A DNA stretch of 64,000 nt from Amphiscolops sp. MND2022. Lineage: Eukaryota. The position numbers were made by a program, and so were the translations under genes. How positions within the stretch are numbered: position 1 is the stretch's first letter; every line of letters begins with the position of its first letter. Below the pieces are notes generated by a model. It had not been told where the DNA came from, did not search any database, and saw only the letters and a program-made list of their open reading frames with translations. The stretch is taken from positions 79,176,001 through 79,240,000 of the forward strand of contig OZ076409.1 in assembly GCA_964187785.1 (NCBI GenBank), given 5' to 3'. Shown one piece after another: positions 1 through 64,000 of this stretch.

Positions 1-298
1 GGATCTCTGCCGTAGTCTTGGTCGATATACGTTGGGTTAAAGTTCACGACTAGGGGAATGGGCCTGAATCGGGTATTGAAGGTGGTGGTGTAATCAGGGT
101 CCCAAACAGAATTTGGTTTTTGGAATAAATGGGTGTTGTTATAGGTGATGGTGATAGCTTTGTCCATCTGTTGTTGCCAGACAACAGAGGGATAGCCCAT
201 CAATTGTTGTGTATACTGATGAAAAGTTTTTGTTGGAGGATCCGACCTGATGTATTGGCGGACGGATATCAGTTCGTTGTATTGGAGTCGTGGCGAAG

Positions 299-1993
299 TT
301 AGTTTTTTGACTCATCATTGGGATATGAGGATTGGGAGCTCGATGATGTCGGTTTGGTCTGAGGTTTCTGAGCCTTTGAATTGGGCTTATTGTCAGTTGA
401 GTCTTCGGGCCTAGTGCGTTTGGGTTTAAGATGTGCACCAGCACCTTGCCAACATCTTTCCTCCGGGTGGTTCTTTTTGCCACAAGTGCTACACTCCGGA
501 TATGTTTTCTTCTGCGTCGATTTGCCTTGTTGGGCATCTTTCTCTTTTTTCTTTTTCAGTTTTTCGCAGTCCTTGACCATGTGGCCCTTTTCCTTGCAAT
601 AATTGCAAGTGATATCGGACAGTTTCCCTGTGGACAGAGGCGTTTTAGGTTTTGTAGATGAGGAGGCCATTGTGGCCATTGGTAGGTCGTCTGACTCCTC
701 GAGGGCGTTAAGTTCCAATTCTCTCTCCAAATGAGCAACGATCTCGTCGTATGAGCCATTTTCTAACCTGGCCATGTTGACGGACCGCTTCAGTTTTGGT
801 GGCAGTTTTGCGTAGAGTAAGCTGTCAATCAATTTCTGTGCATGATCACCAAACGCCTTCTCGGCTCCCTGGTTTAATTCTTCGAGAAAATCAGGCAACT
901 TCATCGTATTGGGATCGAAGACCAGACGGTGCCATTTATGTTTGGCAGTCGTCTGTGACTCGGGCTTGACGTACTTTCGTCTAAAGATGACTAATACGTC
1001 CTCTAGAGTTTGTCGGTTGTTTGAGCTGATATTTCTGAATGTCTGAAGAGCATTCTTCCTCAATAAAGAGTGGAAGTGATTGATCTTCATTTGCTCAGTC
1101 ATTTCTGGCTGCATCTTGATCATAGTGTGAAATAGGTCTTCGAACAGCTCGAATTTCTCACTTTTGCCATCGAATGTCATGGTATTTGAGTTGACTGGGC
1201 GTATGGTAAGTTGTTGGGCCGTCGGTCTATTCTGCATTGTAGTCAAGACGTCTGCCAGTCGAGTGATAGGGTCGGAGTCAGCAGCCGTAGCGATTCTCTC
1301 TTGTGCCGGGATCGTCGTGTCGAGGTTGATGTCCTCAAAGGACCTGTCGAGATGATTTCTGGATGAGATTCGTCCTGTGAGAAACTCAGGAACTGGATTT
1401 GGAAATTCGTTGTCTCCTGTCACCATGTCATGAACATTACGATGTGTTTTATCACCGTGTTCATTATTAGGAGTAGATTTAGTTTTCGCGTTGTACTGAA
1501 CTTCGGAGTAACTTTCCGGTCTCTCATCAGATCTCTCCCATCCCCTTCTAGTCTCCTGTCCTGAACCGGCCATAATAACGTTTTGAATTTGGGGCAAAAC
1601 TTGGTTATTGATGGCGTCACTTATGGCTCTCTGGATTTGAGAACTAACACTGTTCATCATCTCATCCATCTCCCTAGATATTCTAGAGTTCAGTTCACTC
1701 GATAACTTATTGATCTCAGCCTGAGAGTCTATACTCGCTGAATTTCGGTCATAACCGGCACTAGTCCCAGTTTCGGGATTTCTATGGTCAGAATGGAGAT
1801 TCATTTCCTCATTTTCTAAGTTATTACTTGCAACACTTTCTTGCCTTCTAATGGAAGTTCCATCGAGGCTTTCATCTCTCCTCATGTCACTTGAGTGGTT
1901 TTCACCTAACATTATGTCAAGGTTTTCAATGTCAGAGAGAATTTCTAATCCTCTAGATTTCCTTGCTTTCTTCTGCTTCCTTGTAGTAGGCAT
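299..1993 (-). CDS. gag: Gag polyprotein (564 aa), second A unit
   Basis: Capsid-like TFDGKSEKFELFEDLF region; zinc knuckles CNYCKEKGHMVKDC and CSTCGKKNHPEERC. Confidence 0.93.
   Translation of the reverse strand: MPTTRKQKKARKSRGLEILSDIENLDIMLGENHSSDMRRDESLDGTSIRRQESVASNNLENEEMNLHSDHRNPETGTSAGYDRNSASIDSQAEINKLSSELNSRISREMDEMMNSVSSQIQRAISDAINNQVLPQIQNVIMAGSGQETRRGWERSDERPESYSEVQYNAKTKSTPNNEHGDKTHRNVHDMVTGDNEFPNPVPEFLTGRISSRNHLDRSFEDINLDTTIPAQERIATAADSDPITRLADVLTTMQNRPTAQQLTIRPVNSNTMTFDGKSEKFELFEDLFHTMIKMQPEMTEQMKINHFHSLLRKNALQTFRNISSNNRQTLEDVLVIFRRKYVKPESQTTAKHKWHRLVFDPNTMKLPDFLEELNQGAEKAFGDHAQKLIDSLLYAKLPPKLKRSVNMARLENGSYDEIVAHLERELELNALEESDDLPMATMASSSTKPKTPLSTGKLSDITCNYCKEKGHMVKDCEKLKKKKEKDAQQGKSTQKKTYPECSTCGKKNHPEERCWQGAGAHLKPKRTRPEDSTDNKPNSKAQKPQTKPTSSSSQSSYPNDESKN
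1414..1425 (-). promoter_or_regulatory. Primer-binding site of the second A unit
   Basis: TGGTGACAGGAG directly after the LTR end at 1426. Confidence 0.8.
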
Positions 1994-3176
1994 TAAGACT
2001 GAATCGGGTTGAAAACTTGACTTATCAATTCCGGAAAATTAACAGTGTAACCGTTTGTATTATGAACATCTTTATCAAAAGAGAGAAGCACAAAGTATGA
2101 GTCTTCCTGCAGGGGTATGGGTATTTATACCCCTGAAAGTATGACACACACATTTTTACATATTTTGATCAAGACAAATCATAGAATTTTACAATCAACA
2201 TAGGAAAATCCCCGACAACTACATATTTCCGGGGGACATTTAAGGAATGGCATTCAGAGTCATCATTTTAAGTAGCAACTTCAAACAATTTATCGGTTAG
2301 ACCTACTTCAAGTGTGATGTAAACAAATACCACAGCCTGCATTTTTTATGGCAATGTAAAATGAAGGCACGTGCCGGCACAAGTTTACTGCAAATTAGGC
2401 TGAAAACGGAATGTATTACTATGTGTGGAATTCTAATACTGCATCGATATTCACGAAAATACACTCGCATATCAGAGCCGGAATGGGCCCAAATCCATAA
2501 CATGTACTGCGCATAGGAAAGACATGGTAAAAGGCCTTAACCGTCCCTTTATCCAAGTTAAAAGTATACAAACATCAAAACATCACAAACGTATTTATTT
2601 AGACTAAAAACATGCTTCTAATAACTCGGCGTAAGTATTGATCCTTTTAGGCAACAAAGGTATCATTATGCTCGAATTGGCCGAAGCCGTCCATTTGACT
2701 GGGGGACTGATATAAATTAGCACCGCTTAGTCAATTGGTCATATCCGGCCATCATAAATAAAGCACTCATAATTAGCAAAAGGAGAGCTCTGATTGGCTA
2801 ATAACTGTACTGAAAGTTACATCGCCGAGAAGGGACGTTTTCTTACTTGAACACGTTTCCTTCTCGCGATCAGCCTGCTTATTGTACGTTACCGCTTTGA
2901 TTAATTTCAACACTCTATTTGCAATACACCGAACTTCCTTTTACAAATCTCAAATCACAACCTGATTTGGATAGCTTCAAATCGCAATTTTAACAGACTA
3001 ATATCACGAACAATTATATAAAAATGCACTTGAATAAACAAAACGAATGTGATTAACTAGTAAATATAAGTTTCAGTAAGGGAAAGATTAAAACGTGGGT
3101 AGGGTACCTGGGACAATTTCTTGATTTTCCGCTGACGTCGTTATTAATGTGCCGTCGCAGGCGGCAGGCTGCGACA
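1426..3176 (-). repeat. LTR of element A (3' LTR of one unit, 5' LTR of the next), 1751 bp
   Basis: Matches 15747-17498. Minus-strand termini TGTCGC...ATGACA, followed directly by TGGTGACAGGAG. Confidence 0.92.
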
Positions 3177-3873
3177 CTGCGGGTGTTATGAAGAGGAATG
3201 CCCCGGCGTTGAGACCGTTCTCATATGCTTCTCTTCTGATTTCCGTGATGTACTCAGGCTCTCCTCGCGGCTGGGACCTTGCAACATACCATTCTACTTT
3301 CTCTTTCTTTATTGCTTCTGAGGATCTGCCACACACCATACAACCAGAATACAGTTTGTTGCTTACGTCCTCGTACGGCCTTGTGTTCTGTACGTGGAAC
3401 GACGCGTGAAAACCACCCATTGTATGCTGCATCAGGGGGGTGTCCAAACTTGGCCCTCTCTCATGGTCAGGCGGTGACATGGGTGACTCTGGCACTGGTA
3501 ATAGAGTCTTGCAAACCTCTATTCTTGACTTTCCCAACTTCTTTGGGGGAGCATAACACATCTCCTGGTCAAAGTACCTGTGGTCAAATTTCGGAGTCAC
3601 ATCTGTTCGCATCTGGGAAGAACTGGGGCCAGCTTCTGGTTCGTCTCCTGAAGGTTCCTCCATAGTCATTATGCAGCCCCCAATTAGCATGGGGCTGGAG
3701 GTGACTTCCCTTTCGATTCTTGCAATAAGTTGCTCCGTGTATGTGGAGCAGTCGGTTTCCCAGTCTGATGACTCTTCCTCACTGCTGGAAATGTATATCA
3801 CTGACCTTTCAGAATCATCTGAGTCGTATTCCTCCAGATCGAACAATCTTCTAGCTAAGTTGTATTTGCTCAT
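3088..3873 (-). CDS. ORF3 of A (261 aa): acidic N-terminus, CxxC domain, ends inside the 3' LTR
   Basis: Intact ATG ORF whose C-terminal region is homologous to 38086-39135 of element B. Confidence 0.75.
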   Translation of the reverse strand: MSKYNLARRLFDLEEYDSDDSERSVIYISSSEEESSDWETDCSTYTEQLIARIEREVTSSPMLIGGCIMTMEEPSGDEPEAGPSSSQMRTDVTPKFDHRYFDQEMCYAPPKKLGKSRIEVCKTLLPVPESPMSPPDHERGPSLDTPLMQHTMGGFHASFHVQNTRPYEDVSNKLYSGCMVCGRSSEAIKKEKVEWYVARSQPRGEPEYITEIRREAYENGLNAGAFLFITPAVSQPAACDGTLITTSAENQEIVPGTLPTF

Positions 3874-4919
3874 GATTACGTTTTTTGCTATTTTTGAAGC
3901 TATTCGTAGTGACTGTATTGAAGAGAAGTTTGTAGTAGAATGAATTTGTCAGTTTTAAGATTTTAGCCGAATCAGGCCTTTTCCCGAACTTTCCAGTTCG
4001 GCGGGAGAACCTTAGGTTAATCGTCCCGATTTGTCGTAAACTTTCTAAATGGAATTTTATAATTAGTCGGCAACCTTTGATAATACGGTGTTTACCCTCC
4101 ATCAGCACCATCATTCTGAGAGGTGTTAATGACGCTTGAGTTGTAAACATTATCTCCACCCGTTTCAAGTGGGTAATTAAAAGTTTGCCTGAGAGCGATT
4201 AACGGCACGCGACGCGGAATTCTTTCAAAATGGCTTCAGCCAATCAGCTTTAAGCTTCGATAAATTGCAAAATTAAATAATAAAAATGGCGAAAATAATA
4301 AATCCAAATAATTCAAGATGGCGAAAATTCTAACTAAAAAGTAACTAAGGCAACTGAACGAAACGGCAAAATAAAACAGGGCAAACGGCCATAATCGGCC
4401 ATTAATTAAATAGGCTGCAAATAATGAAGATCTTTGTACACTTCGCTGGCAGACTCCATGTACAGAATAAATATGTAAATAACCAAATAATATTAGTCTG
4501 GTAAACTTTCTTCAGCCACGAACTCCAACTTCTAAATTCTATTACCCCATTTTAATTCCAGTTCAATTCTGATTATTTTACTTCTGCTTTCTTTATCTGA
4601 AATCCTTCATCAGACAGCTTTCGCTACTCATCTTTAACTTCGCCAACAGCCTTCTTCTCTGAAGTATCCCCGGGACCCGTCCCTAATCCGGATTCGGCCA
4701 GATTCTACAACTCTGGAACCTGATTGGTTCGACATTGATAGGCGAAGCAGAGCAGAATGTCTTCAGTTGAAGGTTGGTTTGCTTTGGTTTTGAACCTAAT
4801 TTAACTTGATCAGGGCTAAATTTGTTCACAAAATGCTTCCTGTTTCCATCAGTGAACACGTGATAACACGTTTTATTCAAATTTTCAAAGTAGTTCCGGA
4901 AGTTTTCTAATGCGGTAGA

Positions 4920-7900
4920 ATGGATTTCTTTCAAGGAAGCTCACCGCCAAATTTCATCTCCTTCTGTTCAGAACATCAGAATGTTGATGAACCACAAGTC
5001 CAAAGCAACACTAGAACTGGCAATCTCACTGGGCCTCCTCAACGTCCAGTTCCCATTTCAATGCCCAGCAGTGTACCTTCTCCTCCTACATTTCCCCCAG
5101 TCAGAGCTGTTCTCAGTCAAACAATGCAGATGGCTGTTGATTCTCCTTTCAGCAATGAGAGCAACATCGATGTCACCACTTATGCGGATGAGATGGTTCA
5201 GCGAATGGAAATTTCCCAAGGACTCAATGGTGATGATCCTGCTCGCCACGATGAGGAAGGTCCATTTACGGCCCAAATCCCAACTGCACAGGCTACAATT
5301 CGGGATCCTGAGTTTGTACGCTCAAGCACTCCAAATCCATCCAACCAGCCTGGGGCTACAGTAGTCAGTCTTTCCCAGCTTGAATCATCCCTCTCCGTTG
5401 TGCCAAAGGCACAAGCTGACCTCCCTGAATTACAAGTCAACCAGGACCAGACTCAAGAGGTGTCTGAGGCTTCATTCCTTCAGTCTGAAGAGAATGCTTC
5501 ATCCTCAGTCAATGAACCACCGCCACTCCCTGGGAGAAATGAGCGGGCCAAAGCCTCGGGTTAACATAGCGACACCAATCAAACACTGGAAAGTGTAAGT
5601 CAGTCCGAAATCCCTGCTCTGTATGGAACAAACCCCTTTGACTCTGTCCCACTATCTGAGGGAGGTGGCGAATCTGGGTCTGAGATTCATGACCCGGGCC
5701 AACCGGGCACGTCAAGGGCAGGCCTACCGGTACAAGGTGAAGTTCTGCGGGATCTGTCAGGACGGGGTAGAGCAACCCTGAAACAGTATTTTGAGACTGA
5801 GGACCCATACACCTTCCCTGTCGGACAAAGGGTCGTTGCCTCCACTGAGCCACAAGTCTACCATTTACTCCGAGTTTTGACTGATGAGGCCATAAATATG
5901 ACTTGCTCCACTATGGAGAAGATGGTAATTGGAGCTGTCAGTGGGACACTTGCAACAGCCCCTTCACGGACTGAAAGATTTCGGTCAGTAGCTCATTCCT
6001 CTACTCCAGGTCCCAATCAATGTGTTGGGTCCAGCTCCGAAGGGATTCTGACTGGATATGGTTCAGGATCAGGATCTCAAGCTGACACGAGCATGCTTCA
6101 GAATGTCAGCGACTTCTTCAATCCTGATGAGAGTGATGGTGCCACGGAGATGGCCCTAATTAACCAAGCCTTTGGCATAACCGCTTCTGGGAGTTCTCCT
6201 CCTGCAGCACAACCAGGACAGTCACGAGGCCTTTCTGAGGAAGGAACTGAGTCAGCCGAAAAGAGTAGCCTCGATGCCACATTGTCCGAGGTCCGTAACC
6301 GGTCTTCTGCCCAGAAGTCCCGTCAGGTAGTTGTGACAGCCAAATCTGCTAAAGCCAAAAGGGGACGAAAGCGCGGAGTACCCATGAGGGAGGAGTTTTT
6401 CTCCAAAATAAGGTGGACGAGGTCTTTCATCTCTGGGCCAACTGACCCTCTCCACAACCCACACATGGTATGGTGCCACATGTGTAAGAAAAACTTCAGC
6501 ATTAAAACCAAGGGCACCGTTGAAATCTTGCGCCACCATAGAAAAGAAAAGCACCTACGTCGTGATCAAAGGTGGAGATATGAACACCTCAGAACAACTG
6601 ATTCGGTGACCGGAAAGATTCAACATCGGGTTCGTGGGAGGAATGGCATAATCCTCAATAAGAGTGAATTAGCCCATGAACTGCCTAAATTCATCCACAC
6701 TGAGCTCATCGATGTAGGAGAGAGACACCCCTTTTATGAGGATTATCTGAAGGGTCATACTTCCGCACCTGTTACGCCTCAGTCGCGGTTGCGGACTCAG
6801 ATTTGCCTTGTTGGAGACTTTGTCCAAAGTTCGGGAGACCTGGCTCTACTTCGTAAAATGTGGGCGAGGGCTGGCAACTATACAGGGTATCAAGCGGCCT
6901 TCCAAGGCTTCGATTGGAGCGAAGATCATATAATGGTAAGTTTATTCAACTGCTTCTCATAGAATCATGGTTAGCATAACAGAGGGTTAGAAAAGCAGCA
7001 GCACATAGTCTTCCAATTTTGTTCCATTTCAGGCCGTCTTCCAACACATCTTCAATTGCATGATGGAAGACGTATCCAATCAGGTTGCCGCATCCCAACA
7101 TTTTGGGATCGAATTTGAGAAGAGGGGGACCAATCGCTACATGTACTTCCGATTCTGGAATGGTGCCCAGCTTTGTCGGATCTTCATCTGCCGGAGTGGT
7201 CTTACCGGCACTGGGCTTAGTGAAGAACTGGGCTCTCTGTCACGGCTGTTGTCCGTCATTTCTACAACCCCCGATGTAGTCGCCATCTCAGGATGTGCCG
7301 TCGACCTGATCAGGACAGTGGACAAACATCCCACTTACCCTCGGGGCGTGCAGAGCTGTTTCCGCTTCGAGTGCCTCAACCTCCAAACGCTGATGCACAA
7401 GATGAATTACAGTGTGTTTGGCCACATTGACATGTTCTCGGTGCTTCAAGGCCTGCTAGTTTCACTTGGAGGATGCCTCTCAGAAGACTGGATCATTGAA
7501 TCAGCTGAACTCGTTCGAGTAAGTTCACTTTGTGAATTCAGTCTGTAAGGTACTAGTGTGCAAAGATAAACTACACCAATTGGCCTCTTGATCCTAAGAG
7601 CTGTAACGTTCTAGGCGATTACAACTTGTACACTCGAAGTGAAAAAGATACCAGATTTGTGCCGGGACCTGCTAAAGAAATGGAAGTCAATTCTGCGATA
7701 CCTCTCAGTCCAATCTCGCAGACAGGAAAACCAAGGAGTCCACAATAAGGTTATATCTCTTTTATGGTACTTATTTCCTTTAGGAGGAGTTCATGCTAAT
7801 TGCCACCCTTTTGGTAATGTGGGTAGGGTTATTTGTCTCGTATTCCCCCGTGTCTTTCGCAGGTCCAGAGTTTTGAGTGGTCCCTTATCATGGACAATTT

Positions 7901-9181
7901 CTTCACCGCCAAATTAGAGCTGTTCCAGCGCCTGGTCAGCGATTGTGAGCATTTCCTATTTCGTGATAGTCACTTTGGTCAGTTGTCCTTTTAAGGACCT
8001 TTAGATTTTGTATTTCAGACGTCACCAGTTTCGCTATCAATCTAGCTCAAAGACGGGACGCTTCCTTCTTCCTGTGCGGAGAGATATGCAGGTACATCAA
8101 TCGTCTCTGTTTTCGTGTTTTCCGACCCGACACCGTGCCATTAGACAATGCCTGGTTTCTGTTAATGGACTTCCAGCTTGGCCAAGGCACACTCATGGAC
8201 GATGAAGACTTCCTGGTGCGTCTTAAGATAGCCAGCAGAGTTGCCACTGCCTGTAACCTGAAAGCAGCCGGACTCCACTTTAACAAAAAGTCCAGTAAGG
8301 CAGCCATTGCCAAAACAGCTGAAGTTGCGAAGTCAGATTTTGTGTCCAGCGCCAAGAACTTTTTCAAATTTCTGTTGTCAGAGGTCCTCCAACACACAGA
8401 GCTCACTTCTGACCTTATCAAGGGACTAGCCGCGTTCGATCCCTTTGTTTTTTTCCAAAGGCCTGTGGAAGTCGCCTTACGCCATTTCGACTATTTGTAT
8501 TCGACATTCCAGTTGCGTTGCTGGGTCTCTGCATCGAATGAGTCAGTTTGCCGAGATGAATATGTGGCCTTGTTGGACTATCTCCGTACCAATCATTCCA
8601 CCGAATTCGGTTCCACTAGTCATTCTCCTGACCTCATTGACTTTTTTATGGGTTTAGATTTCCTTCAAACCCACGACCACATTTGAAACTTGTTCAAGTT
8701 GAGCTGTTTGTGTATAACATCTGTTAGCCCCCAGTATCCCCCAGTGTCTTTTGGAAAGATTGACACGAGAGGACTTCAGTCCCGTTTGACAGACGTTATC
8801 TTGCCCTGCCAGAGTTACTTGACATCAGTGCCTGATTCCCTGCTTGCCTGTTGCACTGAGTCCCGACTTGAGAAGTTCTGTCATTTGTCCACTTCGTTTG
8901 GACAATCAAGTTTCGCCGCCGATTATGACCCTTGGACCTTCGTAGACGGTTTCGGCAGTTCTGCTATTTACAAGACTCTTGTGGCATCTTATCGTTCTGT
9001 TCTCGCTGGGTCAGACTTCCATTTTAGGAGTCCCACTCTTCCTGATGTTTCTTCTGTGCAAGACGCACCTGCTGTCAAGTTGCCTAGCGAAAACAAACGT
9101 AGACGGATGAAAAGGAGTTGTTCCCGTAGTAGATCCTCATCTGTCATTGAAGAATCCCCTGCTGATAGCTCTAAAAACTAA
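4920..9181 (+). pseudogene. Antisense spliced gene in A: zinc-finger + hAT-transposase-like protein (~1293 aa). Exons 4920-6935, 7033-7518, 7615-7749, 7863-7944, 8019-9181
   Basis: GT-AG introns join the ORF fragments in frame. WCHMCKKNFSI...ILRHHRKEKH finger; LAAFDP; C-terminal LFKLSCLC segment. In-frame stops at 5562-5564 and 8684-8686. Confidence 0.8.
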
Positions 9182-9423
9182 CTGTACATATGTATTTATG
9201 TACTTACGGACTGTAAACTTTTCTGATTTTCTGTTTGTATTGTTTGTTTCATTTTGTTGTTCTTGATTTCCTGATCCCGTATTTATTTTCCTTGCAAGGG
9301 ATCGTCCAAATGTTCCATTATTTATTCAGAAAATACTACTGTATGGGACTGATAAAAGGAAAAATAAAAGAGAAAAAAGCAGAACAGTTCAGGGTTAATT
9401 TCCTGAACCGAATTTAATTTTCT

Positions 9424-12400
9424 CTAGTATCTGTAGTCTTCTGAGTAGTTTGGGTTGGGGTTAGGCCTGAGATTATATTTCCCTCCTCTGGGCTCAGACT
9501 CTCATTTCTAGCATCATTTTCAGATATTTCGGGCACGATAATATCATCTCCCTGTTTGGAGAGTTTTGTGTATCATTTTCATTCGCCAAGTCTCTTTCTG
9601 AGAAATTTTCATTGTTTTCCGGTCTATTTGCCGTATTCGGCAAGGATGTTTCTTGGTTTTTTAGGGGAACGGCCGAATTCGGCCAATCCGATTCTTAGTT
9701 TTCTGTCACTGTAGTAGTTCCATTTCTTTTAGTGACGTCATCACTTAAGCGATCGTTCTGGCTGTGCGTCGCATTGTCGTTGTTTAATTCTTCTCGCGTG
9801 ATTATGTAATCCGCCTCGTTCTCGTCTGCGTCACTGTGACTCGGTTCTGCCGCGTTCGGCCGTTCGCCGTTCGGCATGCTAGTCGGAATAGGATCGTGTC
9901 CTTGTGTAATTAGCTGCTCGCCAAAATCTGTTTCCCACGTTATGATATATAAGTTGTCTTGCGGAATGACGATTTCCTCATCAGGCTGTAACCGCTGTTC
10001 TCGGAAATTGTCCTCAAGCGGTTGGTTAGGGACAAACTTTTTAAGACGGATCCGATGCAAAATTTGAGTCTTGTTCGTATTAATCCGTCGTACTATGTAG
10101 TTTTCATTTGGCAAAACTTTTTGGACTACAAATGGTCCAACCCATCGATAATCGCGGAATGGAATTTTTGATCCTTGATTGTCCGCTTTCGGCTGTAGGA
10201 CAAAACAGTACTCGCTCTCCTTTAATGGAATAGCTTTCGCCTTGCGATCGTAATATTCCTTGTATTTAATGTACGATTGCATAATATTCTGCTTCGTCTT
10301 GTCAATCAGGGTTTTCGTCCGGTTTTGGATTTCTTCAGCAAATTCGGTTGTAGGGCTGATCTTTTCGTTTGGATTATTTCCAAGCTTGTGATCCAGAATA
10401 TTAAATAGAATTCTTCCATGGAATACTCTCGTCGGCTCACAACCGATGCTGGCGTGATAACTAGTATTATGATTCAGTACTGCTAATGGCAAGTATTTGT
10501 GCCATTGTCGGCGATATTCCCCACATGCCATTTTGAGATTTTTCAATGAGGCATGAGTTCGCTCCAATTTCCCAATTGTCTGCGGGTGTTTTGTCGTTGC
10601 ACATTTGAATGTGATGCCCAAAATCTGCGTAACCTCCGCAATAATTGTAGAAGTAAATGCAGTACCTTTATCAGTGATAAGAGTCGTTGGTAGATATGAG
10701 TGTTTAGTCATAATGTCTATGAGCGCTTTTGCTACATTGATCGCTGATGCGTCCGTAAGGGGGTAGGCGAACAAATATCTGGAGAATACATCAATTGCCG
10801 TTAGGACATTTTCATATCCTCCACTTGGGGGAAGGTTCGGCAATAGGTCGATTTGCATGGCGTCTTCAGGTCCAAGGTCCCATTCGGGCAAGTTGAGCAG
10901 TTCAGGTGTGATCGTTGCGTTAGGAACTCTTTTGTCTCTGGCACATTGTTCGCACCCTTCTACCCACTTTTTGACGTGTTTAGCCATGCTAGGGTAGTAA
11001 TTACTCTGTCTAATTTCCTGCAACATTTTTGAAATCCCAGGATGTTTATGTGCTGTCCCGTGGAGAGACTTAAGCAGTTATTGAAGTAAATGTTGCGGGA
11101 GCAGAATTTGATGGTAATTAACGTTCCCTGTTTCATCAAAGTATTGCCTTGTCAGGATTTCGTCCTTTAGTACAATTCGTTCCAGATTATTTGCATAGTT
11201 TCTGTATCGGGCATCCTGTTGCAGTATGTTTTCTGAATAATCTTCATGAAGGAGTTTTGCCTTCAATTGTTGTAATACTGCATCCTTGGATTGTTCAATA
11301 ATGATCTGGTTCGTTTTCCTCAATCGGATTTGTATATCGGGGTGTTGCTTGACCAGATTTGTTGACAAAGTTTGTATAGTAACAGTGGGCTCATCAGTTG
11401 CTGGATTTTTCCTGATTGCTTCTTTTCTTGCCCAGTACTGTTCCTCTGTCTCATCGTCGTCATTGGTGTAGAAGATTTGTTCTTCTTGCGACACTCCTGC
11501 GGATTGGACATTGATTTCGATTGGTAGTGTTTGTACATCTTCACGAATTTTCATCACCAATTTGTCCTTTGGATCTGCTTTCAATCGAGACAAATAGTCG
11601 GCAGCTGTATTTTGTGCCCCTGGGATGTGTGCTATGACAAAATTGAACTGAATGACATAATCACACGCGTTCCACAGGGGTGGGGGTATTATTTTTGTTT
11701 GGAAAAATCTCGTGACAGCTTTGTTGTCCGTAAGGATGATGACCGGTTTCGGCGCACCCCAGAAGATATTTCCGAATTCTTTGAATGCAAAATAAATTGC
11801 AAGGAATTCCTTGGCATAAATTGACATTTTGATCTGTGCTGGGGTGAAAATTTTTGATCCATATGCGACTGGTGCATACGATTTTCTGAGTGACGTAAAT
11901 TTCTGGCTTGGGTCGTCTTCGATTAGGACCGCGTACCCGGCTGCACCAAAACTTGCATCAGTCATTAGTGCTATTTGCTTGTTTGGAATGGGTTGTTGTA
12001 AGGCCAAGTCGCAACATTTGTCTGGTGCTTTGTTGATTTCTTCGAATTGCTGGACTAATTCTTTCGATACTAGGACTTTTTCGTCACTTTTCAGCATCTT
12101 GTAGAATGGTGCAAGGCGTTCGGAAAGTCTTGGGACATAATTCCTGTAGTAGTTTAGGAATCCTAAATATCGTTGTAAAGCCTTTTTCGACTTCGGGGAT
12201 TTGGTCTTTTCCAGAAAGTTTTGCACGTTCTGTTTCTGGGGTTTGACGCCTTGTGGGGTAATAGTCCGTCCGAGAAAATCGATTTCTTTTGCACCGAAGT
12301 GACATTTGTGCATTGTTAACTTAAGGCCTTTTTCCTGAATGCATTTGAACGTAGCTCTCAGGTTCGTCATGAGATGGTCACCATCATTGGCTGCGATGCC

Positions 12401-14629
12401 GATATCGTCCACATACTGGGCACACTGATCCGCTTTATTGACTTTGTCTAGGTATTCCCTCATGAAACTCGAGAATGCGGATAGTGACCGACTAAGGCCT
12501 TGTGCCAAACGTCTGTAGGCGAATGTGCGACTGGCAAAATTGAAAGCCAACATTTCGATTGAACGTTGGTCGGCCATTGGTAGGCAGTGGTATGCCTGCG
12601 AACAGTCTAATTTACAGAACAGTTTTTTGCCTGCCAAGTGTTGGGCAGCATCAACTAGTGTACTGACGGGGTGATTATTGTTGATATAATCATCTGAGAT
12701 GAGGTTGTTGATTTTTCTCAAGTCAACCAAGAGTCGGAGTTTCCCATTCGGCTTCTTTTGTGCGAAAATTGGACTCGCATATTTCGAAAATGGCAGTGTA
12801 GTTATTATGCCATATTTGTGTAACATGGCTAATTCAACTAGGATGTCCTCCTTCAAGTTGATAGGAGCTGGGAGGCTTTGACTATAGGCTGGGGAATCGT
12901 CCTTAGGCGTCAGTTTCACCTTGAATTCCTCGTTCACGCCTATATCAAATCGGTGTCGTGCAAAGATGTCATGGAATTCCACTAACAATTCCTCAATTTT
13001 CTCCTTCTCTTCAGGAGTAAGGGTGGAATTTTTCCAGTCAAAGTTTTCTAAGAATTTTGCACGCGATTCTGCATCTGTAGTGGGGTCGAGTGTCTCTAGG
13101 TCCTGTAGGGCCTGTAGCTCGCGTAGGATTCGTTTTTGTATAGGTGTGTGTTCCTCAGGATTTCCAGGATTTTCTGGAGTTGGGAACCAATACTTTTCGG
13201 AGTTTTGTGGATTTCTATTGGTCTTGATGAGACTGCTGACATAATGGGCTGCTTGCTCCTGGTCATTCTGCAAAAGGTGCCAGGTTGATGCCGGATCTAC
13301 CGGTTTGACATACTTCATCTGTTCTGGCGTCATGACTGAGAAATTGGCAATATGAAGTCCCTTTTTGAGTTTATAAGGGTGATCTGTGAAATTGTTCACT
13401 GGTATCAATGTATTGCGGTCATTCAGAGTGACCAAAGCTGGGCAAAATGTGATGTCGCCTTCTTCGTGTAGAAGGTCGCTCGGTTGCAAAATTCCAGTGA
13501 CAGCATTCTCGGGGTAGAGTAGGGAATTGGTCCTAATTAGGACTTTATCATTTGGTGGAATAGTTATCTCAATAGGGTTGAGAATTGGTTCCAATATATT
13601 TGAATACTTATGGTCAGCCGTTTTGAGCTGCATGGAAAAGAACGGGAAATTCAGTATCCCTTGTCGCATGTCCAGAACTGTATGGTTTCTTTGGAGGAAC
13701 ATTAGTCCGATGATCGGGCCTGTCAGATGTTCCATGACTATGAAAATCTCGTGAAACTCGATGTCACCAACTTCAAATTTGAGCTCTATTGTACTCTTAG
13801 GAGTTTCCAATTGCCCATTAGCGACCATTATTTGGAAATTTGGAGGCGGACCTTCCCGGATGACAGATTGTGGAGATAAAAGTTGAATTTTCCGGAGGTC
13901 CATTTCAGGAATTGCACTGGACAGCGCTCCAGTGTCAATGAGTCCGTCAATGGTCAATTCCCCGAAGTCCATTGGGAAATACAACATGCGTTTTTTGCAT
14001 TTGAGGTTGATGTTGGTTGACAGGGGTATACAGTCTGGTTCACCGTCTCTAGTGATTAAGACATTCTGGAACTGTTTCTCGTCTAGCAATGATTGTGGTA
14101 TAGTTTCAACATTGCTAACATGGGTCTCGGTCCCCAATGGGTTTGGAAACACTGGATGGTTTGTGCCATCATTCATTTGCCAGTTTTCAATTAATGCTCT
14201 GGTCTTCTTATTGTGGGTGATTGGAGGGTTCTCGTGGACTGTCCGATTGTAGTGTTCAATATCATCTAGAACGTATTGAAATTGTAATAGTTCTTGATTA
14301 TAGATCTCGGTGTCCCAATATGGATCTCTGCCGTAGTCTTGGTCGATATACGTTGGGTTAAAGTTCACGACTAGGGGAATGGGCCTGAATCGGGTATTGA
14401 AGGTGGTGGTGTAATCAGGGTCCCAAACAGAATTTGGTTTTTGGAATAAATGGGTGTTGTTATAGGTGATGGTGATAGCTTTGTCCATCTGTTGTTGCCA
14501 GACAACAGAGGGATAGCCCATCAATTGTTGTGTATACTGATGAAAAGTTTTTGTTGGAGGATCCGACCTGATGTATTGGCGGACGGATATCAGTTCGTTG
14601 TATTGGAGTCGTGGCGAAGTAAGTTTTTT
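9424..14629 (-). pseudogene. pol: Pol polyprotein of A (protease, RT, RNase H, integrase), interrupted
   Basis: LIDTGA protease, YVDD RT, TDAS/TDNK RNase H, HHCC plus DDE integrase, WVGPF motif. In-frame stop at 11078-11080; stop at 9695 plus a frameshift before the conserved tail YNLRPNPNPNYSEDYRY* ending at 9424. Confidence 0.93.
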
Positions 14630-16314
14630 GACTCATCATTGGGATATGAGGATTGGGAGCTCGATGATGTCGGTTTGGTCTGAGGTTTCTGAGCCTTTGA
14701 ATTGGGCTTATTGTCAGTTGAGTCTTCGGGCCTAGTGCGTTTGGGTTTAAGATGTGCACCAGCACCTTGCCAACATCTTTCCTCCGGGTGGTTCTTTTTG
14801 CCACAAGTGCCACACTCCGGATATGTTTTCTTCTGCGTCGATTTGCCTTGTTGGGCATCTTTCTCTTTTTTCTTTTTCAGTTTTTCGCAGTCCTTGACCA
14901 TGTGGCCCTTTTCCTTGCAATAATTGCAAGTGATATCGGACAGTTTCCCTGTGGACAAAGGCGTTTTAGGTTTTGTAGATGAGGAGGCCATTGTGGCCAT
15001 TGGTAGGTCGTCTGACTCCTCGAGGGCGTTAAGTTCCAATTCTCTCTCCAAATGAGCAACGATCTCGTCGTATGAGCCATTTTCTAACCTGGCCATGTTG
15101 ACGGATCGCTTCAGTTTTGGTGGCAGTTTTGCGTAGAGTAAGCTGTCAATCAATTTCTGTGCATGATCACCAAACGCCTTCTCGGCTCCCTGGTTTAATT
15201 CTTCGAGAAAATCAGGCAACTTCATCGTATTGGGATCGAAGACCAGACGGTGCCATTTATGTTTGGCAGTCGTCTGTGACTCGGGCTTGACGTACTTTCG
15301 TCTAAAGATGACTAATACGTCCTCTAGAGTTTGTCGGTTGTTTGAGCTGATATTTCTGAATGTCTGAAGAGCATTCTTCCTCAATAAAGAGTGGAAGTGA
15401 TTGATCTTCATTTGCTCAGTCATTTCTGGCTGCATCTTGATCATAGTGTGAAATAGGTCTTCGAACAGCTCGAATTTCTCACTTTTGCCATCGAATGTCA
15501 TGGTATTTGAGTTGACTGGGCGTATGGTAAGTTGTTGGGCCGTCGGTCTATTCTGCATTGTAGTCAAGACGTCTGCCAGTCGAGTGATAGGGTCGGAGTC
15601 AGCAGCCGTAGCGATTCTCTCTTGTGCCGGGATCGTCGTGTCGAGGTTGATGTCCTCAAAGGACCTGTCGAGATGATTTCTGGATGAGATTCGTCCTGTG
15701 AGAAACTCAGGAACTGGATTTGGAAATTCGTTGTCTCCTGTCACCATGTCATGAACATTACGATGTGTTTTATCACCGTGTTCATTATTAGGAGTAGATT
15801 TAGTTTTCGCGTTGTACTGAACTTCGGAGTAACTTTCCGGTCTCTCATCAGATCTCTCCCATCCCCTTCTAGTCTCCTGTCCTGAACCGGCCATAATAAC
15901 GTTTTGAATTTGGGGCAAAACTTGGTTATTGATGGCGTCACTTATGGCTCTCTGGATTTGAGAACTAACACTGTTCATCATCTCATCCATCTCCCTAGAT
16001 ATTCTAGAGTTCAGTTCACTCGATAACTTATTGATCTCAGCCTGAGAGTCTATACTCGCTGAATTTCGGTCATAACCGGCACTAGTCCCAGTTTCGGGAT
16101 TTCTATGGTCAGAATGGAGATTCATTTCCTCATTTTCTAAGTTATTACTTGCAACACTTTCTTGCCTTCTAATGGAAGTTCCATCGAGGCTTTCATCTCT
16201 CCTCATGTCACTTGAGTGGTTTTCACCTAACATTATGTCAAGGTTTTCAATGTCAGAGAGAATTTCTAATCCTCTAGATTTCCTTGCTTTCTTCTGCTTC
16301 CTTGTAGTAGGCAT
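14590..16314 (-). CDS. gag: Gag polyprotein (574 aa; the TAA of the other copy is TTA here, adding 10 aa)
   Basis: Near-identical to 299-1993; two CCHC knuckles. Confidence 0.93.
   Translation of the reverse strand: MPTTRKQKKARKSRGLEILSDIENLDIMLGENHSSDMRRDESLDGTSIRRQESVASNNLENEEMNLHSDHRNPETGTSAGYDRNSASIDSQAEINKLSSELNSRISREMDEMMNSVSSQIQRAISDAINNQVLPQIQNVIMAGSGQETRRGWERSDERPESYSEVQYNAKTKSTPNNEHGDKTHRNVHDMVTGDNEFPNPVPEFLTGRISSRNHLDRSFEDINLDTTIPAQERIATAADSDPITRLADVLTTMQNRPTAQQLTIRPVNSNTMTFDGKSEKFELFEDLFHTMIKMQPEMTEQMKINHFHSLLRKNALQTFRNISSNNRQTLEDVLVIFRRKYVKPESQTTAKHKWHRLVFDPNTMKLPDFLEELNQGAEKAFGDHAQKLIDSLLYAKLPPKLKRSVNMARLENGSYDEIVAHLERELELNALEESDDLPMATMASSSTKPKTPLSTGKLSDITCNYCKEKGHMVKDCEKLKKKKEKDAQQGKSTQKKTYPECGTCGKKNHPEERCWQGAGAHLKPKRTRPEDSTDNKPNSKAQKPQTKPTSSSSQSSYPNDESKNLLRHDSNTTN
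15735..15746 (-). promoter_or_regulatory. Primer-binding site TGGTGACAGGAG (tRNA-Leu-like), element A
   Basis: TGG-starting 12-mer immediately after the LTR-terminal CA. Identical 12-mer at 1414-1425 and in element B. 11/12 match to the complement of the usual metazoan tRNA-Leu(CAG) 3' end, recalled from memory. Confidence 0.8.
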
Positions 16315-17498
16315 TAAGACTGAACCGGGATGAAAACTTGAATTATCAATTCCGGAAAATTAACAGTGTAACCGTTTGTATTATGAACGTCTTTATCAAA
16401 AGGCAGAAGCACAAAGTATGAGTCTTCCTGCAGGGGTATGGGTATTTATACCCCTGAAAGTATGACACACACGATTTTTACATACTTTGATCAAGACAAA
16501 TCATAGGTTTTTACAATCATCATAGGAAAATCCCCGACAACTACAAATTTCCGGGGGACATTTAAGGAATGGCATTCAGAGTCATCATTTTAAGTAGCAA
16601 CTTCAAACAATTTATCGGTTAGACCTACTTCAAGTGTGATGTAAACAAATACCACGGCCTGCATATTTTATGGCAATGTAAAATGAAGGCACGTTCCGGC
16701 ACAAGTTTACTGCAAATTAAGCTGAAAACGGAATGTATTACTATGTGTGGAATTCTAATACTGCATCGATATTCACGAAAATACACTTGCATATCAGAGC
16801 CGGAATAGGCCCAAATCCATAACATGTACTGCGCATATGAAAGACATGGTAAAAGGCCTTAACCGTCCCTTTATCCAAGTTAAAAGTATACAAACATCAA
16901 AACATCACAAACGTATTTATTTAGACTAAAAATATGATTCTAATAACTCCGCGTAAGTAGTGATCCAATTAGGCAACAAAGGTATCATTATGCTCGAATT
17001 GGCCGAAGCCGTCCATTTGACTGGGGGACTGATATAAATTAGCACCGCTTAGTCAATTGGCCATATCCGGCCATCATAAATAAAGCACTCATAATTAGCA
17101 AAAGGAGAGCTCTGATTGGCTAATAACTGTACTGAAAGTTACATCGCCGAGAAGGGACGTTTTCTTACTTGAACACGTTTCCTTCTCGCGATCAGCCTGC
17201 TTATTGTACGTTACCGCTTTGATTAATTTCAACACTCTATTTGCAATACACCGAACTTCCTTTTACAAATCTCAAATCACAACCTGATTTGGATAGCTCC
17301 AAATCGTAATTTTAACAGACTAATATCACGAACAATTATATAAAAATGCACTTGAATAAACAAAACGAATGTGATTAACTAGTAAATATAAGTTTCGGTA
17401 AGGGAAAGATTAGAACGTGGGTAGGGTACCTGGGACAATTTTCTGATTTTCCGCTGACGTCGTTATTAATGTGCCGTCGCAGGCGGCAGCCTGCGACA
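15747..17498 (-). repeat. 5' LTR of element A, 1752 bp
   Basis: Similarity to the left copy stops exactly after ctgcgaca at 17498; PBS abuts 15747. Confidence 0.92.
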
Positions 17499-20400
17499 AC
17501 ACAGAAGCATCAAACCTACAGTGAACAGGAAAAAAATCGAAAAGAAACGCAAAAAGCTGAGCTGAAAAGGTCGTTTCACAATTTTTGACAAAACTCTCAG
17601 CAATACCACGGAAATGTGCTGAAAAACCCAAAGGGGACCCCTTTTGGTCTGTTCTCTGCTTAAACAAGCTTTAAAAAAGTTTGTTTTAGTGTGTGAATTG
17701 AGCCCACGTACTCCTACTCAGAGCTTGTCACCAGGTCCTTTTTACTTTTTCTCAGAAGACAACTTCCCAAAAAACTCAGTTTGGCGTTACGAGATGTTTG
17801 AATGTCAGAAATTGCGAATGCATCAGAAACAAGACCTCTAAAACGAATAAAGTGAAACCACTAGGAGCAAGATTTGAAATGACGAAAATTTTATGAAAAA
17901 TGAAAAATTACGCAGCACTTTTTCACCAAATTTTGCTGGGCTTTCCATACGAACCTGATTTCTATGCGAGCAAAGCTGGATTTTTGTTAAAATTTACAAC
18001 AAGAACAATTATATACAACAATATTAATATAACTTTTTTTTTCAGGGTCCACGATATTTCAAGATCTTTTGAAGGGTTTTAGGAGGTAACAGGAACTCAA
18101 ATGAAAATCTTGTCCTTTCGGTCAGGAAAACTTCGTTTTATAATTTTTGATTGATTAGGCTACTAACGTTTGATTTTGAAGCCCAAACAATTAATTACTT
18201 CTAACCTGGTGTTTGTTGGCTCCAGTCAAAGATAAGTTGGCTCCTCCTTCTTCGTCCTTTTTGATTTAGCTTAATAATCCAAGATCTTGACCAGAGTTTC
18301 CAGATATTTTGCACTGGGCTTGCATTCCTGTCAGATTTTTCTCGCTTACAAACTGTCTGAAACTAAGCTTACTTTTTCAAACAGATGGTTTTCAGGAAAA
18401 AAGACTTGTTTTCTGATAATTTTGTTGCAATCAGTTGCCATTATCCAGAGTTGAAAAGATCATTCCACTTTGATGATCAAAACTGAGCAGTATCGATGAA
18501 ATAGAGGAAGTAGGGCATTCAATTTCTTATCTTCGTCTGGAGCCGACTATCGCCTTTGGTTGAAAACATTGACCAGGTCAGTAATTAATGGTTTGAGCTT
18601 CAAATCAAACGTTAGTCACCTAATCAATCAGAAATTATAAAACGAAATCTTGCTAATTGAAAGGACAAGACGGACTTATCTCGCGTCGACGCCCCGCTGC
18701 AGACTCAAAAACGCTAAGCGTGTTTAGAGGCTGTTTTCAAGAAAGCGACCCCTTTAGGCTGGGAATAAGGTTTTTTAACAGCAAACATCAAAAATTAACG
18801 CTGGTTCTTTGTGGTCGCATAAACAATCTTTGATAAAAGAGAACCACGTAATGTCCGAAATATTGTCTCGCGAGTACAATTTCAATGCTTGGAAGAAAAA
18901 TTGTTATTTGAATCGCATCTTTCCTAATTTTGTTAAATTCGAGTTTTACACCCAGACGATAAGTGGTTTTTCAACAGATTTTACTTACCAAAAATTCAAA
19001 TTCCTTGAATATGTATTTGTAGAGAAAGTTGAACAGTTTAAGAAAAAGTATCTACAGATAAAAGTGCCCGAATGATCCAAAAATGATTCCCAGAATTTCA
19101 AAGAAGAGCTTTGCAGCAACTTTTGATTGAAACTAAATCTTTGAAACCAAATTATCCAACCGATTTTCACTTGACTACTCGGCTACAAAAATGGTACTTT
19201 GCTATGGAGAGATAGAATAGTATCTGAAATCGAAATCAGGAATGAGATGATCCAAAAACTGTCAATTTTCGGACAATTTTCGGCTGTTTTTAGGGATATG
19301 AATGTCCTGCAGAACCCAACAACAAAAAATGGGCATTTGGCATAGTTTTCAACGATGCATGCCATTTTTTGAAAAAAAAAATGGTGAGCTTTCATCAAAA
19401 AATGTCCATTTTTGAAAAAACTTTTTAACAAGGTGTTTTTTATTAGCTTTAAGAATATGGAAAAAATTTCGGTGTTCACTGGTACATTGTTTCTGAGTAT
19501 GCTATAGCCGAAGCCGTTCTTATCCCGAAACGGTGCACTCGATATTATTCAAAAATTGAAAACAATAAATGCTTTGAGTCTAGTTTACATGTAGTTCAAA
19601 ACGATTGAAAAATTCAGCATTGGTTTTTTGTGCGATTGCGATGTTTGATAAAACTCTTGACCATTAGAATTAGTTGCACAACTACTTCTCGAGGCAAAAA
19701 AGGGGCGCAACTGACAACCACTGCGTCACTTGAGTCGCGCAACGGGAAACGCGCGGTAAAATTGGATCATATACATTTACATCAACCACATAATCTATTC
19801 ATGTTATTCCAAAGTATTGTTTCCTTTCGTGTTGAAAAAACAAAACATCTTTTGAGAATGTAATCTTCAAATGAATTTATTTGTATCAGAAAAGTTGGAC
19901 CATGATTCTTATTTACAAGCAACCCTCACCCTCCCAGTTTCACTTCACCATGTTTCGTACTTCCCCGTCAGGGAAAATTTTGTGTAAGAATTTTTCTCAA
20001 GTTTAATAGTTATTTTCGTGTTGGTGGAAATAAAAATCAATGTCTACCTGGGAAGGAATTATGAAACATGATTAACCGTTTTAAAACTTACTTTTCAATA
20101 ACCCGTACCAATCAAAAGCCGTTAATAACAAAAGGAATCAGTAGTTCAGAAAATCTTGGAAAAAAAGTTCATCCTAAAAAGTCAGGCGTATGCTGATTAA
20201 TGCTGTTAGGACTCTAGATCACAGCTATGTAACTACGGGAATTTTAATTATTCAAGGTTTAGGAATAATAATGATGATATTTTTTGATTAGGTTTATCGA
20301 ATCAATTATTTTAAACTTTCGACCCAATAATCAAAAATAACTTTACATCTGATCCTTGGTAGCAGAGGGCTATGCTTGGTCTGCTCGCATAATATCAAAA

Positions 20401-20559
20401 GCGATCGTTTTTCGAAGATTGGCCAAGTGAACATACGATTAAATACATCATCAATTTTCATGTTTTGATCTTAGCACTGAAACAGCCTCAATAGGCCATT
20501 ATTCTCGGAGTTGGTCGCAAAGTCTTTGCCTGATTTGGTACAAAGACTGGTACTTTACC

Positions 20560-21072
20560 AATAGCAACAACAGTCAAAAACTATTACTCCACGTCTTTTA
20601 ATCATGATAGCATATGAAAGAGGGGTGATTTAAATTATCTGCAGTCAAAGGCGCACTATTACTAACTAGGCAGAGCAACTTATTTAATGAGTCACTTAGC
20701 CGTAACCGGCATATTGGAGTAGTACTTTGAAATAATACAAAAAATACTGCACTCTGATTGAATAATAATTGAATGGCAAGCTACGACGCCGTAAAGGGAC
20801 GTTTTCGCATTTGAACACGGTTACTTTATACTGCATAGTATTCTGCTTCCAATTAGCAAACTTCAATTTTTGTATTACTTTTACAATGAAATTGATAATC
20901 GCGCAAAAGTTAGCAGATCAAATTAACAAATCATATTACAAATACTGATAATGATAAATTAAATTCCAAACTAAGTTTTGTATAGTTTCAGTATATAGCG
21001 TACCTGTTGCGGCTTCTTGTCCGACCGTTGACATTGTTATCCTAGTTCAGTCACAGGCGGGAACCTGCGACA
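20560..21072 (-). repeat. Diverged LTR remnant related to the A family (left boundary approximate)
   Basis: Ends in cctgcgaca like the A LTR. Shares ctctgattg and cgcc..aagggacgtttt..ttgaacacg blocks. Minus strand encodes SQVPACD*TRITMS..GQE...GTL, matching the A ORF3 tail. Confidence 0.7.
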
Positions 21073-21223
21073 ATACTTAACTACTTGAAGAATGCTTTAG
21101 TTCTTTTTTTTTTCACTGGAAGATGACTTAACGAATCGACATTCCAAAATTCCATAAATAATATTTACTTTAGCAGCGTACAGTTTTGATGAAATTCTTC
21201 TCATTTTATTCATTGTCCTGTTC

Positions 21224-21459
21224 CGTGAGGCGACATTTATTATTGCTGGAAAGTGGCATTTGTTATCAAATTGAAAATGCGACATTTGTTGTCAAATCTA
21301 AAAAGCCGACATTTGTTATCATAAAACACTATACATATTTTGATAACAAATATCGCCTTTTTAGATTTGATAACAAATGTCGCTTTTTGAATTTGATAAC
21401 AAATGTCTCATTTTCAAAAATGATAACAAATGTCGTTTGATAACAAGTGTCGCTATACC
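21224..21459. mobile_element. Mutator/foldback-type MITE with internal GCGACATTTGTTATC subrepeats
   Basis: Palindromic array; 9-bp duplication GTCCTGTTC at 21215-21223 and 21460-21468. Confidence 0.8.
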
Positions 21460-21564
21460 GTCCTGTTCAAGTGCTGTTAAACCTGATGACACTAATGATA
21501 CTAGCTTGTTATTTCTTGTTATGAACTTCATTCTTTTAAAGAAGACCCTATTTCTATCTTGCAG

Positions 21565-21755
21565 GTAAGCGAGCTGCTTGTGATTTCAAATGCTCTGCTA
21601 GACACAATAATGGCCCTCATCTTTCTGATTAAATCGGCGTTATTCGTGCCCCTGGAAAAACTACCTCTGTTCGGGAGGTGCATCTTTCAGTATTTTCTCT
21701 ACACTTTCCTCACAACCGCATCTTTTCTCCTCATAATCTCGATCAGCATAAACAG
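21565..21755 (+). CDS. Host rhodopsin-family GPCR exon (TM2-TM3)
   Basis: ttgcag acceptor; VSELLVISNALLD...C...ASFLLIISISINR; phase-2 donor gtacgt. Confidence 0.75.
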
Positions 21756-22077
21756 GTACGTGTTATTTTCTGGATTTATAATTTATAATCGAATCTATAA
21801 TACTTTCAATTATGTGCAACCTACTGCCTTCATCGTGCATTGGGTGAAAAGATTAAATCAGACATGTCAGCGGGATTTCTTCGAATTTTATTACCTCTTC
21901 GCAATAACCAACAAAAAAAATGAAAACATTTGACAAAAGTTAAAGTGATTTTGCGCAAGGGGTATCTACAGTAGCAAAAAAATTGAAAACAAACTTATCC
22001 TAGAAAAGTCTTCTTCTGGTCTTATATTTCGAAGACTACCAAAAATGACAAACCTGTTGAAATGGAAGCATAGTATA

Positions 22078-22306
22078 CCCGGGTTGACCCTCTTACTAGC
22101 ATCTTTGCTGTCTTGGCAAGATCTTACCAAATTCTTACATCTTGGCAACCATGGAACCCAATTCTTTTTTCTGATTTTTTCTGGCCGAATAGGATTTTAC
22201 AATAAAATTTTTCTTGGGAACATGGCTCTCTTGATAAGATATTACCATGGCAAAATTAATACCATGCCAAGATCTAACCAAGATATCCACAGAGGGCCAA
22301 CCCGGG
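22078..22306. mobile_element. MITE with CCCGGGTTG(A/G)CCCTC terminal inverted repeats
   Basis: 15-bp TIR with one mismatch; TA on both flanks. Confidence 0.75.
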
Positions 22307-25300
22307 TACCCAACAAATTTTCTGGAAGAAGCGGCGTCGGTGTAATCATACACGCTTTCTCGTAAGAAGAATTTAACAATGCAAAAAATTGGCTTGTTGT
22401 CAACACCTGTTTCGAATAGACAGTGAAGTTTATTTTAGCATTTCAATAAACAAAACTGACAGATTCTTCTGCAATCAGATTTACATTCATCTATCAATAA
22501 TGAGACCTAAGTGGAATAATCATAATATAATGGAGAAGTTGGACTTTATCTTGGCTATCGACGTCATTTTCTCGATTGATTTTTACTGAACACGAGAATT
22601 CACGTCACTGCTATTGTCCAAAGTGAACGGACTCGAGATGTATTCATAGCAGCCAAATGACAGTATTAAAAACATGAATGCACTTCAAAATTTCAAAGAT
22701 CAAAAATATTTTTTGTAAACAAACAGCTAAAACTTCTCCGATTCGTCTGCCAATCAATCTTAATGGATTTCAGATTACTGAGACATAGTTTCGAAAACGG
22801 TCGAATTGAAACTGAACCGAAAGAACCTTTTGATGTGTAAATTTCTTATAAATGAAAACTGCTGGCTAACAACAATGGATTTCGGATCAAGCAACTGTAT
22901 TGTTTAAAGGCAACTTTCTGCAAATGTTAATCTTTTGTGTCGATTCGACGAACATTTTAGCAGGTACTTTAAATGTTATTTTCAGCCCATATTTCATATG
23001 GGAAAAGAAAATATTTAAATCGAATGGTTTTTCTACAAAATTTGCCAAGCACCAAATTTATATTTAACTTTAAGGGTGCTACCCATAGAATTCAACTCAC
23101 ATAAATTTAACTTCGTGCGATTTGCATTTGTGGAGATTTCTGGACTTTTTTAGTTGACCCCAAGGACCCCAGAATGACCCAAAAATTACCCCCCAAAAAT
23201 AAGAAAACTTTGCATTCCACTTTTTTAAATGCCACTTTTTAAAATTATATTACAAGTTTTGTCATCTTTTCGATAGATGTCGTGGATTACAATGTTGAAA
23301 AGGTTCAACGAGGCAACCCATTCGTTGTCCAGTAGTCGTTTATGAAGTGATAAGTGCGGTTTTTTGGAAAGAAAAGACCCAAAAATTACAAAAAACAAAA
23401 AAATTCCCGATTTTTAACGTTTTTATGCAATTTTTGTCAAATTCTCGATAGACTTCGTGGATTAGAAAGATGAGAACGCTCAACGTGGCACTAATTCGTT
23501 GTCCAGTAAGCTTTTGCGAAGAGACAATTGCTGTTTTCGAAATGGAAAAAAACCTCGAATTGAAACCAAAAAATACAAAAACTCCAAAATTTTCCATTTT
23601 CAAAGATTTTTTGTTTTTTCCCCAAGTTTTGGACGGACTTTGTGGATTGAAACATTGAAAAGGGTCAACAAGGAAAGAATGTGTTGTCCAGTATGCTTAG
23701 AAAAGCGATGAAGGCGGTTTTTCAAACGAAAACAGTCCGGAATTGACATCGAAATTGGCAAAATTTCGAAAATTTCCCGAATCTTACTTTTCGTTCAATT
23801 GTTTTAAAGTGTCGATAAACTTCGTGGACTAGATTGTTGAAATGCCTAAGGAATGGGCAAACATGTTGTTTTATTGAGCTTTCGTCACGAGATAAGTTCA
23901 TTTTATAAAAAAATGCCTCAAATTGAGTTGTCGAATACCTTGAAGTTTTTGTCGTTTTTGATGCAATTTGTGTACAAGATATCGTTCTCAGATCCATCAC
24001 AATCAACTTAACAACAAAAGAACGAGCATTACAATACACTTTTTGAAGAGAACGCTGCAGCGTTTGGCTTCCAAAACACTTCAGAATGACTCCAAAGCAG
24101 TCGAAATATTTCAACAACTTCGTTTTTGTGCAACTTGTTTACTTTTAGAATTGTTTTGGAGACAGAATGTTGGCAGAAGTTCAACAAAGATTTTTCCAAT
24201 ATAGAATTACTTGCAGACTTCAGTCTGAAAATGGATCAAAATTGACCTCAAAAAGTCAAAAGTGTCGAAATCTTTGTCAATTTCTTACATTTCCAGTGAA
24301 TTTGTATTTGAGATTGAAAAATTTCAGGTAAATAAAACCTTCGAAAAACTCCGGATTACAAAAATTATGTCCAAAACCCGTTTTTTCAAACAAAATTGCC
24401 TAATTTATGGTTGAAAGTTTCCACAGAATGACACAATTATTGGCAAAACAGAATTTTCAAGTTTTTTTTACATTTTTAGACTTTTTGTACAAATTTTCAG
24501 CTATTCCTTGCATAAAATGGTTTAGAATACTCAACAAATACTAATCCGGGTATGTCGAGTGGGCAATTTTGAAGAGGTAACAACATTTGTTTGTCCTAAG
24601 TGGCCACAAAAACACCCAAACATCCATGAAACAAACAAAAACAGGTTGTTTACCAAAGTAAACACAATTTTTGTTCAAACCACGAAAATTTTTGAAAAGT
24701 AGAACATCCAATAATCTGAGCTTGGAAACAATAAAGTATTTAAAACACAATTGGGGAAAATAGGATGAAGTTCATCCAAAAAAGGTGTCAAAGTTTACAA
24801 CAAAGGTGTAAAAGTTTCCGAACTTTGTTCCTTTTCGATAACCTGGTCCAAAGTTCGGATACTTTCGGAAACCTTACTTCAATCAGAAAAACAAAAAGTG
24901 TGTTTCAAAAAGATATCAGACACGTTTATTTCCACAGGTTTCAAAAACTGTACTTGAAAACGTAATTTTCGACCTCATTTGTCCAATATTTAATATTCAA
25001 AAATCTCCAACCAAAATCACTAGATTTGGAGTACACCTTCCAGAGGAGAATATTTAGGCTACCTCGTGGGCTGGAATGGTGTAGACGTTCAACAACAACT
25101 AAACTCGGTAGCCAATAGGCTTTTTTTGAAGAGACATCTGTAGATTCATGTTAAAAAACTTCCTCTAATTGATCCCAAAGTTGTCGAAACTATTTGCAAT
25201 TTTTGACACTTCTGGTGAAACTATGTGCAATATTATAACAAACCGGGATCACTCAACTTTTCTAGTCCAACAAAAGTCCTAGTTTCAAGCATTAATCATT

Positions 25301-26629
25301 TTCTCAGTGCCAACAATTACCTCAAGAAATTCGTCTGAGACTAGGAAACCACTTTTCCCCCAACAGGAATGACAAAAAATCCACATTTTTGGTTTCATTC
25401 CGGTAAAATTCTATGATGGCAAAACGAGTTTCAGCTCGCATAACTATTTTTCTCAGGCTGAAATCAGCTATAAAAGCAAGCGGGTACTCCTTGACCAAAT
25501 GAAAGTTTCAAAAGGACGCACAGAGCCGAAAAAGTTGAAATGAAGTGATTTCCACAATCAATAAGAAACCTCGTCAGTTCCATATGATCAAAAGTAACAA
25601 AGAAGCCACCCTCAAGACTCGGGAAACTTTTTTTTTTACATGAAATCTGAGAAACTAAAACTTGCGAAAAACGTTTTTCGAAAATTATTTTCAAATTATT
25701 TGTTGAAAATTTTCTCTTTCCTCGGTAAGTCGCATAGTGCCGAAAAACCTTGAAAGTGGCCAGCTATCGCAGAAGTAATAAGTTAGGTGTTTCCTTTAAA
25801 ATGGGCTAAGATGGATCAAAGCTTTCTTTTCTATGAATGTCTTTGCGTTTTTATAGTGAGGCTATTCTTGAGCCTCAATTTTATGTAGTTGTAAAACAGT
25901 TTGGGGCGGAAAATATCTGGCTGCTCAGCGGGCGTCTTGTTTACAGTTGGGATTACTTTAGTGTTAGCATCTTTTTGTGTTTTGTCCGCAACCGATGGTC
26001 TCGGTCACATCTCTCCCACTACGGGATGAAATGTATATTTGTAATAACTGTGATAACTCAAAGTTTACAGAATATGTTAACGCATAATTATTTCAATGTT
26101 TCAAAGGTAAATGTAATTAGATCTTAAGGCAACAAGAATAAATAGGTGTCGATTTTTTTCGAAACTTTATACTTTCTGCTTGCAAGCAAGATTTCCACCT
26201 ACCTGCCGGGCAGAGCGATTTGCTAGTACTTTAATCGCAAGAAAAATACATCAACCCTTAGTTTTAAAGAATTAAAGGAATTAGTAACGCAACAAGGCAA
26301 AAATCAAACAGGTCACCCTAAGACTTGAAAAACGGTTTTCTCCAACTGCCCTTCTACCATTGCAAGCATAGCAAGCTTTTCGTCTCGTGTGGGACTTGAA
26401 GCCACGTACTCCTGCTTCCCAGGCGCTGTCACCGGGCATAAAAATCCGCTCTTACCCATCCCAAAGCCAAGCGGAAAGTACTTTGCACCTTTCGTCTAGA
26501 AGCCTTGCTATGATTGGCGTTCCAGTTGCTTATCAACATCAGCTTTTCATGAATTAAAATTTTCAATTGAATTAAAATTGTTCTTGGAAGGTCCGATTTG
26601 AAAACTTTCAAGTGCTTAAAGCTAAATAT

Positions 26630-29600
26630 TTACTGCTCGGAAGCCAAATGTGCACTAATATGTATTACAAAATTTGAAACCCTCAATAGGACTGGTGTGC
26701 TTTCTCTTGCCAGCTCTTCGATTTCGTCTGATTGGTCTAACTGGTCGATTCTGATCTGCGTGAATCGGCCATCCGGCCCCCTTGGATTTTTGCCTCGTCT
26801 GGAGAATGAGCTGTCTTCTTTCAGTTTTCTCGGGGATTTCTTTATCAACTGGTCGTGGTGTCCCTCATTGTTGAAGAACGATTAAACTTGCAATGTATCC
26901 GGTTTGGCTGTCATCTTGCATGGCACACATTCGTCGTACTTCTGTTGAAAGTCTTCGGTTATTTTCGGCCACCAAAATACCTTTGTGGCATGGGTCATCT
27001 TGTTAATTGATGGGTGGCCTTTATGCAAAAGTGTGATGACGGTGTTTCGAAGATTTTTTGGTATTATGATTTTATCATCATAAAGCACCACCCCGAACTT
27101 CGTGGATAGATTTTTTGTGTACTGCTTGTATTCTTCTGGTATCTGATTAATCGTTTTTCTTTCCAGGCAGACAACAGGTTTCAGAAGTTTGTCGTCATTG
27201 GTGGTTTCCATTGCGTTTTTTTAATATTTATTGCGAACTTCTGTTATGCTTCACGTACTGTTTCCTTCAAGTTCCATTCGTTATTGTTTTGGACACGGCT
27301 TCCCTGTCCCATCTGAATATATCGTACTCCGGTAGCGCTGAGGTATTTCTCGAAGATAATGGCCCGTACGTCGAGTGATTCGTTCGAATGGGATGACATA
27401 GTTTCTTCACTCTGTTGATCGCTTTCTTCTATTTGTGTTTCTCCGCTTGTTCTTATTTCGTTGTTACTGTTTGTTGGTGTATTTCTGATTTTTCAATCAC
27501 TTTATATAGTTCTTCTCATCTTGATCTTTCCTCCGGGCTTTCTTGGCTCTGTTGTTCCATTCTTTTCCCAATTAGTTTGTTGATCTTTTGGTGCAGCTCC
27601 ATTTCGATTCTTTTAAGTTCCATTCGGTGAACTCTTGGTGGATTGTATTTCTTCCATTCTCCATTTGTCATACTGTTTTGGTTCGGTTATTCTTGTGCTT
27701 TCCATCGATTTAACAAATCAAAGGTATCAGCTGTTTGGATATTGTTTTTCTAATTGTTCAATTTTTTTGATGTCCATTCTGGTAATTGTTTCGTTGTCTT
27801 TTTGGTTGTTGAATGTTAACGTGTAATACCGGTTGTTGAGACGATAATAACAAACTGCGATCGTTCGTTTTGTTCTCACTTGGCTTTGGTTTGTTTTGGT
27901 AGCTCGCCTGTGATTGGTTGAAATTTTGTTCACCCTTCTCTGAGTTGTCTGTTCGAATTTCTTTCTTTCTTAATTCGTCGATGCTGTCGTGATTGGTAAT
28001 GAACTCCATTAGTGGTATTATGCAATTGATTACATACTCTTCGTCGTAGTTTTCGATTCGTTCGGCCTTTGACACCGTTGTGAGTATATTTTCATTATTT
28101 GCATTGTAGTGTGCTAGACATGGGATATATATGATGTATTCTTTTAGATTGTTGAATGCATTCGTATGTTCTTCTGACCAGTTTCATTCGTTGTTCTTTT
28201 TCAGTAGTTTTCTCAGAACAATGGTATTCGCTGATAAGTTTTTAAATATATTTCGAAAGGTATTGTATTGTTCCAAGAAAAGATTTTGGTTCTTTCTCGT
28301 TTTTGGTGTATTTATTTTTGTTATTGCTTCCAGTTTGTCTTGTAATGGACGTATTCCGTGGTGGTCAATTTTGTGTCCAACCCATTCGATTTTTGTCTTG
28401 AAGAATTCGCATTTCCTTGGGTTTAGCCTGTATCCTGCGTTTTCCAGTTTTTTCATCGTTTCTCGCACTTCCGTTTCGTGTTTCTTCAAGTCTCTTTTCA
28501 TGACAATTATTATGTCGTCGAGCCATGACGTGTGTTTGTATTCCAGGGTTTTGTCTATTCGTTCGGGAAGATTGTTGGGATATCTGCCTGTTTGTAGAAT
28601 CCTTTCAAGAACCGGTAGTAACCTGTGAATTCTCCTCCTGTAACGGTGAAGATGCATAGGTTTCTCCTTTTCGCGTCTAATTTTAGCTGCCGTACGCATA
28701 ATCAAAGTCTAATTTTGTTGCCAAAAATTCACCTTCTTCTCCTTCGGAAACTTTTCTCGATATTCTTGAAATTTGTCTCATGTTCGGCATTTCTGGTTTT
28801 CTTTTTTTTGGTCCCTTCGTTCAATTTTCTTGAGTCTAATGCATTTTTTATTGATTTGTTTTTTTCACTGTAATCACTGCCGGGCTCACAAAACCATCTT
28901 CTGTTATTTCGGTTGCTCTTTCTAGGTATCCGTTTTCTATCAGTCGTTTCAGTTCCTTTGCTACTTGGTCCTGTAGGTGTATCGGTATTGGTCTTCCTTT
29001 TTGTTAGATAATTTGTGCTCCTTCTTTTAGATTGATTTTTACCGATAGGTCATTCATTTCGTTGTTGTTGTAGAACAAATCCTTGAATTCGTTCTTCAGA
29101 TCGGCGATTTGGCTTTAATACCGACCATTTGTATGTTGTGTATTTGTATTATGCTGTTGTTGGTGTTTAGGTGTATTCCCAGCCGTTGCATCCAATCTAG
29201 TCCCATTAACGGTGTTGTTGCCTTTCTGGTTATTAGCAGTGGTAATTTCAGTGTTTCTTTATTTGTTTTAACCATTGCTTTTGTCTGACCGATAAATTCA
29301 ATCTTTTGATTGTTTACGTCTTTATAAATGGTAATTAGTGGTTCCCCTTAGTTAACTCGTTAAATAGACAATTTGGAATTAGCGTTACAGGCAATCCACT
29401 GTCTATGATGAAGTTGATTGGCCCCTCGTTTACCAATAGTGTTGTATCGTAGAATGCTTTGGGGTCTTTGCCGTTTATCTTCTGTATTGTATTGTAGTCC
29501 CAATTGTCTTCTTCTGCCGATGATAATTTTCTCTCAATATTATGTACTTTTTTCAATGATCTGCACATTTTCTCGGAATGTCCCCTTCTTTTGCAATTTC

Positions 29601-30720
29601 TGCATTCTGTGGATTCCGCCGGGCAGTTGTGTTGTCTTGACCAGTTGAGTGCTCCACACTGTCCGCACCGGTTGGCTTTGTATTTTATTCTCTGGTAGTC
29701 CGGTTTCTTTCTTGGTCTTCCGTAATTGGATTTGTCCGACCATTTTCGTTTGTACTGTCCCTCCTGTACATGTTGTATTTCTTTTCTGTCGTTAGAGTTG
29801 TTTGAGTCGTTTAGTCTGTCGTACATGTATTCATGTATCAGTTCCGTAATTGTTTCAATTGTCATGTTGCTTTTTCGTACTTTCTGTTTCAATTCGTAAT
29901 CACTTGTTGATCTTCCGATTAATGATAGGAATTTCGAGGGGCTATCAGTTCTGCTGGTGCTACGTTTCCGAATTCACAGTGTTTTTCCACCTGTAGGATT
30001 CGTGTCCATACATCTTCGGCCGTTTCATTTTTTTCTCTAGTTGTTCCGAAGAAATCTGCCCGGCTGTGAAATTTGTTCCGTTCCGGAATAAAGTGTAGAC
30101 GGAACAGTGAGTATAACTGGTTGATGTCCATTCTATTTGGGTCGTTGTCTCTAACGGTTCTCGTCATCTCCGTTATGGCTGATTCTCCCAACGCCCAAGT
30201 GAATAAATCTTTTATCCGGTTGTCTACGTCTGCTCTGTATTGTTCCAGAATTTCTCGGTCTGTGGTCTTCGTTTTAAGATCAATGTTTTCTGTCATCTTT
30301 TTGTATTGTGTAAATCTGCGCCACCACAGTTTGGCTTCTTGAATACCTCGTTTGTCAAAAGTGGGTAGTGTGATCTTCTGGTGGGTCTTCTCATTCTTTT
30401 GGTTTCCTCGTTTTGAGGTCTCTCCATTTGAGGAACTTGTTCCGTCTGATATTTTATATGTCTCCATTGCTTCACTGCGTCATCATGTTCCTATATTGTT
30501 GTAAGGGTAACAAAGAGAATAGATAGCTCGTAACAATGTATTGTTTTTCGTAGCTCAACTTCGATGTAACTGAGTGAGTGTATTGTTAAGATGTACAAGC
30601 ATTTAGAACTAACATAAATGTTGACAGGTACTTAGCTGTCAAGTATGATCAACTGACCTTTAACGGTCTTACTTAAATCTATGACATCATGTCACAGGTA
30701 CAAATTATCGTACGGCGACA
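26630..30720 (-). mobile_element. Decayed, internally deleted Ty3/Gypsy element D (boundaries approximate)
   Basis: Fragments of gag (29919-30467), knuckles plus FIIDSG protease (29335-29892), RT WLDDII (28184-28705) and integrase zinc-binding LHKGHP...CVPC (26882-27211). PBS-like TGATGACGCAGTG ending at 30485. Confidence 0.85.
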
Positions 30721-31092
30721 ACTCATATCAAGCGATGACATCATCATATCAAGCGAAAGCCAAAAAATATAATCCCAGCTAGGGTCACTTAAGTTTGTCC
30801 CGAAAAATGATTAACCCCAATCAGGCCTTTGATTCAAGATGTTTCAAGATAATGAATAATGATTCAAATTGAAATAAAATAAATTCAATAATTCAATTGA
30901 AACACAGCTGATAACTTTAGACCACCTAATCTAGATTATCACTTATGAGGACTCCAAAATCGATTAAATCTTAGTTTCCTACAATGCAAGTTACTTTTTG
31001 TCTTATAGTTTTTGAACAGCTCTTATTGGGTTGTGTCATGATATCAAATTAGTCAAGTCAATTTGAAAATGATTTGTCACAACCGTTAACAG

Positions 31093-31298
31093 GTACGTCG
31101 CTGTGCGACACTGTCACGACTACAACTCTATCTTCTCAGCGTTCCGGGTTCGATTCCTGCTGGCGGCTATAATATTTTGCTCTCTGCTACACAGTGTTCC
31201 GGAGATTGTTGTGTGTAAAGGTCATTGGTCTTGGTACGAGGACTATTGGCTCTTTTCACGCGTCTTTCTGGTCCTGTCTTGCTGTGTGGTTCTGCTGG
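31093..31298 (+). CDS. Host rhodopsin-family GPCR exon (end of TM3, ICL2, TM4, start of TM5)
   Basis: ttaacag acceptor completes the NRY motif: (R)YVAVRHCHDYNSIFSAFRVRFLLAAIIFCSLLHSVP; donor gttagt at 31299. Confidence 0.75.
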
Positions 31299-31486
31299 GT
31301 TAGTTGAAACAATTATTGAAATTAAAAAGCTTTTATTGGTTTTTACTTTTTAAATCTTTTACTACGTACACTGCTTTTTCCATCACAGTTCGAACTGAAC
31401 CCTTTTCATAACTATCTTTACTATGTTTGCGGACAATTTTGTTCAAGTATTTGTCTTCTGAAAACATTGTCCGGTATAGGATCCCT

Positions 31487-31874
31487 GGTGTCAGGACATT
31501 TCAACCTATGCAATTTCAACCGTTGCCATTTCAGCCGCTCACAATTTCAACCTATTCATATTCAACCTTCCACCATTTCGACCTAAACTAATTTTGGCCA
31601 GCTAGTCTTAATTCGGCTGAACTATTCTTTCAGTGCAATAATTACTAATGAATCAAACAGCCTTAATAAATGGTAATTATTCATGAAGAAGCCAAAACGT
31701 ATCAAAACTGGCGTAAAAATTAGCACATTTGAATTTAAAAATGTATGAAAGTTAAAACAGTCAAAATAATTAGGTAGCTAATTAGGATCCATTAACCAAA
31801 ATTGGTTTAGGTCGAAATGGCAACGGTTGAAATTGCAGAAGTTGAAAGTGTATAGTACGAAATGTCATGAAACC
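31487..31874. mobile_element. Mutator-type MITE
   Basis: TIRs GGTGTCAGGACATTTC / GAAATGTCATGAAACC with TTTCAACC subrepeats; 9-bp duplication AGGATCCCT / AGGAGCCCT. Confidence 0.8.
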
Positions 31875-32445
31875 AGGAGCCCTAGTTATATCTGAACATA
31901 CAAATGTCTAAAATACGTTTTCACGAATGTTTCCAGAAATTAATAAATTTTAAAAAGTATAATCGGAAAGGGACATTCGTAAAACTAACAAGCCCTTTGA
32001 TGTATATTAGCGCTTGTATCATCAATCTAATTAAGCAGACATGATAAACTCTACCAAAGCAAAATCAGAATTTCAATAAAAATAAGTCATTTTTCGTAAG
32101 CGCTTCTTTAAAAAAGTGGGAGAACTAAATAGCAATATGGTACGTTTTTGCACCACTTAAGAGATGCAAACTTCTAAAGGCACCAGCTCGCCGTATGGTA
32201 AAGAAAACTCTTGAAGAAAGATTTTTCAGACATTAATACAAAGTATTGCACCCATATTTTCAAGGATTGTTGACTTGATGTCTTCAAAATCAAGAAAACG
32301 GAACCAAAACTAAAAAAATGCGCGCAAAAATTGCCGTTTTTCCTGTTTTCTTGTGTGGCCACTTTATACCACTGGGCACAAATTTGGGTCAAAGTTGCCC
32401 TAGCATGTTTTGAAACATGCTGAAATGCAGTCAGAGACACGACAG

Positions 32446-33252
32446 CCCATGTTGAGCTTTCCTTGAGAATCTGTAAAGATCTGTGAGCCAATTTTCCTTG
32501 AGTATCTGTAAAGATCGTGCCACTGCTACGTAAGGACAACTGCAGATCTGCAAGGATCTTTACAGATGTTCAAAGATTTTCTGTACAGATTTCTCAGGAA
32601 ATTTTTTTCCGGACCTTCTAGTGAAACTATGCATTTCATTTGTTAGCTTCGTCAGTAGATATTTTTGCTGACCAAGGCTCAGTCAGTTGAAACTCTCCAT
32701 CACTCAAAATTCTTGAGCAGGAAATCCTGTCCCCATCACGGTAATTTTGGTGTCTGGGGAATGTTCGGTGTTGGTTATACAATGCAATTTATCCATTTCA
32801 CTTGAACTTTCCAGAAGTGTTTTTTCAACTTTGAGAGGCTCGTTTGCCATATTGACTTCGTTTTGACGGATGAAATTTGACACGTGACAACCTTCTGGGT
32901 TGGTAGAGGTGTTGATAGAGTGCTGTGGTCGTAATATTTCGGGAACATGGTTTGCTGGAGTAGTTTTAGTAATTGCTGGAAACTCGGAATACGTTATAGT
33001 AATTTATTGGTATGGTTAATTTTAACAAATCCTGGAATATCTGCAAGGATCTGTACAGATCTGTACAGATTCGCACAGAAACTTTTTTAAAACTTCAAAT
33101 AAGAGGCGTGTTTTTTTCGTAGAGCACTTTTTAACCAACTAATTTCTTTTTCGAAATTTGAATTTACGACTATTCAATTTTCGAACAATCCTGGAATATC
33201 TGTCAGGATCTGTGCAGATCTGTACCGATTCGCAAGGAGTGCCCAACATGGG
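32446..33252. mobile_element. Non-autonomous DNA transposon, CCC...GGG ends with 2-bp TSD (EnSpm/CMC-like)
   Basis: ~38-bp imperfect TIR CCCATGTTG.GC..TCCTTG.GAATC.GTA.AGATCTG; AG on both flanks; subterminal GATCTGTA repeats. Confidence 0.7.
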
Positions 33253-34499
33253 AGTTGCAACGTTTTGGCGCACAGTCTAAAGCCAGTGCGGCGAAGCTGC
33301 AGGCCAGTGGAGGACTTCGCGCAAAAAACTTTGCGCGCAAGTGGCCAGAGCTAGCGGGCCTCCAGCCCAACAGTAGTTTAAAAATCAGAATGAAAGACCT
33401 GACTGTCTTCTTTCGAACGCGCTAAAAATCCTTTGCCGGTCTTGAATAGTTTCGGAGATACTGCGGTTTAATGTTTAAGCAGTCGATTTTTGAATGAATT
33501 CTGAAATTTCCTCCTCCATTCCAGGTTAAAGCCATTTAGGATACCAAAGGGATGTTGTAAAACCTCAGGGTTTTTCGGTTCTGTTCGATTTTTTTCAAGA
33601 AAAAATTTCATTCCATAGAGCGGTCTCGTCTTTTGATACTTTTTGATAATTTTTCGTTCACCTTTGATTATTGTTTTTCGGCACTGTGCTTTTCATAAAA
33701 ATTTACGCGATAACTGTCTCTGAGCTTGTTAAAGAGGCCTTTTACTATTTAAGATCTCATGGTCTCTCAACTGAGATTGTTCCTGACAACCGGTGGAGGC
33801 CAGACAAATAATGTGTATAATTTATAACATTTCTGATTGGCAGGTTGCGTCAACTTTGGTATGCAGTCTCGTCTAAAATATGGCTTATTTTATTATCGCA
33901 TTTTGATTTATTATCGCTACGAATTCATCTGTGGCTACAAAGTTTGACTTAGCAATCTCATGACAGCATTGTTCTACTTTCATGAGAGTAATTTATTTTG
34001 TTAGTTATTCATGAAATATTACTTTGAATACGGAGTACTCCTTGGGGAATAAATAGACCGAATGGTTTTGAAAACTTACGAGGTTACACAGACCCTAAAT
34101 CACCTTCTTACACGGGAGACCAGCCGAATGAATTGTAGAAGCAATGAGATAGATATATTTCTGTTAATTCAAATGAGACTAACCACATTTTTTGAAAACA
34201 AAACGCCCGCTGACCAGCTTCTGACCATTTCCCTCTCCAAACTATTCTAATACGTCATAATCTTGAGGCTCAAGAGTAGCCAATGCATTATGAAAATGCA
34301 TAGAAGTTTAAAGGAATGAAAGGTTGGACATCTTTTTCATTCATCGTGTCCCATTTTTCAAGAAAACACTTGATTGAGAATATGCAAAGTACCGAATTAA
34401 TTTGTTGTTGAACTAAGTGAATAACATTGCCGTTTGTAAGTATTTCGAGTGTTAAAAAAGAATTTTACATTTTCGTGGAAACTTTTTAGAAAAGAAATT

Positions 34500-36330
34500 C
34501 TTTTCAAACCCCGTACTGGTAGCTACATGTTTCGACTCAGAGCCTATGGATTTTCTATTTTAGAAAAACATTCAGAACATGTCTAAAGTGAGAAGTTGAG
34601 AGTTTGTGATTTATAAATAAGAAATGTCGGAAGTTTTCAATACTTTGTTCTCAATTTCGAGAAATTTTCTCCTGTTGTATCTCTCAAATAGCGTTTTGAA
34701 TATCACAAATAGCGTTGTGAAAAGCCTATCGATTCTACGTTCAGGTAAATAGAAGTTCTAGCCTACAAAAAAATGCGTGAAAAACGCGTCAAAAACGAAC
34801 TTTTTTCAATTTTTGGTTTTCGGGGTGTTCTTGTGGCTGACTCCAACAAGAACTATTAGTTAAAGCTTCAAACATGTCTACTGCCTACAGGGTTTAGTTG
34901 TTGTTGTTGAGTTTTAAAACTATCCAATGTCACGAAATGGCTCAAAAAATTTCCGAAAAACTGCATAAAACAGTCAAAAAAGGAATTTGAAACTTTTGAA
35001 CAAACTGTGTCACTCTGAGGTGCTTTTCTACAAAAGAAAACCAAGTTATATTGATCTTTCTGAAGCTTCCAATTCACCAACGTTTTCTAATTTTGAATAA
35101 CAAATTGTTCAAAAGGTCAAACGATGGAAAACTTCAATTTTTTCGACTTATTTGGGGTCTTTTTGAGGCATGCTTCTAAAAATCCTTTATTTTTTCCAAA
35201 GAGACAACTTGATAACGCTTTTGTTCGTTATTCAATGTTTTATTAGTCTAACACACGAAACATGTCACAATTTTTCCAAAGTTTGCGAATTAAAAACGTT
35301 AAAATTTCAAAGGTTTTGGTTTTTCGACAGCTCTGGCCAAAATTGCACAAAATATCTATAGAAGTGTCAAAACGTATATTTACGACATTTTTCGAGTCCA
35401 TTCGAGGGATTTTCCGGCATGAGTCCGTGGATATCTCTTGAACAAGCCCACGGGAGAAAACTTTCAGATGTTTTGAACGTTTTGAAAATTCTACAAGTCA
35501 AAATTTTTCAAAAATCACCTGAAAAACGTTGAAAAGGACAACGTATTTCTTTGAATTTTCTTCTCATTTTGAGCCATTCTGACTTTTTGAAGCAAAACAC
35601 TGCAGTTTTTTTCTCGAACAATAGTTATTTGAAGCTTGTTCTTTCGTATTTGAACGTTTTCAAACATCTAACTCTTCTAACATGTCTTCTAACGTTTTCA
35701 AACATCTAACAGTTCCTCAGAAATTGTATACAATTTGAATGAAAAACGACAAAAACAGTAAGTTTTCATATTTTCTGTCTTTCCGGGTCTATTTGAGGCC
35801 TTATTCTGTGGAACAAAGGAATTTATCACTTGACAAAAGCCTACTGCACAGCAATTTCTTTTCGTTTGAACTTGTTTACCCTTTCATTCCACGAAATCTA
35901 ACAAAAATTCGATGAGAATTGCATGAAAACGTGTAAAAATTGGAAGTCAATTTCGCTCTCAGTTGGTGGCATTTTTGTTTTTAAAACTGTATTAATTTTT
36001 TAAGTCTTTGAGACAACAAATTTTCACTTGTTTCACGTTTTCAACATTCGAAGCCTCGATTTCTGTCAAAAGTTTGACAAAAATTGGAAAAACATTTTAT
36101 TGGAGCTTTTTGTAACTTTTTAATTTCGGTCTCAATTTTGGGCATTTAAAAAAATGATTGAATTTATTTCTTCGAAAAACCTCGTGGAAAACGCACTTTT
36201 TCTTTGTTGAACGTTTTCAACATTTTAAGCAACGGAGTCTATCGAAAATTCGACAAATATTGCAGGAGACGTTAAATTTTCCGATTTACTGCCTTTTTGG
36301 GGTCATTTTGGGGTCATTTTGGTCAAACAC
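34500..36330 (-). repeat. Dispersed AT-rich repeat; related copies at ~52540-54200 (+) and starting at ~22985 (+)
   Basis: Shared blocks: 35390-35425 is the reverse complement of ~53402-53440; gcccatatttcata...aagggtg..acccatagaa occurs at 22985 and 52537. Confidence 0.6.
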
Positions 36331-36691
36331 AAAGGACAGTCTTTAAACTTTGCATCTCATTGAATAACATAAATGTTTCATTCTAACAGTGCTATTTTCT
36401 CATGGTGTGTATAACTCAAATAACATTTCAAACGACCCTTAAACCAAAAACGTAATTCCACCAAAAGCGTCCCTGCGTACATGAAGTTCTCCTATGTTTA
36501 CAGGTCATGGCTTTTCATCTATGATTTACATATGATTAATGGAATGGCCATCCCGAAAATTATTTGATGATCATTAAAAGAGATCACGATGCCATTGATC
36601 AAAACCCATGAGTTTAACCATATAAGAAAATGAAGCTGAATGACATTTTCAAGCTTCAAACGTTATGCAAAGAATAAAATACGTACACCAC

Positions 36692-38132
36692 TGTGATAAT
36701 CCTCCTCATCGGATTCTTCGTTAAACATAACTGTTGCATCTAATGTTGTATCATTTTGGTGTATAGGTTTAGCGGGATGCCTTAAATCTCTCATTTCTGA
36801 GGCTTTGAGGGGGATATCTTCGTTTTCAGAGTCTATACTTTCGTTATCAGATGCGTTTACTCCCATAGACCTTTTACCCTTGGATCCCGATGGTTGCTTG
36901 TTTTCTATTTCATTCATCTCTGATCTAGGATTGATTGTCATAGATGTGCTTTTACTGGTTTTTATCTCCATCAGAATCGCATCTAATTTGTTCTCCATTT
37001 CTTCTCTCATTTTAGTGATTCTATCGTTGTTTTTCTGTTCAAAAATCTCAGTCCAAGCTTGAATTTCATTACTGACTTGGCTGGGTTCGACTAGTCTGGG
37101 TCTCAAAGCAGTTTCACCTAAACTTTCTTGACTTTGTAAATTAACATTAGTTAAAGTTTCATTACCTTGACTTGGAGTTTCTATGCGTACTTCGCCTGCC
37201 TCTCTCTCTGAGGACAGAGTTTCTAACCTTCTGGACCTTCGATTTCTTCTATTTCCCATCTTGCTCGAGAGGAAAATTGGGTTGAGGTGCAGAAAGAATT
37301 TGAATTTATTCTTCAATGTTGTGAAAACAATTCAGGTGAAACAAAGAGTTATCAAGGAAACTGCTTTTACAGTGTTTGGGTTTACTGTTACAGAGCAACT
37401 GTCTTTGGTACCAGTTATATTTCAACTGAAGTAAACTGCACTTTTACAAATGAAAAAATCACAAAGCATGACACTCAATTTTAGGGTTGTCATCAATCCA
37501 AAAATACTATAAATAGACTTACGTCAGGGTGACGTAATTCTATTTATAACTTACAAATAGTAATTGCATGACTTCCAGTAATCTAACTATGCTAAAGCAA
37601 CAAGTCCCTGGGAAACCGCTGAATGCCGCACATACGTCATTCGGTTTTCCGCATAGTGACGTATGATCAAAGCTTATTAAAAGCACCAATAAAACATGTT
37701 ATAAGTTAGAATCCGCATGGTACCGCATATGCGTTACCCGGATTACCGCATAATGACGCATACTCATCGTTACTAAACTCACACAGTAAAGTGTCAATGG
37801 CTTTATGTTCACAAAATTAGTTCAGAAAAGACGTCACGTTATTCTAGCTCCGAAGTTAATGAGTGCATATGTTCATTCATGTCAACAAAATGAAAGCATC
37901 AATGTTTAAGGCATTTGTCAAAACATAAACATCAAACAATAAGATTAAAGAGTTTGCATGACATTTTCAAGGTATCAACTGAAAGTTAAATCAACATAAA
38001 TAACAAAAGGAAGTTAAGAGTGTTTAAGAGTTTCAAGTCCTCGAGTTGTTTTAGGGTTCTTTTGGAGATGACTAAGTATTCTCGTTTAGGGTTGTTGCCC
38101 AACAGCTCCAGCACAACTGTGGGGTTGTGACA
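36692..38132 (-). repeat. 3' LTR of B
   Basis: Near-identical to 50954-52394 (about a dozen substitutions by eye). Confidence 0.95.
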
Positions 38133-39135
38133 GTCCTGCACTTTTAAACGAGAATAGAGCAGCTTCAAAACCATCTATGAAAGCACGGGATCTTACTCCA
38201 CGGTCCCTTACTCTCTCGGTGTCGTAGGCGGTTGCCATTAAATATTCGCCCAAAATTTCCAATGCTATTTGATCGTAGCACTTCCCGCACCAATCGCAAA
38301 AGCCAGCTACATTTGGCATCACGGTGGGGAACAATCTGTGCATCTGTCTTTCACTAGTTGGGATAAGTAGCAAATTGGTACTATGTCCCACATGAAAAGG
38401 CAAATTAAATACCTGCTGGTTATTGACCACTTGGGCTTGCTGATGCATATCCATTCTTCCACTATTTGGAGGTATCTGTATCATCAATGGGGCGTTGTTG
38501 TAGACTACCATATTGTCCACTGGAGTAGGGGCTGTCATTTCCTGTTGGTTATAGTTACTCGGGTAGACTGTTTGATGATGGTTATTGAAGATATTGGGTT
38601 GTAGCATTTGGAAATGGCTTGCATTAGCCACGAAATTCGGAGGGTAGGTTGCAGTTGGCCTGTCCACTGGTACGCTCCTTTGAGGATTGTCCCGGGGCGT
38701 TGGTAAAATAGCTGCTGTTGGTCTCCCATAGCTGTTTGTCGATCTTTCCTCCCTAGCTTGGGGTTCCCAAGGTGACATAGGGGAATCTTCTAGTTCAGTG
38801 TCAATGAATGAGGTGGATAGGGATTCGTATATATGTTGATCTTCTTCCATCAAGTCCACTAACTGGCGCTCAATTCTTGTTCCAGAAATGTCGATTACTT
38901 CGTCTTCTCTTGATCCACTTGCTGAAGTAGGAAAAAGGGAAGCTGTCGCCGCTCCCATAAAGGCGGTCATGACATCAGATCGGGGGCCGCCAGGCCTAAA
39001 TCGATCTTCTAACTCCGACACGTCCCCAGGGTGGACAATAAATTCATCTCCAGAGTCACTTGAGACGTCAATTATGACGGGGGACAGCAAAGGTAGCGCC
39101 AATTCTTCGTCACGATTGAATTGTAGATTCTCCAT
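38086..39135 (-). CDS. ORF3 of B (349 aa), CxxC domain, ends inside the 3' LTR
   Basis: Intact ORF. GFCDWCGK...RAFIDGFEAALF...SQPHSCAG aligns with A GCMVCGR...EAYENGLNAGAF...SQPAACDG. Confidence 0.75.
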   Translation of the reverse strand: MENLQFNRDEELALPLLSPVIIDVSSDSGDEFIVHPGDVSELEDRFRPGGPRSDVMTAFMGAATASLFPTSASGSREDEVIDISGTRIERQLVDLMEEDQHIYESLSTSFIDTELEDSPMSPWEPQAREERSTNSYGRPTAAILPTPRDNPQRSVPVDRPTATYPPNFVANASHFQMLQPNIFNNHHQTVYPSNYNQQEMTAPTPVDNMVVYNNAPLMIQIPPNSGRMDMHQQAQVVNNQQVFNLPFHVGHSTNLLLIPTSERQMHRLFPTVMPNVAGFCDWCGKCYDQIALEILGEYLMATAYDTERVRDRGVRSRAFIDGFEAALFSFKSAGLSQPHSCAGAVGQQP

Positions 39136-40619
39136 TGGTATCGTGTGATTAGATAGTTTTGAAGAATGAAAATTACGAGCTTTATTGTTTTGGATTATCT
39201 CGGTTGAGGTTTATTTCAGATGAGCTACTGCTTCTAGTTTTCTAATGAGACCTTATGATAGTTGTCCCATAAATCCCAGTTGTTTCCGGTGATTCCCGCG
39301 GAAATGCTGAGCGTCATGATTTCTATCTTATCTGATACCCTTATATGGGTTTTAAGGAAATATAGTCGGATATTTCAAAGAGATGAGTTTGATCTGTATC
39401 CATCAATGAGGTGTAAACAATTCGATTTCAAGTGTTTTCTCAGTTTCATCTTGTAATATTACACCTCTTGCTGCTCACTATCTCACTGAGATGATGATTT
39501 AAATGATTTATCAACAATTTTCTTCCTATTTAGGAAGGTAAATTAGGTTTACAGTGAAATAATTATTCATGTTGTTTTGAACAGGGTTAATTCATCCAAT
39601 ATTACATGACTGAATTGAGAGAAAATAATGAAAATGTTTCAGGAAAGAGTTTCAAACAGATGTATCAAAAATTAAAACATGAGTTCGTCTATCTAATACA
39701 TTCACACTTTCATCGGTCCTGCACTTAAAAAGTGCACCATGGAGTTATATCTTACAATTTTTCACTCATTTTAAATTTCTCAAAAGATTAACATATGACG
39801 TTGCCACATAACAAGTGCCATACATCCTGGTAAATTCAGTTTTCACATTTGAAGGTAAATTCGTGTTTCCGTACATCGAATACTGCTCATTGCCTAATAG
39901 TTTACTATTAGCTGAGAATAAGTTTGTTTTAATCACATGTACTGCACATCTTGCCACGTAGTATTATTTGACTTTGTGTAGTCAAGAATGAATACTATTA
40001 CGTCATCCTGTAGTTGGCCATCTCTTTTCTTCGCTGTTCGTTATTGTGTGTTATTCCGCATGATACCGCATACACGGCATACGTATCTCCGCATGATGGC
40101 GTATACTCGGCACCTGTAGTTCCGCATGATGACGCATAGTGTTTCACTCAGTATCCATAATTCCGCATAATGCCGTATATTGTATGTAATGCAGTGTATA
40201 TGCTGCGCATTTTCTCTATTCACTCTTGTTTGCAATAAGAGTGAATAATGCGTCACTTGTTGGTGTCAATTATGTAATCTCTCACTCTGGCAGTAGTGAT
40301 TGACATTTAATTGACCAATCAGATTCGAGCGCTATTTGATTCAAAGTTTGCTGTTTGGTAACATTTGCTTTTTGCCTGTAATTTATACGCCACGCCTTCT
40401 ATGCTTGCATATTTGAGTATCTTCTGCATTCTAATCTTCACCAGTCCTTTTGTATTTTTTGAGTAATTAGTCTCATAGTCAAAGTCTTTCTCATCAACTG
40501 CTACACTTTTCTAGAATTCCATACTCTTGTATTCCATTGCCGTCATTTAAAATTCGTTTCTTTATTGTTTGTGTGACAACGACACTGTATTTGCATCTGT
40601 ATTATCCCATATCCAATAA

Positions 40620-43600
40620 ATGGAGTCTGGTAGTCGAAGGAAATCACGCAAGGACCAGATTACGAGGCGACAAGCTGCATCGTGGGGGTTCAAATCTCCC
40701 ACTGAGACTTCTCCTGGTTAGTTCAAATTTGTTTTCGTTTTGATTCAGATCAGGGTTTATTTGATTGTGGGGTTTATCATGCAAAGCTGGCCAGGCTTGC
40801 AATCAAAAATAACCATTATATGATGGTTACGATTTTCAATTTTCGGTACCGGTTTTCTTCAAAACATATTTGTTTCGAGTTGATTTAAGGGCGGAAGTAG
40901 AGTGTTTCATTTCTTTCACCGCGTCCGATTCAGATTCAAACCAAACTACTTCCTGTGATTTATCTGCTTCCGCTTCCGCTTTTAGCAGTTAGTTGTTTGT
41001 TTTAGTTGAACTAGGAGCTACTCAGAAATCACCTTCCCGATCCCCGACGAAGATTTATACACCTCTTCAAGTTGCTGAGCCTGGTCAATGCAGTCGTTCT
41101 ACTCCTGATATTCTTCAACAAACTACGGCTGTAGAGGATAGTGACGGGATTGAACGCGTATCCTTGACTAATTTAGCTGAATATCCCAGCTTTGTACCGC
41201 TCCTGGTCCTTGATTCTACTGACGGGGAAGAGAATATTCCAACTGAGGAGATAGTACTGTCCGATCAAGAGACTCCAGATATGAGTGCCGCCAATTCACC
41301 ATTGCCTCAAACGCCCCCCGTTGTGACTGAGAAGCGAGAGCCAACTACTAATACTACCACTTCTCCCCGCTTTACTGAGTTTCTCCGAACCCTCCGAGGA
41401 ACTATTGTCCCTACAGGAGGACGCAAAAATGTGGGAGTAGATATCCCACTTTCATCTGATGTGGAAGAAGCGGAGCCTGAGGTTGATGGAACAAAAGAGT
41501 CTGCTGAACATGCGGAGAACAATGATTTGGAGGCAGATCTATCAACTGATTCTTTGAGTGGCCTCGGAGGAGAGACAGATGGTGAAATGGTCCAAAAAGT
41601 CACCATCACACAACGTGAAGCAATTGCCTTAACGAATGTGCTGGACAAGATTCCACGAACGGTAATGCGGCAAGACAATCAAGCTACAGTTGACAACATT
41701 ACTTTGACCGTAGTTGACAAGCCTTCCAACCCACCTGAACCAAATGTACAAGATGACGAACAAGGGGGTTCCGCTGAATTTCTTTCAGGGGACAGTAGAC
41801 CTAATCCGAGTCCTGACGATCGGCCAGTTCTGCGGGGTAAGAGGCGAAGGCCGAAATATTCGCTAACTACCGCCATGCTCAAGAAGCACCCTGTGGTGCA
41901 ATATTTCGCAACGGGCCCTCTCGACAGGAGCAAAAGCCCCTACAAATGGTGGTGTCGTGTCTGCAGGATTGAGCTGTCCCTAATGAGCAGGGGGGTGCTC
42001 GAGTTATTGTCACATTTTCGGACCGAGACTCATTTACTAAAGGAGCATCGGATTCGTCTCGAAACACCCGGGTTACCCCTGTTCGATCAGAATGAAAATG
42101 AATTGCATGGAGTGGGGTTACAAGAGGCCAAGAGAAGAGCCAGGGAGTCCCATCCCATCGCCCCCCAACTGGACAGTTGTCGTCTACTTGTGGGCCAGGA
42201 CAGGCTACCGGAATTCAGCTCAACCACGAACCCGAGTGAGAGCGTCCTCGCTCAAATTTGCATTCTGGAACACGGGCTACGTCATGGTGGGCATGTTGAC
42301 CTTCTACTTGGAATTTGGGAGGATATGACTCGGCTAACACCAGGGAGCAGCGCTCAGACAACTTCCCACAACTGGACCAAACATCGACTTTATGTAAGTA
42401 TTATTGCTCTCTAAAGTTTGCTTCGTATGATTTCTCTGTTTTCCAAAAGGTTGTCTTGTTTAGGCCATCATAACTTACATGTTCCGAGAACTGATGCATT
42501 ACTGTGTGGTTACAACTGGCATTACTGGAATCTGTTCATTGCCGTACCAGACTTCTTTTACTGCCAACTATCTTTACTTGAATTTCTGGTCGGGTAACAT
42601 CTATTATCAAGTATGTTTGGGGTCTGGACCACGAGGGATTCTTTTACCCAAAAAGATTCTCACTTTAATCTCCTCCTATCTGAGCCTATTCGAGAATCCG
42701 CCCAACTGCCTCAGCCTAATCAATTTCGATGAAAGACTCAGCACTAGTTTGAGTTCATCGCTCCCTGGAAGGAAGCGACCTATGATCGTAACTGCATTCG
42801 GTCCCACTGAATTGGAGAAGTGTCTTGCGATGCCCACATCCCGCATTCTAGAGAGACACGATTTCAGAACTATTCTCGATTTCTGTTGATGAAGTTAAGG
42901 ACTGCACTCGATCAAGAGTGGTTGCAATCCGTTCCAGTTCTCCATAAGGTATAATATTTCCCTCATTTTGTGTTCAAATGTATTTTTCATCAAGGTGTCC
43001 AATCTTTTCTGTTTTTGTAGTGTGTGTTGCAACTGTCGTATAATTTGGAAGAAGCATCATCACTCATCGCACTACTCTCAGCCAATTGGGACAAGGTGTT
43101 GGAACACCTAAACCGGATTTCACGTCTGCCAGCTTTTCGGTTCCATATGAGAGAGGTAATAACTTGTTTCGCCATCTTTCCTTTCTATTATTGTAGTTCT
43201 GTGAACTAATCTTCATGGATTGTTTTAGCCCAGCACACTAGATGAGTGCTTCAGGCTTGATACTGCCTACCTCGCCAGGCTGTTTGTCATTCGCTGCGTA
43301 CTGGATCATTGTTAGTATCAATTTATTCCACTAAGATGTTGCTCACTTGGTATAGAAAATTTCGCTTCCAAACCTCCGTTTCTTTGAATCTTTCCAATTT
43401 CTTCAGAGATCATTTTTTATAGGCGCACATTCTGTCTTTTTGTAACTCTTCTTCTTTTAGTGGTAATTAGAGCATTACCGCAGGATGACGGATATACGTC
43501 ACTTCAATTTCCGCGTAGTACCGCATATGCGGTATCTCTTTTTCCGTATAATGCCGCATAATCATCGTCAGAAATCCTGCCTTTTGCTTGATTTCAGCAT

Positions 43601-44746
43601 AATACCGCATTGAAATAGCTCGTTTTTACAATTAATGTATCTTCCGCGTATGAGATTACATAATCGTCTTGTCCTGTTTCAGATACTTCAGCCTTCTCTG
43701 AGACCGATTCAGGATATGGAGCTGGGTTCAGACTGTTCAACCAATTTGCTGTCTTCGTGTATAGTCAGCTCCAAAGTCTTTTGCCAGACAGCGTCCTAGG
43801 AAGCATCTCTGATTGGGATAATTACTTGAAATTGGACTTAACCCAGGCAGACCTCCCTTTCAAGAGTGCCGACGATTTCGTTTTGAACTCTGATTTCCAC
43901 CGACTTGTTACTTCAAGTAAACTACCAAGACCAAGCAAATTCATCGACCAGTCTATTGCTTTTTACAAAGCTTTCTGTCGCATTCTGTTACAACACAAAA
44001 TTGTCAAGTCCGATCTTATTCGAGGGCTCTCCTGCTTTGACTCTGTCATGGTTCTCGACGGAGGAGAGGATCGGTATATTTCCGCAATAGAGCAGCTAAC
44101 GAGTCACTTCGCATCGCATGGCAGCATAACAGCAAGCGATAAGACCAAAGCAATTAGTCAGTACAGGGCCCTGGTGGTCAAGTTTCGCTCTTCGCAAATC
44201 GATCGGACAGTGGATTGGTTTACATTCCTCTCTGGCCACTATGAACTGCATTGTCGACCAGAACTGCATCAAGTTTTCAAGTACGCTTGCCTCTGTCTTC
44301 CACCAATGGCGAAGTTTACTGTTCGTTTTGAGGTCCCCATACCAGAACTTGGCCCTGATGAGGAGGTATTTCAGTCCTGTGTAACCAGCATTCAGGTATC
44401 TTATGCGACGGTGCCTAATGTGAGCAGTCTGTTTCGTGATCCTCGATCCATTAATCGTGTCTTCCGCTTGATAGGGAAAGGCAAAGATTTGCTCAGCGAT
44501 CGCAAGTTCTCAGTGTGGAATTTCCTTAAAGGCAGTGGATTCCGCAGGACCAAATGGCAGACGAAGTTCGAGAATTCATATAAGAGTGTGGTTGCTAGGA
44601 GAGAAGAAGCGCTGCTTCCCGACGATTCTGATGTTCCTTCTGCTAGTCATTCATCTAGTAATGCTAGTTCACCGGCTTCACGAGCTTTAACTGGTAAAGT
44701 TACACTGTCAATGCCGCGCTGTGTCGATGAAAGGAAGGATGATTAA
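40620..44746 (+). CDS. Antisense spliced gene in B: zinc-finger + hAT-transposase-like protein (~1083 aa). Exons 40620-40716 (tentative), 41006-42393, 42464-42948, 43021-43155, 43229-43310, 43683-44746
   Basis: GT-AG introns in matching phases. WWCRVCRIELSL...LLSHFRTETH finger; LSCFDS; RPELHQVFKYACLCLPP. One 1-nt deletion near 42881. Confidence 0.8.
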
Positions 44747-44956
44747 CGGAGTAAGGGAAAAGGTGAAAAGACCAAGAAGAATTGATCTCATCCAATACTC
44801 CAAACTTTATGTTTTTCAACTGTTTATTTATAGTTTGTTTCTTTTCTGATGCGTTCTATTTATCTTTGTATTTATTGGCAAACGCAGCAGCGGAATACTG
44901 GGAGTATAAAACCAGTAATGAGAAGATGAGAGAATAGTTTTGACTGAAAGTTGTTT

Positions 44957-47900
44957 TTAATATCTGTATGTGTCAGAGTAATTTGGGTTGGGGTTAGGTC
45001 GTAAATTGTATCTATCACCACGGGTATTTATGGGTTGTTCTTGTGATGGGGTATTTTGTGGATTTTCTGGGGTTTTTTGGGTATCATCATCAAGTGAATT
45101 ATTTGCGTCTTTTTGGGTTTTTTGGGTACTTTGGTCATCTTCAATGATTTGTTGTGGTTTTTCATTTTCGTGGTTTTCATCCGGTTCAGTGGTCTGTTCC
45201 ACTGGGCTCCCCCCACTATTTTTTGAAGATCCTGGGGAGGGTGGGCGGTTTTCTTCAGGTATTTGAATTGGAATGTATTCTGTGTCTTCAGTATTTAATG
45301 AATATTCTGAAGGACCATCATCAAAAGGATTTGAACCAAAGTTCGTGTTCCATGATTGGGCATATAGGTCATCATTTGTTATAGGCATTTGGTCATCTTT
45401 TTGCCAATCAGTTTCTCGGACAAAAATGTCTGCTAAGGGCGCTTGCGGAGTGAATTTCCGTAGACGAATCCTGTGTAACAGTTGCGTTTTGTTAGTCCCG
45501 AGTCTCCGGACGATGTAGTTTTTGTTAGGGAGCACTTTTTCTACTTTATATGGCCCGCACCATCTGAATTCTCGGAATGGTATTTTCGTCGCTTGAGTAT
45601 CGGCTTTTGGGTTAAGAATGTAGCAGTAATCCGTTGTTTCGAGCGGAGCTGCTTTCGCTTTACGGTCATAGTAAGCTTTGTATTTGAGATATGATTGCAT
45701 GATGTTCTTTTTGGTTTGATCTAGAAGGATTTTCATGCGTTTTTGAATTTCTTCCGCTACATCTGCTTGCGGTTGGTATCTTGGGTTAGGATTGTATCCA
45801 AGTTTGTAGTCTAGGATATTGTGTGGTATCCTACCATGGAAGACTCGTGAATGTTCACAACCGAGTGATGCATGGTATGTGGTGTTGTGATTGAGGACTG
45901 CCAAGGGGAGGTATTTATGCCAGTTGTTCCTGAATTCGCCTGTTGCGGCTTTTAGGTGCATTTTCACTGATGCATGTGTTCTCTCAAGGAGTCCTATTGT
46001 TTGGGCATGTTTCATTGTTGCGTGTTTCATTTCAATTCCAAGTACTGCCGCAACTTCGTGAGTTACTTGTGCATTGAATTGAGTGCCTAAATCCGTGATT
46101 ATCGTTGTTGGAAGGTATGTATGTTTGCATAAGATGTCCATGATAACCCTTGATACTGCTGTTGCAGTAATACGAGTTACAGGGTAGGCAAACAAGTATT
46201 TTGAGAAGACGTCTATTGCTGTGATAATATGGTCATAGCCTCCACTAGGGGGAAGGTTTGGTAAAATGTCCATTTGCAAAATGTCTTCCGGACCGAGATC
46301 CCATTCCGGACAGTTAAGAAGTTCTGTCCTAAGGAGATCATTGTTGATGCGTTTCGTTTGGATGCAAATTTGGCAATTACTGACCCATTTACTGATGTAT
46401 TTTGCCATACATGGGTAGTAATATTTTTGTCTTGCTTCTTGAATCATTTTCGTAATTCCTGGATGGTTCGAATTATGGCCATGTAAGGCTTGAAGAAATT
46501 CGTCTAGGAGTTGGATTGGTAGGAGGATTTGGTAGTGAGATATAGTTCCAGTGTCGGTGTAATATTTTCGTGTGAGAACTTCCTGTTTAATTTCTATTCG
46601 TGTTATGTTTTGTAAGTAGTGCTGGTATCGGTAGTCTGACGCTAGTTCATTCTCGTCAAAAGGGTTTCCTTCGAGTTTTGCTCGGAGGTTTCTCAGGACT
46701 ATGTCGTTATTTTGCTCAAGGCGGATTCTTGCATTGTCCTTAAAGTATCCCGAAGAGCTGGAAATCAGACCTGATGCAGGTTTGTGGAATTGTTGTAGCT
46801 CGGAAACAGCATTTTCTGGATCATTGTGTGTTTCGGTTTGTGCTTGATTTCGAATGTTTTGCTTTTCTTCCCATAATTGATTTTCATCAATTTCATCATC
46901 TGGGAGGACATATATTTGTTCTTCTTCAACGATGCCAGTTGATTGAATGTTCACCTCAACCGCTTTCGTGTGAATGTCGTTGCGGATTGTGAGTTCCAGT
47001 TTTTCTGTTGGGTCGACTTCCGTTCTAGATAAGAAGTCGGCAGCAGTGTTCATTGTTCCGGCTACGTGGGCGATCACGAAATTGTATTGCAATACATAAT
47101 CGCAGGCATTCCAAAGTGCTGTAGGGATCATTTTTGTTTGGAAAAATCGGGTTACAGATCGATTGTCAGTAAACACGATTACTGGGAAGGTACTACCCCA
47201 CATGAGATGTCCGAATTCAACAAATGCAAAATATATTGACAGAAATTCCTTTGCATAAATTGACATTTTCGTCTGTGTAGGGTTGAATGTTTTTGAACCA
47301 AAGGCTATGGGTGCATATGTTTTGCGCTTTGATTGGAGCTTCTGGTTTGGGTCATCCTCTATCATGATAGCATATCCAGCTGCTGTGAAACTTGCATCGG
47401 ACATGACTATAAGTTGCTTGTTTTTCAGCGGTTGTTTTAGTGCTAACTGGCAAGAATTTTCTAGGAGTTTGTTGAGGTTCGTGAAGTCTTCTACCAAATT
47501 TGTCGGTACATAGAATTTGGAAGTTTCTTTGAGGAGTTTGAAGAACGGTGAGAGCCGTTCCGAAAGGCGTGGTATGTAATTTCGGTAATAGTTTAAAAAT
47601 CCGATATACCTCTGTAAGGCCTTTTTTGATTTCGGAAAGCGAAGCTTTGAGAGGAAGTCTCTTACTTTCTCGGCTTGAGGGGCAACTCCATCTGGTGTGA
47701 TTGTGCGTCCCAAGAAGTCGACCTGTTTCACTCCAAAGTGGCATTTTGACATGGAGAGTTTTAATCCTGCATTGCGTATGCATTCAAAGACAGTTCTGAT
47801 ATTGGTACACAGTTGTTTTGTGTTATTTGCCGCAATGCCAATGTCATCGACATAATGTGCACATTGGTCTGCTTTAATTGCTCTGTCCAGGTACTCTCTC

Positions 47901-49842
47901 ATAAAACTTGAAAAGGCAGAAAGTGATCTGCTGAGACCCTGGGCAAGGCGTCGATAAGCGAATGTTCTGCTGGCAAAGTTGAAGGCGAGCATTTGGATGG
48001 ATTGGTAATCCGCCATCTGCAAGCAGTGGTAAGCTTGGGAGCAGTCCAATTTGCAGAAAAGCTTTTTCCCTGCCATATGTTGGGCTGCATCTGATAAAGT
48101 GCTTACTGGGTGGTTGTTGTTGACGTAATCTTCGGTGATGAGGTTGTTGATTTTTCGTAGGTCAACAAGGAGTCTGAGGCGCCCGTTAGGTTTGCCTTGT
48201 GCAAATATTGGGCTTGCGTATTTAGAAAAAGGTAGTGTGGTAATGATGCCATACTTATGTAGAAGTGCGAGTTCCACTGTAATGTCATCTTTAAGATTGA
48301 TAGGGGTTGGCAAACTTTGGCTGTATGCAGGTCTGTCGTCGTTTGGCGTTAGTTTTACTTTGAATTCACGATTTATGCCAATGTCGAAACGGTGTCTGGC
48401 AAAAATATCATGAAATTCAATGAGGATCTCTTCAATTTCTTTCCGTTCGTCAGGACTGAGTGTTGTGTCGGTCCAGTCGAAGTTTGAAAGGAAAGCTTTT
48501 CTGGAATTTTCATTATCTTGTGGGTTTAATTTTTCAAGTTCTTTGAGTTCTAGGAGTTCTTTGTAGATTCGTTGTTGAATTGGAGTGTATGTTGCTGGGT
48601 CACCTGGTTCTTCAGGAGTAGGGAACCAGTATGTCTCCTGTTCTGAGTTCGTTTTTGGGACTTTGAGGAGTTCGTTTATGTAGACGTCCGTTGTTTCCTC
48701 ATGTTGTATCATGAAGGACAGTAACGCTGGGTCTACTGGCTGTATATGTTTGATTTGCTCTGGTGTCAGTATCTTGAAATCCGCTAGGTGGGTATCAAGG
48801 GTTATTGTATATGGTAAATCAGAGAAATTAATGATTTGGTATCCAATAGCATTATTGTTAACGGTACTGAGTGATGCAGTGATGAAGATGCTATCGTGGT
48901 TTTCAAACTGATGTGATGGGGTGACTATTCCAGTTGCGTCATGGTCTTTCAGATGGGGCATTCTGCTTGCAATTGCTAGGGTTTCGCCTGGTTGCAAGGT
49001 ATATGTATTTTCTGCAAACAATGGTGTTGCTTGTCGTATTGATGTTTGGGTGTCGGGTTTGAGCTGCATTGAAAGGTAGGGGAAGGCTGGATGCCTTGGG
49101 TGACATCAAAGATTGCGTTATTTCTACGGAGAAAACACAATCCAATTAACGGGTTTGGTAAGTTTTTCATAATGATGAAATTTTCCTTTAACATGAAGTC
49201 GGCCACTTCAAATTCAAGTAGAACAGTACCAATCGGGACTTCCAGTTGTCCATTGGCCACCATAATTTGAAAGTTTGGTGGGGGACCAGTTTCTTTGATT
49301 GCTTCGTTTGCTAGCAACTTGATTTTGTTGAGGTCTTGTTCGGAGATTGCACTTGTAAGGGCTCCTGTATCAATAAGACCATCGAGTGTGAGTTTTTCGA
49401 AGTCCATTGGAATGTAGTACATGTGGCGTTTTCGCTTCAATGTCAAGGAGGTTGAGATTGGTAGATATGACAAGTTTCGTTCTTTGTCAAATTGTATGTG
49501 TTCAGAGAGGTCTTCATTCAACAAGGGTTGTTTTTGATCATCACAAGAAGTTTTCATTGTGGCGTAGTTTTTGATGGGAGATTCGTGGTGAATTTCTAAG
49601 TTTGGGTCTGTTTTAGGGTGGGTTGGTTGTTTTGTGAAGTAGTTGTCTGGTGCATCTTGAAAGAGTTCATATAGTTCTTCTGGTGATGTTTCCAGGGTTG
49701 ATTGTTGAGAGTTTTGTGTTGTTGAGTTCGTGTCAAAAATTGGTGTTTTTGTAGGTTTTGGACTCAGTTGATGCTGCCAGTCATCGGCTGAGTTTGATTT
49801 TTGTGGTGATTTTGTGTAAAGGCGTGGCGTTTCTAGTTTAAA
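44957..49842 (-). CDS. pol: Pol of B (PR-RT-RNaseH-IN) with one frameshift near 49085
   Basis: LIDTGA, YVDD, SDAS, HHCC, DDE core, WCGPY motif. The -1 frame is open from the slippery site at 49836-49842. Confidence 0.93.
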
Positions 49843-51521
49843 TCTTTCGACGAGGATTGTTGGTTTCTTTCGATTCTGGGTCTGATTGGCTTTTTAGCTC
49901 GCTTGTATTCTTCTATAACTTTCTTTTGGGCTTCAGTTAGGTTCCATTTTGGTGGTCTATTATCCATATTGGCACCAAAATAGCAGTCTTCTTCTTCATG
50001 TCCCGGAGTTTTGCAATTGGGACATTTAGGTGCATCCGGGTCTTCTTCTAGTTTTCGTCTTTTAGCTAATTTAGGACAGTCAGTCATCATGTGGCTGGCA
50101 TCTTTGCAGTAGCGACATTGGTCATTTTTGAGTGTTTTGTCGGGTACTGTTTTCGGAGTTTGTTTTTTGGTTTTGTCAACTTGTTTTTTGTTGGTTTTTT
50201 CAGTGTTTTGTTCTTTTTTGGTAACGGTCATCTGAGTTTTGACGAGGGCTTCGTCGGCCTCTAGACCATTAAGTTCCATCTCTCTTTCAAGATGTTTGAC
50301 AATTTGGTCATAAGAGCCATTTTCCAGATAGGCTTGGTTGATGGATTTTTTAAGATGCGGTGGCATCTTGGCGTAGAGTAGATTCTCTATCATATGGTGT
50401 GCATTGTCACCGAAAGCTTTTTCTGCGCTTTCTTGTAAATCCTCAAGAAAATCAGGTAGCTTTTGGTTTTCTGGATCAAATGTTAGTCGGTGAAATCTAT
50501 GTTTTGCCGAAGCACTTGATTCTGGTTTGACGTACTTTCGGCGGAAAACTTTTAGGATGTCTTCCAGTGTTGTTGTGGGTGTTCTCTGGATGTTTTTGAA
50601 GGTTTTTAACGCCAATCCTCTGAGATGTGCATGAAAGTGGTTGATCTTCATTTCTTCGGTGAGATTTGGCTGCATTTTGAGGGTTGTGTGGAATAAGTCC
50701 TCGAAATATTCGAATTTTTCATTTTTTTCGGTTTTTCCATTGAATGTGAGTGTGTTTTTAGGGTGAAATAGGGATTGTTGTGAGTTTTTATTGGCTAGTT
50801 TTTCTATAGCCTGGGCAATTTGGTTGACCGGGTCAAGTGGTTTTGTTGTGGATGTTGAAGTGTTGCGGTCTGCGTGGGATCCTAAGGTGTCGTTTAGAAG
50901 TTGGGTGTTTTGAGAGCTTTGTCTATGGAGTGGTTTGTTGGCTCCTGTCACCATGTGATAATCCTCCTCATCGGATTCTTCGTTAAAAATAACTGTTGCA
51001 TCTAATGTTGTATCATTTTGGTGTATAGGTTTAGCGGGATGCCTTAAATCTCTCATTTCTGAGGCTTTGAGGGGGATATCTTCGTTTTCAGAGTCTATAC
51101 TTTCGTAATCAGATGCGTTTACTCCCATAGACCTTTTACCCTTGGATCCCGATGGTTGCATGTTTTCTATTTCATTCATCTCTGATCTAGGATTGGTTGC
51201 CATAGATGTGCTTTTACTGGTTTTTATCTCCATCAGAATCGCATCTAATTTGTTCTCCATTTCTTCTCTCATTTTAGTGATTCTATCGTTGTTTTTCTGT
51301 TCAAAAATCTCAGTCCAAGCTTGAATTTCATTACTGACTTGGCTGGGTTCGACTAGTCTGGGTCTCAAATCAGTTTCACCTAAACTTTCTTGACTTTGTA
51401 AATTAACATTAGTTAAAGTTTCATTACCTTGACTTGGAGTTTCTATGCGTACTTCGCCTGCCTCTCTCTCTGGGGACGGAGTTTCTAACCTTCTGGACCT
51501 TCGATTTCTTCTATTTCCCAT
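49833..51521 (-). CDS. gag: Gag of B (first ATG at 51521, MGNRRNRR...)
   Basis: TFNGKTEKNEKFEYFEDLF; knuckles CRYCKDASHMMTDC and CPNCKTPGHEEEDC; homologous to A gag. Confidence 0.93.
   Translation of the reverse strand: MGNRRNRRSRRLETPSPEREAGEVRIETPSQGNETLTNVNLQSQESLGETDLRPRLVEPSQVSNEIQAWTEIFEQKNNDRITKMREEMENKLDAILMEIKTSKSTSMATNPRSEMNEIENMQPSGSKGKRSMGVNASDYESIDSENEDIPLKASEMRDLRHPAKPIHQNDTTLDATVIFNEESDEEDYHMVTGANKPLHRQSSQNTQLLNDTLGSHADRNTSTSTTKPLDPVNQIAQAIEKLANKNSQQSLFHPKNTLTFNGKTEKNEKFEYFEDLFHTTLKMQPNLTEEMKINHFHAHLRGLALKTFKNIQRTPTTTLEDILKVFRRKYVKPESSASAKHRFHRLTFDPENQKLPDFLEDLQESAEKAFGDNAHHMIENLLYAKMPPHLKKSINQAYLENGSYDQIVKHLEREMELNGLEADEALVKTQMTVTKKEQNTEKTNKKQVDKTKKQTPKTVPDKTLKNDQCRYCKDASHMMTDCPKLAKRRKLEEDPDAPKCPNCKTPGHEEEDCYFGANMDNRPPKWNLTEAQKKVIEEYKRAKKPIRPRIERNQQSSSKDLN
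50942..50953 (-). promoter_or_regulatory. Primer-binding site TGGTGACAGGAG of B
   Basis: Directly after the LTR-terminal CA; same 12-mer as in A. Confidence 0.82.
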
Positions 51522-52394
51522 CTTGCTCGAGAGGAAAATTGGGTTGAGGTGCAGAAAGAATTTGAATTTTTTCTTCAATGTTGTGAAAACAATTCAGGTG
51601 AAACAAAGAGTTATCAAGGAAACTGCTTTTACAGTGTTTGGGTTTACTGTTACAGAGCAACTGTCTTTGGTACCAGTTATATTTCAACTGAAGTAAACTG
51701 CACTTTTACAAATGAAAAAATCACAAAGCATGACACTCAATTTTAGGGTTGTCATCAATCCAAAAATACTCTAAATAGACTTACGTCAGGGTGACGTAAT
51801 TCTATTTATAACTTACAAATAGTAATTGCATGACTTCCAATAATCTAACTATGCTAAAGCAACAAGTCCCTGGGAAACCGCTGAATGCCGCACATACGTC
51901 ATTCGGTTTTCCGCATAGTGACATATGATCAAAGCTTATTAAAAGCACCAATAAAACATGTTATAAGTTAGAATCCGCATGGTACCGCATATGCGTTACC
52001 CGGATTACCGCATAATGACGCATACTCATCGTTACTAAACTCACACAGTAAAGTGTCAATGGCTTTATGTTCACAAAATTAGTTCAGAAAAGACGTCACG
52101 TTATTCTAGCTCCGAAGTTAATGAGTGCATATGTTCATTCATGTCAACAAAATGAAAGCATCAATGTTTAAGGCATTTGTCAAAACATAAACATCAAACA
52201 ATAAGATTAAAGAGTTTGCATGACATTTTCAAGGTATCAACTGAAAGTTAAATCAACATAAATAACAAAAGGAAGTTAAGAGTGTTTAAGAGTTTCAAGT
52301 CCTCGAGTTGTTTTAGGGTTCTTTTGGAGATGACTAAGTATTCTCGTTTAGGGTTGTTGCCCAACAGCTCCAGCACAACTGTGGGGTTGTGACA
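50954..52394 (-). repeat. 5' LTR of B
   Basis: Matches 36692-38132; PBS abuts it. Confidence 0.95.
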
Positions 52395-54814
52395 ACCACT
52401 AGAACCGAAATGATAGCACCCGCAATCAAGTGATAATTTGCATGGTTTTAAACATTCTTTTGTTTCGACAAAAATATGTATTAAGGATCATCGATTATCG
52501 TTCTTGGCATTGAAGTATTAGACAATTATTATTTTCCGCCCATATTTCATACGAGAAGGAAATATTTAAATAAACCGCGTTTTTTTTCCAAAATATGCCT
52601 CGTTCCAATGCTATATCAAAACAGAAGGGTGTCACCCATAGAAATCAACTAAGAAAAAGTTAGTTTCAGGTATTCGAAGATAGGTATTCGATAGGTATTC
52701 GAAGAGTTTTTTGGACTTTTTGTTTGACCCCAAAAACGACATCAAAATCAGCCAAAATGATCAACAAGAATGACCCAAAAATGACCTTTGAATCGAAAAC
52801 AGCCTCGAATTGAAACCTATTTTAACAAAAATTCCAAAAATCCTGATTTATTACGTTTCTATGCAATTTCTGTCAAATTTACTGTAGAATTCGGGGTTTG
52901 GAAAGTTAAAAACTGGCAACAAAAAACAAATTCGTAGTCCCAGAGACTTTTTGGAGGAAATGAATGCACTTTTTGAAAACAGAAATGCTTCAAACTGAGA
53001 TCCAATTGGCAAAATATCCAGAAGCTTCCGAGTTTTTACGTTTCTATGCAATTTTCGTTAGACGTCGTGGAATGTAATGTTAAACAAGTTCGACACTAGC
53101 CTTTTGTGAAGACATAAATGCTATTGTTTGACAGAAAACGCGTTGCCCTCAGATTGACCCCGAAAATAGCGAAAAGACTAAGAGTTTACAAAATTCAAAG
53201 ACGAAAGAACAAACTATAAACTAGTTATTTTGATGAAAAATTTGGAGTGCCTCCAAACGAAAAATTTCTCAAAGAATTTTGTTGTTCTTCTCAACGACTT
53301 TTGAGGAAATTTTTGGAACCTTTTTGAAACGTTAGAACTTTGAAAACGTTCAAACCAACTGAAATTATTATCCAGTAGATTTTTTCAAGAGAATTTCTTA
53401 AGACTCATGTCGGAAAATTCCTCGAATGGACTCGAAAAAAGTCGAAAATATACGTTTTGACACTTTTCTGAAAATTTTGTGCAATTTTGGATAATTATTT
53501 AATTATTCGTAGATTAAAAAGTTTGAAATGCTGCAAACAAAAACTCTAGCCAAGCAGTGTACGCTTTTCATACAAAATTCGACAATTCTCTAGGTTGAAC
53601 GAAGCCACAGATTGAACAAAACTGTCAAAAAGCTTGAACTTTTCTGTAACGTTTAGTTGTTTTAATTCTGCATTTTTTCAAAAATTTCAAAATTTAAAAG
53701 TTGATTATTTTGAAAATTTTCATTGTTAATTTGTTAAAATTTTCAGAGGTTTAACGTGTTGTAATATTGAAACTATCAACAACGAATAAATGCGTTACAA
53801 AGTGGGCTTCTTGGAAAAAATGTACTGTTTCTTGGTAGAAAAATACCGCGTGGTGACCCCCTATCAACTTCAATTTCTTGTTGGAATCAGCCTCAAAACT
53901 ATCTCAAAATAACATTAAAGTTCATTTTATTGACAAATTAATGCCAAGTTCCAACCAATTCCATCAATTTTCAAGAATGGAACTTCCATTTACCTGACCA
54001 TTGAAACAATAGGCCAAAATTTCTCATTTATCGACAACATGCTCCCAACTTACGAATGTTTTTCTAAAATAGAAAATCGACAGGCTCATGGTCAGAACAT
54101 GTAGCCACCAGCACGGGCTTCGAAAAGATATCGAACTACTGCAAAAAGAAAGTGCTGAATTTTAAAAAAAATGCTCAAAAACGTGAAAAATTCGACCTTT
54201 TTGTGAAACTTGAGTTATTCATTAAAATCCGAACGAAATAACTACCTACGCAGTACACCTTTCAAAGAAATATTTTGCAGTCTGGCAGGTAAAAAACATC
54301 CGAATCACCGCCAAAAATGCAAAATGTAAGAAGTTTTCATCCATTACCAGTTTTTTTGGTGTTTTGCAACTGAATGGATGATGAAAAAGCCTAAAGGGCC
54401 CCTTCTACATTTTTCGGCACTATAAGACTGTTAAAAACTCTCATTTTTAGTTTTTTTGGAAAATTTATAATTTTTTCCGAAATTTTTCAATGTCTCCAAA
54501 GGGTTGCTCCTTCATTTTTTGATATTTTGCAACAAACTGGATTTTCAAAACGCCCAAAGAGTCCCCCCCTTCTAAAATTTTAAAAACTTTGCGCTTTTTG
54601 AGCTTTGGATATGGCGCCGACTTTAGACGTTCCCGTCTTGTTCAGTTTGGTTTCAACTTCTAAATGCTCTGATGAGGCCCCTGTGCTATTTTGGTCTTTA
54701 TGAATTTCGGTCCTCAACCCATTGTTGTGCTCTACATGACTTATGTCTGGTTTTTTTAGAATTCCTCCCTAGGACCTTTCATCGATGCCATATGCTTAGG
54801 TTGTTTCAAGATAA

Positions 54815-55540
54815 TGTAACGTCAAGCTAGCAGCTACATTCCAGAACTGGGACAATGCCCAGGTTGCCTTAACAAGAGACCAATGTCTTATAACAACCTA
54901 AACATTAGTTTTTGGTCCCAAATGGTCTCTGCAGGGACTTTTCCAAGACGCCGAGGAGACTCCTCATATTAGAGCTCCGTGGCGACGTGCCGGCACACTC
55001 AAAGTCCGGACACGTCCCACAAGCACGTAAAAACGGTCCTAAAGGCTTCCTGCGATCCTACATACCTCCGAGGTCCGAAAACTGGGGTTTTAGTCCATAC
55101 TCATTTTATTGGGGAAACATTCTCTAAAGTACCAATTACAGGGATCTAGCAGATCCAGTATCACCACACATCTGTAAATCAATATTAACAACATCAGAAA
55201 TAATCAAAATAAACACTTCTGACATATTTCCACTGATTCTGCGGTTTTCTTCATGTTCTTCAAGCATGGGATATATGGATTCTGGATCATTTCCTCATTT
55301 GAAACCTGCAAATACTGGGTGAGATGACACAATTCCGGGTTTTTCCGTGTCTATTCATGGTGGGGCGTCTCTTCTCTTCCTCTCCTGGGTCGGGGGCGTG
55401 TGGGTTGGGGCTTCTTGGGAGGGTTTTTTGTTCTTCTGTACGTCCTTTTTGATTTCAACGACCTGCTAGGTCGGCCATTTTGATTCGCACCTTTTCGACT
55501 TTTTGAACGAAATTTTGGTACTTTACTGGTGGACGTTACA
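54815..55540 (-). repeat. Putative 3' LTR of C (726 bp)
   Basis: Perfect 9-bp inverted termini TGTAACGTC...GACGTTACA, preceded on the minus strand by PPT GGGGAGGA (55541-55548). Second LTR not in window. Confidence 0.8.
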
Positions 55541-56031
55541 TCCTCCCCGGGCCGTTGTTTGTCGTCCTCGGCAAACGGAGATGGGTGCCTCACTACTTAC
55601 TTAATGTTTTTAGCAACGTCATTTCAGTTTTTTCTCTAAGTTACTGCTTCAAAATTTCAACTTAGCACTTCTTGATCTAGCACTTTTTTGGTTTTGAGGC
55701 GCTAAAATTCAGTTTCTCTAAAAACTCTTTTCATTCGTTCATTTCAAGCTAGTTAAAAACTTCTTTTCAGGGGGTGGTTGCACTTTTGCGACACCAACCA
55801 GTAAAATTAAGACTAGTTTCTACTAAAATTTTATTTGCACTTTCTTCATTGGACAGTGGGTAGGCATCTAACTGGGATCAATCTACCTACCAGGTAGTTA
55901 CAAGTAGTTGCTTCATTTTGATTTTAGCTTGGTTCATACTAAAATAGTACATAATTTTAGAGATTGCACTAGGGTAAGAGTTGTTTTGGTCGGTTTGATT
56001 TAGTTTGATTCATTGAGTTCCGTATTTCTTT

Positions 56032-59000
56032 CTATTCGTGGCCAGCTTGATTCATTGCAACATCCTGTTCTTGCAGTACTTCGTTCAATGATGCAGTTAA
56101 CACGTCCGATTGTGGTAGATCTTGTTGGTCGAGACTAGGGAGTTCATTCAATTCCAGTTCGATATCTGCTTCTTGTATTTGAGAGAGGGATCCATGTCTA
56201 TCTTCCAGATTGTTTTGTAGCTGTGTAGTATCGTCAGATTGAGTGATAGTGATGTTGTCGGTCATCTGGGTAATCTGGTTGGCATTGCTGGTCGATATGT
56301 TTGTCGTAGTTGCTGCTGCAGTCTGCACGGTGTTGACTGAACTCGTGGTAGATACTGCCGAAGTCGTGCTGCCACCGGCAGAAACCTCCTCGTGTCTCGC
56401 TGCCTGTTCTGTGGTCGAGCCCGCTGGGCGTAATTTTGGCAGCTGATCTGCGAGGTCTAGATGTCCGTATTTCATAAACATCTCTCTGTAGGTTTGTATT
56501 GCAATCAAGTAACTAGCATAAACTGAATTGCCTTCTTCTTTTTGCTTGGGTATTAGGTTCATGAATATTTCCATTGCCATTTTTGGATTGTTTGGCACCT
56601 CGTCGCTAATGGGTAGTATCTTGCGACTAGGTTCTTTGGCGATCTTCGGTGTGATTGCCTTTAAGGTTTGATAGTTTTTGTGAACTGTACAATCAATCAT
56701 TGGAGGGTTTGCCCAGCACGTGGTGCTAGATAGGATCGTAGCGGTGTCAGGCTGGGGTTCTGTTCTGGGATTATACATTCGTGACGTGTCTCTGACAGTT
56801 CTATGTCGAAGTTGCTCCAATGTTGAGCCTTTCCTTCTTCCACCTAGTCGTTGTATGGCGTTGGATAGTGCTCTCAGGATTCCTGGCTCATCCCAGCTGG
56901 TAAAGTCCTGCACGGTTCCTGTGTTGGGCTTTATAGGTACGTGTAGCCATTCCACCGGGTGGAATTCTAGTGACATAGGTACAGCGCACCGCGCTCTGGC
57001 TCGGATCAGGGTAACAAAGTTGTGTTCAACTTGTTTTCGGTCTTTGATGACTGTGTACGCCATTGGGGGTCGGAAGTTTGCGAAGCTGCGCACAAGCGTG
57101 TGGAGGTCTGGTAGCCTCGTATCATCCTCAGGATCCACAAAGTGTAGGATCGACAATGTGGGTGTGCTGGCAGCAACTCTGAGTGGCTGTGTTGGATAAC
57201 GCAGCGCCATCATGGAGCCAAATATGGGCCAGACTATGGGGGCAATCACAGGGACTAGGTCTTCCGTTTCTACTAGCATTAAGCTAGCTACCTGTGACGG
57301 GAAGAGAAAACCTGGCAGGTTTTTATTATTGCGATTTTGACTCGATGAATCATCCAAGGTGCTCATCACACCCGAGACATTGACCCAAGTTGAGTAGACC
57401 CAAGTTAACATCGTCTCTATGTTCTCGGCAAGTTGGGCGCGCAATTTCAAAGCGCCTGCAGGATCCAACGTATTCAGGATGGCACTGACCCAATTTCTCT
57501 GGTTCTTTGCGAATATCAGGAAACTAAATAAGTAGGTGTTGGCTTTCTCTAGAATCAGTTTGTGCACCAAGTGTACTGGGCCTTTGTAGAAGGAGCCTAG
57601 GCCAACGGCCATTAAGTAGGCCAGAATCTCGCTAATTGTGGCCCTCTGCATTGCTTCTACGTACAATTTGATTTGCTGCTCGTCCAGGCTGCTTTCACTT
57701 TGCACCATTGTAGGTACCCAAAACGGTGATATATTATAAAGAAAAATAGGAAAGGGAATTCCATGGCGTTCAGCTACTTCTGCTAGAGTTTCTTGCAGCT
57801 TCTCATGCCAAGACTGATAAGAATGCTCTGAGTTGGTACGATTTTCTCGTGCTATTTTTCGGGCTAGTACTGTTAATAGCACCAGGGTTGGAGAGACCAT
57901 GCTGGGTTTAGAGTCAACGGCTTGTGTTGCGACTGGGAAGACTGTTGCGTTAGTTCTAGCCTGCTTAATCTCTTCGGTTCTCTTGAAGAGAGCTACCAGC
58001 TCTTTGTGGAACTTCGCGTCGTGTGTCTTTTCATCTAGGGTCGACTCATCTCTCTTTTCAAACCATCCGTTATCGATCATGTTTGACTTTTCCTTTTCAT
58101 TTGGTTCTTTGACTTGGCGTACTCCGTTCTCGTCGGTGCGGTGTGCCATTTGCATACCAAAGTCGAAGGCTGTTGCATCATCGGCTAACAATTGAGAGTT
58201 TCCCTGATATCCTGTGTAGGCTTGCACGGCTTTCGAGATTTCTGCCAAGAATGCAGGGTAAGAGTTCTCGCAGGGACGCCAGGTCAAGGCGCTAATTCTC
58301 AGGTTTGGGGCTACGATATGAAAGTACAGGTTCTGGGCGTACGCTGCTTCCGAAACTAGATACAGAAATTGTTGAAGTGGCTTTGATAGTAGTACATATC
58401 CAGGGGGTGATACAAAGATCACACCTATAGTAGGTTTCTTTTTCTGGACATGTCTGATTACGGTCCTCATTGCTTCAACATATGCAACTACTTCGCCGGT
58501 CATCAATTCCTCTGTCAATCTGTGGTTGCCTCCTTCGAAATACTTCAATGTTGCTCGAAAGGCTAAGTGAGCAATCACGTTGCTGTAAATTAATAGTGGA
58601 GGAAAAGGAATGGTTTCTGTGTGGTTTACGGCGGGACTAAAGACCTTGCAGGTCACCTCGGTCATTTCTTCTAACGACGTGCAGGGCAGGTTCATCACGC
58701 GAACATCCATCAGGGTGTTGTTCATATTCGCCGTTGCCTTCATCGTTGAATCCATGAGCAGGGCAATCCTTGTCTTCTGTAACATTTCTTTGCCCATGGG
58801 GAGCAATGTTGTCACGTCCCTCATGAAATCTCTGCTTTTCAGCAGTTGGTCGTCATATCTTGCTGGTCGTTGTACTGACAGTTTTACCTTTGACGGTAGT
58901 GGCTTTACGAGTGACGATTTGTCTTTGTGAAGACCTTCTCTCACTCTCTCGAACCATGGAGGAATGCGGTCTAACAAGAGTGTTGGCTTTTTCACGGGTC

Positions 59001-60348
59001 TCAAGTAGTGCATTCCAATCGATGCTTTTTCTAGGTTCTTCACATCCTCTGGATTGCCTTTGCTGGTGGCGGTATCGAATTTTTGCACGTCCAAATCTGA
59101 GTCTGGATTTCCTGACTTGACTTCTCTCTGCAGGCGCGCCGCGTCTCTTGCAGTAATGTCGTACTGCCGTGCCTCTGTCTGCGACAAGAGTTCATTAGAA
59201 AATCGCACTCTTCTAGCCTCCGGCTGTTGTATGGGAGAGGGATTCGGGCTTGAGTTTGTTGCATCTGCATTGGCCAAATCTCTGGCTCTTTTCTTTTGGG
59301 CCAGTTGCTCGATCTTGTTCTGCTCCTTTTTGTTTAGCACATCTCGGAGGTCGATGGGGGCCTTGGCTGTTTGTCTCTCTGCTTTCTCTTGCTCCTTTTG
59401 TTGTTCGTGCAAGTCAGGATCGGTTTGGAAACCTATTAGGTGTTGAGGGTCCGACGACGTTGAGGGTAATAAGGCGTCATATGAGTCTAGAGACCCGATC
59501 ACCTCTGTCATAATGGGTACGTCGAATGGATTTCGCATCGTTATGACTCTCGGTTTCTGGCTCATCCTTGTATTTTCGGTGGTGTTGTCGGTATTCTGTG
59601 CATTCGTGCGCGCTTCATTTGCTTCTTCTACCCCTTCCCCCCTGAAAGATGAAGGGAGCATGAGTCCAATGTTGGTGTCCTCTAAGCGTCTAACACTGAT
59701 TGAGCTTGATGGTGGTGGCGACGATAGCATTGGTGATGGCGTCGTGGGTAGAATACAGACAAATTGCTGTGTAGCTGTTGGTTGAGTTGGCAGATTGTCT
59801 ATGGCACTTTCGGGAGCAGTGATTGGTGTCGCTACGGATATTTGCGATGGATTTGGTCGCATTTGCTGTTGCTCCATGGAGGGCCAATTAGGTTCATTGT
59901 AAGGCAGACTTGATCTATGGTCATCGAAGTGATGAGTGAGGTCATGGCCCTGCCATGTTCCATTGTGGAGTTTGGCTGTGCGGCAGTATGAGCCAATTCC
60001 AATGGAGATGGACAGCGTGAAGTCCGGGTGTGTTTGCAGAGTCTGCAGTTGAGCGGTCAGCATAGCTATTCCGGTGGCTAGTGTTGGCGAGACGTCTAGT
60101 TGAGCGTTCGTCTGGGTGAGACCAAGCTGGTCGGTTCGAGTTTGGGGCTCTGCGACAGGCAGCGAGGACGAGGAAGATACTGGCCTGGGTGGACATGGAA
60201 GTCGGCTTCGGGATGATTGATCCATCAGAGAAAATGGTAGCACCTTTAATGGAGTGTGGTTGTTTACAAACTGCAAATTATCAGTAGTAGTGCTGGTGGT
60301 GTCGCGTGCTGGCGAACAGGCAGGACTGAACTGAAAAACAACCAGCAT
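56032..60348 (-). CDS. Large accessory ORF of C (1438 aa) with an SGNH/GDSL-like segment
   Basis: Intact ORF between pol and the 3' LTR; IALLMDST...VMNLPCTSLEEM...PPLLIYSN...VIFVSPP pattern. Confidence 0.75.
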   Translation of the reverse strand: MLVVFQFSPACSPARDTTSTTTDNLQFVNNHTPLKVLPFSLMDQSSRSRLPCPPRPVSSSSSLPVAEPQTRTDQLGLTQTNAQLDVSPTLATGIAMLTAQLQTLQTHPDFTLSISIGIGSYCRTAKLHNGTWQGHDLTHHFDDHRSSLPYNEPNWPSMEQQQMRPNPSQISVATPITAPESAIDNLPTQPTATQQFVCILPTTPSPMLSSPPPSSSISVRRLEDTNIGLMLPSSFRGEGVEEANEARTNAQNTDNTTENTRMSQKPRVITMRNPFDVPIMTEVIGSLDSYDALLPSTSSDPQHLIGFQTDPDLHEQQKEQEKAERQTAKAPIDLRDVLNKKEQNKIEQLAQKKRARDLANADATNSSPNPSPIQQPEARRVRFSNELLSQTEARQYDITARDAARLQREVKSGNPDSDLDVQKFDTATSKGNPEDVKNLEKASIGMHYLRPVKKPTLLLDRIPPWFERVREGLHKDKSSLVKPLPSKVKLSVQRPARYDDQLLKSRDFMRDVTTLLPMGKEMLQKTRIALLMDSTMKATANMNNTLMDVRVMNLPCTSLEEMTEVTCKVFSPAVNHTETIPFPPLLIYSNVIAHLAFRATLKYFEGGNHRLTEELMTGEVVAYVEAMRTVIRHVQKKKPTIGVIFVSPPGYVLLSKPLQQFLYLVSEAAYAQNLYFHIVAPNLRISALTWRPCENSYPAFLAEISKAVQAYTGYQGNSQLLADDATAFDFGMQMAHRTDENGVRQVKEPNEKEKSNMIDNGWFEKRDESTLDEKTHDAKFHKELVALFKRTEEIKQARTNATVFPVATQAVDSKPSMVSPTLVLLTVLARKIARENRTNSEHSYQSWHEKLQETLAEVAERHGIPFPIFLYNISPFWVPTMVQSESSLDEQQIKLYVEAMQRATISEILAYLMAVGLGSFYKGPVHLVHKLILEKANTYLFSFLIFAKNQRNWVSAILNTLDPAGALKLRAQLAENIETMLTWVYSTWVNVSGVMSTLDDSSSQNRNNKNLPGFLFPSQVASLMLVETEDLVPVIAPIVWPIFGSMMALRYPTQPLRVAASTPTLSILHFVDPEDDTRLPDLHTLVRSFANFRPPMAYTVIKDRKQVEHNFVTLIRARARCAVPMSLEFHPVEWLHVPIKPNTGTVQDFTSWDEPGILRALSNAIQRLGGRRKGSTLEQLRHRTVRDTSRMYNPRTEPQPDTATILSSTTCWANPPMIDCTVHKNYQTLKAITPKIAKEPSRKILPISDEVPNNPKMAMEIFMNLIPKQKEEGNSVYASYLIAIQTYREMFMKYGHLDLADQLPKLRPAGSTTEQAARHEEVSAGGSTTSAVSTTSSVNTVQTAAATTTNISTSNANQITQMTDNITITQSDDTTQLQNNLEDRHGSLSQIQEADIELELNELPSLDQQDLPQSDVLTASLNEVLQEQDVAMNQAGHE

Positions 60349-60547
60349 TGATTTAGGCTAAAAAGATATTTTCACATGAACGCAAGAAGGAATACACGGT
60401 ATACAATTGACCTAGTAAAAACACTTAACAAAGACAGATTCAGCGGTCTTCATTAAAATTAGTTTCCAACATTGGTTAAAACAAAATGTAGGTTAAAAAG
60501 GAAGGCAATTAGCCTTTCAAGTGGCTATCTTTTGGTGCCACTGCGAT

Positions 60548-63500
60548 TTAGTCTAGCTTGTGCTTGACTTGATTAGGGTATGTTCTCACAGATGCAATTG
60601 ACACGTACACCCTATCATGGAGAACTATGTCGACGTTCGAGTCAATGAAATGATCTCTCAACATTGAACACCAAGCTGGTAGCAAGTTGATTGACCTTTC
60701 AGGATAATGGATAGGAAGGTGGATTCGGGTAATTTATGCTCGTGTAAGCTTCTGTACCAGGTCAGTCAGGCACAGATGTAGCACATCATGTAGAATAGGA
60801 TGCTTGTTAGAGGCTCTTGTGAATATTAGAAACATTTCGTTATTCCACGGCGCATTTGGTGATCTAGCTAGGCGTATTGCTTTTCCCACAGTTGGTCGTA
60901 GTCCGAAAATTTCCTCCTGACCATATTCTCGGATGACGTAACGTGCCATTGCTGAATATGAGAGCAAATCTGCTGGACAGCATATCGCCACGGTACCACG
61001 GGCTTGAAGAACGTCGGTTTCTTCGTAGGAAATCCATGACAGTTAGTTCGGCTTGAATTTGGGGTGGGTCGTCAGCAGTTTTCCCGTGACAGTGCTTTGA
61101 TTGTCTTGTCTTGGCGTGAGATGATCTAAAATGGCTTTTCGGTCTTGCCATACTGTCCTGCGTAAGGGTCTGTCTCCCAAATTCGTGCAAGACCAATCAT
61201 GAACTACGGAAAGTGCTTCAAGCACAGTCACTGGGTTCTCGAACGTATAAGTGTATTTGTCCAATAGACGTATTCTGGCTTGTCGACAGAAAGTGATAGC
61301 TAGTAGCTGCAACCAATGTTGACTAAGGAATTTTCCGCGATAGATGTCTGCTAGGTGGAAACAAAGTGTGTCATCGAACTCCACTAGTGTGCGCAAGTTT
61401 TCTAAGCAAATAAATAGTGTTCCTGGAGTCACTGGGGATGTTTCGTCCAGAGAAGTGACTAGTAGCCACCATCCTGTCGTTGGATGATACACATCTCCAG
61501 GAGGTGAAGTCACACCGTATTGTTGCCATAGCTTCTGCGCGGTGATACAGCGTACCATTGCTATTTTCGTGTCTGTTGGTTCTATTTTTCCAAACACCAT
61601 CGATGGTGGGAGTGGGGGAATGATAGCGGCTAACGTGAATTCTAGCCCACTCTTTTCGTGCCACGTCCACTCCTTGAACCGATAGGTGGGACAGTCTGAG
61701 GGTGACGTTCCTTGCATAGCTTTGAGTGTGGTTTCCATCGGAGGGATCACTCCTGGTCCGACGCTCGAGTAGGTCATTTCTATTGTTATTACGATATGGT
61801 GTACTCGAGGAATATCCTGATCCTCAGCTTGTATGGACCGGATAGTGTGTTGTGCATGGTCCTCGAACGTCTCGGTGTCAGCCAAGGCAGGGGCAGAGGC
61901 GTCCTCTCCCCGGGCCAATCGTTGGTCCGGTGGTCTCCCTTTGATTAGGTTGACACAGCTGCAGTTACGGGAACCACAGGTTCCACACCTGTATCTAGGT
62001 ACTCTATTGCGTCGTAGCTGATAAGGTGCGGCTCGTGGGGGGTTTAGTTGTTCCGCTTGTCGTTGCTCTGGTGACGTGCTTTCCGCAATGTTGGGTAGTG
62101 TCATTGCACGTTCCAAGGTTCTAGACTGAGCTCTGATTCTTACTCGGCCTCTTGATCTGGTATATGGTCTGCTAGTTCTTGTAAGGGCTTGACTTGATGA
62201 AGTGACACTTCCTCTTCTACGACCTTGAGGTCTGCCTCTTGGTCTTCCTCTTCTATTTGTGATTCTCCCTGATGGTGGTAATGCTTCCATACTTTGCTTG
62301 GGTTCTTGTATTTCCCTGTCAGTTCCTTCTTGGGGTTCAACTTCTTCGGCAAGTTCTAGTCCTACCGAGCTAGCAGCTCGAGAACTGAACAGTGGGAAAT
62401 TGCTCAATGTGTCGGTTAAAGCTGGGTTCGATAGTAATGGTGCGGACGTTCCTGATGGTGAGGGTATCAGACTTGGTAGTGGTTTTGGCAAGACTTCTTC
62501 TTGGTCTGAGTATAGCGGTTCCAAGTCATCGAGTTCGGGGTAAACAACTGGTTGTTGTTCTTCTTCAATGGGTTGATTCATGGATTCTCGGTCAGAGTCA
62601 GATTCAGACGGATATCCGAAGTGACTAAATCGTCTACTTGGGATTCCTTGTTCCAAAGCAGATTGAGTGCGCGTCTGGATCGTGCGCGGTGGGACAGGCG
62701 CGGTTGGTTCCATTTCGAACAATGCTTCCGGCAGCTGTTCTGGAAGGAATGAGTTACGGGATATGTCTGACGTTATCTCCTCATTGCTCTCTTCCACGTA
62801 CGGATCTGCAATGATGGCGACATTCTGGTCCAACCCAGAGGGTTGATGTGCTGCCCAATCCCATGGTGCTGGCACATGCTTCTTCAGACGCTCAAAATGA
62901 ACTTTTTGACCTGTATCTAGCACATATAATCTTCCATCTTGCAACACATCCGTGACCTTGTGAGGTCCACGCCAGGCACGCAGAAGTTTGCGGGTACCAC
63001 CCTTGGGAATTATATGGCAAAAAACCCAAACGGCATCACCCACGGCATGAGCTTTTGCCTTCAAATGTCTGTCGAACTTCTGTTTTTGTCGTACTTGCGC
63101 TTGATGAGTATTTCGGCGGACAAGCTCGTGCATTTCTTGTTGTCTAGCAAGTAGGTGCTCTACGAATTCTTCTTTGGATTCGAACTCTCGTGCTGCGAAT
63201 TCTGGGTATATGAATGAGAGCGGAATGGACTTTTCCGCGCCATGTTGGAGCATGTACGGGGAAAATCCTGTTGTTGCATGTCTGGTCGAATTGTAGGCAC
63301 CCAAGACTCCGTCTATGTGCTCATCCCAGTCAAGCATCCTGCGTGACGTGTAAACTCTGAGCAGGGTAAGCAACGTTCGGTTCTGGCGTTCCACTAGACC
63401 GTTGCCTCTCGGATGAGCTGGAGTAGACGTTACCTTGGTTACTTGCGAAGCTTTCATCAATTCTTGAGCAATTTCGGCAGTGAAATTGGTGGCGTTGTCA

Positions 63501-64000
63501 GACTGCATTCTGGCAGGAGTGCCATGTCTTGCGAACCATTTGTTTAGGATAATCTTTGCAGTCGTCTGTGCGTCATATTCATCGTGTGCACATGGGATTG
63601 CCTCTGCAAACTTGGTAAAATGGTCGATGATGACTAGCAATCCATTATTTCCTGACGTTGTCTTGCACAATTTCAAATGGTCAAATTGCACCAGATCATT
63701 AAAATTGCTGCTGTTGATACTCTGTAGGGGGTAACAGGGATTCCCAGCGGGATGCTTCGTCTGTTGGCATGTTAAGCAATGCTTAATATGATTGACGACA
63801 TCACGCTTGATGCCTGGCCAAGTGTGGCGCTCTTGTATCCTCGCCAATACTTTGCCAACGCCTTGGTGTCCTGATTCATCATGCGCTCTGTACAAGATTT
63901 CATGCTGGTAGAGCTGGGGCATGACAATCATACACGGTCGTACGTGCATCGCGCGTTGCTGCGGAATGTAATTGACACATAAAATGTCATTTTGGTTCAG
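60548..64000 (-). pseudogene. pol: Pol 3' part of C: integrase, disordered linker, macrodomain-like tail; in-frame stops at 61043 and 60734
   Basis: The frame continues through both TAA codons to a stop at 60548; integrase motifs are clear. Confidence 0.85.

Follow-up and report, generated by a model that had tools for sequence, protein, structure and literature searches.

The window, i.e. the whole stretch of 64,000 nucleotides that was analysed, consists of eukaryotic repeat DNA carrying two Ty3/Gypsy elements, A and B, both on the minus strand (Table 1). In both elements the genes are arranged in the order gag, pol, a multi-exon antisense gene, ORF3 and the 3' LTR. The hallmarks of LTR retrotransposons are present, including TGT...ACA ends and a 12-nt primer-binding site 3' of the 5' LTR. 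Pfam search of pol identified asp protease, RVT_1, RT_RNaseH, Integrase_H2C2, rve and Integrase_p58_C, in the order protease-RT-RNase H-integrase as in Ty3/Gypsy. Comparing the 3' LTRs with their 5' counterparts, which start at 17498 and 52394, placed the LTR starts at 3176 in A and 38132 in B. The LTR pair of A shows 33 differences over 1752 columns. Element B is flanked by the 5-bp target duplication GTGGT; this was examined for B, the far end of A falling outside the window. The identity between A and B amounts to 57% for pol, 47% for the gag core, about 24% for the antisense gene and 26% for the ORF3 domain, and this shared homology points to an inheritance of both extra genes with the element lineage.

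Table 1. Positions of the features of elements A and B in the window
Feature	Position	Strand	Remarks
ORF3 of A, 261 aa	3088..3873	-	open frame; 163 homolog clusters among 596 candidates
SIM-like VIYISSSEE of A, aa 25-33	3775..3801	-	hydrophobic core, then Ser/acidic stretch
ESPMSP of A, aa 129-134	3472..3489	-	
CxxC knuckle of A (C178, C181)	3331..3342	-	each Cys in 265/275 rows
Second helix of A, aa 207-227, with A216, G220, A223	3193..3255	-	predicted self-pairing surface
ORF3/3' LTR overlap of A, first 89 nt of LTR	3088..3176	-	contains C239; LTR comparison
Terminal hairpin at LTR start of A	3153..3176	-	one pair broken here, complete in 5' LTR
Candidate promoter motifs of A	4165..4246	-	CCAAT-like TGATTGGCT 4238-4246; CCACTTGA 4165-4172
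Antisense multi-exon gene of A	4920..8686	+	ends approximate; divergent from ORF3
gag + pol region of A	9695..16314	-	
gag of A	14590-16314	-	ORF listing and Pfam
pol of A, two frames	11078-14521 and 9695-11026	-	ORF listing and Pfam
Primer-binding site of A	15735-15746	-	
5' LTR of A	15747-17498	-	LTR comparison
3' LTR of A, 1751 bp	1426..3176	-	also serves tandem downstream copy
ORF3 of B, 349 aa	38086..39135	-	open frame; 115 clusters among 1947 candidates
SIM-like motif of B	39052-39075	-	
CxxCG of B	38284-38298	-	
Motif cores of B	CACTTGA 39428-39434; TGATTGG 40315-40321	-	-299; -1186
Antisense multi-exon gene of B	40623..44746	+	start approximate; homologous to that of A
pol, gag and 5' LTR of B	44957..52394	-	5' LTR = 50954-52394
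3' LTR of B	36692-38132	-	

Several other properties of the window were recorded. Element A belongs to a tandem array in which copies are joined by one common LTR (window 1-3176 versus 14322-17498), and since the LTRs differ at 33/1752 positions and the internal parts at only 4/1425, recombination between subfamily copies is suggested. In A and B the gag frame starts inside the LTR, at a distance of exactly 568 nt from its end (1426-1993; 50954-51521), so that the primer-binding site falls inside it. At the gag ends, the heptamers AAAAAAC (A) and TTTAAAC (B), near 299, 14620 and 49835, are presumably slippery-site-like, suggesting -1 frameshifting into pol. Clusters of CCGCAT-type repeats, absent from A, occur in the LTRs and the intergenic region of B as well as in what appears to be an intron of its antisense gene (37615-37770, 40055-40170, 43477-43610, 51877-52032) and are candidate binding sites. 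In the LTR of B (37505-37550), back-to-back TATAAATA boxes surround a TTACGTCA/TGACGTAA inverted pair, an arrangement which is possibly a bidirectional LTR promoter. A third, more distant element is represented by an integrase gene (61043-63949) followed by a 1438-aa ORF without Pfam match (56032-60348, minus strand), and a 27-nt tandem repeat lies inside a 75-nt inverted repeat at 21250-21438.

The ORF3 protein family

A previous reading, made from the sequence alone, had described ORF3 as intact in both elements and had quoted motifs for each protein. Both frames are indeed open on the minus strand, and every quoted motif is found in its protein. The relatedness of the two proteins was confirmed by BLASTP (26% over 82 aa, E 2e-6) and by profile-profile comparison (91%, E 1e-6, 73 columns). 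Two of the motifs proposed as common were retained in part. SQP..C.G is present in both, but its proline is coincidental, being a minority variant in A: the 5' LTR of A itself reads SQAAACDG in the ORF3 frame, as do 28 of the 29 A-family relatives displayed (one of the 28 having E for D). In the same way (E/D)SPMSP occurs in both proteins, but the DSPMSP of B does not align with the ESPMSP of A and is retained only among close relatives of B.

A joint A and B profile recovered 474 representatives at E up to 0.001, 150 of which are listed. From 441 proteins 337 domain matches were aligned, and the 275 rows covering the core form 11 groups at 60% identity. The clusters looked up derive from ENA or JGI. 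Clusters found with A have up to 136 members. Several divergent groups sit on contigs of 1-3 kb, which may stem from other hosts; two such loci, L001 and L002, were retrieved as 1.3-kb contigs, and the adjacency of ORF3 to pol was seen in A and B only.

Between C178 and the LTR boundary (55 codons), every pairing of A, B, L001 and L002, six in number, gave a pS of 0.65-0.79 versus a pN of 0.34-0.56. Insertions and gaps in the core were found in 2 and 22 of the 275 rows, respectively, and full-length frames persist over hundreds of copies. Because the synonymous sites of the domain are near saturation while its frame is kept, these comparisons indicate that the ORF3 protein is under selection. 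Searches of Pfam, PDB sequences, BFVD and PDB folds revealed no known family, solved structure or fold, the fold search being a weak one as a two-helix model searches poorly. No likeness to CERV, Tas, Nef or VANC was found in these four libraries, to which the predicted model of CERV does not belong. A Spin-doc/BED-type finger (PF18658) was considered and rejected: 5 of 72 members scored 13.7-17.2 bits against a cut-off of 27.3, with the knuckle only and without conserved His.

With 11 groups, selection at the protein level, retention in other copies and no match to a well-known domain, the description of ORF3 as a second accessory protein is upheld. Intact, selected, present in many copies and situated between pol and the 3' LTR, as is characteristic of additional ORFs, ORF3 is best explained as a lineage-specific accessory gene within a Ty3/Gypsy clade.

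AlphaFold analysis of the C-terminal domain gave a confident helix hairpin (185-200 and 207-227) located C-terminal to the CxxC knuckle. When two copies of the domain were modelled with ESMFold2, a value of 0.55 was obtained versus 0.01 for the best control, with contact agreement of at least 45% and pLDDT of at least 57 across runs. The mark used for calling dimers was reached by 21/30 solved pairs and 0/23 single chains of microbes and by 17/29 solved pairs and 0/30 single chains of eukaryotes, although of seven eukaryotic pairs for which no older relative had been solved just one passed; the calibration set left out disordered or predicted chains, used no alignment and carried zinc along. 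The predicted interface centres on A216, Y217, G220, A223 and Y196, and four of these residues (Y196, A216, G220 and A223) are among the most conserved columns of the 275 rows. On this modelling, the C-terminal domain is predicted to form a homodimer. Three Cys are conserved (265, 265 and 257 of 275 rows), while the alignment holds no conserved His. A putative zinc site would therefore need C239, which lies in a low-confidence part of the AlphaFold model, together with another ligand, or two CxxC pairs.

The N-terminus of ORF3 is disordered and acidic: the AlphaFold model is of low confidence over the first 170 residues, and the net charge of the first 100 aa is -14 and -15. The SIM-like pattern was found within the first 70 residues of 162 out of 211 proteins with long N-termini, versus 0.7% in shuffles; as the pattern was derived from the ORF3 sequences themselves, this control speaks of conservation and says nothing of SUMO binding. 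Of the 49 proteins without it, many have a truncated N-terminus or deviate from the pattern by one residue. The motif is retained, by different codons, in subfamilies with otherwise unalignable N-termini. It has a four-residue V/I/L core and an acidic/Ser flank in a disordered region, and so matches the published definition of a SIM, which is described there as a loose motif (PMC12751080). The suggestion that ORF3 interacts with SUMO thus holds at the motif level only. As to the suggested nuclear location, only 2 of the 11 proteins tested have a basic cluster that could act as a nuclear signal. ESPMSP of A is possibly a proline-directed phosphorylation site; the looser S/T-P-x-S/T-P occurs in 163/211 proteins versus 5.8% in shuffles.

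The LTR boundary and the region upstream of ORF3

The end of ORF3 runs into the 3' LTR, by 89 nt in A and 47 nt in B, and 16-30 codons lie within the LTR. As had been noticed earlier, the LTR start encodes SQ: TG completes a Val/Leu codon and is followed by TCG/TCA and CA(G/A) for Ser-Gln. Among the rows that span the domain, all 235 have V, L or M (NTG codons) at residue 233 and none has Ile, which is present in all six other aliphatic columns, and residue 234 is S, L or F; the wider 275-row set holds one exception at each position. The TGT end therefore lies in the same frame across the ORF3 family.

The first 19 nt of the 5' LTR of A are common to L001 and L002, synonymous sites included. 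Among codons for the same residue in A, L001 and L002, 17/23 are identical inside the LTR versus 26/69 outside. From this comparison, the LTR-encoded tail of ORF3 is judged to be constrained partly as DNA, i.e. as terminus and hairpin. The terminal hairpin has 9-10 bp, the variants of L001 and L002 being G-U compatible, and is weaker in B (6 bp). In this hairpin the LTR terminus is paired with the codon for C239, so that the conservation of C239 is ambiguous between protein and hairpin; C239 persists in B-type subfamilies whose hairpin partner codon has changed.

No long purine run was found beside the 3' LTR of A (3177-3206), B (38133-38162), L001 or L002. Purines make up 7 (A) and 10 (B) of the last 15 nt before the LTR, and only short G-rich runs precede the TGT end of L001 and L002. 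In the place of a polypurine tract the terminal hairpin comes next instead. Nine codons of the family thus do triple duty as protein, integration end and hairpin, beside an LTR without a clear polypurine tract, whose absence raises a testable question on plus-strand priming.

ORF3 and the antisense gene diverge across 1.0 kb in A and 1.5 kb in B. The two antisense genes are homologous (tblastn E 6.6e-13) and contain apparent GT-AG introns, and no significant Pfam match was obtained. Their CxxC..H..H finger is, we assume, BED-like, and the gene presumably resembles a hAT-transposase derivative. Upstream of ORF3, TGATTGGCT was found at -373 (A), -455 (L001) and -347 (L002), and CCACTTGA at -298, -392 and -250, respectively, in the same order relative to TGATTGGCT. 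Any common 9-mer with a separate 8-mer was obtained in 2.3% of 5000 Markov controls (0.023), a figure to be read with the motifs having been chosen by eye. The shared CCAAT-like and CACTTGA motifs are a hint of an internal promoter upstream of ORF3. TGATTGGCT may represent an NF-Y CCAAT box, an element that typifies bidirectional promoters. In A, the ORF3 ATG is preceded at about 45 nt by a pyrimidine-rich AG, which is not evident in B. By analogy, expression by splicing from the 5' LTR is possible, a route described as usual for ORF3s (PMC5408684).

Possible functions of ORF3

In the reading that we prefer, an internal promoter would drive ORF3 in one direction and the antisense zinc-finger gene in the other, back-to-back, the ORF3 transcript ending at the 3' LTR. 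A homodimer formed via the A216/G220/A223 helix face would carry two disordered acidic arms with one SIM each and would bind SUMO-modified chromatin proteins. By competing with or redirecting SUMO-dependent silencing it would keep the LTR active, and thus work like an accessory regulator of a complex retrovirus without kinship to one. Since ORF3 has no recognisable DNA-binding domain, the antisense finger protein may bring it to the element, a putative partnership suggested by the adjacency of the two genes. SUMO-SIM contacts are described to recruit SetDB1/Wde in piRNA silencing (10.1101/533091), and SIMs are described to serve viral transactivators, e.g. CMV IE2 (10.1101/655282); for these two reasons we give slightly less than an even chance to ORF3 being a nuclear SUMO-binding regulator that promotes expression of the element. 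Against SUMO binding and a nuclear role stand the looseness of the SIM and the rarity of the basic nuclear signal, against a positive effect the fact that a SIM could equally recruit silencing, and against the internal promoter the position of the CCAAT-like motif of B, 1186 nt away.

The more specific proposal of a two-gene anti-silencing module on one bidirectional internal promoter, in which an element-recognising antisense finger protein, encoded with introns, acts with ORF3 as a dimeric two-SIM effector from a new protein family that intercepts the SUMO-dependent formation of heterochromatin, is rather unlikely. If true, it would represent an LTR retrotransposon with regulation in the style of a complex retrovirus, whose target is the SUMO step in the silencing of transposons.

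The same anatomy would also suit a self-limiting regulator, whose SIM recruits SUMO-dependent repressors, as described for SetDB1/Wde (10.1101/533091), or which sequesters element proteins and so caps copy number. The data fix no sign of the effect, but the high copy number (clusters of up to 136 members) speaks weakly against a strong brake, and we regard this function as improbable. To the same degree improbable is a CERV/Rev-like factor that protects or exports unspliced genomic RNA. It would be in keeping with the conserved Cys, the SP sites and the predicted dimer, but no link in sequence or fold was found, ORF3 is acidic and lacks a CERV G-like domain, and a conserved basic RNA-binding run was not found in it. 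A little less probable still is a cofactor of the particle or integration complex, which steers integrase to SUMO-rich chromatin or helps with plus-strand priming: a SIM and a predicted dimer suit a tether, and the four loci lack a long purine run at the 3' LTR, but priming may be taken care of in cis by the terminal hairpin, and nothing points to contact with Gag or integrase. Roles of ORF3 beyond those named here receive a small share of our expectation.

That the ORF3 frame is held only by DNA or RNA signals (LTR end, hairpin, promoter), with the protein being irrelevant, is very improbable: the excess of identical codons inside the LTR (17/23 versus 26/69) and the V/L/M at residue 233 in 235/235 rows agree with it, but account for only about nine codons, while outside the LTR pS is near saturation, pN is far lower and full-length frames exist in hundreds of copies. 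An env-like or fusogenic ORF3 is hardly credible: the gene does lie in sense between pol and the 3' LTR, the usual env-like site (PMC7264820), but, in line with the sequence-only reading, neither a signal peptide nor a transmembrane anchor was found when looked for (top 19-residue hydropathy 1.13 in A and 1.05 in B), nor any family match.

Comparison with known systems

Additional ORFs in Gypsy elements are an already known kind of gene (PMC7264820), sense and antisense aORFs being described for plant Ty3/Gypsy elements (PMC7264820) and ORF3s for bdelloids (PMC5408684). Like these, ORF3 is an additional gene which is conserved in many copies and lies between pol and the 3' LTR, and some plant aORFs are described as nuclear, with their own promoter (PMC7264820). 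The sense aORFs in both accounts are env-like, membrane, coiled-coil or enzymatic proteins, unlike ORF3; the descriptions given there include no SIM-bearing CxxC helix-hairpin aORF and none that runs into the LTR end or stands back-to-back with an antisense finger gene (PMC7264820, PMC5408684). An ORF3-like family combining the SIM, the CxxC helix-hairpin dimer, the LTR-end overlap and the back-to-back antisense partner was not found in the literature searched or in the libraries.

The layout of a 3' accessory gene overlapping U3/att is itself not new, as HIV-1 nef is described as extending over U3 and as containing the polypurine tract and att in its coding frame (PMC11076291). No homology to nef was found, and ORF3 has only 16-30 codons in the LTR and no clear polypurine tract. 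Nef is a membrane-associated adaptor. The foamy-virus Tas/Bet are described as accessory regulators encoded at the 3' end, whose expression depends on an internal promoter; Tas acts as an activator of the LTR, and Trim28/H3K9me3 counteracts it (PMC8670036, PMC13220597). Tas itself binds DNA according to the cited account (PMC4929722), whereas for ORF3 we infer both promoter and activity, and no homology between them was found.

CERV of the C. elegans element Cer1 is likewise described as retrotransposon-specific, Cys-rich, phosphorylated and a predicted multimer, and as needed for gRNA export (PMC10309623). It differs from ORF3 in its 517 aa, an N-terminus common with Gag, a ring-forming M domain and a G-like domain, and SUMO is unmentioned in the main text of that paper (PMC10309623). 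VANC of Arabidopsis MuDR is described as a TE-encoded accessory anti-silencing factor and a predicted helical homodimer; it belongs to a DNA transposon, is plant-specific and MAIN-derived (PMC13547354), unlike ORF3, and no similarity to ORF3 was found. Only a few TE-encoded counter-silencing proteins are known, plant VANC among them, and SUMO-SIM contacts form a central step in silencing guided by piRNAs. In the titles and abstracts searched, no retrotransposon protein targeting this SUMO-SIM step was found, and ORF3 is a small soluble candidate for such a role which is open to simple tests.

Follow-up and report, generated by a model that had tools for sequence, protein, structure and literature searches.

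The question raised by this locus is whether a Gypsy retrotransposon lineage has taken up, on the strand opposite to its own genes, an intron-containing gene derived from a hAT transposase, and what that gene might do for its carrier. The window, by which we mean the whole 64,000-nt stretch analysed here (Amphiscolops sp. MND2022, assembly GCA_964187785.1, contig OZ076409.1, positions 79,176,001–79,240,000, forward strand), holds two diverged elements, A and B, each with such a gene (Table 1). The account that we consider fairly probable as a whole is that a hAT-type gene was captured once, in the distant past, and that its product would now be a catalytically dead nuclear DNA-binding accessory protein.

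Table 1. Features of elements A and B, numbered from the first nucleotide of the window.
Feature	Position	Strand	Remarks
LTR common to two tandem copies of element A	1426..3176	-	TG...CA; holds gag start
Element A, sense ORF3	3088..3948	-	286 codons; end overlaps LTR start
Non-coding gap between head-to-head starts of antisense gene and ORF3	3949..4919	.	
Exon 1	4920..6935	+	ATG start; premature stop 5562-5564 in window copy
C-x2-C ... H-x4-H zinc finger	6474..6554	+	BED-like position and spacing
Intron 1	6936..7032	+	phase 0
Exon 2	7033..7518	+	RNase H-like core and start of helical insertion, as modelled for the homologous lineage C exon
Intron 2	7519..7614	+	phase 0; missing from lineage C
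Exon 3	7615..7749	+	45 codons; W..I..YL helix
Intron 3	7750..7862	+	phase 0; missing from homologues P0133, P0115
Exon 4	7863..7944	+	82 nt in 41/41 copies
Intron 4	7945..8018	+	phase 1; missing from L115, L117, P0029, P0115
Exon 5	8019..9181	+	helical part aligns with Hermes 367-609; tail basic and disordered; premature stop 8684-8686
AATAAA, candidate poly(A) signal of antisense gene	9363..9368	+	
Element A, Gypsy pol (protease, RT, RNase H, integrase)	9695..14632	-	in-frame stop 11078-11080
Element A, gag frame	14590..16359	-	zinc knuckle
Element A, 5' LTR	15747..17498	-	5-bp target duplication TGTGT, partner left of window
Element B, 3' LTR	36692..38132	-	99.2% to 5' LTR; target duplication GTGGT
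Element B, sense ORF3	38086..39210	-	
Element B, antisense gene	40993..44746	+	5' end uncertain; a further exon may lie upstream, from 40620
Element B, exons of antisense gene	zinc-finger exon to 42393; 42464-42948, 43021-43155, 43229-43310, 43683-44746	+	
Element B, introns of antisense gene	42394-42463, 42949-43020, 43156-43228, 43311-43682	+	intron 4 checked in window copy only
Element B, pol and gag	44957..51593	-	
Element B, 5' LTR	50954..52394	-	

Both carriers have, according to Pfam, gag followed by protease, RT, RNase H and integrase, which is the Ty3/Gypsy order, together with direct LTRs that are 98.1–99.3% alike and end in TG...CA, 5-bp duplications (TGTGT and GTGGT) and, after the 5' LTR, a TGG-starting site resembling a primer-binding site. 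Between the antisense gene and the 3' LTR lies a second, sense ORF (ORF3), absent from the first description of the locus; that of element A has no Pfam match and no transmembrane-like segment, and a role as env was ruled out for want of a hydrophobic segment (best 19-residue hydropathy 1.05–1.13). Judged from this layout, the gap separating the two head-to-head starts is a candidate internal divergent promoter.

The borders of the four introns proposed for the gene of element A were confirmed in the sequence, each intron (97, 96, 113 and 74 nt) starting with GT and ending with AG. Joining the five exons gives 3882 nt, that is 1293 codons and a stop, as the original prediction had it; the frame is, however, not open in the window copy, which is interrupted at codons 215 and 1129, two stops common to just 2 of the 41 A-type copies aligned. 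Exon 1, whose ATG is present in all 41, encodes a low-complexity N-terminus of about 485 codons rich in S, T, P, E and Q, a basic KRGRKR cluster and a C2H2 zinc finger, and an AATAAA or ATTAAA is found no more than about 220 nt past the stop in 29 of the 41.

In the same set, 41, 37, 41 and 40 copies have an intact GT-AG pair at introns 1, 2, 3 and 4, respectively; intron lengths differ by non-triplet amounts while exon lengths are fixed (for exons 2 and 3 the length is kept in 37 of 41), and the spliced frame is open in 18, one of which has a mutated acceptor. In natural homologues lacking intron 2, 3 or 4 the frame runs on continuously across the predicted junctions. As far as sequence comparison can tell, the four introns of the antisense gene are real. 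The homologous gene claimed for the same place in element B was found as well, with 24–27% identity to that of A and its introns at the same four positions and in the same phases; exon 2 of its window copy is frameshifted.

The genome contains hundreds of copies of the gene, falling into at least four lineages (A, B, C and D). In 91 of 92 sampled loci it stands antisense and tail-to-tail with a Gypsy pol, which lies downstream of exon 5; these loci were chosen by the antisense gene alone and, because they came from the best-scoring matches, free-standing distant copies could be missed. Computed from only the 18 open copies of the 41, dN/dS between subfamilies is 0.03–0.05 in the core and 0.16–0.17 in the ends, the zinc finger region being the most constrained part (0.03), and among four recent copies it is 0.13–0.22, as against 1.2–3.8 in a shifted-frame control; the core values are thus far from 1 and specific to the frame. 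Trees of exon 5 and of integrase, from which 14 of the 92 loci were omitted as short or broken matches (exon 5 of L107 and L108 was left out of alignments because of stops), both recover lineages A, B, C, D and A+D as clades, and the A1/A2 and B1/B2 divisions appear in the exon-5 tree, not in that of integrase. Exon 5 diverges about 4–8 times faster than integrase, yet under purifying selection.

With the gene kept under strong purifying selection in several lineages and in nearly all sampled loci, we see hardly any room for doubt that it is a real, selected accessory gene of a Gypsy clade, as had been proposed, and the deep clades shared by the gene and integrase trees are best read as the outcome of a capture that happened once. 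Nested insertions are common, and the two stops in the window copy would suit either separate entries into Gypsy copies by a hAT still active or only lately dead, or a frame open by chance. Against this stand the position and direction of the gene, constant in 91 of 92 loci across four lineages with congruent trees, the strong frame-specific selection, the missing catalytic acids, and the lack of a convincing inverted-repeat pair around the gene in A or B, where the best flanking pairs (16–18 nt, 81–83%) are like internal chance pairs. Terminal inverted repeats with 8-bp duplications, the expected marks of nested insertion, were likewise not found in A or B, and on these comparisons such an origin appears extremely improbable and largely refuted.

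A hAT origin had been argued from motifs (the CxxC..FSI finger, W..IL.YL, LAAFDP and L.KL..L), and it stands by fold and domain order, but not by sequence or profile. Searches of the antisense protein against Pfam returned no hAT match (PF05699, PF14291, PF02892) and no zf-BED, PDB sequence searches no hAT match, and profiles of the antisense family no match to nine hAT loci of the same genome, while a DUF4371 search of the genome was silent everywhere, as were its controls. Values from hhalign against hATs (E 0.04–0.88) do not amount to a match; they include an E of 0.83 for the C-terminal half of the insertion with the closing helix (the Dimer_Tnp_hAT region), where the expected segment was paired, and of 0.043 for the zinc finger against the BED finger of hATs in the same genome.

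The structural evidence comes from models. That of exons 2–3, built from a lineage C copy rather than the window copy (pLDDT 67), shows an RNase H fold with a helix ahead of it and a large helical insertion after it, the exon 2 core running helix, three strands, helix, strand, helix, strand. In Foldseek it placed Hermes at ranks 1–5 of 350,542 chains (E 1.2e-3 to 4.8e-3, just short of 0.001; 213–241 columns, full-length rmsd about 14), and in VIA Hermes was the longest and nearly gap-free match, with Z 6.3–6.8 over about 100 residues (model 1–112 on Hermes 151–266), although all VIA scores were below 8 and tied with unrelated RNase H and actin-like folds. For the exon-5 model (pLDDT 83) Foldseek found nothing, so that the proposed likeness to Hermes holds for exons 2–3, below threshold, and is not seen by that search in exon 5; VIA aligned 168 residues (1–267 on Hermes 367–609) collinearly but weakly (Z 5.3, rmsd 6.0, rank 17), this being the sole row among the matches listed to cover more than 76 residues. 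An ESM Atlas search with the zinc finger and exon 2 gave DUF4371, ZBED1/FAM200 RNase-like, zf-BED and DUF659 clusters, 10 of 10 in one clan, at scores of 0.85–0.90, those below 0.9 counting as leads only, and with exon 5 unrelated helical families. Co-folding of exons 2–3 with exons 4–5, for one lineage C copy and with alignments not used, gave no verdict (score 0.00). The motifs are accordingly borne out as leads by the fold searches and not as sequence matches.

On this evidence a hAT-type origin is likely, the gene having apparently passed into the retrotransposon from a mobile element of a different class and been retained as an accessory. A different donor, be it a DDE superfamily other than hAT that also has a helical insertion or a domesticated, intron-bearing host gene of ZBED type, would account for the missing sequence link to hATs and for the intron content, the six sampled hAT frames of the genome being intronless and 496–697 codons long against up to four introns in the antisense gene. 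Hermes may then merely be the closest solved fold: Mutator, Kolobok and P-like elements are DDE superfamilies of that build for which solved structures are scarce or lacking, and the absence from the fold lists of other DDE transposases with solved structures does not exclude them. The Atlas neighbours are, however, specifically hAT families, and both models were placed on Hermes in the correct order and spacing; a domesticated ZBED gene would itself be hAT-derived and indistinguishable here from a hAT donor. We therefore regard a donor other than a hAT transposon itself as improbable.

Whatever remains of the hAT scaffold, it would in all likelihood no longer catalyse transposition. No conserved catalytic acids were found where strand 1 and strand 4 end or past the last conserved helix; there the share of D/E is 0–0.27, 0.20 and, in 15 columns, at most 0.19, respectively, the positions having been placed by means of alignment ranges and Hermes numbering, and neither the catalytic D/D/E nor the CxxH and RW motifs of active hAT transposases are conserved in the antisense family. 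Because these acids are lacking, the protein is to be called transposase-derived rather than a transposase, and the "DNA-transposase gene" of the original prediction is kept in this narrower sense, by fold. The homologue alignment used 91 of the 150 library matches listed; longer, annotated full-length homologues were searched for and none was found, which is weak evidence, and metagenome scans with P0003 and P0115 for the genomic context of relatives gave no locus.

All four zinc ligands are kept in 13 of 14 A/B rows, basic clusters are present, and 39 of 41 lineage B loci carry a repeated motif in the LTR, the internal gap and intron 4, as does none of 51 other loci, while element A has no repeated motif above shuffles. 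The antisense protein is most likely a nuclear, sequence-specific DNA-binding factor, and among the functional options we give about an even chance to its regulating the element's own DNA. It might instead act at integration, anchoring the pre-integration complex to selected chromatin or guiding it there or into the nucleus. Target DNA is held by transposase scaffolds, and the basic clusters and co-inheritance with integrase lineages would fit such a role, which is nonetheless unlikely given the swapping of the gene among close integrase lineages (A1/A2, B1/B2), its much faster evolution than that of integrase and target duplications that are ordinary 5-bp Gypsy ones. Slightly less likely still is that the target is a host protein or pathway and not element DNA, the protein serving in counter-defence or as a decoy for hAT-derived regulators of the host: fast yet constrained evolution, the long disordered N-terminus and the lack of a repeated motif in element A speak for it, whereas the strongest constraint falls on the zinc finger region, as nucleic-acid binding would predict, and the repeated motif of B is lineage-specific.

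Under the preferred reading, in which the protein acts on the element itself, an ancestor of the Gypsy clade would have taken up a hAT-type transposase gene once, opposite to gag-pol. Since the gene runs opposite to the genomic RNA, splicing of that RNA would leave its introns in place, and they would be copied at every retrotransposition; they persist in nearly all copies. The gene would be transcribed from its own internal promoter, probably in common with the head-to-head ORF3, and its transcript, to judge from selection, spliced and translated. The protein would have kept the zinc finger, RNase H scaffold and helical insertion, but its catalytic acids would have disappeared and a long disordered N-terminus and basic clusters been added, and its binding to the element's own DNA may keep the element transcribed or shield it from silencing.

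The apparent domain order of BED-like zinc finger, RNase H core, helical insertion and putative closing helix is that of Hermes (PDB 8edg, 4d1q, 8sjd, 2bw3), from which the antisense protein differs in its low identity (8–14%), its lack of conserved D/D/E, CxxH or RW and its disordered N-terminus, and the gene in having no inverted repeats and being the cargo of a retroelement. ZBED genes and DAYSLEEPER are domesticated hAT genes in which the scaffold serves anew, in many cases no longer catalytic, in a regulator that binds DNA; those were domesticated by the host chromosome, the Amphiscolops gene apparently by a mobile element with hundreds of copies. The layout, that of an aORF-3R (an antisense additional ORF of LTR retrotransposons), is found in 91 of the 92 loci and has fungal and plant counterparts. 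Among these, brtn of the Boty element is reportedly multi-exon and spliced. Boty, of Botrytis cinerea, is a Gypsy element from outside the plants that has an extra antisense gene, for which the available portions of the sources report no transposase origin (PMC7264820, PMC8365987). In plants, Retand, Grande and RIRE2 have antisense ORFs between pol and the 3' LTR (PMC11963269, PMC7264820), without mention of introns in PMC11963269, and their TRP28 (PF04195) has no similarity outside these elements, nor to other TEs (PMC11963269); the Amphiscolops gene differs in its four conserved introns, about 1300 codons and hAT-type fold, and had no Pfam match to PF04195 (Transposase_28). Other accessory genes, such as PMD in plant Gypsy and MULE (PMC5418596), VANC (PMC13547354), the rotifer ORF3s (PMC5408684) and those of planarian Burro (PMC6431247), are likewise extra genes that are kept, some of them cross-class and some anti-silencing, but in the available portions of these sources no LTR element is described as carrying an entire spliced gene of transposase origin. 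The original prediction knew of no description of the arrangement; antisense accessory genes as such are known from plant and fungal Gypsy elements, while a hAT-derived, spliced version was not found in the literature searched.

Reviews have called the origin of antisense accessory genes unknown, and weighed capture of another mobile element before setting it aside for lack of similarity (PMC7264820, PMC11963269). The Amphiscolops clade would be a case in which such capture is supported by modelled fold, its introns pointing to a predicted spliced expression path of the gene's own, and transposase domestication may be open to other transposons and not to hosts alone. Genes of this kind are invisible to Pfam and ORF-based annotation, and others may therefore be missed; in this clade, gene, motif and integrase can be compared across four lineages and hundreds of copies.

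The gene lying antisense to gag-pol is a real, selected and lineage-wide accessory gene of its carriers. Elements A and B are both of Gypsy type, with protease, reverse transcriptase, RNase H and integrase recognised by Pfam on the minus strand, and their parts follow the order LTR, gag, pol, antisense gene, a gap of about 1 kb, sense ORF3 and LTR, the antisense gene and pol being arranged tail-to-tail, and the antisense gene and ORF3 head-to-head. Read together with loci L048 and L131, element A consists of two internal regions in head-to-tail tandem and three LTRs, one of them shared; a single 5-bp target duplication (TGTGT) surrounds the pair, and the two halves are 99–100% alike over the first-exon region of the antisense gene. 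The gag frame begins within the LTR (about 190 codons), each 3' LTR therefore bearing a gag start, and a TGG-starting primer-binding-like site falls inside gag in both A and B. ORF3 is acidic, rich in proline and bears a C-x2-C motif towards its C-terminus; it has no Pfam match or membrane segment, and its exchange between subfamilies has run independently of that of the antisense gene. At this position lineage C has an ORF that looks different.

Features of the window and related loci (coordinates are window-relative unless a locus is named)
Feature	Position	Strand	Remark
Element A tandem	1-17498		
Element A LTRs	1426-3176, 15747-17498; third left of window	-	98.1-99.3% alike
gag start in A LTRs	1426-1993, 15747-16315		
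Sense ORF3	A 3088-3948, B 38086-39210, L129:178-1155	- (A, B)	homologous among A, B, D
Element B LTRs	36692-38132, 50954-52394	-	99.2% alike; target duplication GTGGT
gag start in B LTRs	36692-37262, 50954-51524		
B-specific motif CCGCAT-n3-(G/A)-CG	37615-37770, 40055-40170, 43477-43570, 51877-52032		LTR, internal gap, intron 4
Sense ORF of 1441 codons after third Gypsy pol	56032-60357	-	no Pfam or PDB sequence match
Third Gypsy element pol	61043-64000		Gypsy
Inverted-repeat pairs between elements	18108-18670, 21231-21435, 25808-34334, 34499-54128, 35337-53490		
T-skewed stretch	27758-30479	-	several short minus-strand frames

The four introns of the original prediction lie where it put them and all have GT-AG ends, and its frame of about 1293 codons was recovered, the five exons joining to 1293 codons plus a stop; the window copy in element A has two in-frame premature stops (codons 215 and 1129), each present in 2 of 41 aligned A copies (this one and one other). 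The same gene was indeed found in element B, where its four introns match in position and phase and identity is 24% (zinc-finger region) and 27% (exon-5 region). GT-AG is intact in 41, 37, 41 and 40 of the 41 A copies for introns 1 to 4, exon lengths being near-constant whereas intron lengths drift by non-triplets, and identity to 20 diverged copies is 74–86% in conserved exons, 53–60% in introns 1–3 and 77% in intron 4. Across 40 B loci, GT-AG occurs in 35/36, 37/39 and 38/39 scorable cases for introns 1 to 3, whose lengths range from 52 to 148 in all phases. Natural homologues confirm three predicted junctions by reading straight through them, junction 2 in lineage C, junction 3 in proteins P0133 and P0115, and junction 4 in P0029, P0115, L115 and L117, a control that covers junctions 2–4 only. 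Intron 2, 3 or 4 is missing in different lineages (L111–L118, P0029, P0115, P0133), so that introns were either acquired or removed exactly in the distant past, although recent copies keep theirs. We infer that the gene is expressed from a promoter of its own, which would lie in the gap.

The assembly, eukaryotic and 1.07 Gb in size, contains at least 150 A-type and at least 150 B-type matches, at least 100 weaker ones that brought a third lineage, C, to light, and at least 109 for a fourth, D. Retention across a Gypsy lineage was borne out: pol is antiparallel and downstream of exon 5 in 91 of 92 loci, picked by the antisense gene alone from best-scoring matches, so that distant free-standing copies could be missed; the exception, L093, stops matching other elements shortly past the gene. 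An exon-5 profile run against 1.84 billion representatives matched 679 proteins at E 0.001, and other organisms probably carry the family too, because three of four tested proteins lack a close match among the scored places of this genome (best 49%, 28% and about 30%).

Purifying selection was checked by dN/dS in 18 open copies, giving 0.03–0.05 for the core and 0.16–0.17 for the ends between subfamilies (56 non-independent pairs, dS saturated), 0.13–0.22 among four recent copies and 1.2–3.8 in a shifted-frame control. In midpoint-rooted trees of exon 5 and integrase (78 of the 92 loci: A 36, B 33, C 6, D 3), A, B, C, D and A+D are clades in both, with weak support for A in the integrase tree (0.16), and the two sets of distances are correlated (Spearman 0.74; 40 loci, pairs not independent), exon 5 diverging about 4–8 times faster than integrase. 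Shared clades and correlated distances fit one old capture followed by vertical descent. Subfamilies distinct by the antisense gene are not distinct by integrase, which points to exchange of the gene among close relatives. No convincing pair of inverted repeats flanks the gene.

The proposed hAT derivation gained moderate support from fold methods but none from sequence methods. Pfam and PDB sequence searches, profile comparison with nine true hAT loci from the same genome and hhalign (E 0.88, 0.83, 0.043, 0.74, 0.63) revealed no link. For a lineage C copy, the frame spanning exons 2-3 is predicted to fold in the order helix, three strands, helix, strand, helix, strand and helices (pLDDT 67); in Foldseek, Hermes chains, from a hAT transposase of solved structure, took ranks 1–5 of 350,542 (E 1.2e-3 to 4.8e-3, under threshold), followed by retroviral RNase H, whereas the exon-5 model (pLDDT 83) found no match. 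VIA placed residues 1–112 of the former on Hermes 151–266 (Z 6.3–6.8, rmsd about 3, ~100 residues), with kinases and Hsp70 tying in Z (up to 6.9) over 75–93 residues, and 1–267 of the latter on 367–609 (168 residues, Z 5.3, rmsd 6.0, rank 17), the remaining 49 rows covering at most 76 residues. These placements follow the expected order, with space left for exons 3–4. When the zinc finger and exon 2 of lineage D were searched in the Atlas, all ten best named matches were hAT families (0.85–0.90), a ten-of-ten outcome that a third of shuffled proteins also give; exon 5 returned unrelated helical families. Because three lines, each under its own threshold, point at one pre-named family, together they make a hAT origin quite likely. 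In a B-heavy alignment, no conserved acid occupies the positions expected for the catalytic residues D180, D248 and E572 of Hermes; acidic residues make up 71% of a single column, where the helix following strand 4 begins. Fold likeness, missing sequence link and missing acids thus describe a protein of hAT-like build that is neither a hAT member by sequence nor an active transposase. The genome has ordinary hAT transposases as well (L120–L128), whose open frames are long and whose catalytic motifs look intact.

The protein has zinc ligands, basic clusters, a disordered N-terminus and an RNase H fold that lacks catalytic acids, and may be imported into the nucleus and bind DNA. hAT transposases use a BED finger to bind short repeats near their ends. 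Lineage B carries a repeated motif above shuffled levels, in 39/41 B loci vs 0/51 A, C and D loci, expanded to 9–14 copies in some; element A has no such excess. Our preferred reading is a regulator that acts on DNA of the element itself, placed above both an integration helper and a host-directed factor.

Among known antisense genes, brtn is reportedly multi-exon. Retand clusters carry antisense TRP28 in 97% of cases, and TRP28 is described as without similarity outside these elements (PMC11963269). In the passages of the open literature covered here, including also PMC8365987, PMC6431247, PMC5408684, PMC5418596, PMC13547354 and PMC4402516 (Repbase and most subscription journals lie outside this scope), there is no description of an LTR element that bears a spliced gene of hAT derivation.

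Elsewhere in the window, a segment of the 1441-codon ORF by eye resembles an SGNH/GDSL hydrolase, the inverted-repeat pairs between elements are probably MITEs or other dispersed repeats, and the strongly T-skewed stretch is perhaps a decayed LINE.

Follow-up and report, generated by a model that had tools for sequence, protein, structure and literature searches.

Antisense additional open reading frames (aORFs) are known from several plant Ty3/gypsy retrotransposons, including gene23 of maize Grande, rice RIRE2 and Retand, with a TRP28/Transposase_28 domain, and the Grande ORF has its own promoter and a nuclear product (PMC7264820, PMC11963269, PMC6317226). Most such plant ORFs are of unknown origin and lack similarity to other transposons, and where the antisense accessory genes of LTR retrotransposons come from and what they do is still considered open (PMC7264820); the word 'intron' does not occur in PMC11963269. 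Among DNA transposons, VANC of VANDAL binds arrays of equally oriented motifs that lie in the introns, the intergenic parts and the terminal regions of its family's elements (PMC5735166), and Spm TnpA is reportedly derived from a transposase, with transposase-derived regulators reportedly losing their catalytic residues (bioRxiv 10.64898/2026.08.24.746577).

The window, the whole stretch of 64,000 nt analysed here (79176001-79240000), lies in a 1.07-Gb eukaryotic assembly, which was also the genome searched. It contains two Ty3/gypsy elements, A and B, both on the minus strand, each carrying gag, protease-RT-RNase H-integrase and a sense ORF3, with the domain order expected of Ty3/gypsy according to Pfam. 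Between the pol end and ORF3, tail to tail with pol, both elements carry a gene on the plus strand. Element B is bounded by 1441-bp LTRs of the TG...CA type (3' LTR, 36692..38132; 5' LTR, 50954..52394; 0.9% divergence) and by a 5-bp target-site duplication at 36687-36691 and 52395-52399. A PBS-like site starting with TGG follows directly after the 5' LTR, and inspection by eye revealed no obvious polypurine tract ahead of the 3' LTR in either element. The pol region of B (44957..49893, minus strand; protease, RT, RNase H, integrase) is split into two frames in this copy, and the gag frame (49833..51593, minus strand) starts within the 5' LTR. In both elements gag begins inside the 5' LTR and the PBS-like site falls within the gag frame (50942-51593 and 15735-16359), a layout that we take to be Ty1-like. 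Sense ORF3 of B (38086..39210, minus strand, 374 aa) extends into the 3' LTR; in both elements (38086-39210 and 3088-3948) it has a C-x2-C motif close to its end, with no Pfam family and no transmembrane-like stretch, and it too has apparently been exchanged as a module. Element A belongs to a tandem pair (window 1-17498 and C1:79169698); the neighbouring unit, 14,323 bp off, has an identical last exon, stop included, so the pair is either a recent duplication or an assembly artefact. The window further contains decayed RT and gag remnants of another LTR element (27758-30479) and a third LTR-type element (56032-64000), whose integrase is distant and whose sense ORF of 1,441 aa has no Pfam match; the portion of this third element inside the window showed no exon of the antisense gene.

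The antisense gene consists of six exons and five introns with phases 1,0,0,0,1 in both elements; the encoded proteins are about 1,100 aa (B) and 1,280 aa (A) long. The initial annotation had placed four introns in gene B, and all four are bounded by GT..AG at the positions given: introns 2-4 at 42394-42463, 42949-43020 and 43156-43228 (70, 72 and 73 nt; phases 0,0,0) and intron 5 at 43311..43682 (372 nt, phase 1, enlarged in clade B). That model was nevertheless incomplete, as both genes have a further, phase-1 first intron, in B at 40717-41005. Exon 1 of B (40620..40716, 97 nt) was placed from conservation in five of six aligned copies rather than from RNA. It is followed by exon 2 (41006..42393), with a variable low-complexity N-terminal part, the basic cluster KRRRPK, a zinc finger and a helical region; exon 3 (42464..42948), containing a putative RNase H-like core; exon 4 (43021..43155, 135 nt); exon 5 (43229..43310, 82 nt); and exon 6 (43683..44746), in which a helical region precedes a low-complexity tail. 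Gene A (4757..9181, plus strand) has exons at 4757-4772, 4972-6935, 7033-7518, 7615-7749, 7863-7944 and 8019-9181, separated by introns at 4773-4971 (phase 1), 6936-7032, 7519-7614, 7750-7862 and 7945-8018. Its inner exons of 486, 135 and 82 nt agree with the earlier proposal that A and B share their exon-intron structure despite low protein identity, which amounts to 26, 19, 16, 11 and 25% by exon. The tryptophan at residue 23 of the 45-aa exon likewise recurs in both translations. Intron 1 contains strongly conserved blocks in both genes (40880-40985 and 4890-4940) with CGGAAGT-like words, forming an inverted pair in B, which we presume to be ETS-like; the blocks are possibly an enhancer.

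Both window copies are broken. Exon 3 of B is 485 nt long instead of the family's 486 nt and its frame is interrupted near 42,880, where the loss of one base had been suspected from the outset; at this place each of the 20 other near copies inspected is of family length. The loss is private to the window B copy, a mutation or an assembly error. The last exon of B also stops 13 codons sooner than in near copies (353 versus 366 codons), and the A copy has two internal stops, at codons 203 and 1117.

To assess conservation across the family, we searched the genome with the last exon, which gave 6,350 (B) and 5,676 (A) first-look candidates; the matches listed with a score numbered 131 with B and 150 with A, figures that are not copy numbers. 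A sample of 78 loci comprised 40 of these B matches and 20 of the A matches, hand-chosen for spread, together with 18 loci chosen by their RT, taken as every seventh row of the RT match list, two more such rows being already in the sample. For these 78 copies the protein alignment predicts 624 splice sites, of which 587 have the canonical GT or AG at the expected place, the remainder being shifted (4), non-canonical (25) or without an anchor (8); this conservation is not due to chance. Where both ends were found, exon 3 measures 486 nt in 61 of 70 copies; the 135-nt length of exon 4 holds in all 68 copies and the 82-nt length of exon 5 in 72 of 73. Intron lengths vary up to 17-fold, with intron 5 ranging from 64 to 1,077 nt. 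The integrase lies downstream on the other strand at 59 of 60 gene-anchored loci. The expectation that most copies carry the segment was borne out among 20 copies anchored on the RT, all with RTs at least 95% identical to that of B: 19 carry the exons and the remaining one retains nothing but the greater part of the last exon. The intron columns are common to four clades whose proteins are 22-42% identical; clades C and D, represented by two loci each, share these columns, with exon 3 measuring 495 nt in D and the integrase downstream in all four loci. A profile search with the last exon returned 704 clusters (50% identity) at E up to 0.001, and none of the 20 clusters looked up has a functional name. 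Seven of 308 public proteins scanned cover more than one exon; in two of the seven, exon 5 continues directly into exon 6, and in one, exon 4 runs almost directly into exon 5. One of these proteins is encoded on an 89-kb contig and has no match above about 31% in this assembly, so the family is present in other organisms as well and the predicted junction corresponds to a real joint of the reading frame.

Trees were built for the antisense protein and the integrase at 30 loci, and each of the four clades forms a single branch in both. Compared with the other clades, B shows 22-24% identity in the antisense protein and 63-66% in the integrase. Within clades, the trees disagree: DNA trees have only 6 of 23 splits in common and one strong conflict, and between the antisense-protein and integrase trees L065 and L067 switch partners with support in both. 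Sliding windows comparing the B copy studied here with three other copies gave 2-10% divergence on both flanks and 20-51% across the cassette, and the same pattern of low flank and high cassette divergence was obtained for A and L078. The within-clade disagreement arises because the cassette is exchanged as a block between nearly identical pol lineages, so that the long vertical inheritance originally proposed for the gene holds only at depth, between clades, and gives way to exchange within them.

Three features suggest what the protein once was. Exon 2 encodes a putative BED/Spin-doc-like zinc finger of the form C-x2-C...H-x5-H (41947..42033, plus strand), whose C, C, H and H are invariant in 30 aligned copies; the corresponding exon of the A copy gave an Atlas lead (0.85), below significance, to GTF2IRD2/FAM200/ZBED5 clusters. 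The RNase H-like core of exon 3 matches the fold of Hermes, and the best structural match of the exon 6 helical region among 48,161 chains is Hermes residues 368-609, each below significance alone. The parts appear to be arranged as in hAT transposases, with zinc finger, RNase H-like core, helical insertion region and C-terminal part in succession, and the three leads, each below significance on its own yet in the right order, point to a hAT transposase origin. Pfam returned no BED match and no match anywhere in the antisense protein, including TRP28 and the plant mobile domain. With the positions of the D180, D248 and E572 triad (Hermes numbering) placed by secondary structure rather than by residue-level superposition, the alignment has no column that is acidic throughout the four clades, whether at the ends of strands 1 and 4 or behind the LCL motif, suggesting that catalysis has been lost. 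Among the 25 longest inverted-repeat pairs listed for each element, no pair shared by A and B encloses the gene. The host genome also contains ordinary hAT transposases with recognisable catalytic motifs (L130, L132, L133, L142), none of them detectably related to the antisense gene, and a multi-copy long ORF (L136-L140) of at most 1,122 aa, which has a SET-like beginning as well as repeats and zinc fingers and resembles another mobile element.

Element B contains arrays of a 16-bp motif, CCGCATnnTG[AC]CGCAT. All 14 occurrences in the window (up to two mismatches) are inside element B, on the plus strand in the 3' LTR (37649..37761, 3 copies), upstream of the antisense gene (40056..40178, 4 copies) and in its intron 5 (43478-43610, 4 copies), with a further array in the 5' LTR (51911-52023). 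In 57 clade-B loci we counted 431 plus-strand matches versus a single minus-strand match, mostly spaced 32-33 nt apart, compared with 0.02 per 10 kb in shuffled sequence. Genome-wide there are 1067 exact matches and none for the reversed control. Intron 5 carries the motif in 52 of 52 clade-B loci scored versus 0 of 19 clade-A loci, and no array was found in clade A, including gene A. The core of the finger is nearly invariant in clade B. The failure to find arrays in clade A and the weak CpG decay count against a link between finger and array.

We propose that an ancestral Ty3/gypsy element acquired an intron-containing hAT-type transposase gene in antisense orientation. Judging from how LTR elements replicate, the antisense introns would go unseen by the spliceosome on the genomic RNA and would therefore survive each round of reverse transcription, being removed solely from the mRNA that the antisense gene would express itself. 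The transposase would then have lost its catalytic triad and terminal repeats while retaining the zinc finger and the whole fold, and selection on transposing lineages would have maintained the gene ever since. Dead transposases that keep finger and scaffold are the usual source of domesticated DNA-binding proteins. Its expected targets in clade B are the phased 16-bp arrays, whether in the LTRs, ahead of the antisense gene or within intron 5. By binding there the protein would activate or adjust transcription, a role that TnpA and VANC have in plant DNA transposons. We see an even chance that this catalytically dead transposase, domesticated by a retroelement, regulates its own element as an oligomeric nuclear protein with sequence-specific DNA binding. 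More tentatively, and somewhat short of an even chance, a retrotransposon lineage may have domesticated a whole cut-and-paste transposase gene, introns included, and converted it into a dead LTR regulator that exists as an exchangeable cassette of many divergent types, co-evolving with phased arrays in one clade.

The dead hAT transposase might instead act at integration, binding LTR DNA in the pre-integration complex and serving nuclear import, end pairing or target choice rather than transcription. Such a role is unlikely in our judgement, although it would account for arrays in both LTRs, for basic clusters preceding the finger in A and B and for a transposase scaffold that is apparently kept whole, and a nuclear-entry function has been proposed for plant antisense ORFs (PMC7264820). 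The arrays upstream of the antisense gene and in its intron fit a promoter or enhancer better, and a cassette that moves freely among integrase lineages argues against tight co-evolution with the integrase. Slightly less probable still is that the arrays are sites for a host transcription factor, with the antisense protein doing something else, such as opposing host silencing by contacting other proteins. In line with this idea, clade A retains the gene although no arrays were found there, and part of the 16-bp motif resembles what we assume to be a bZIP half-site; against it, the motif is confined to element B in the window, and the first genome matches listed include LTR-spaced pairs and sites within known copies.

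Selection on the gene was estimated from the 26 of 78 loci in which core and integrase are both unbroken. The dN/dS ratio of the antisense gene lies between 0.04 and 0.16 for 22 clade-A pairs and between 0.12 and 0.22 for 8 clade-B pairs, while 151 pairs are saturated at silent sites; of ten bootstrapped pairs, three were measurable (0.17, 0.051 and 0.057) and seven saturated, with dN of 0.10-0.20. These values indicate that the gene is under purifying selection. Its core (2,145 nt) is unbroken in 37 of 78 copies versus 44 of 78 for the integrase (about 1,035 nt), and the gene is thus no more decayed than the integrase. Together with its presence in nearly all RT-picked copies and with splice sites kept in four clades, the selection supports the initial annotation, which regarded the gene as a likely working part of the element rather than passive cargo.

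The same data bear on the proposal that the cassette serves competition between lineages, divergent types excluding or repressing rivals, their diversity being kept by frequency-dependent selection and the cassette spreading between pol lineages. Cassettes saturated at silent sites do occur on pol backgrounds only 2-5% apart, and the antisense protein diverges much faster than the integrase; however, none of the pairs measured gives any sign of positive selection, dN/dS being low in every case, and template switching alone can yield module exchange, leaving this proposal improbable. That the gene is a passive relic, left by a DNA transposon that inserted into the element long ago, is scarcely credible, since, broken as both window copies and most sampled cores are, the integrase is equally broken, dN/dS is low, exon lengths and splice sites are fixed between subfamilies whose silent sites are saturated, and no terminal inverted repeats flank the gene among the pairs listed.

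If the regulator reading is correct, a transposase would have been domesticated by another class of transposon instead of by a host, and the route by which a dead transposase becomes a transcription factor would extend from hosts and DNA transposons to retroelements. The family provides a traceable origin in a hAT-like transposase, a candidate target sequence and natural variants by the hundred, which makes the regulator idea directly testable, and it gives a reason for a compulsory antisense orientation, in which introns survive. Intron-rich genes can thus be long-lived, selected parts of reverse-transcribed genomes, and standard ORF-based annotation would miss them. In the literature searched, mostly open-access papers, we found no LTR retrotransposon described as carrying an antisense gene that derives from a hAT element and has several introns; antisense accessory ORFs as such are already known.

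HBZ of HTLV-1 is reportedly a short bZIP protein without a transposase origin. The gene described here resembles it as an antisense-encoded accessory protein of a retroelement, nuclear in HBZ according to PMC11963269 and predicted to be so here. With hAT transposases, namely Hermes and the Buster-type fingers of GTF2IRD2, FAM200 and ZBED5, it appears to share the order of parts, the hAT layout being that given in PMC6027215; unlike them, it has no conserved DDE, terminal inverted repeats or Pfam match, and it resides inside a retroelement. As with VANC and TnpA, there are family-specific same-orientation arrays in non-coding parts, here found in clade B and not in clade A, and with putative binding, whereas those proteins belong to plant DNA transposons and act against DNA methylation, and the carrier here is an LTR retrotransposon with weak CpG hypermutation. 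The closest counterparts in position are the plant aORFs, likewise antisense, located between pol and the 3' LTR and present in most copies, from which the present gene differs in its five conserved introns, its length of about 1,100-1,280 aa and its likeness to a whole hAT transposase.
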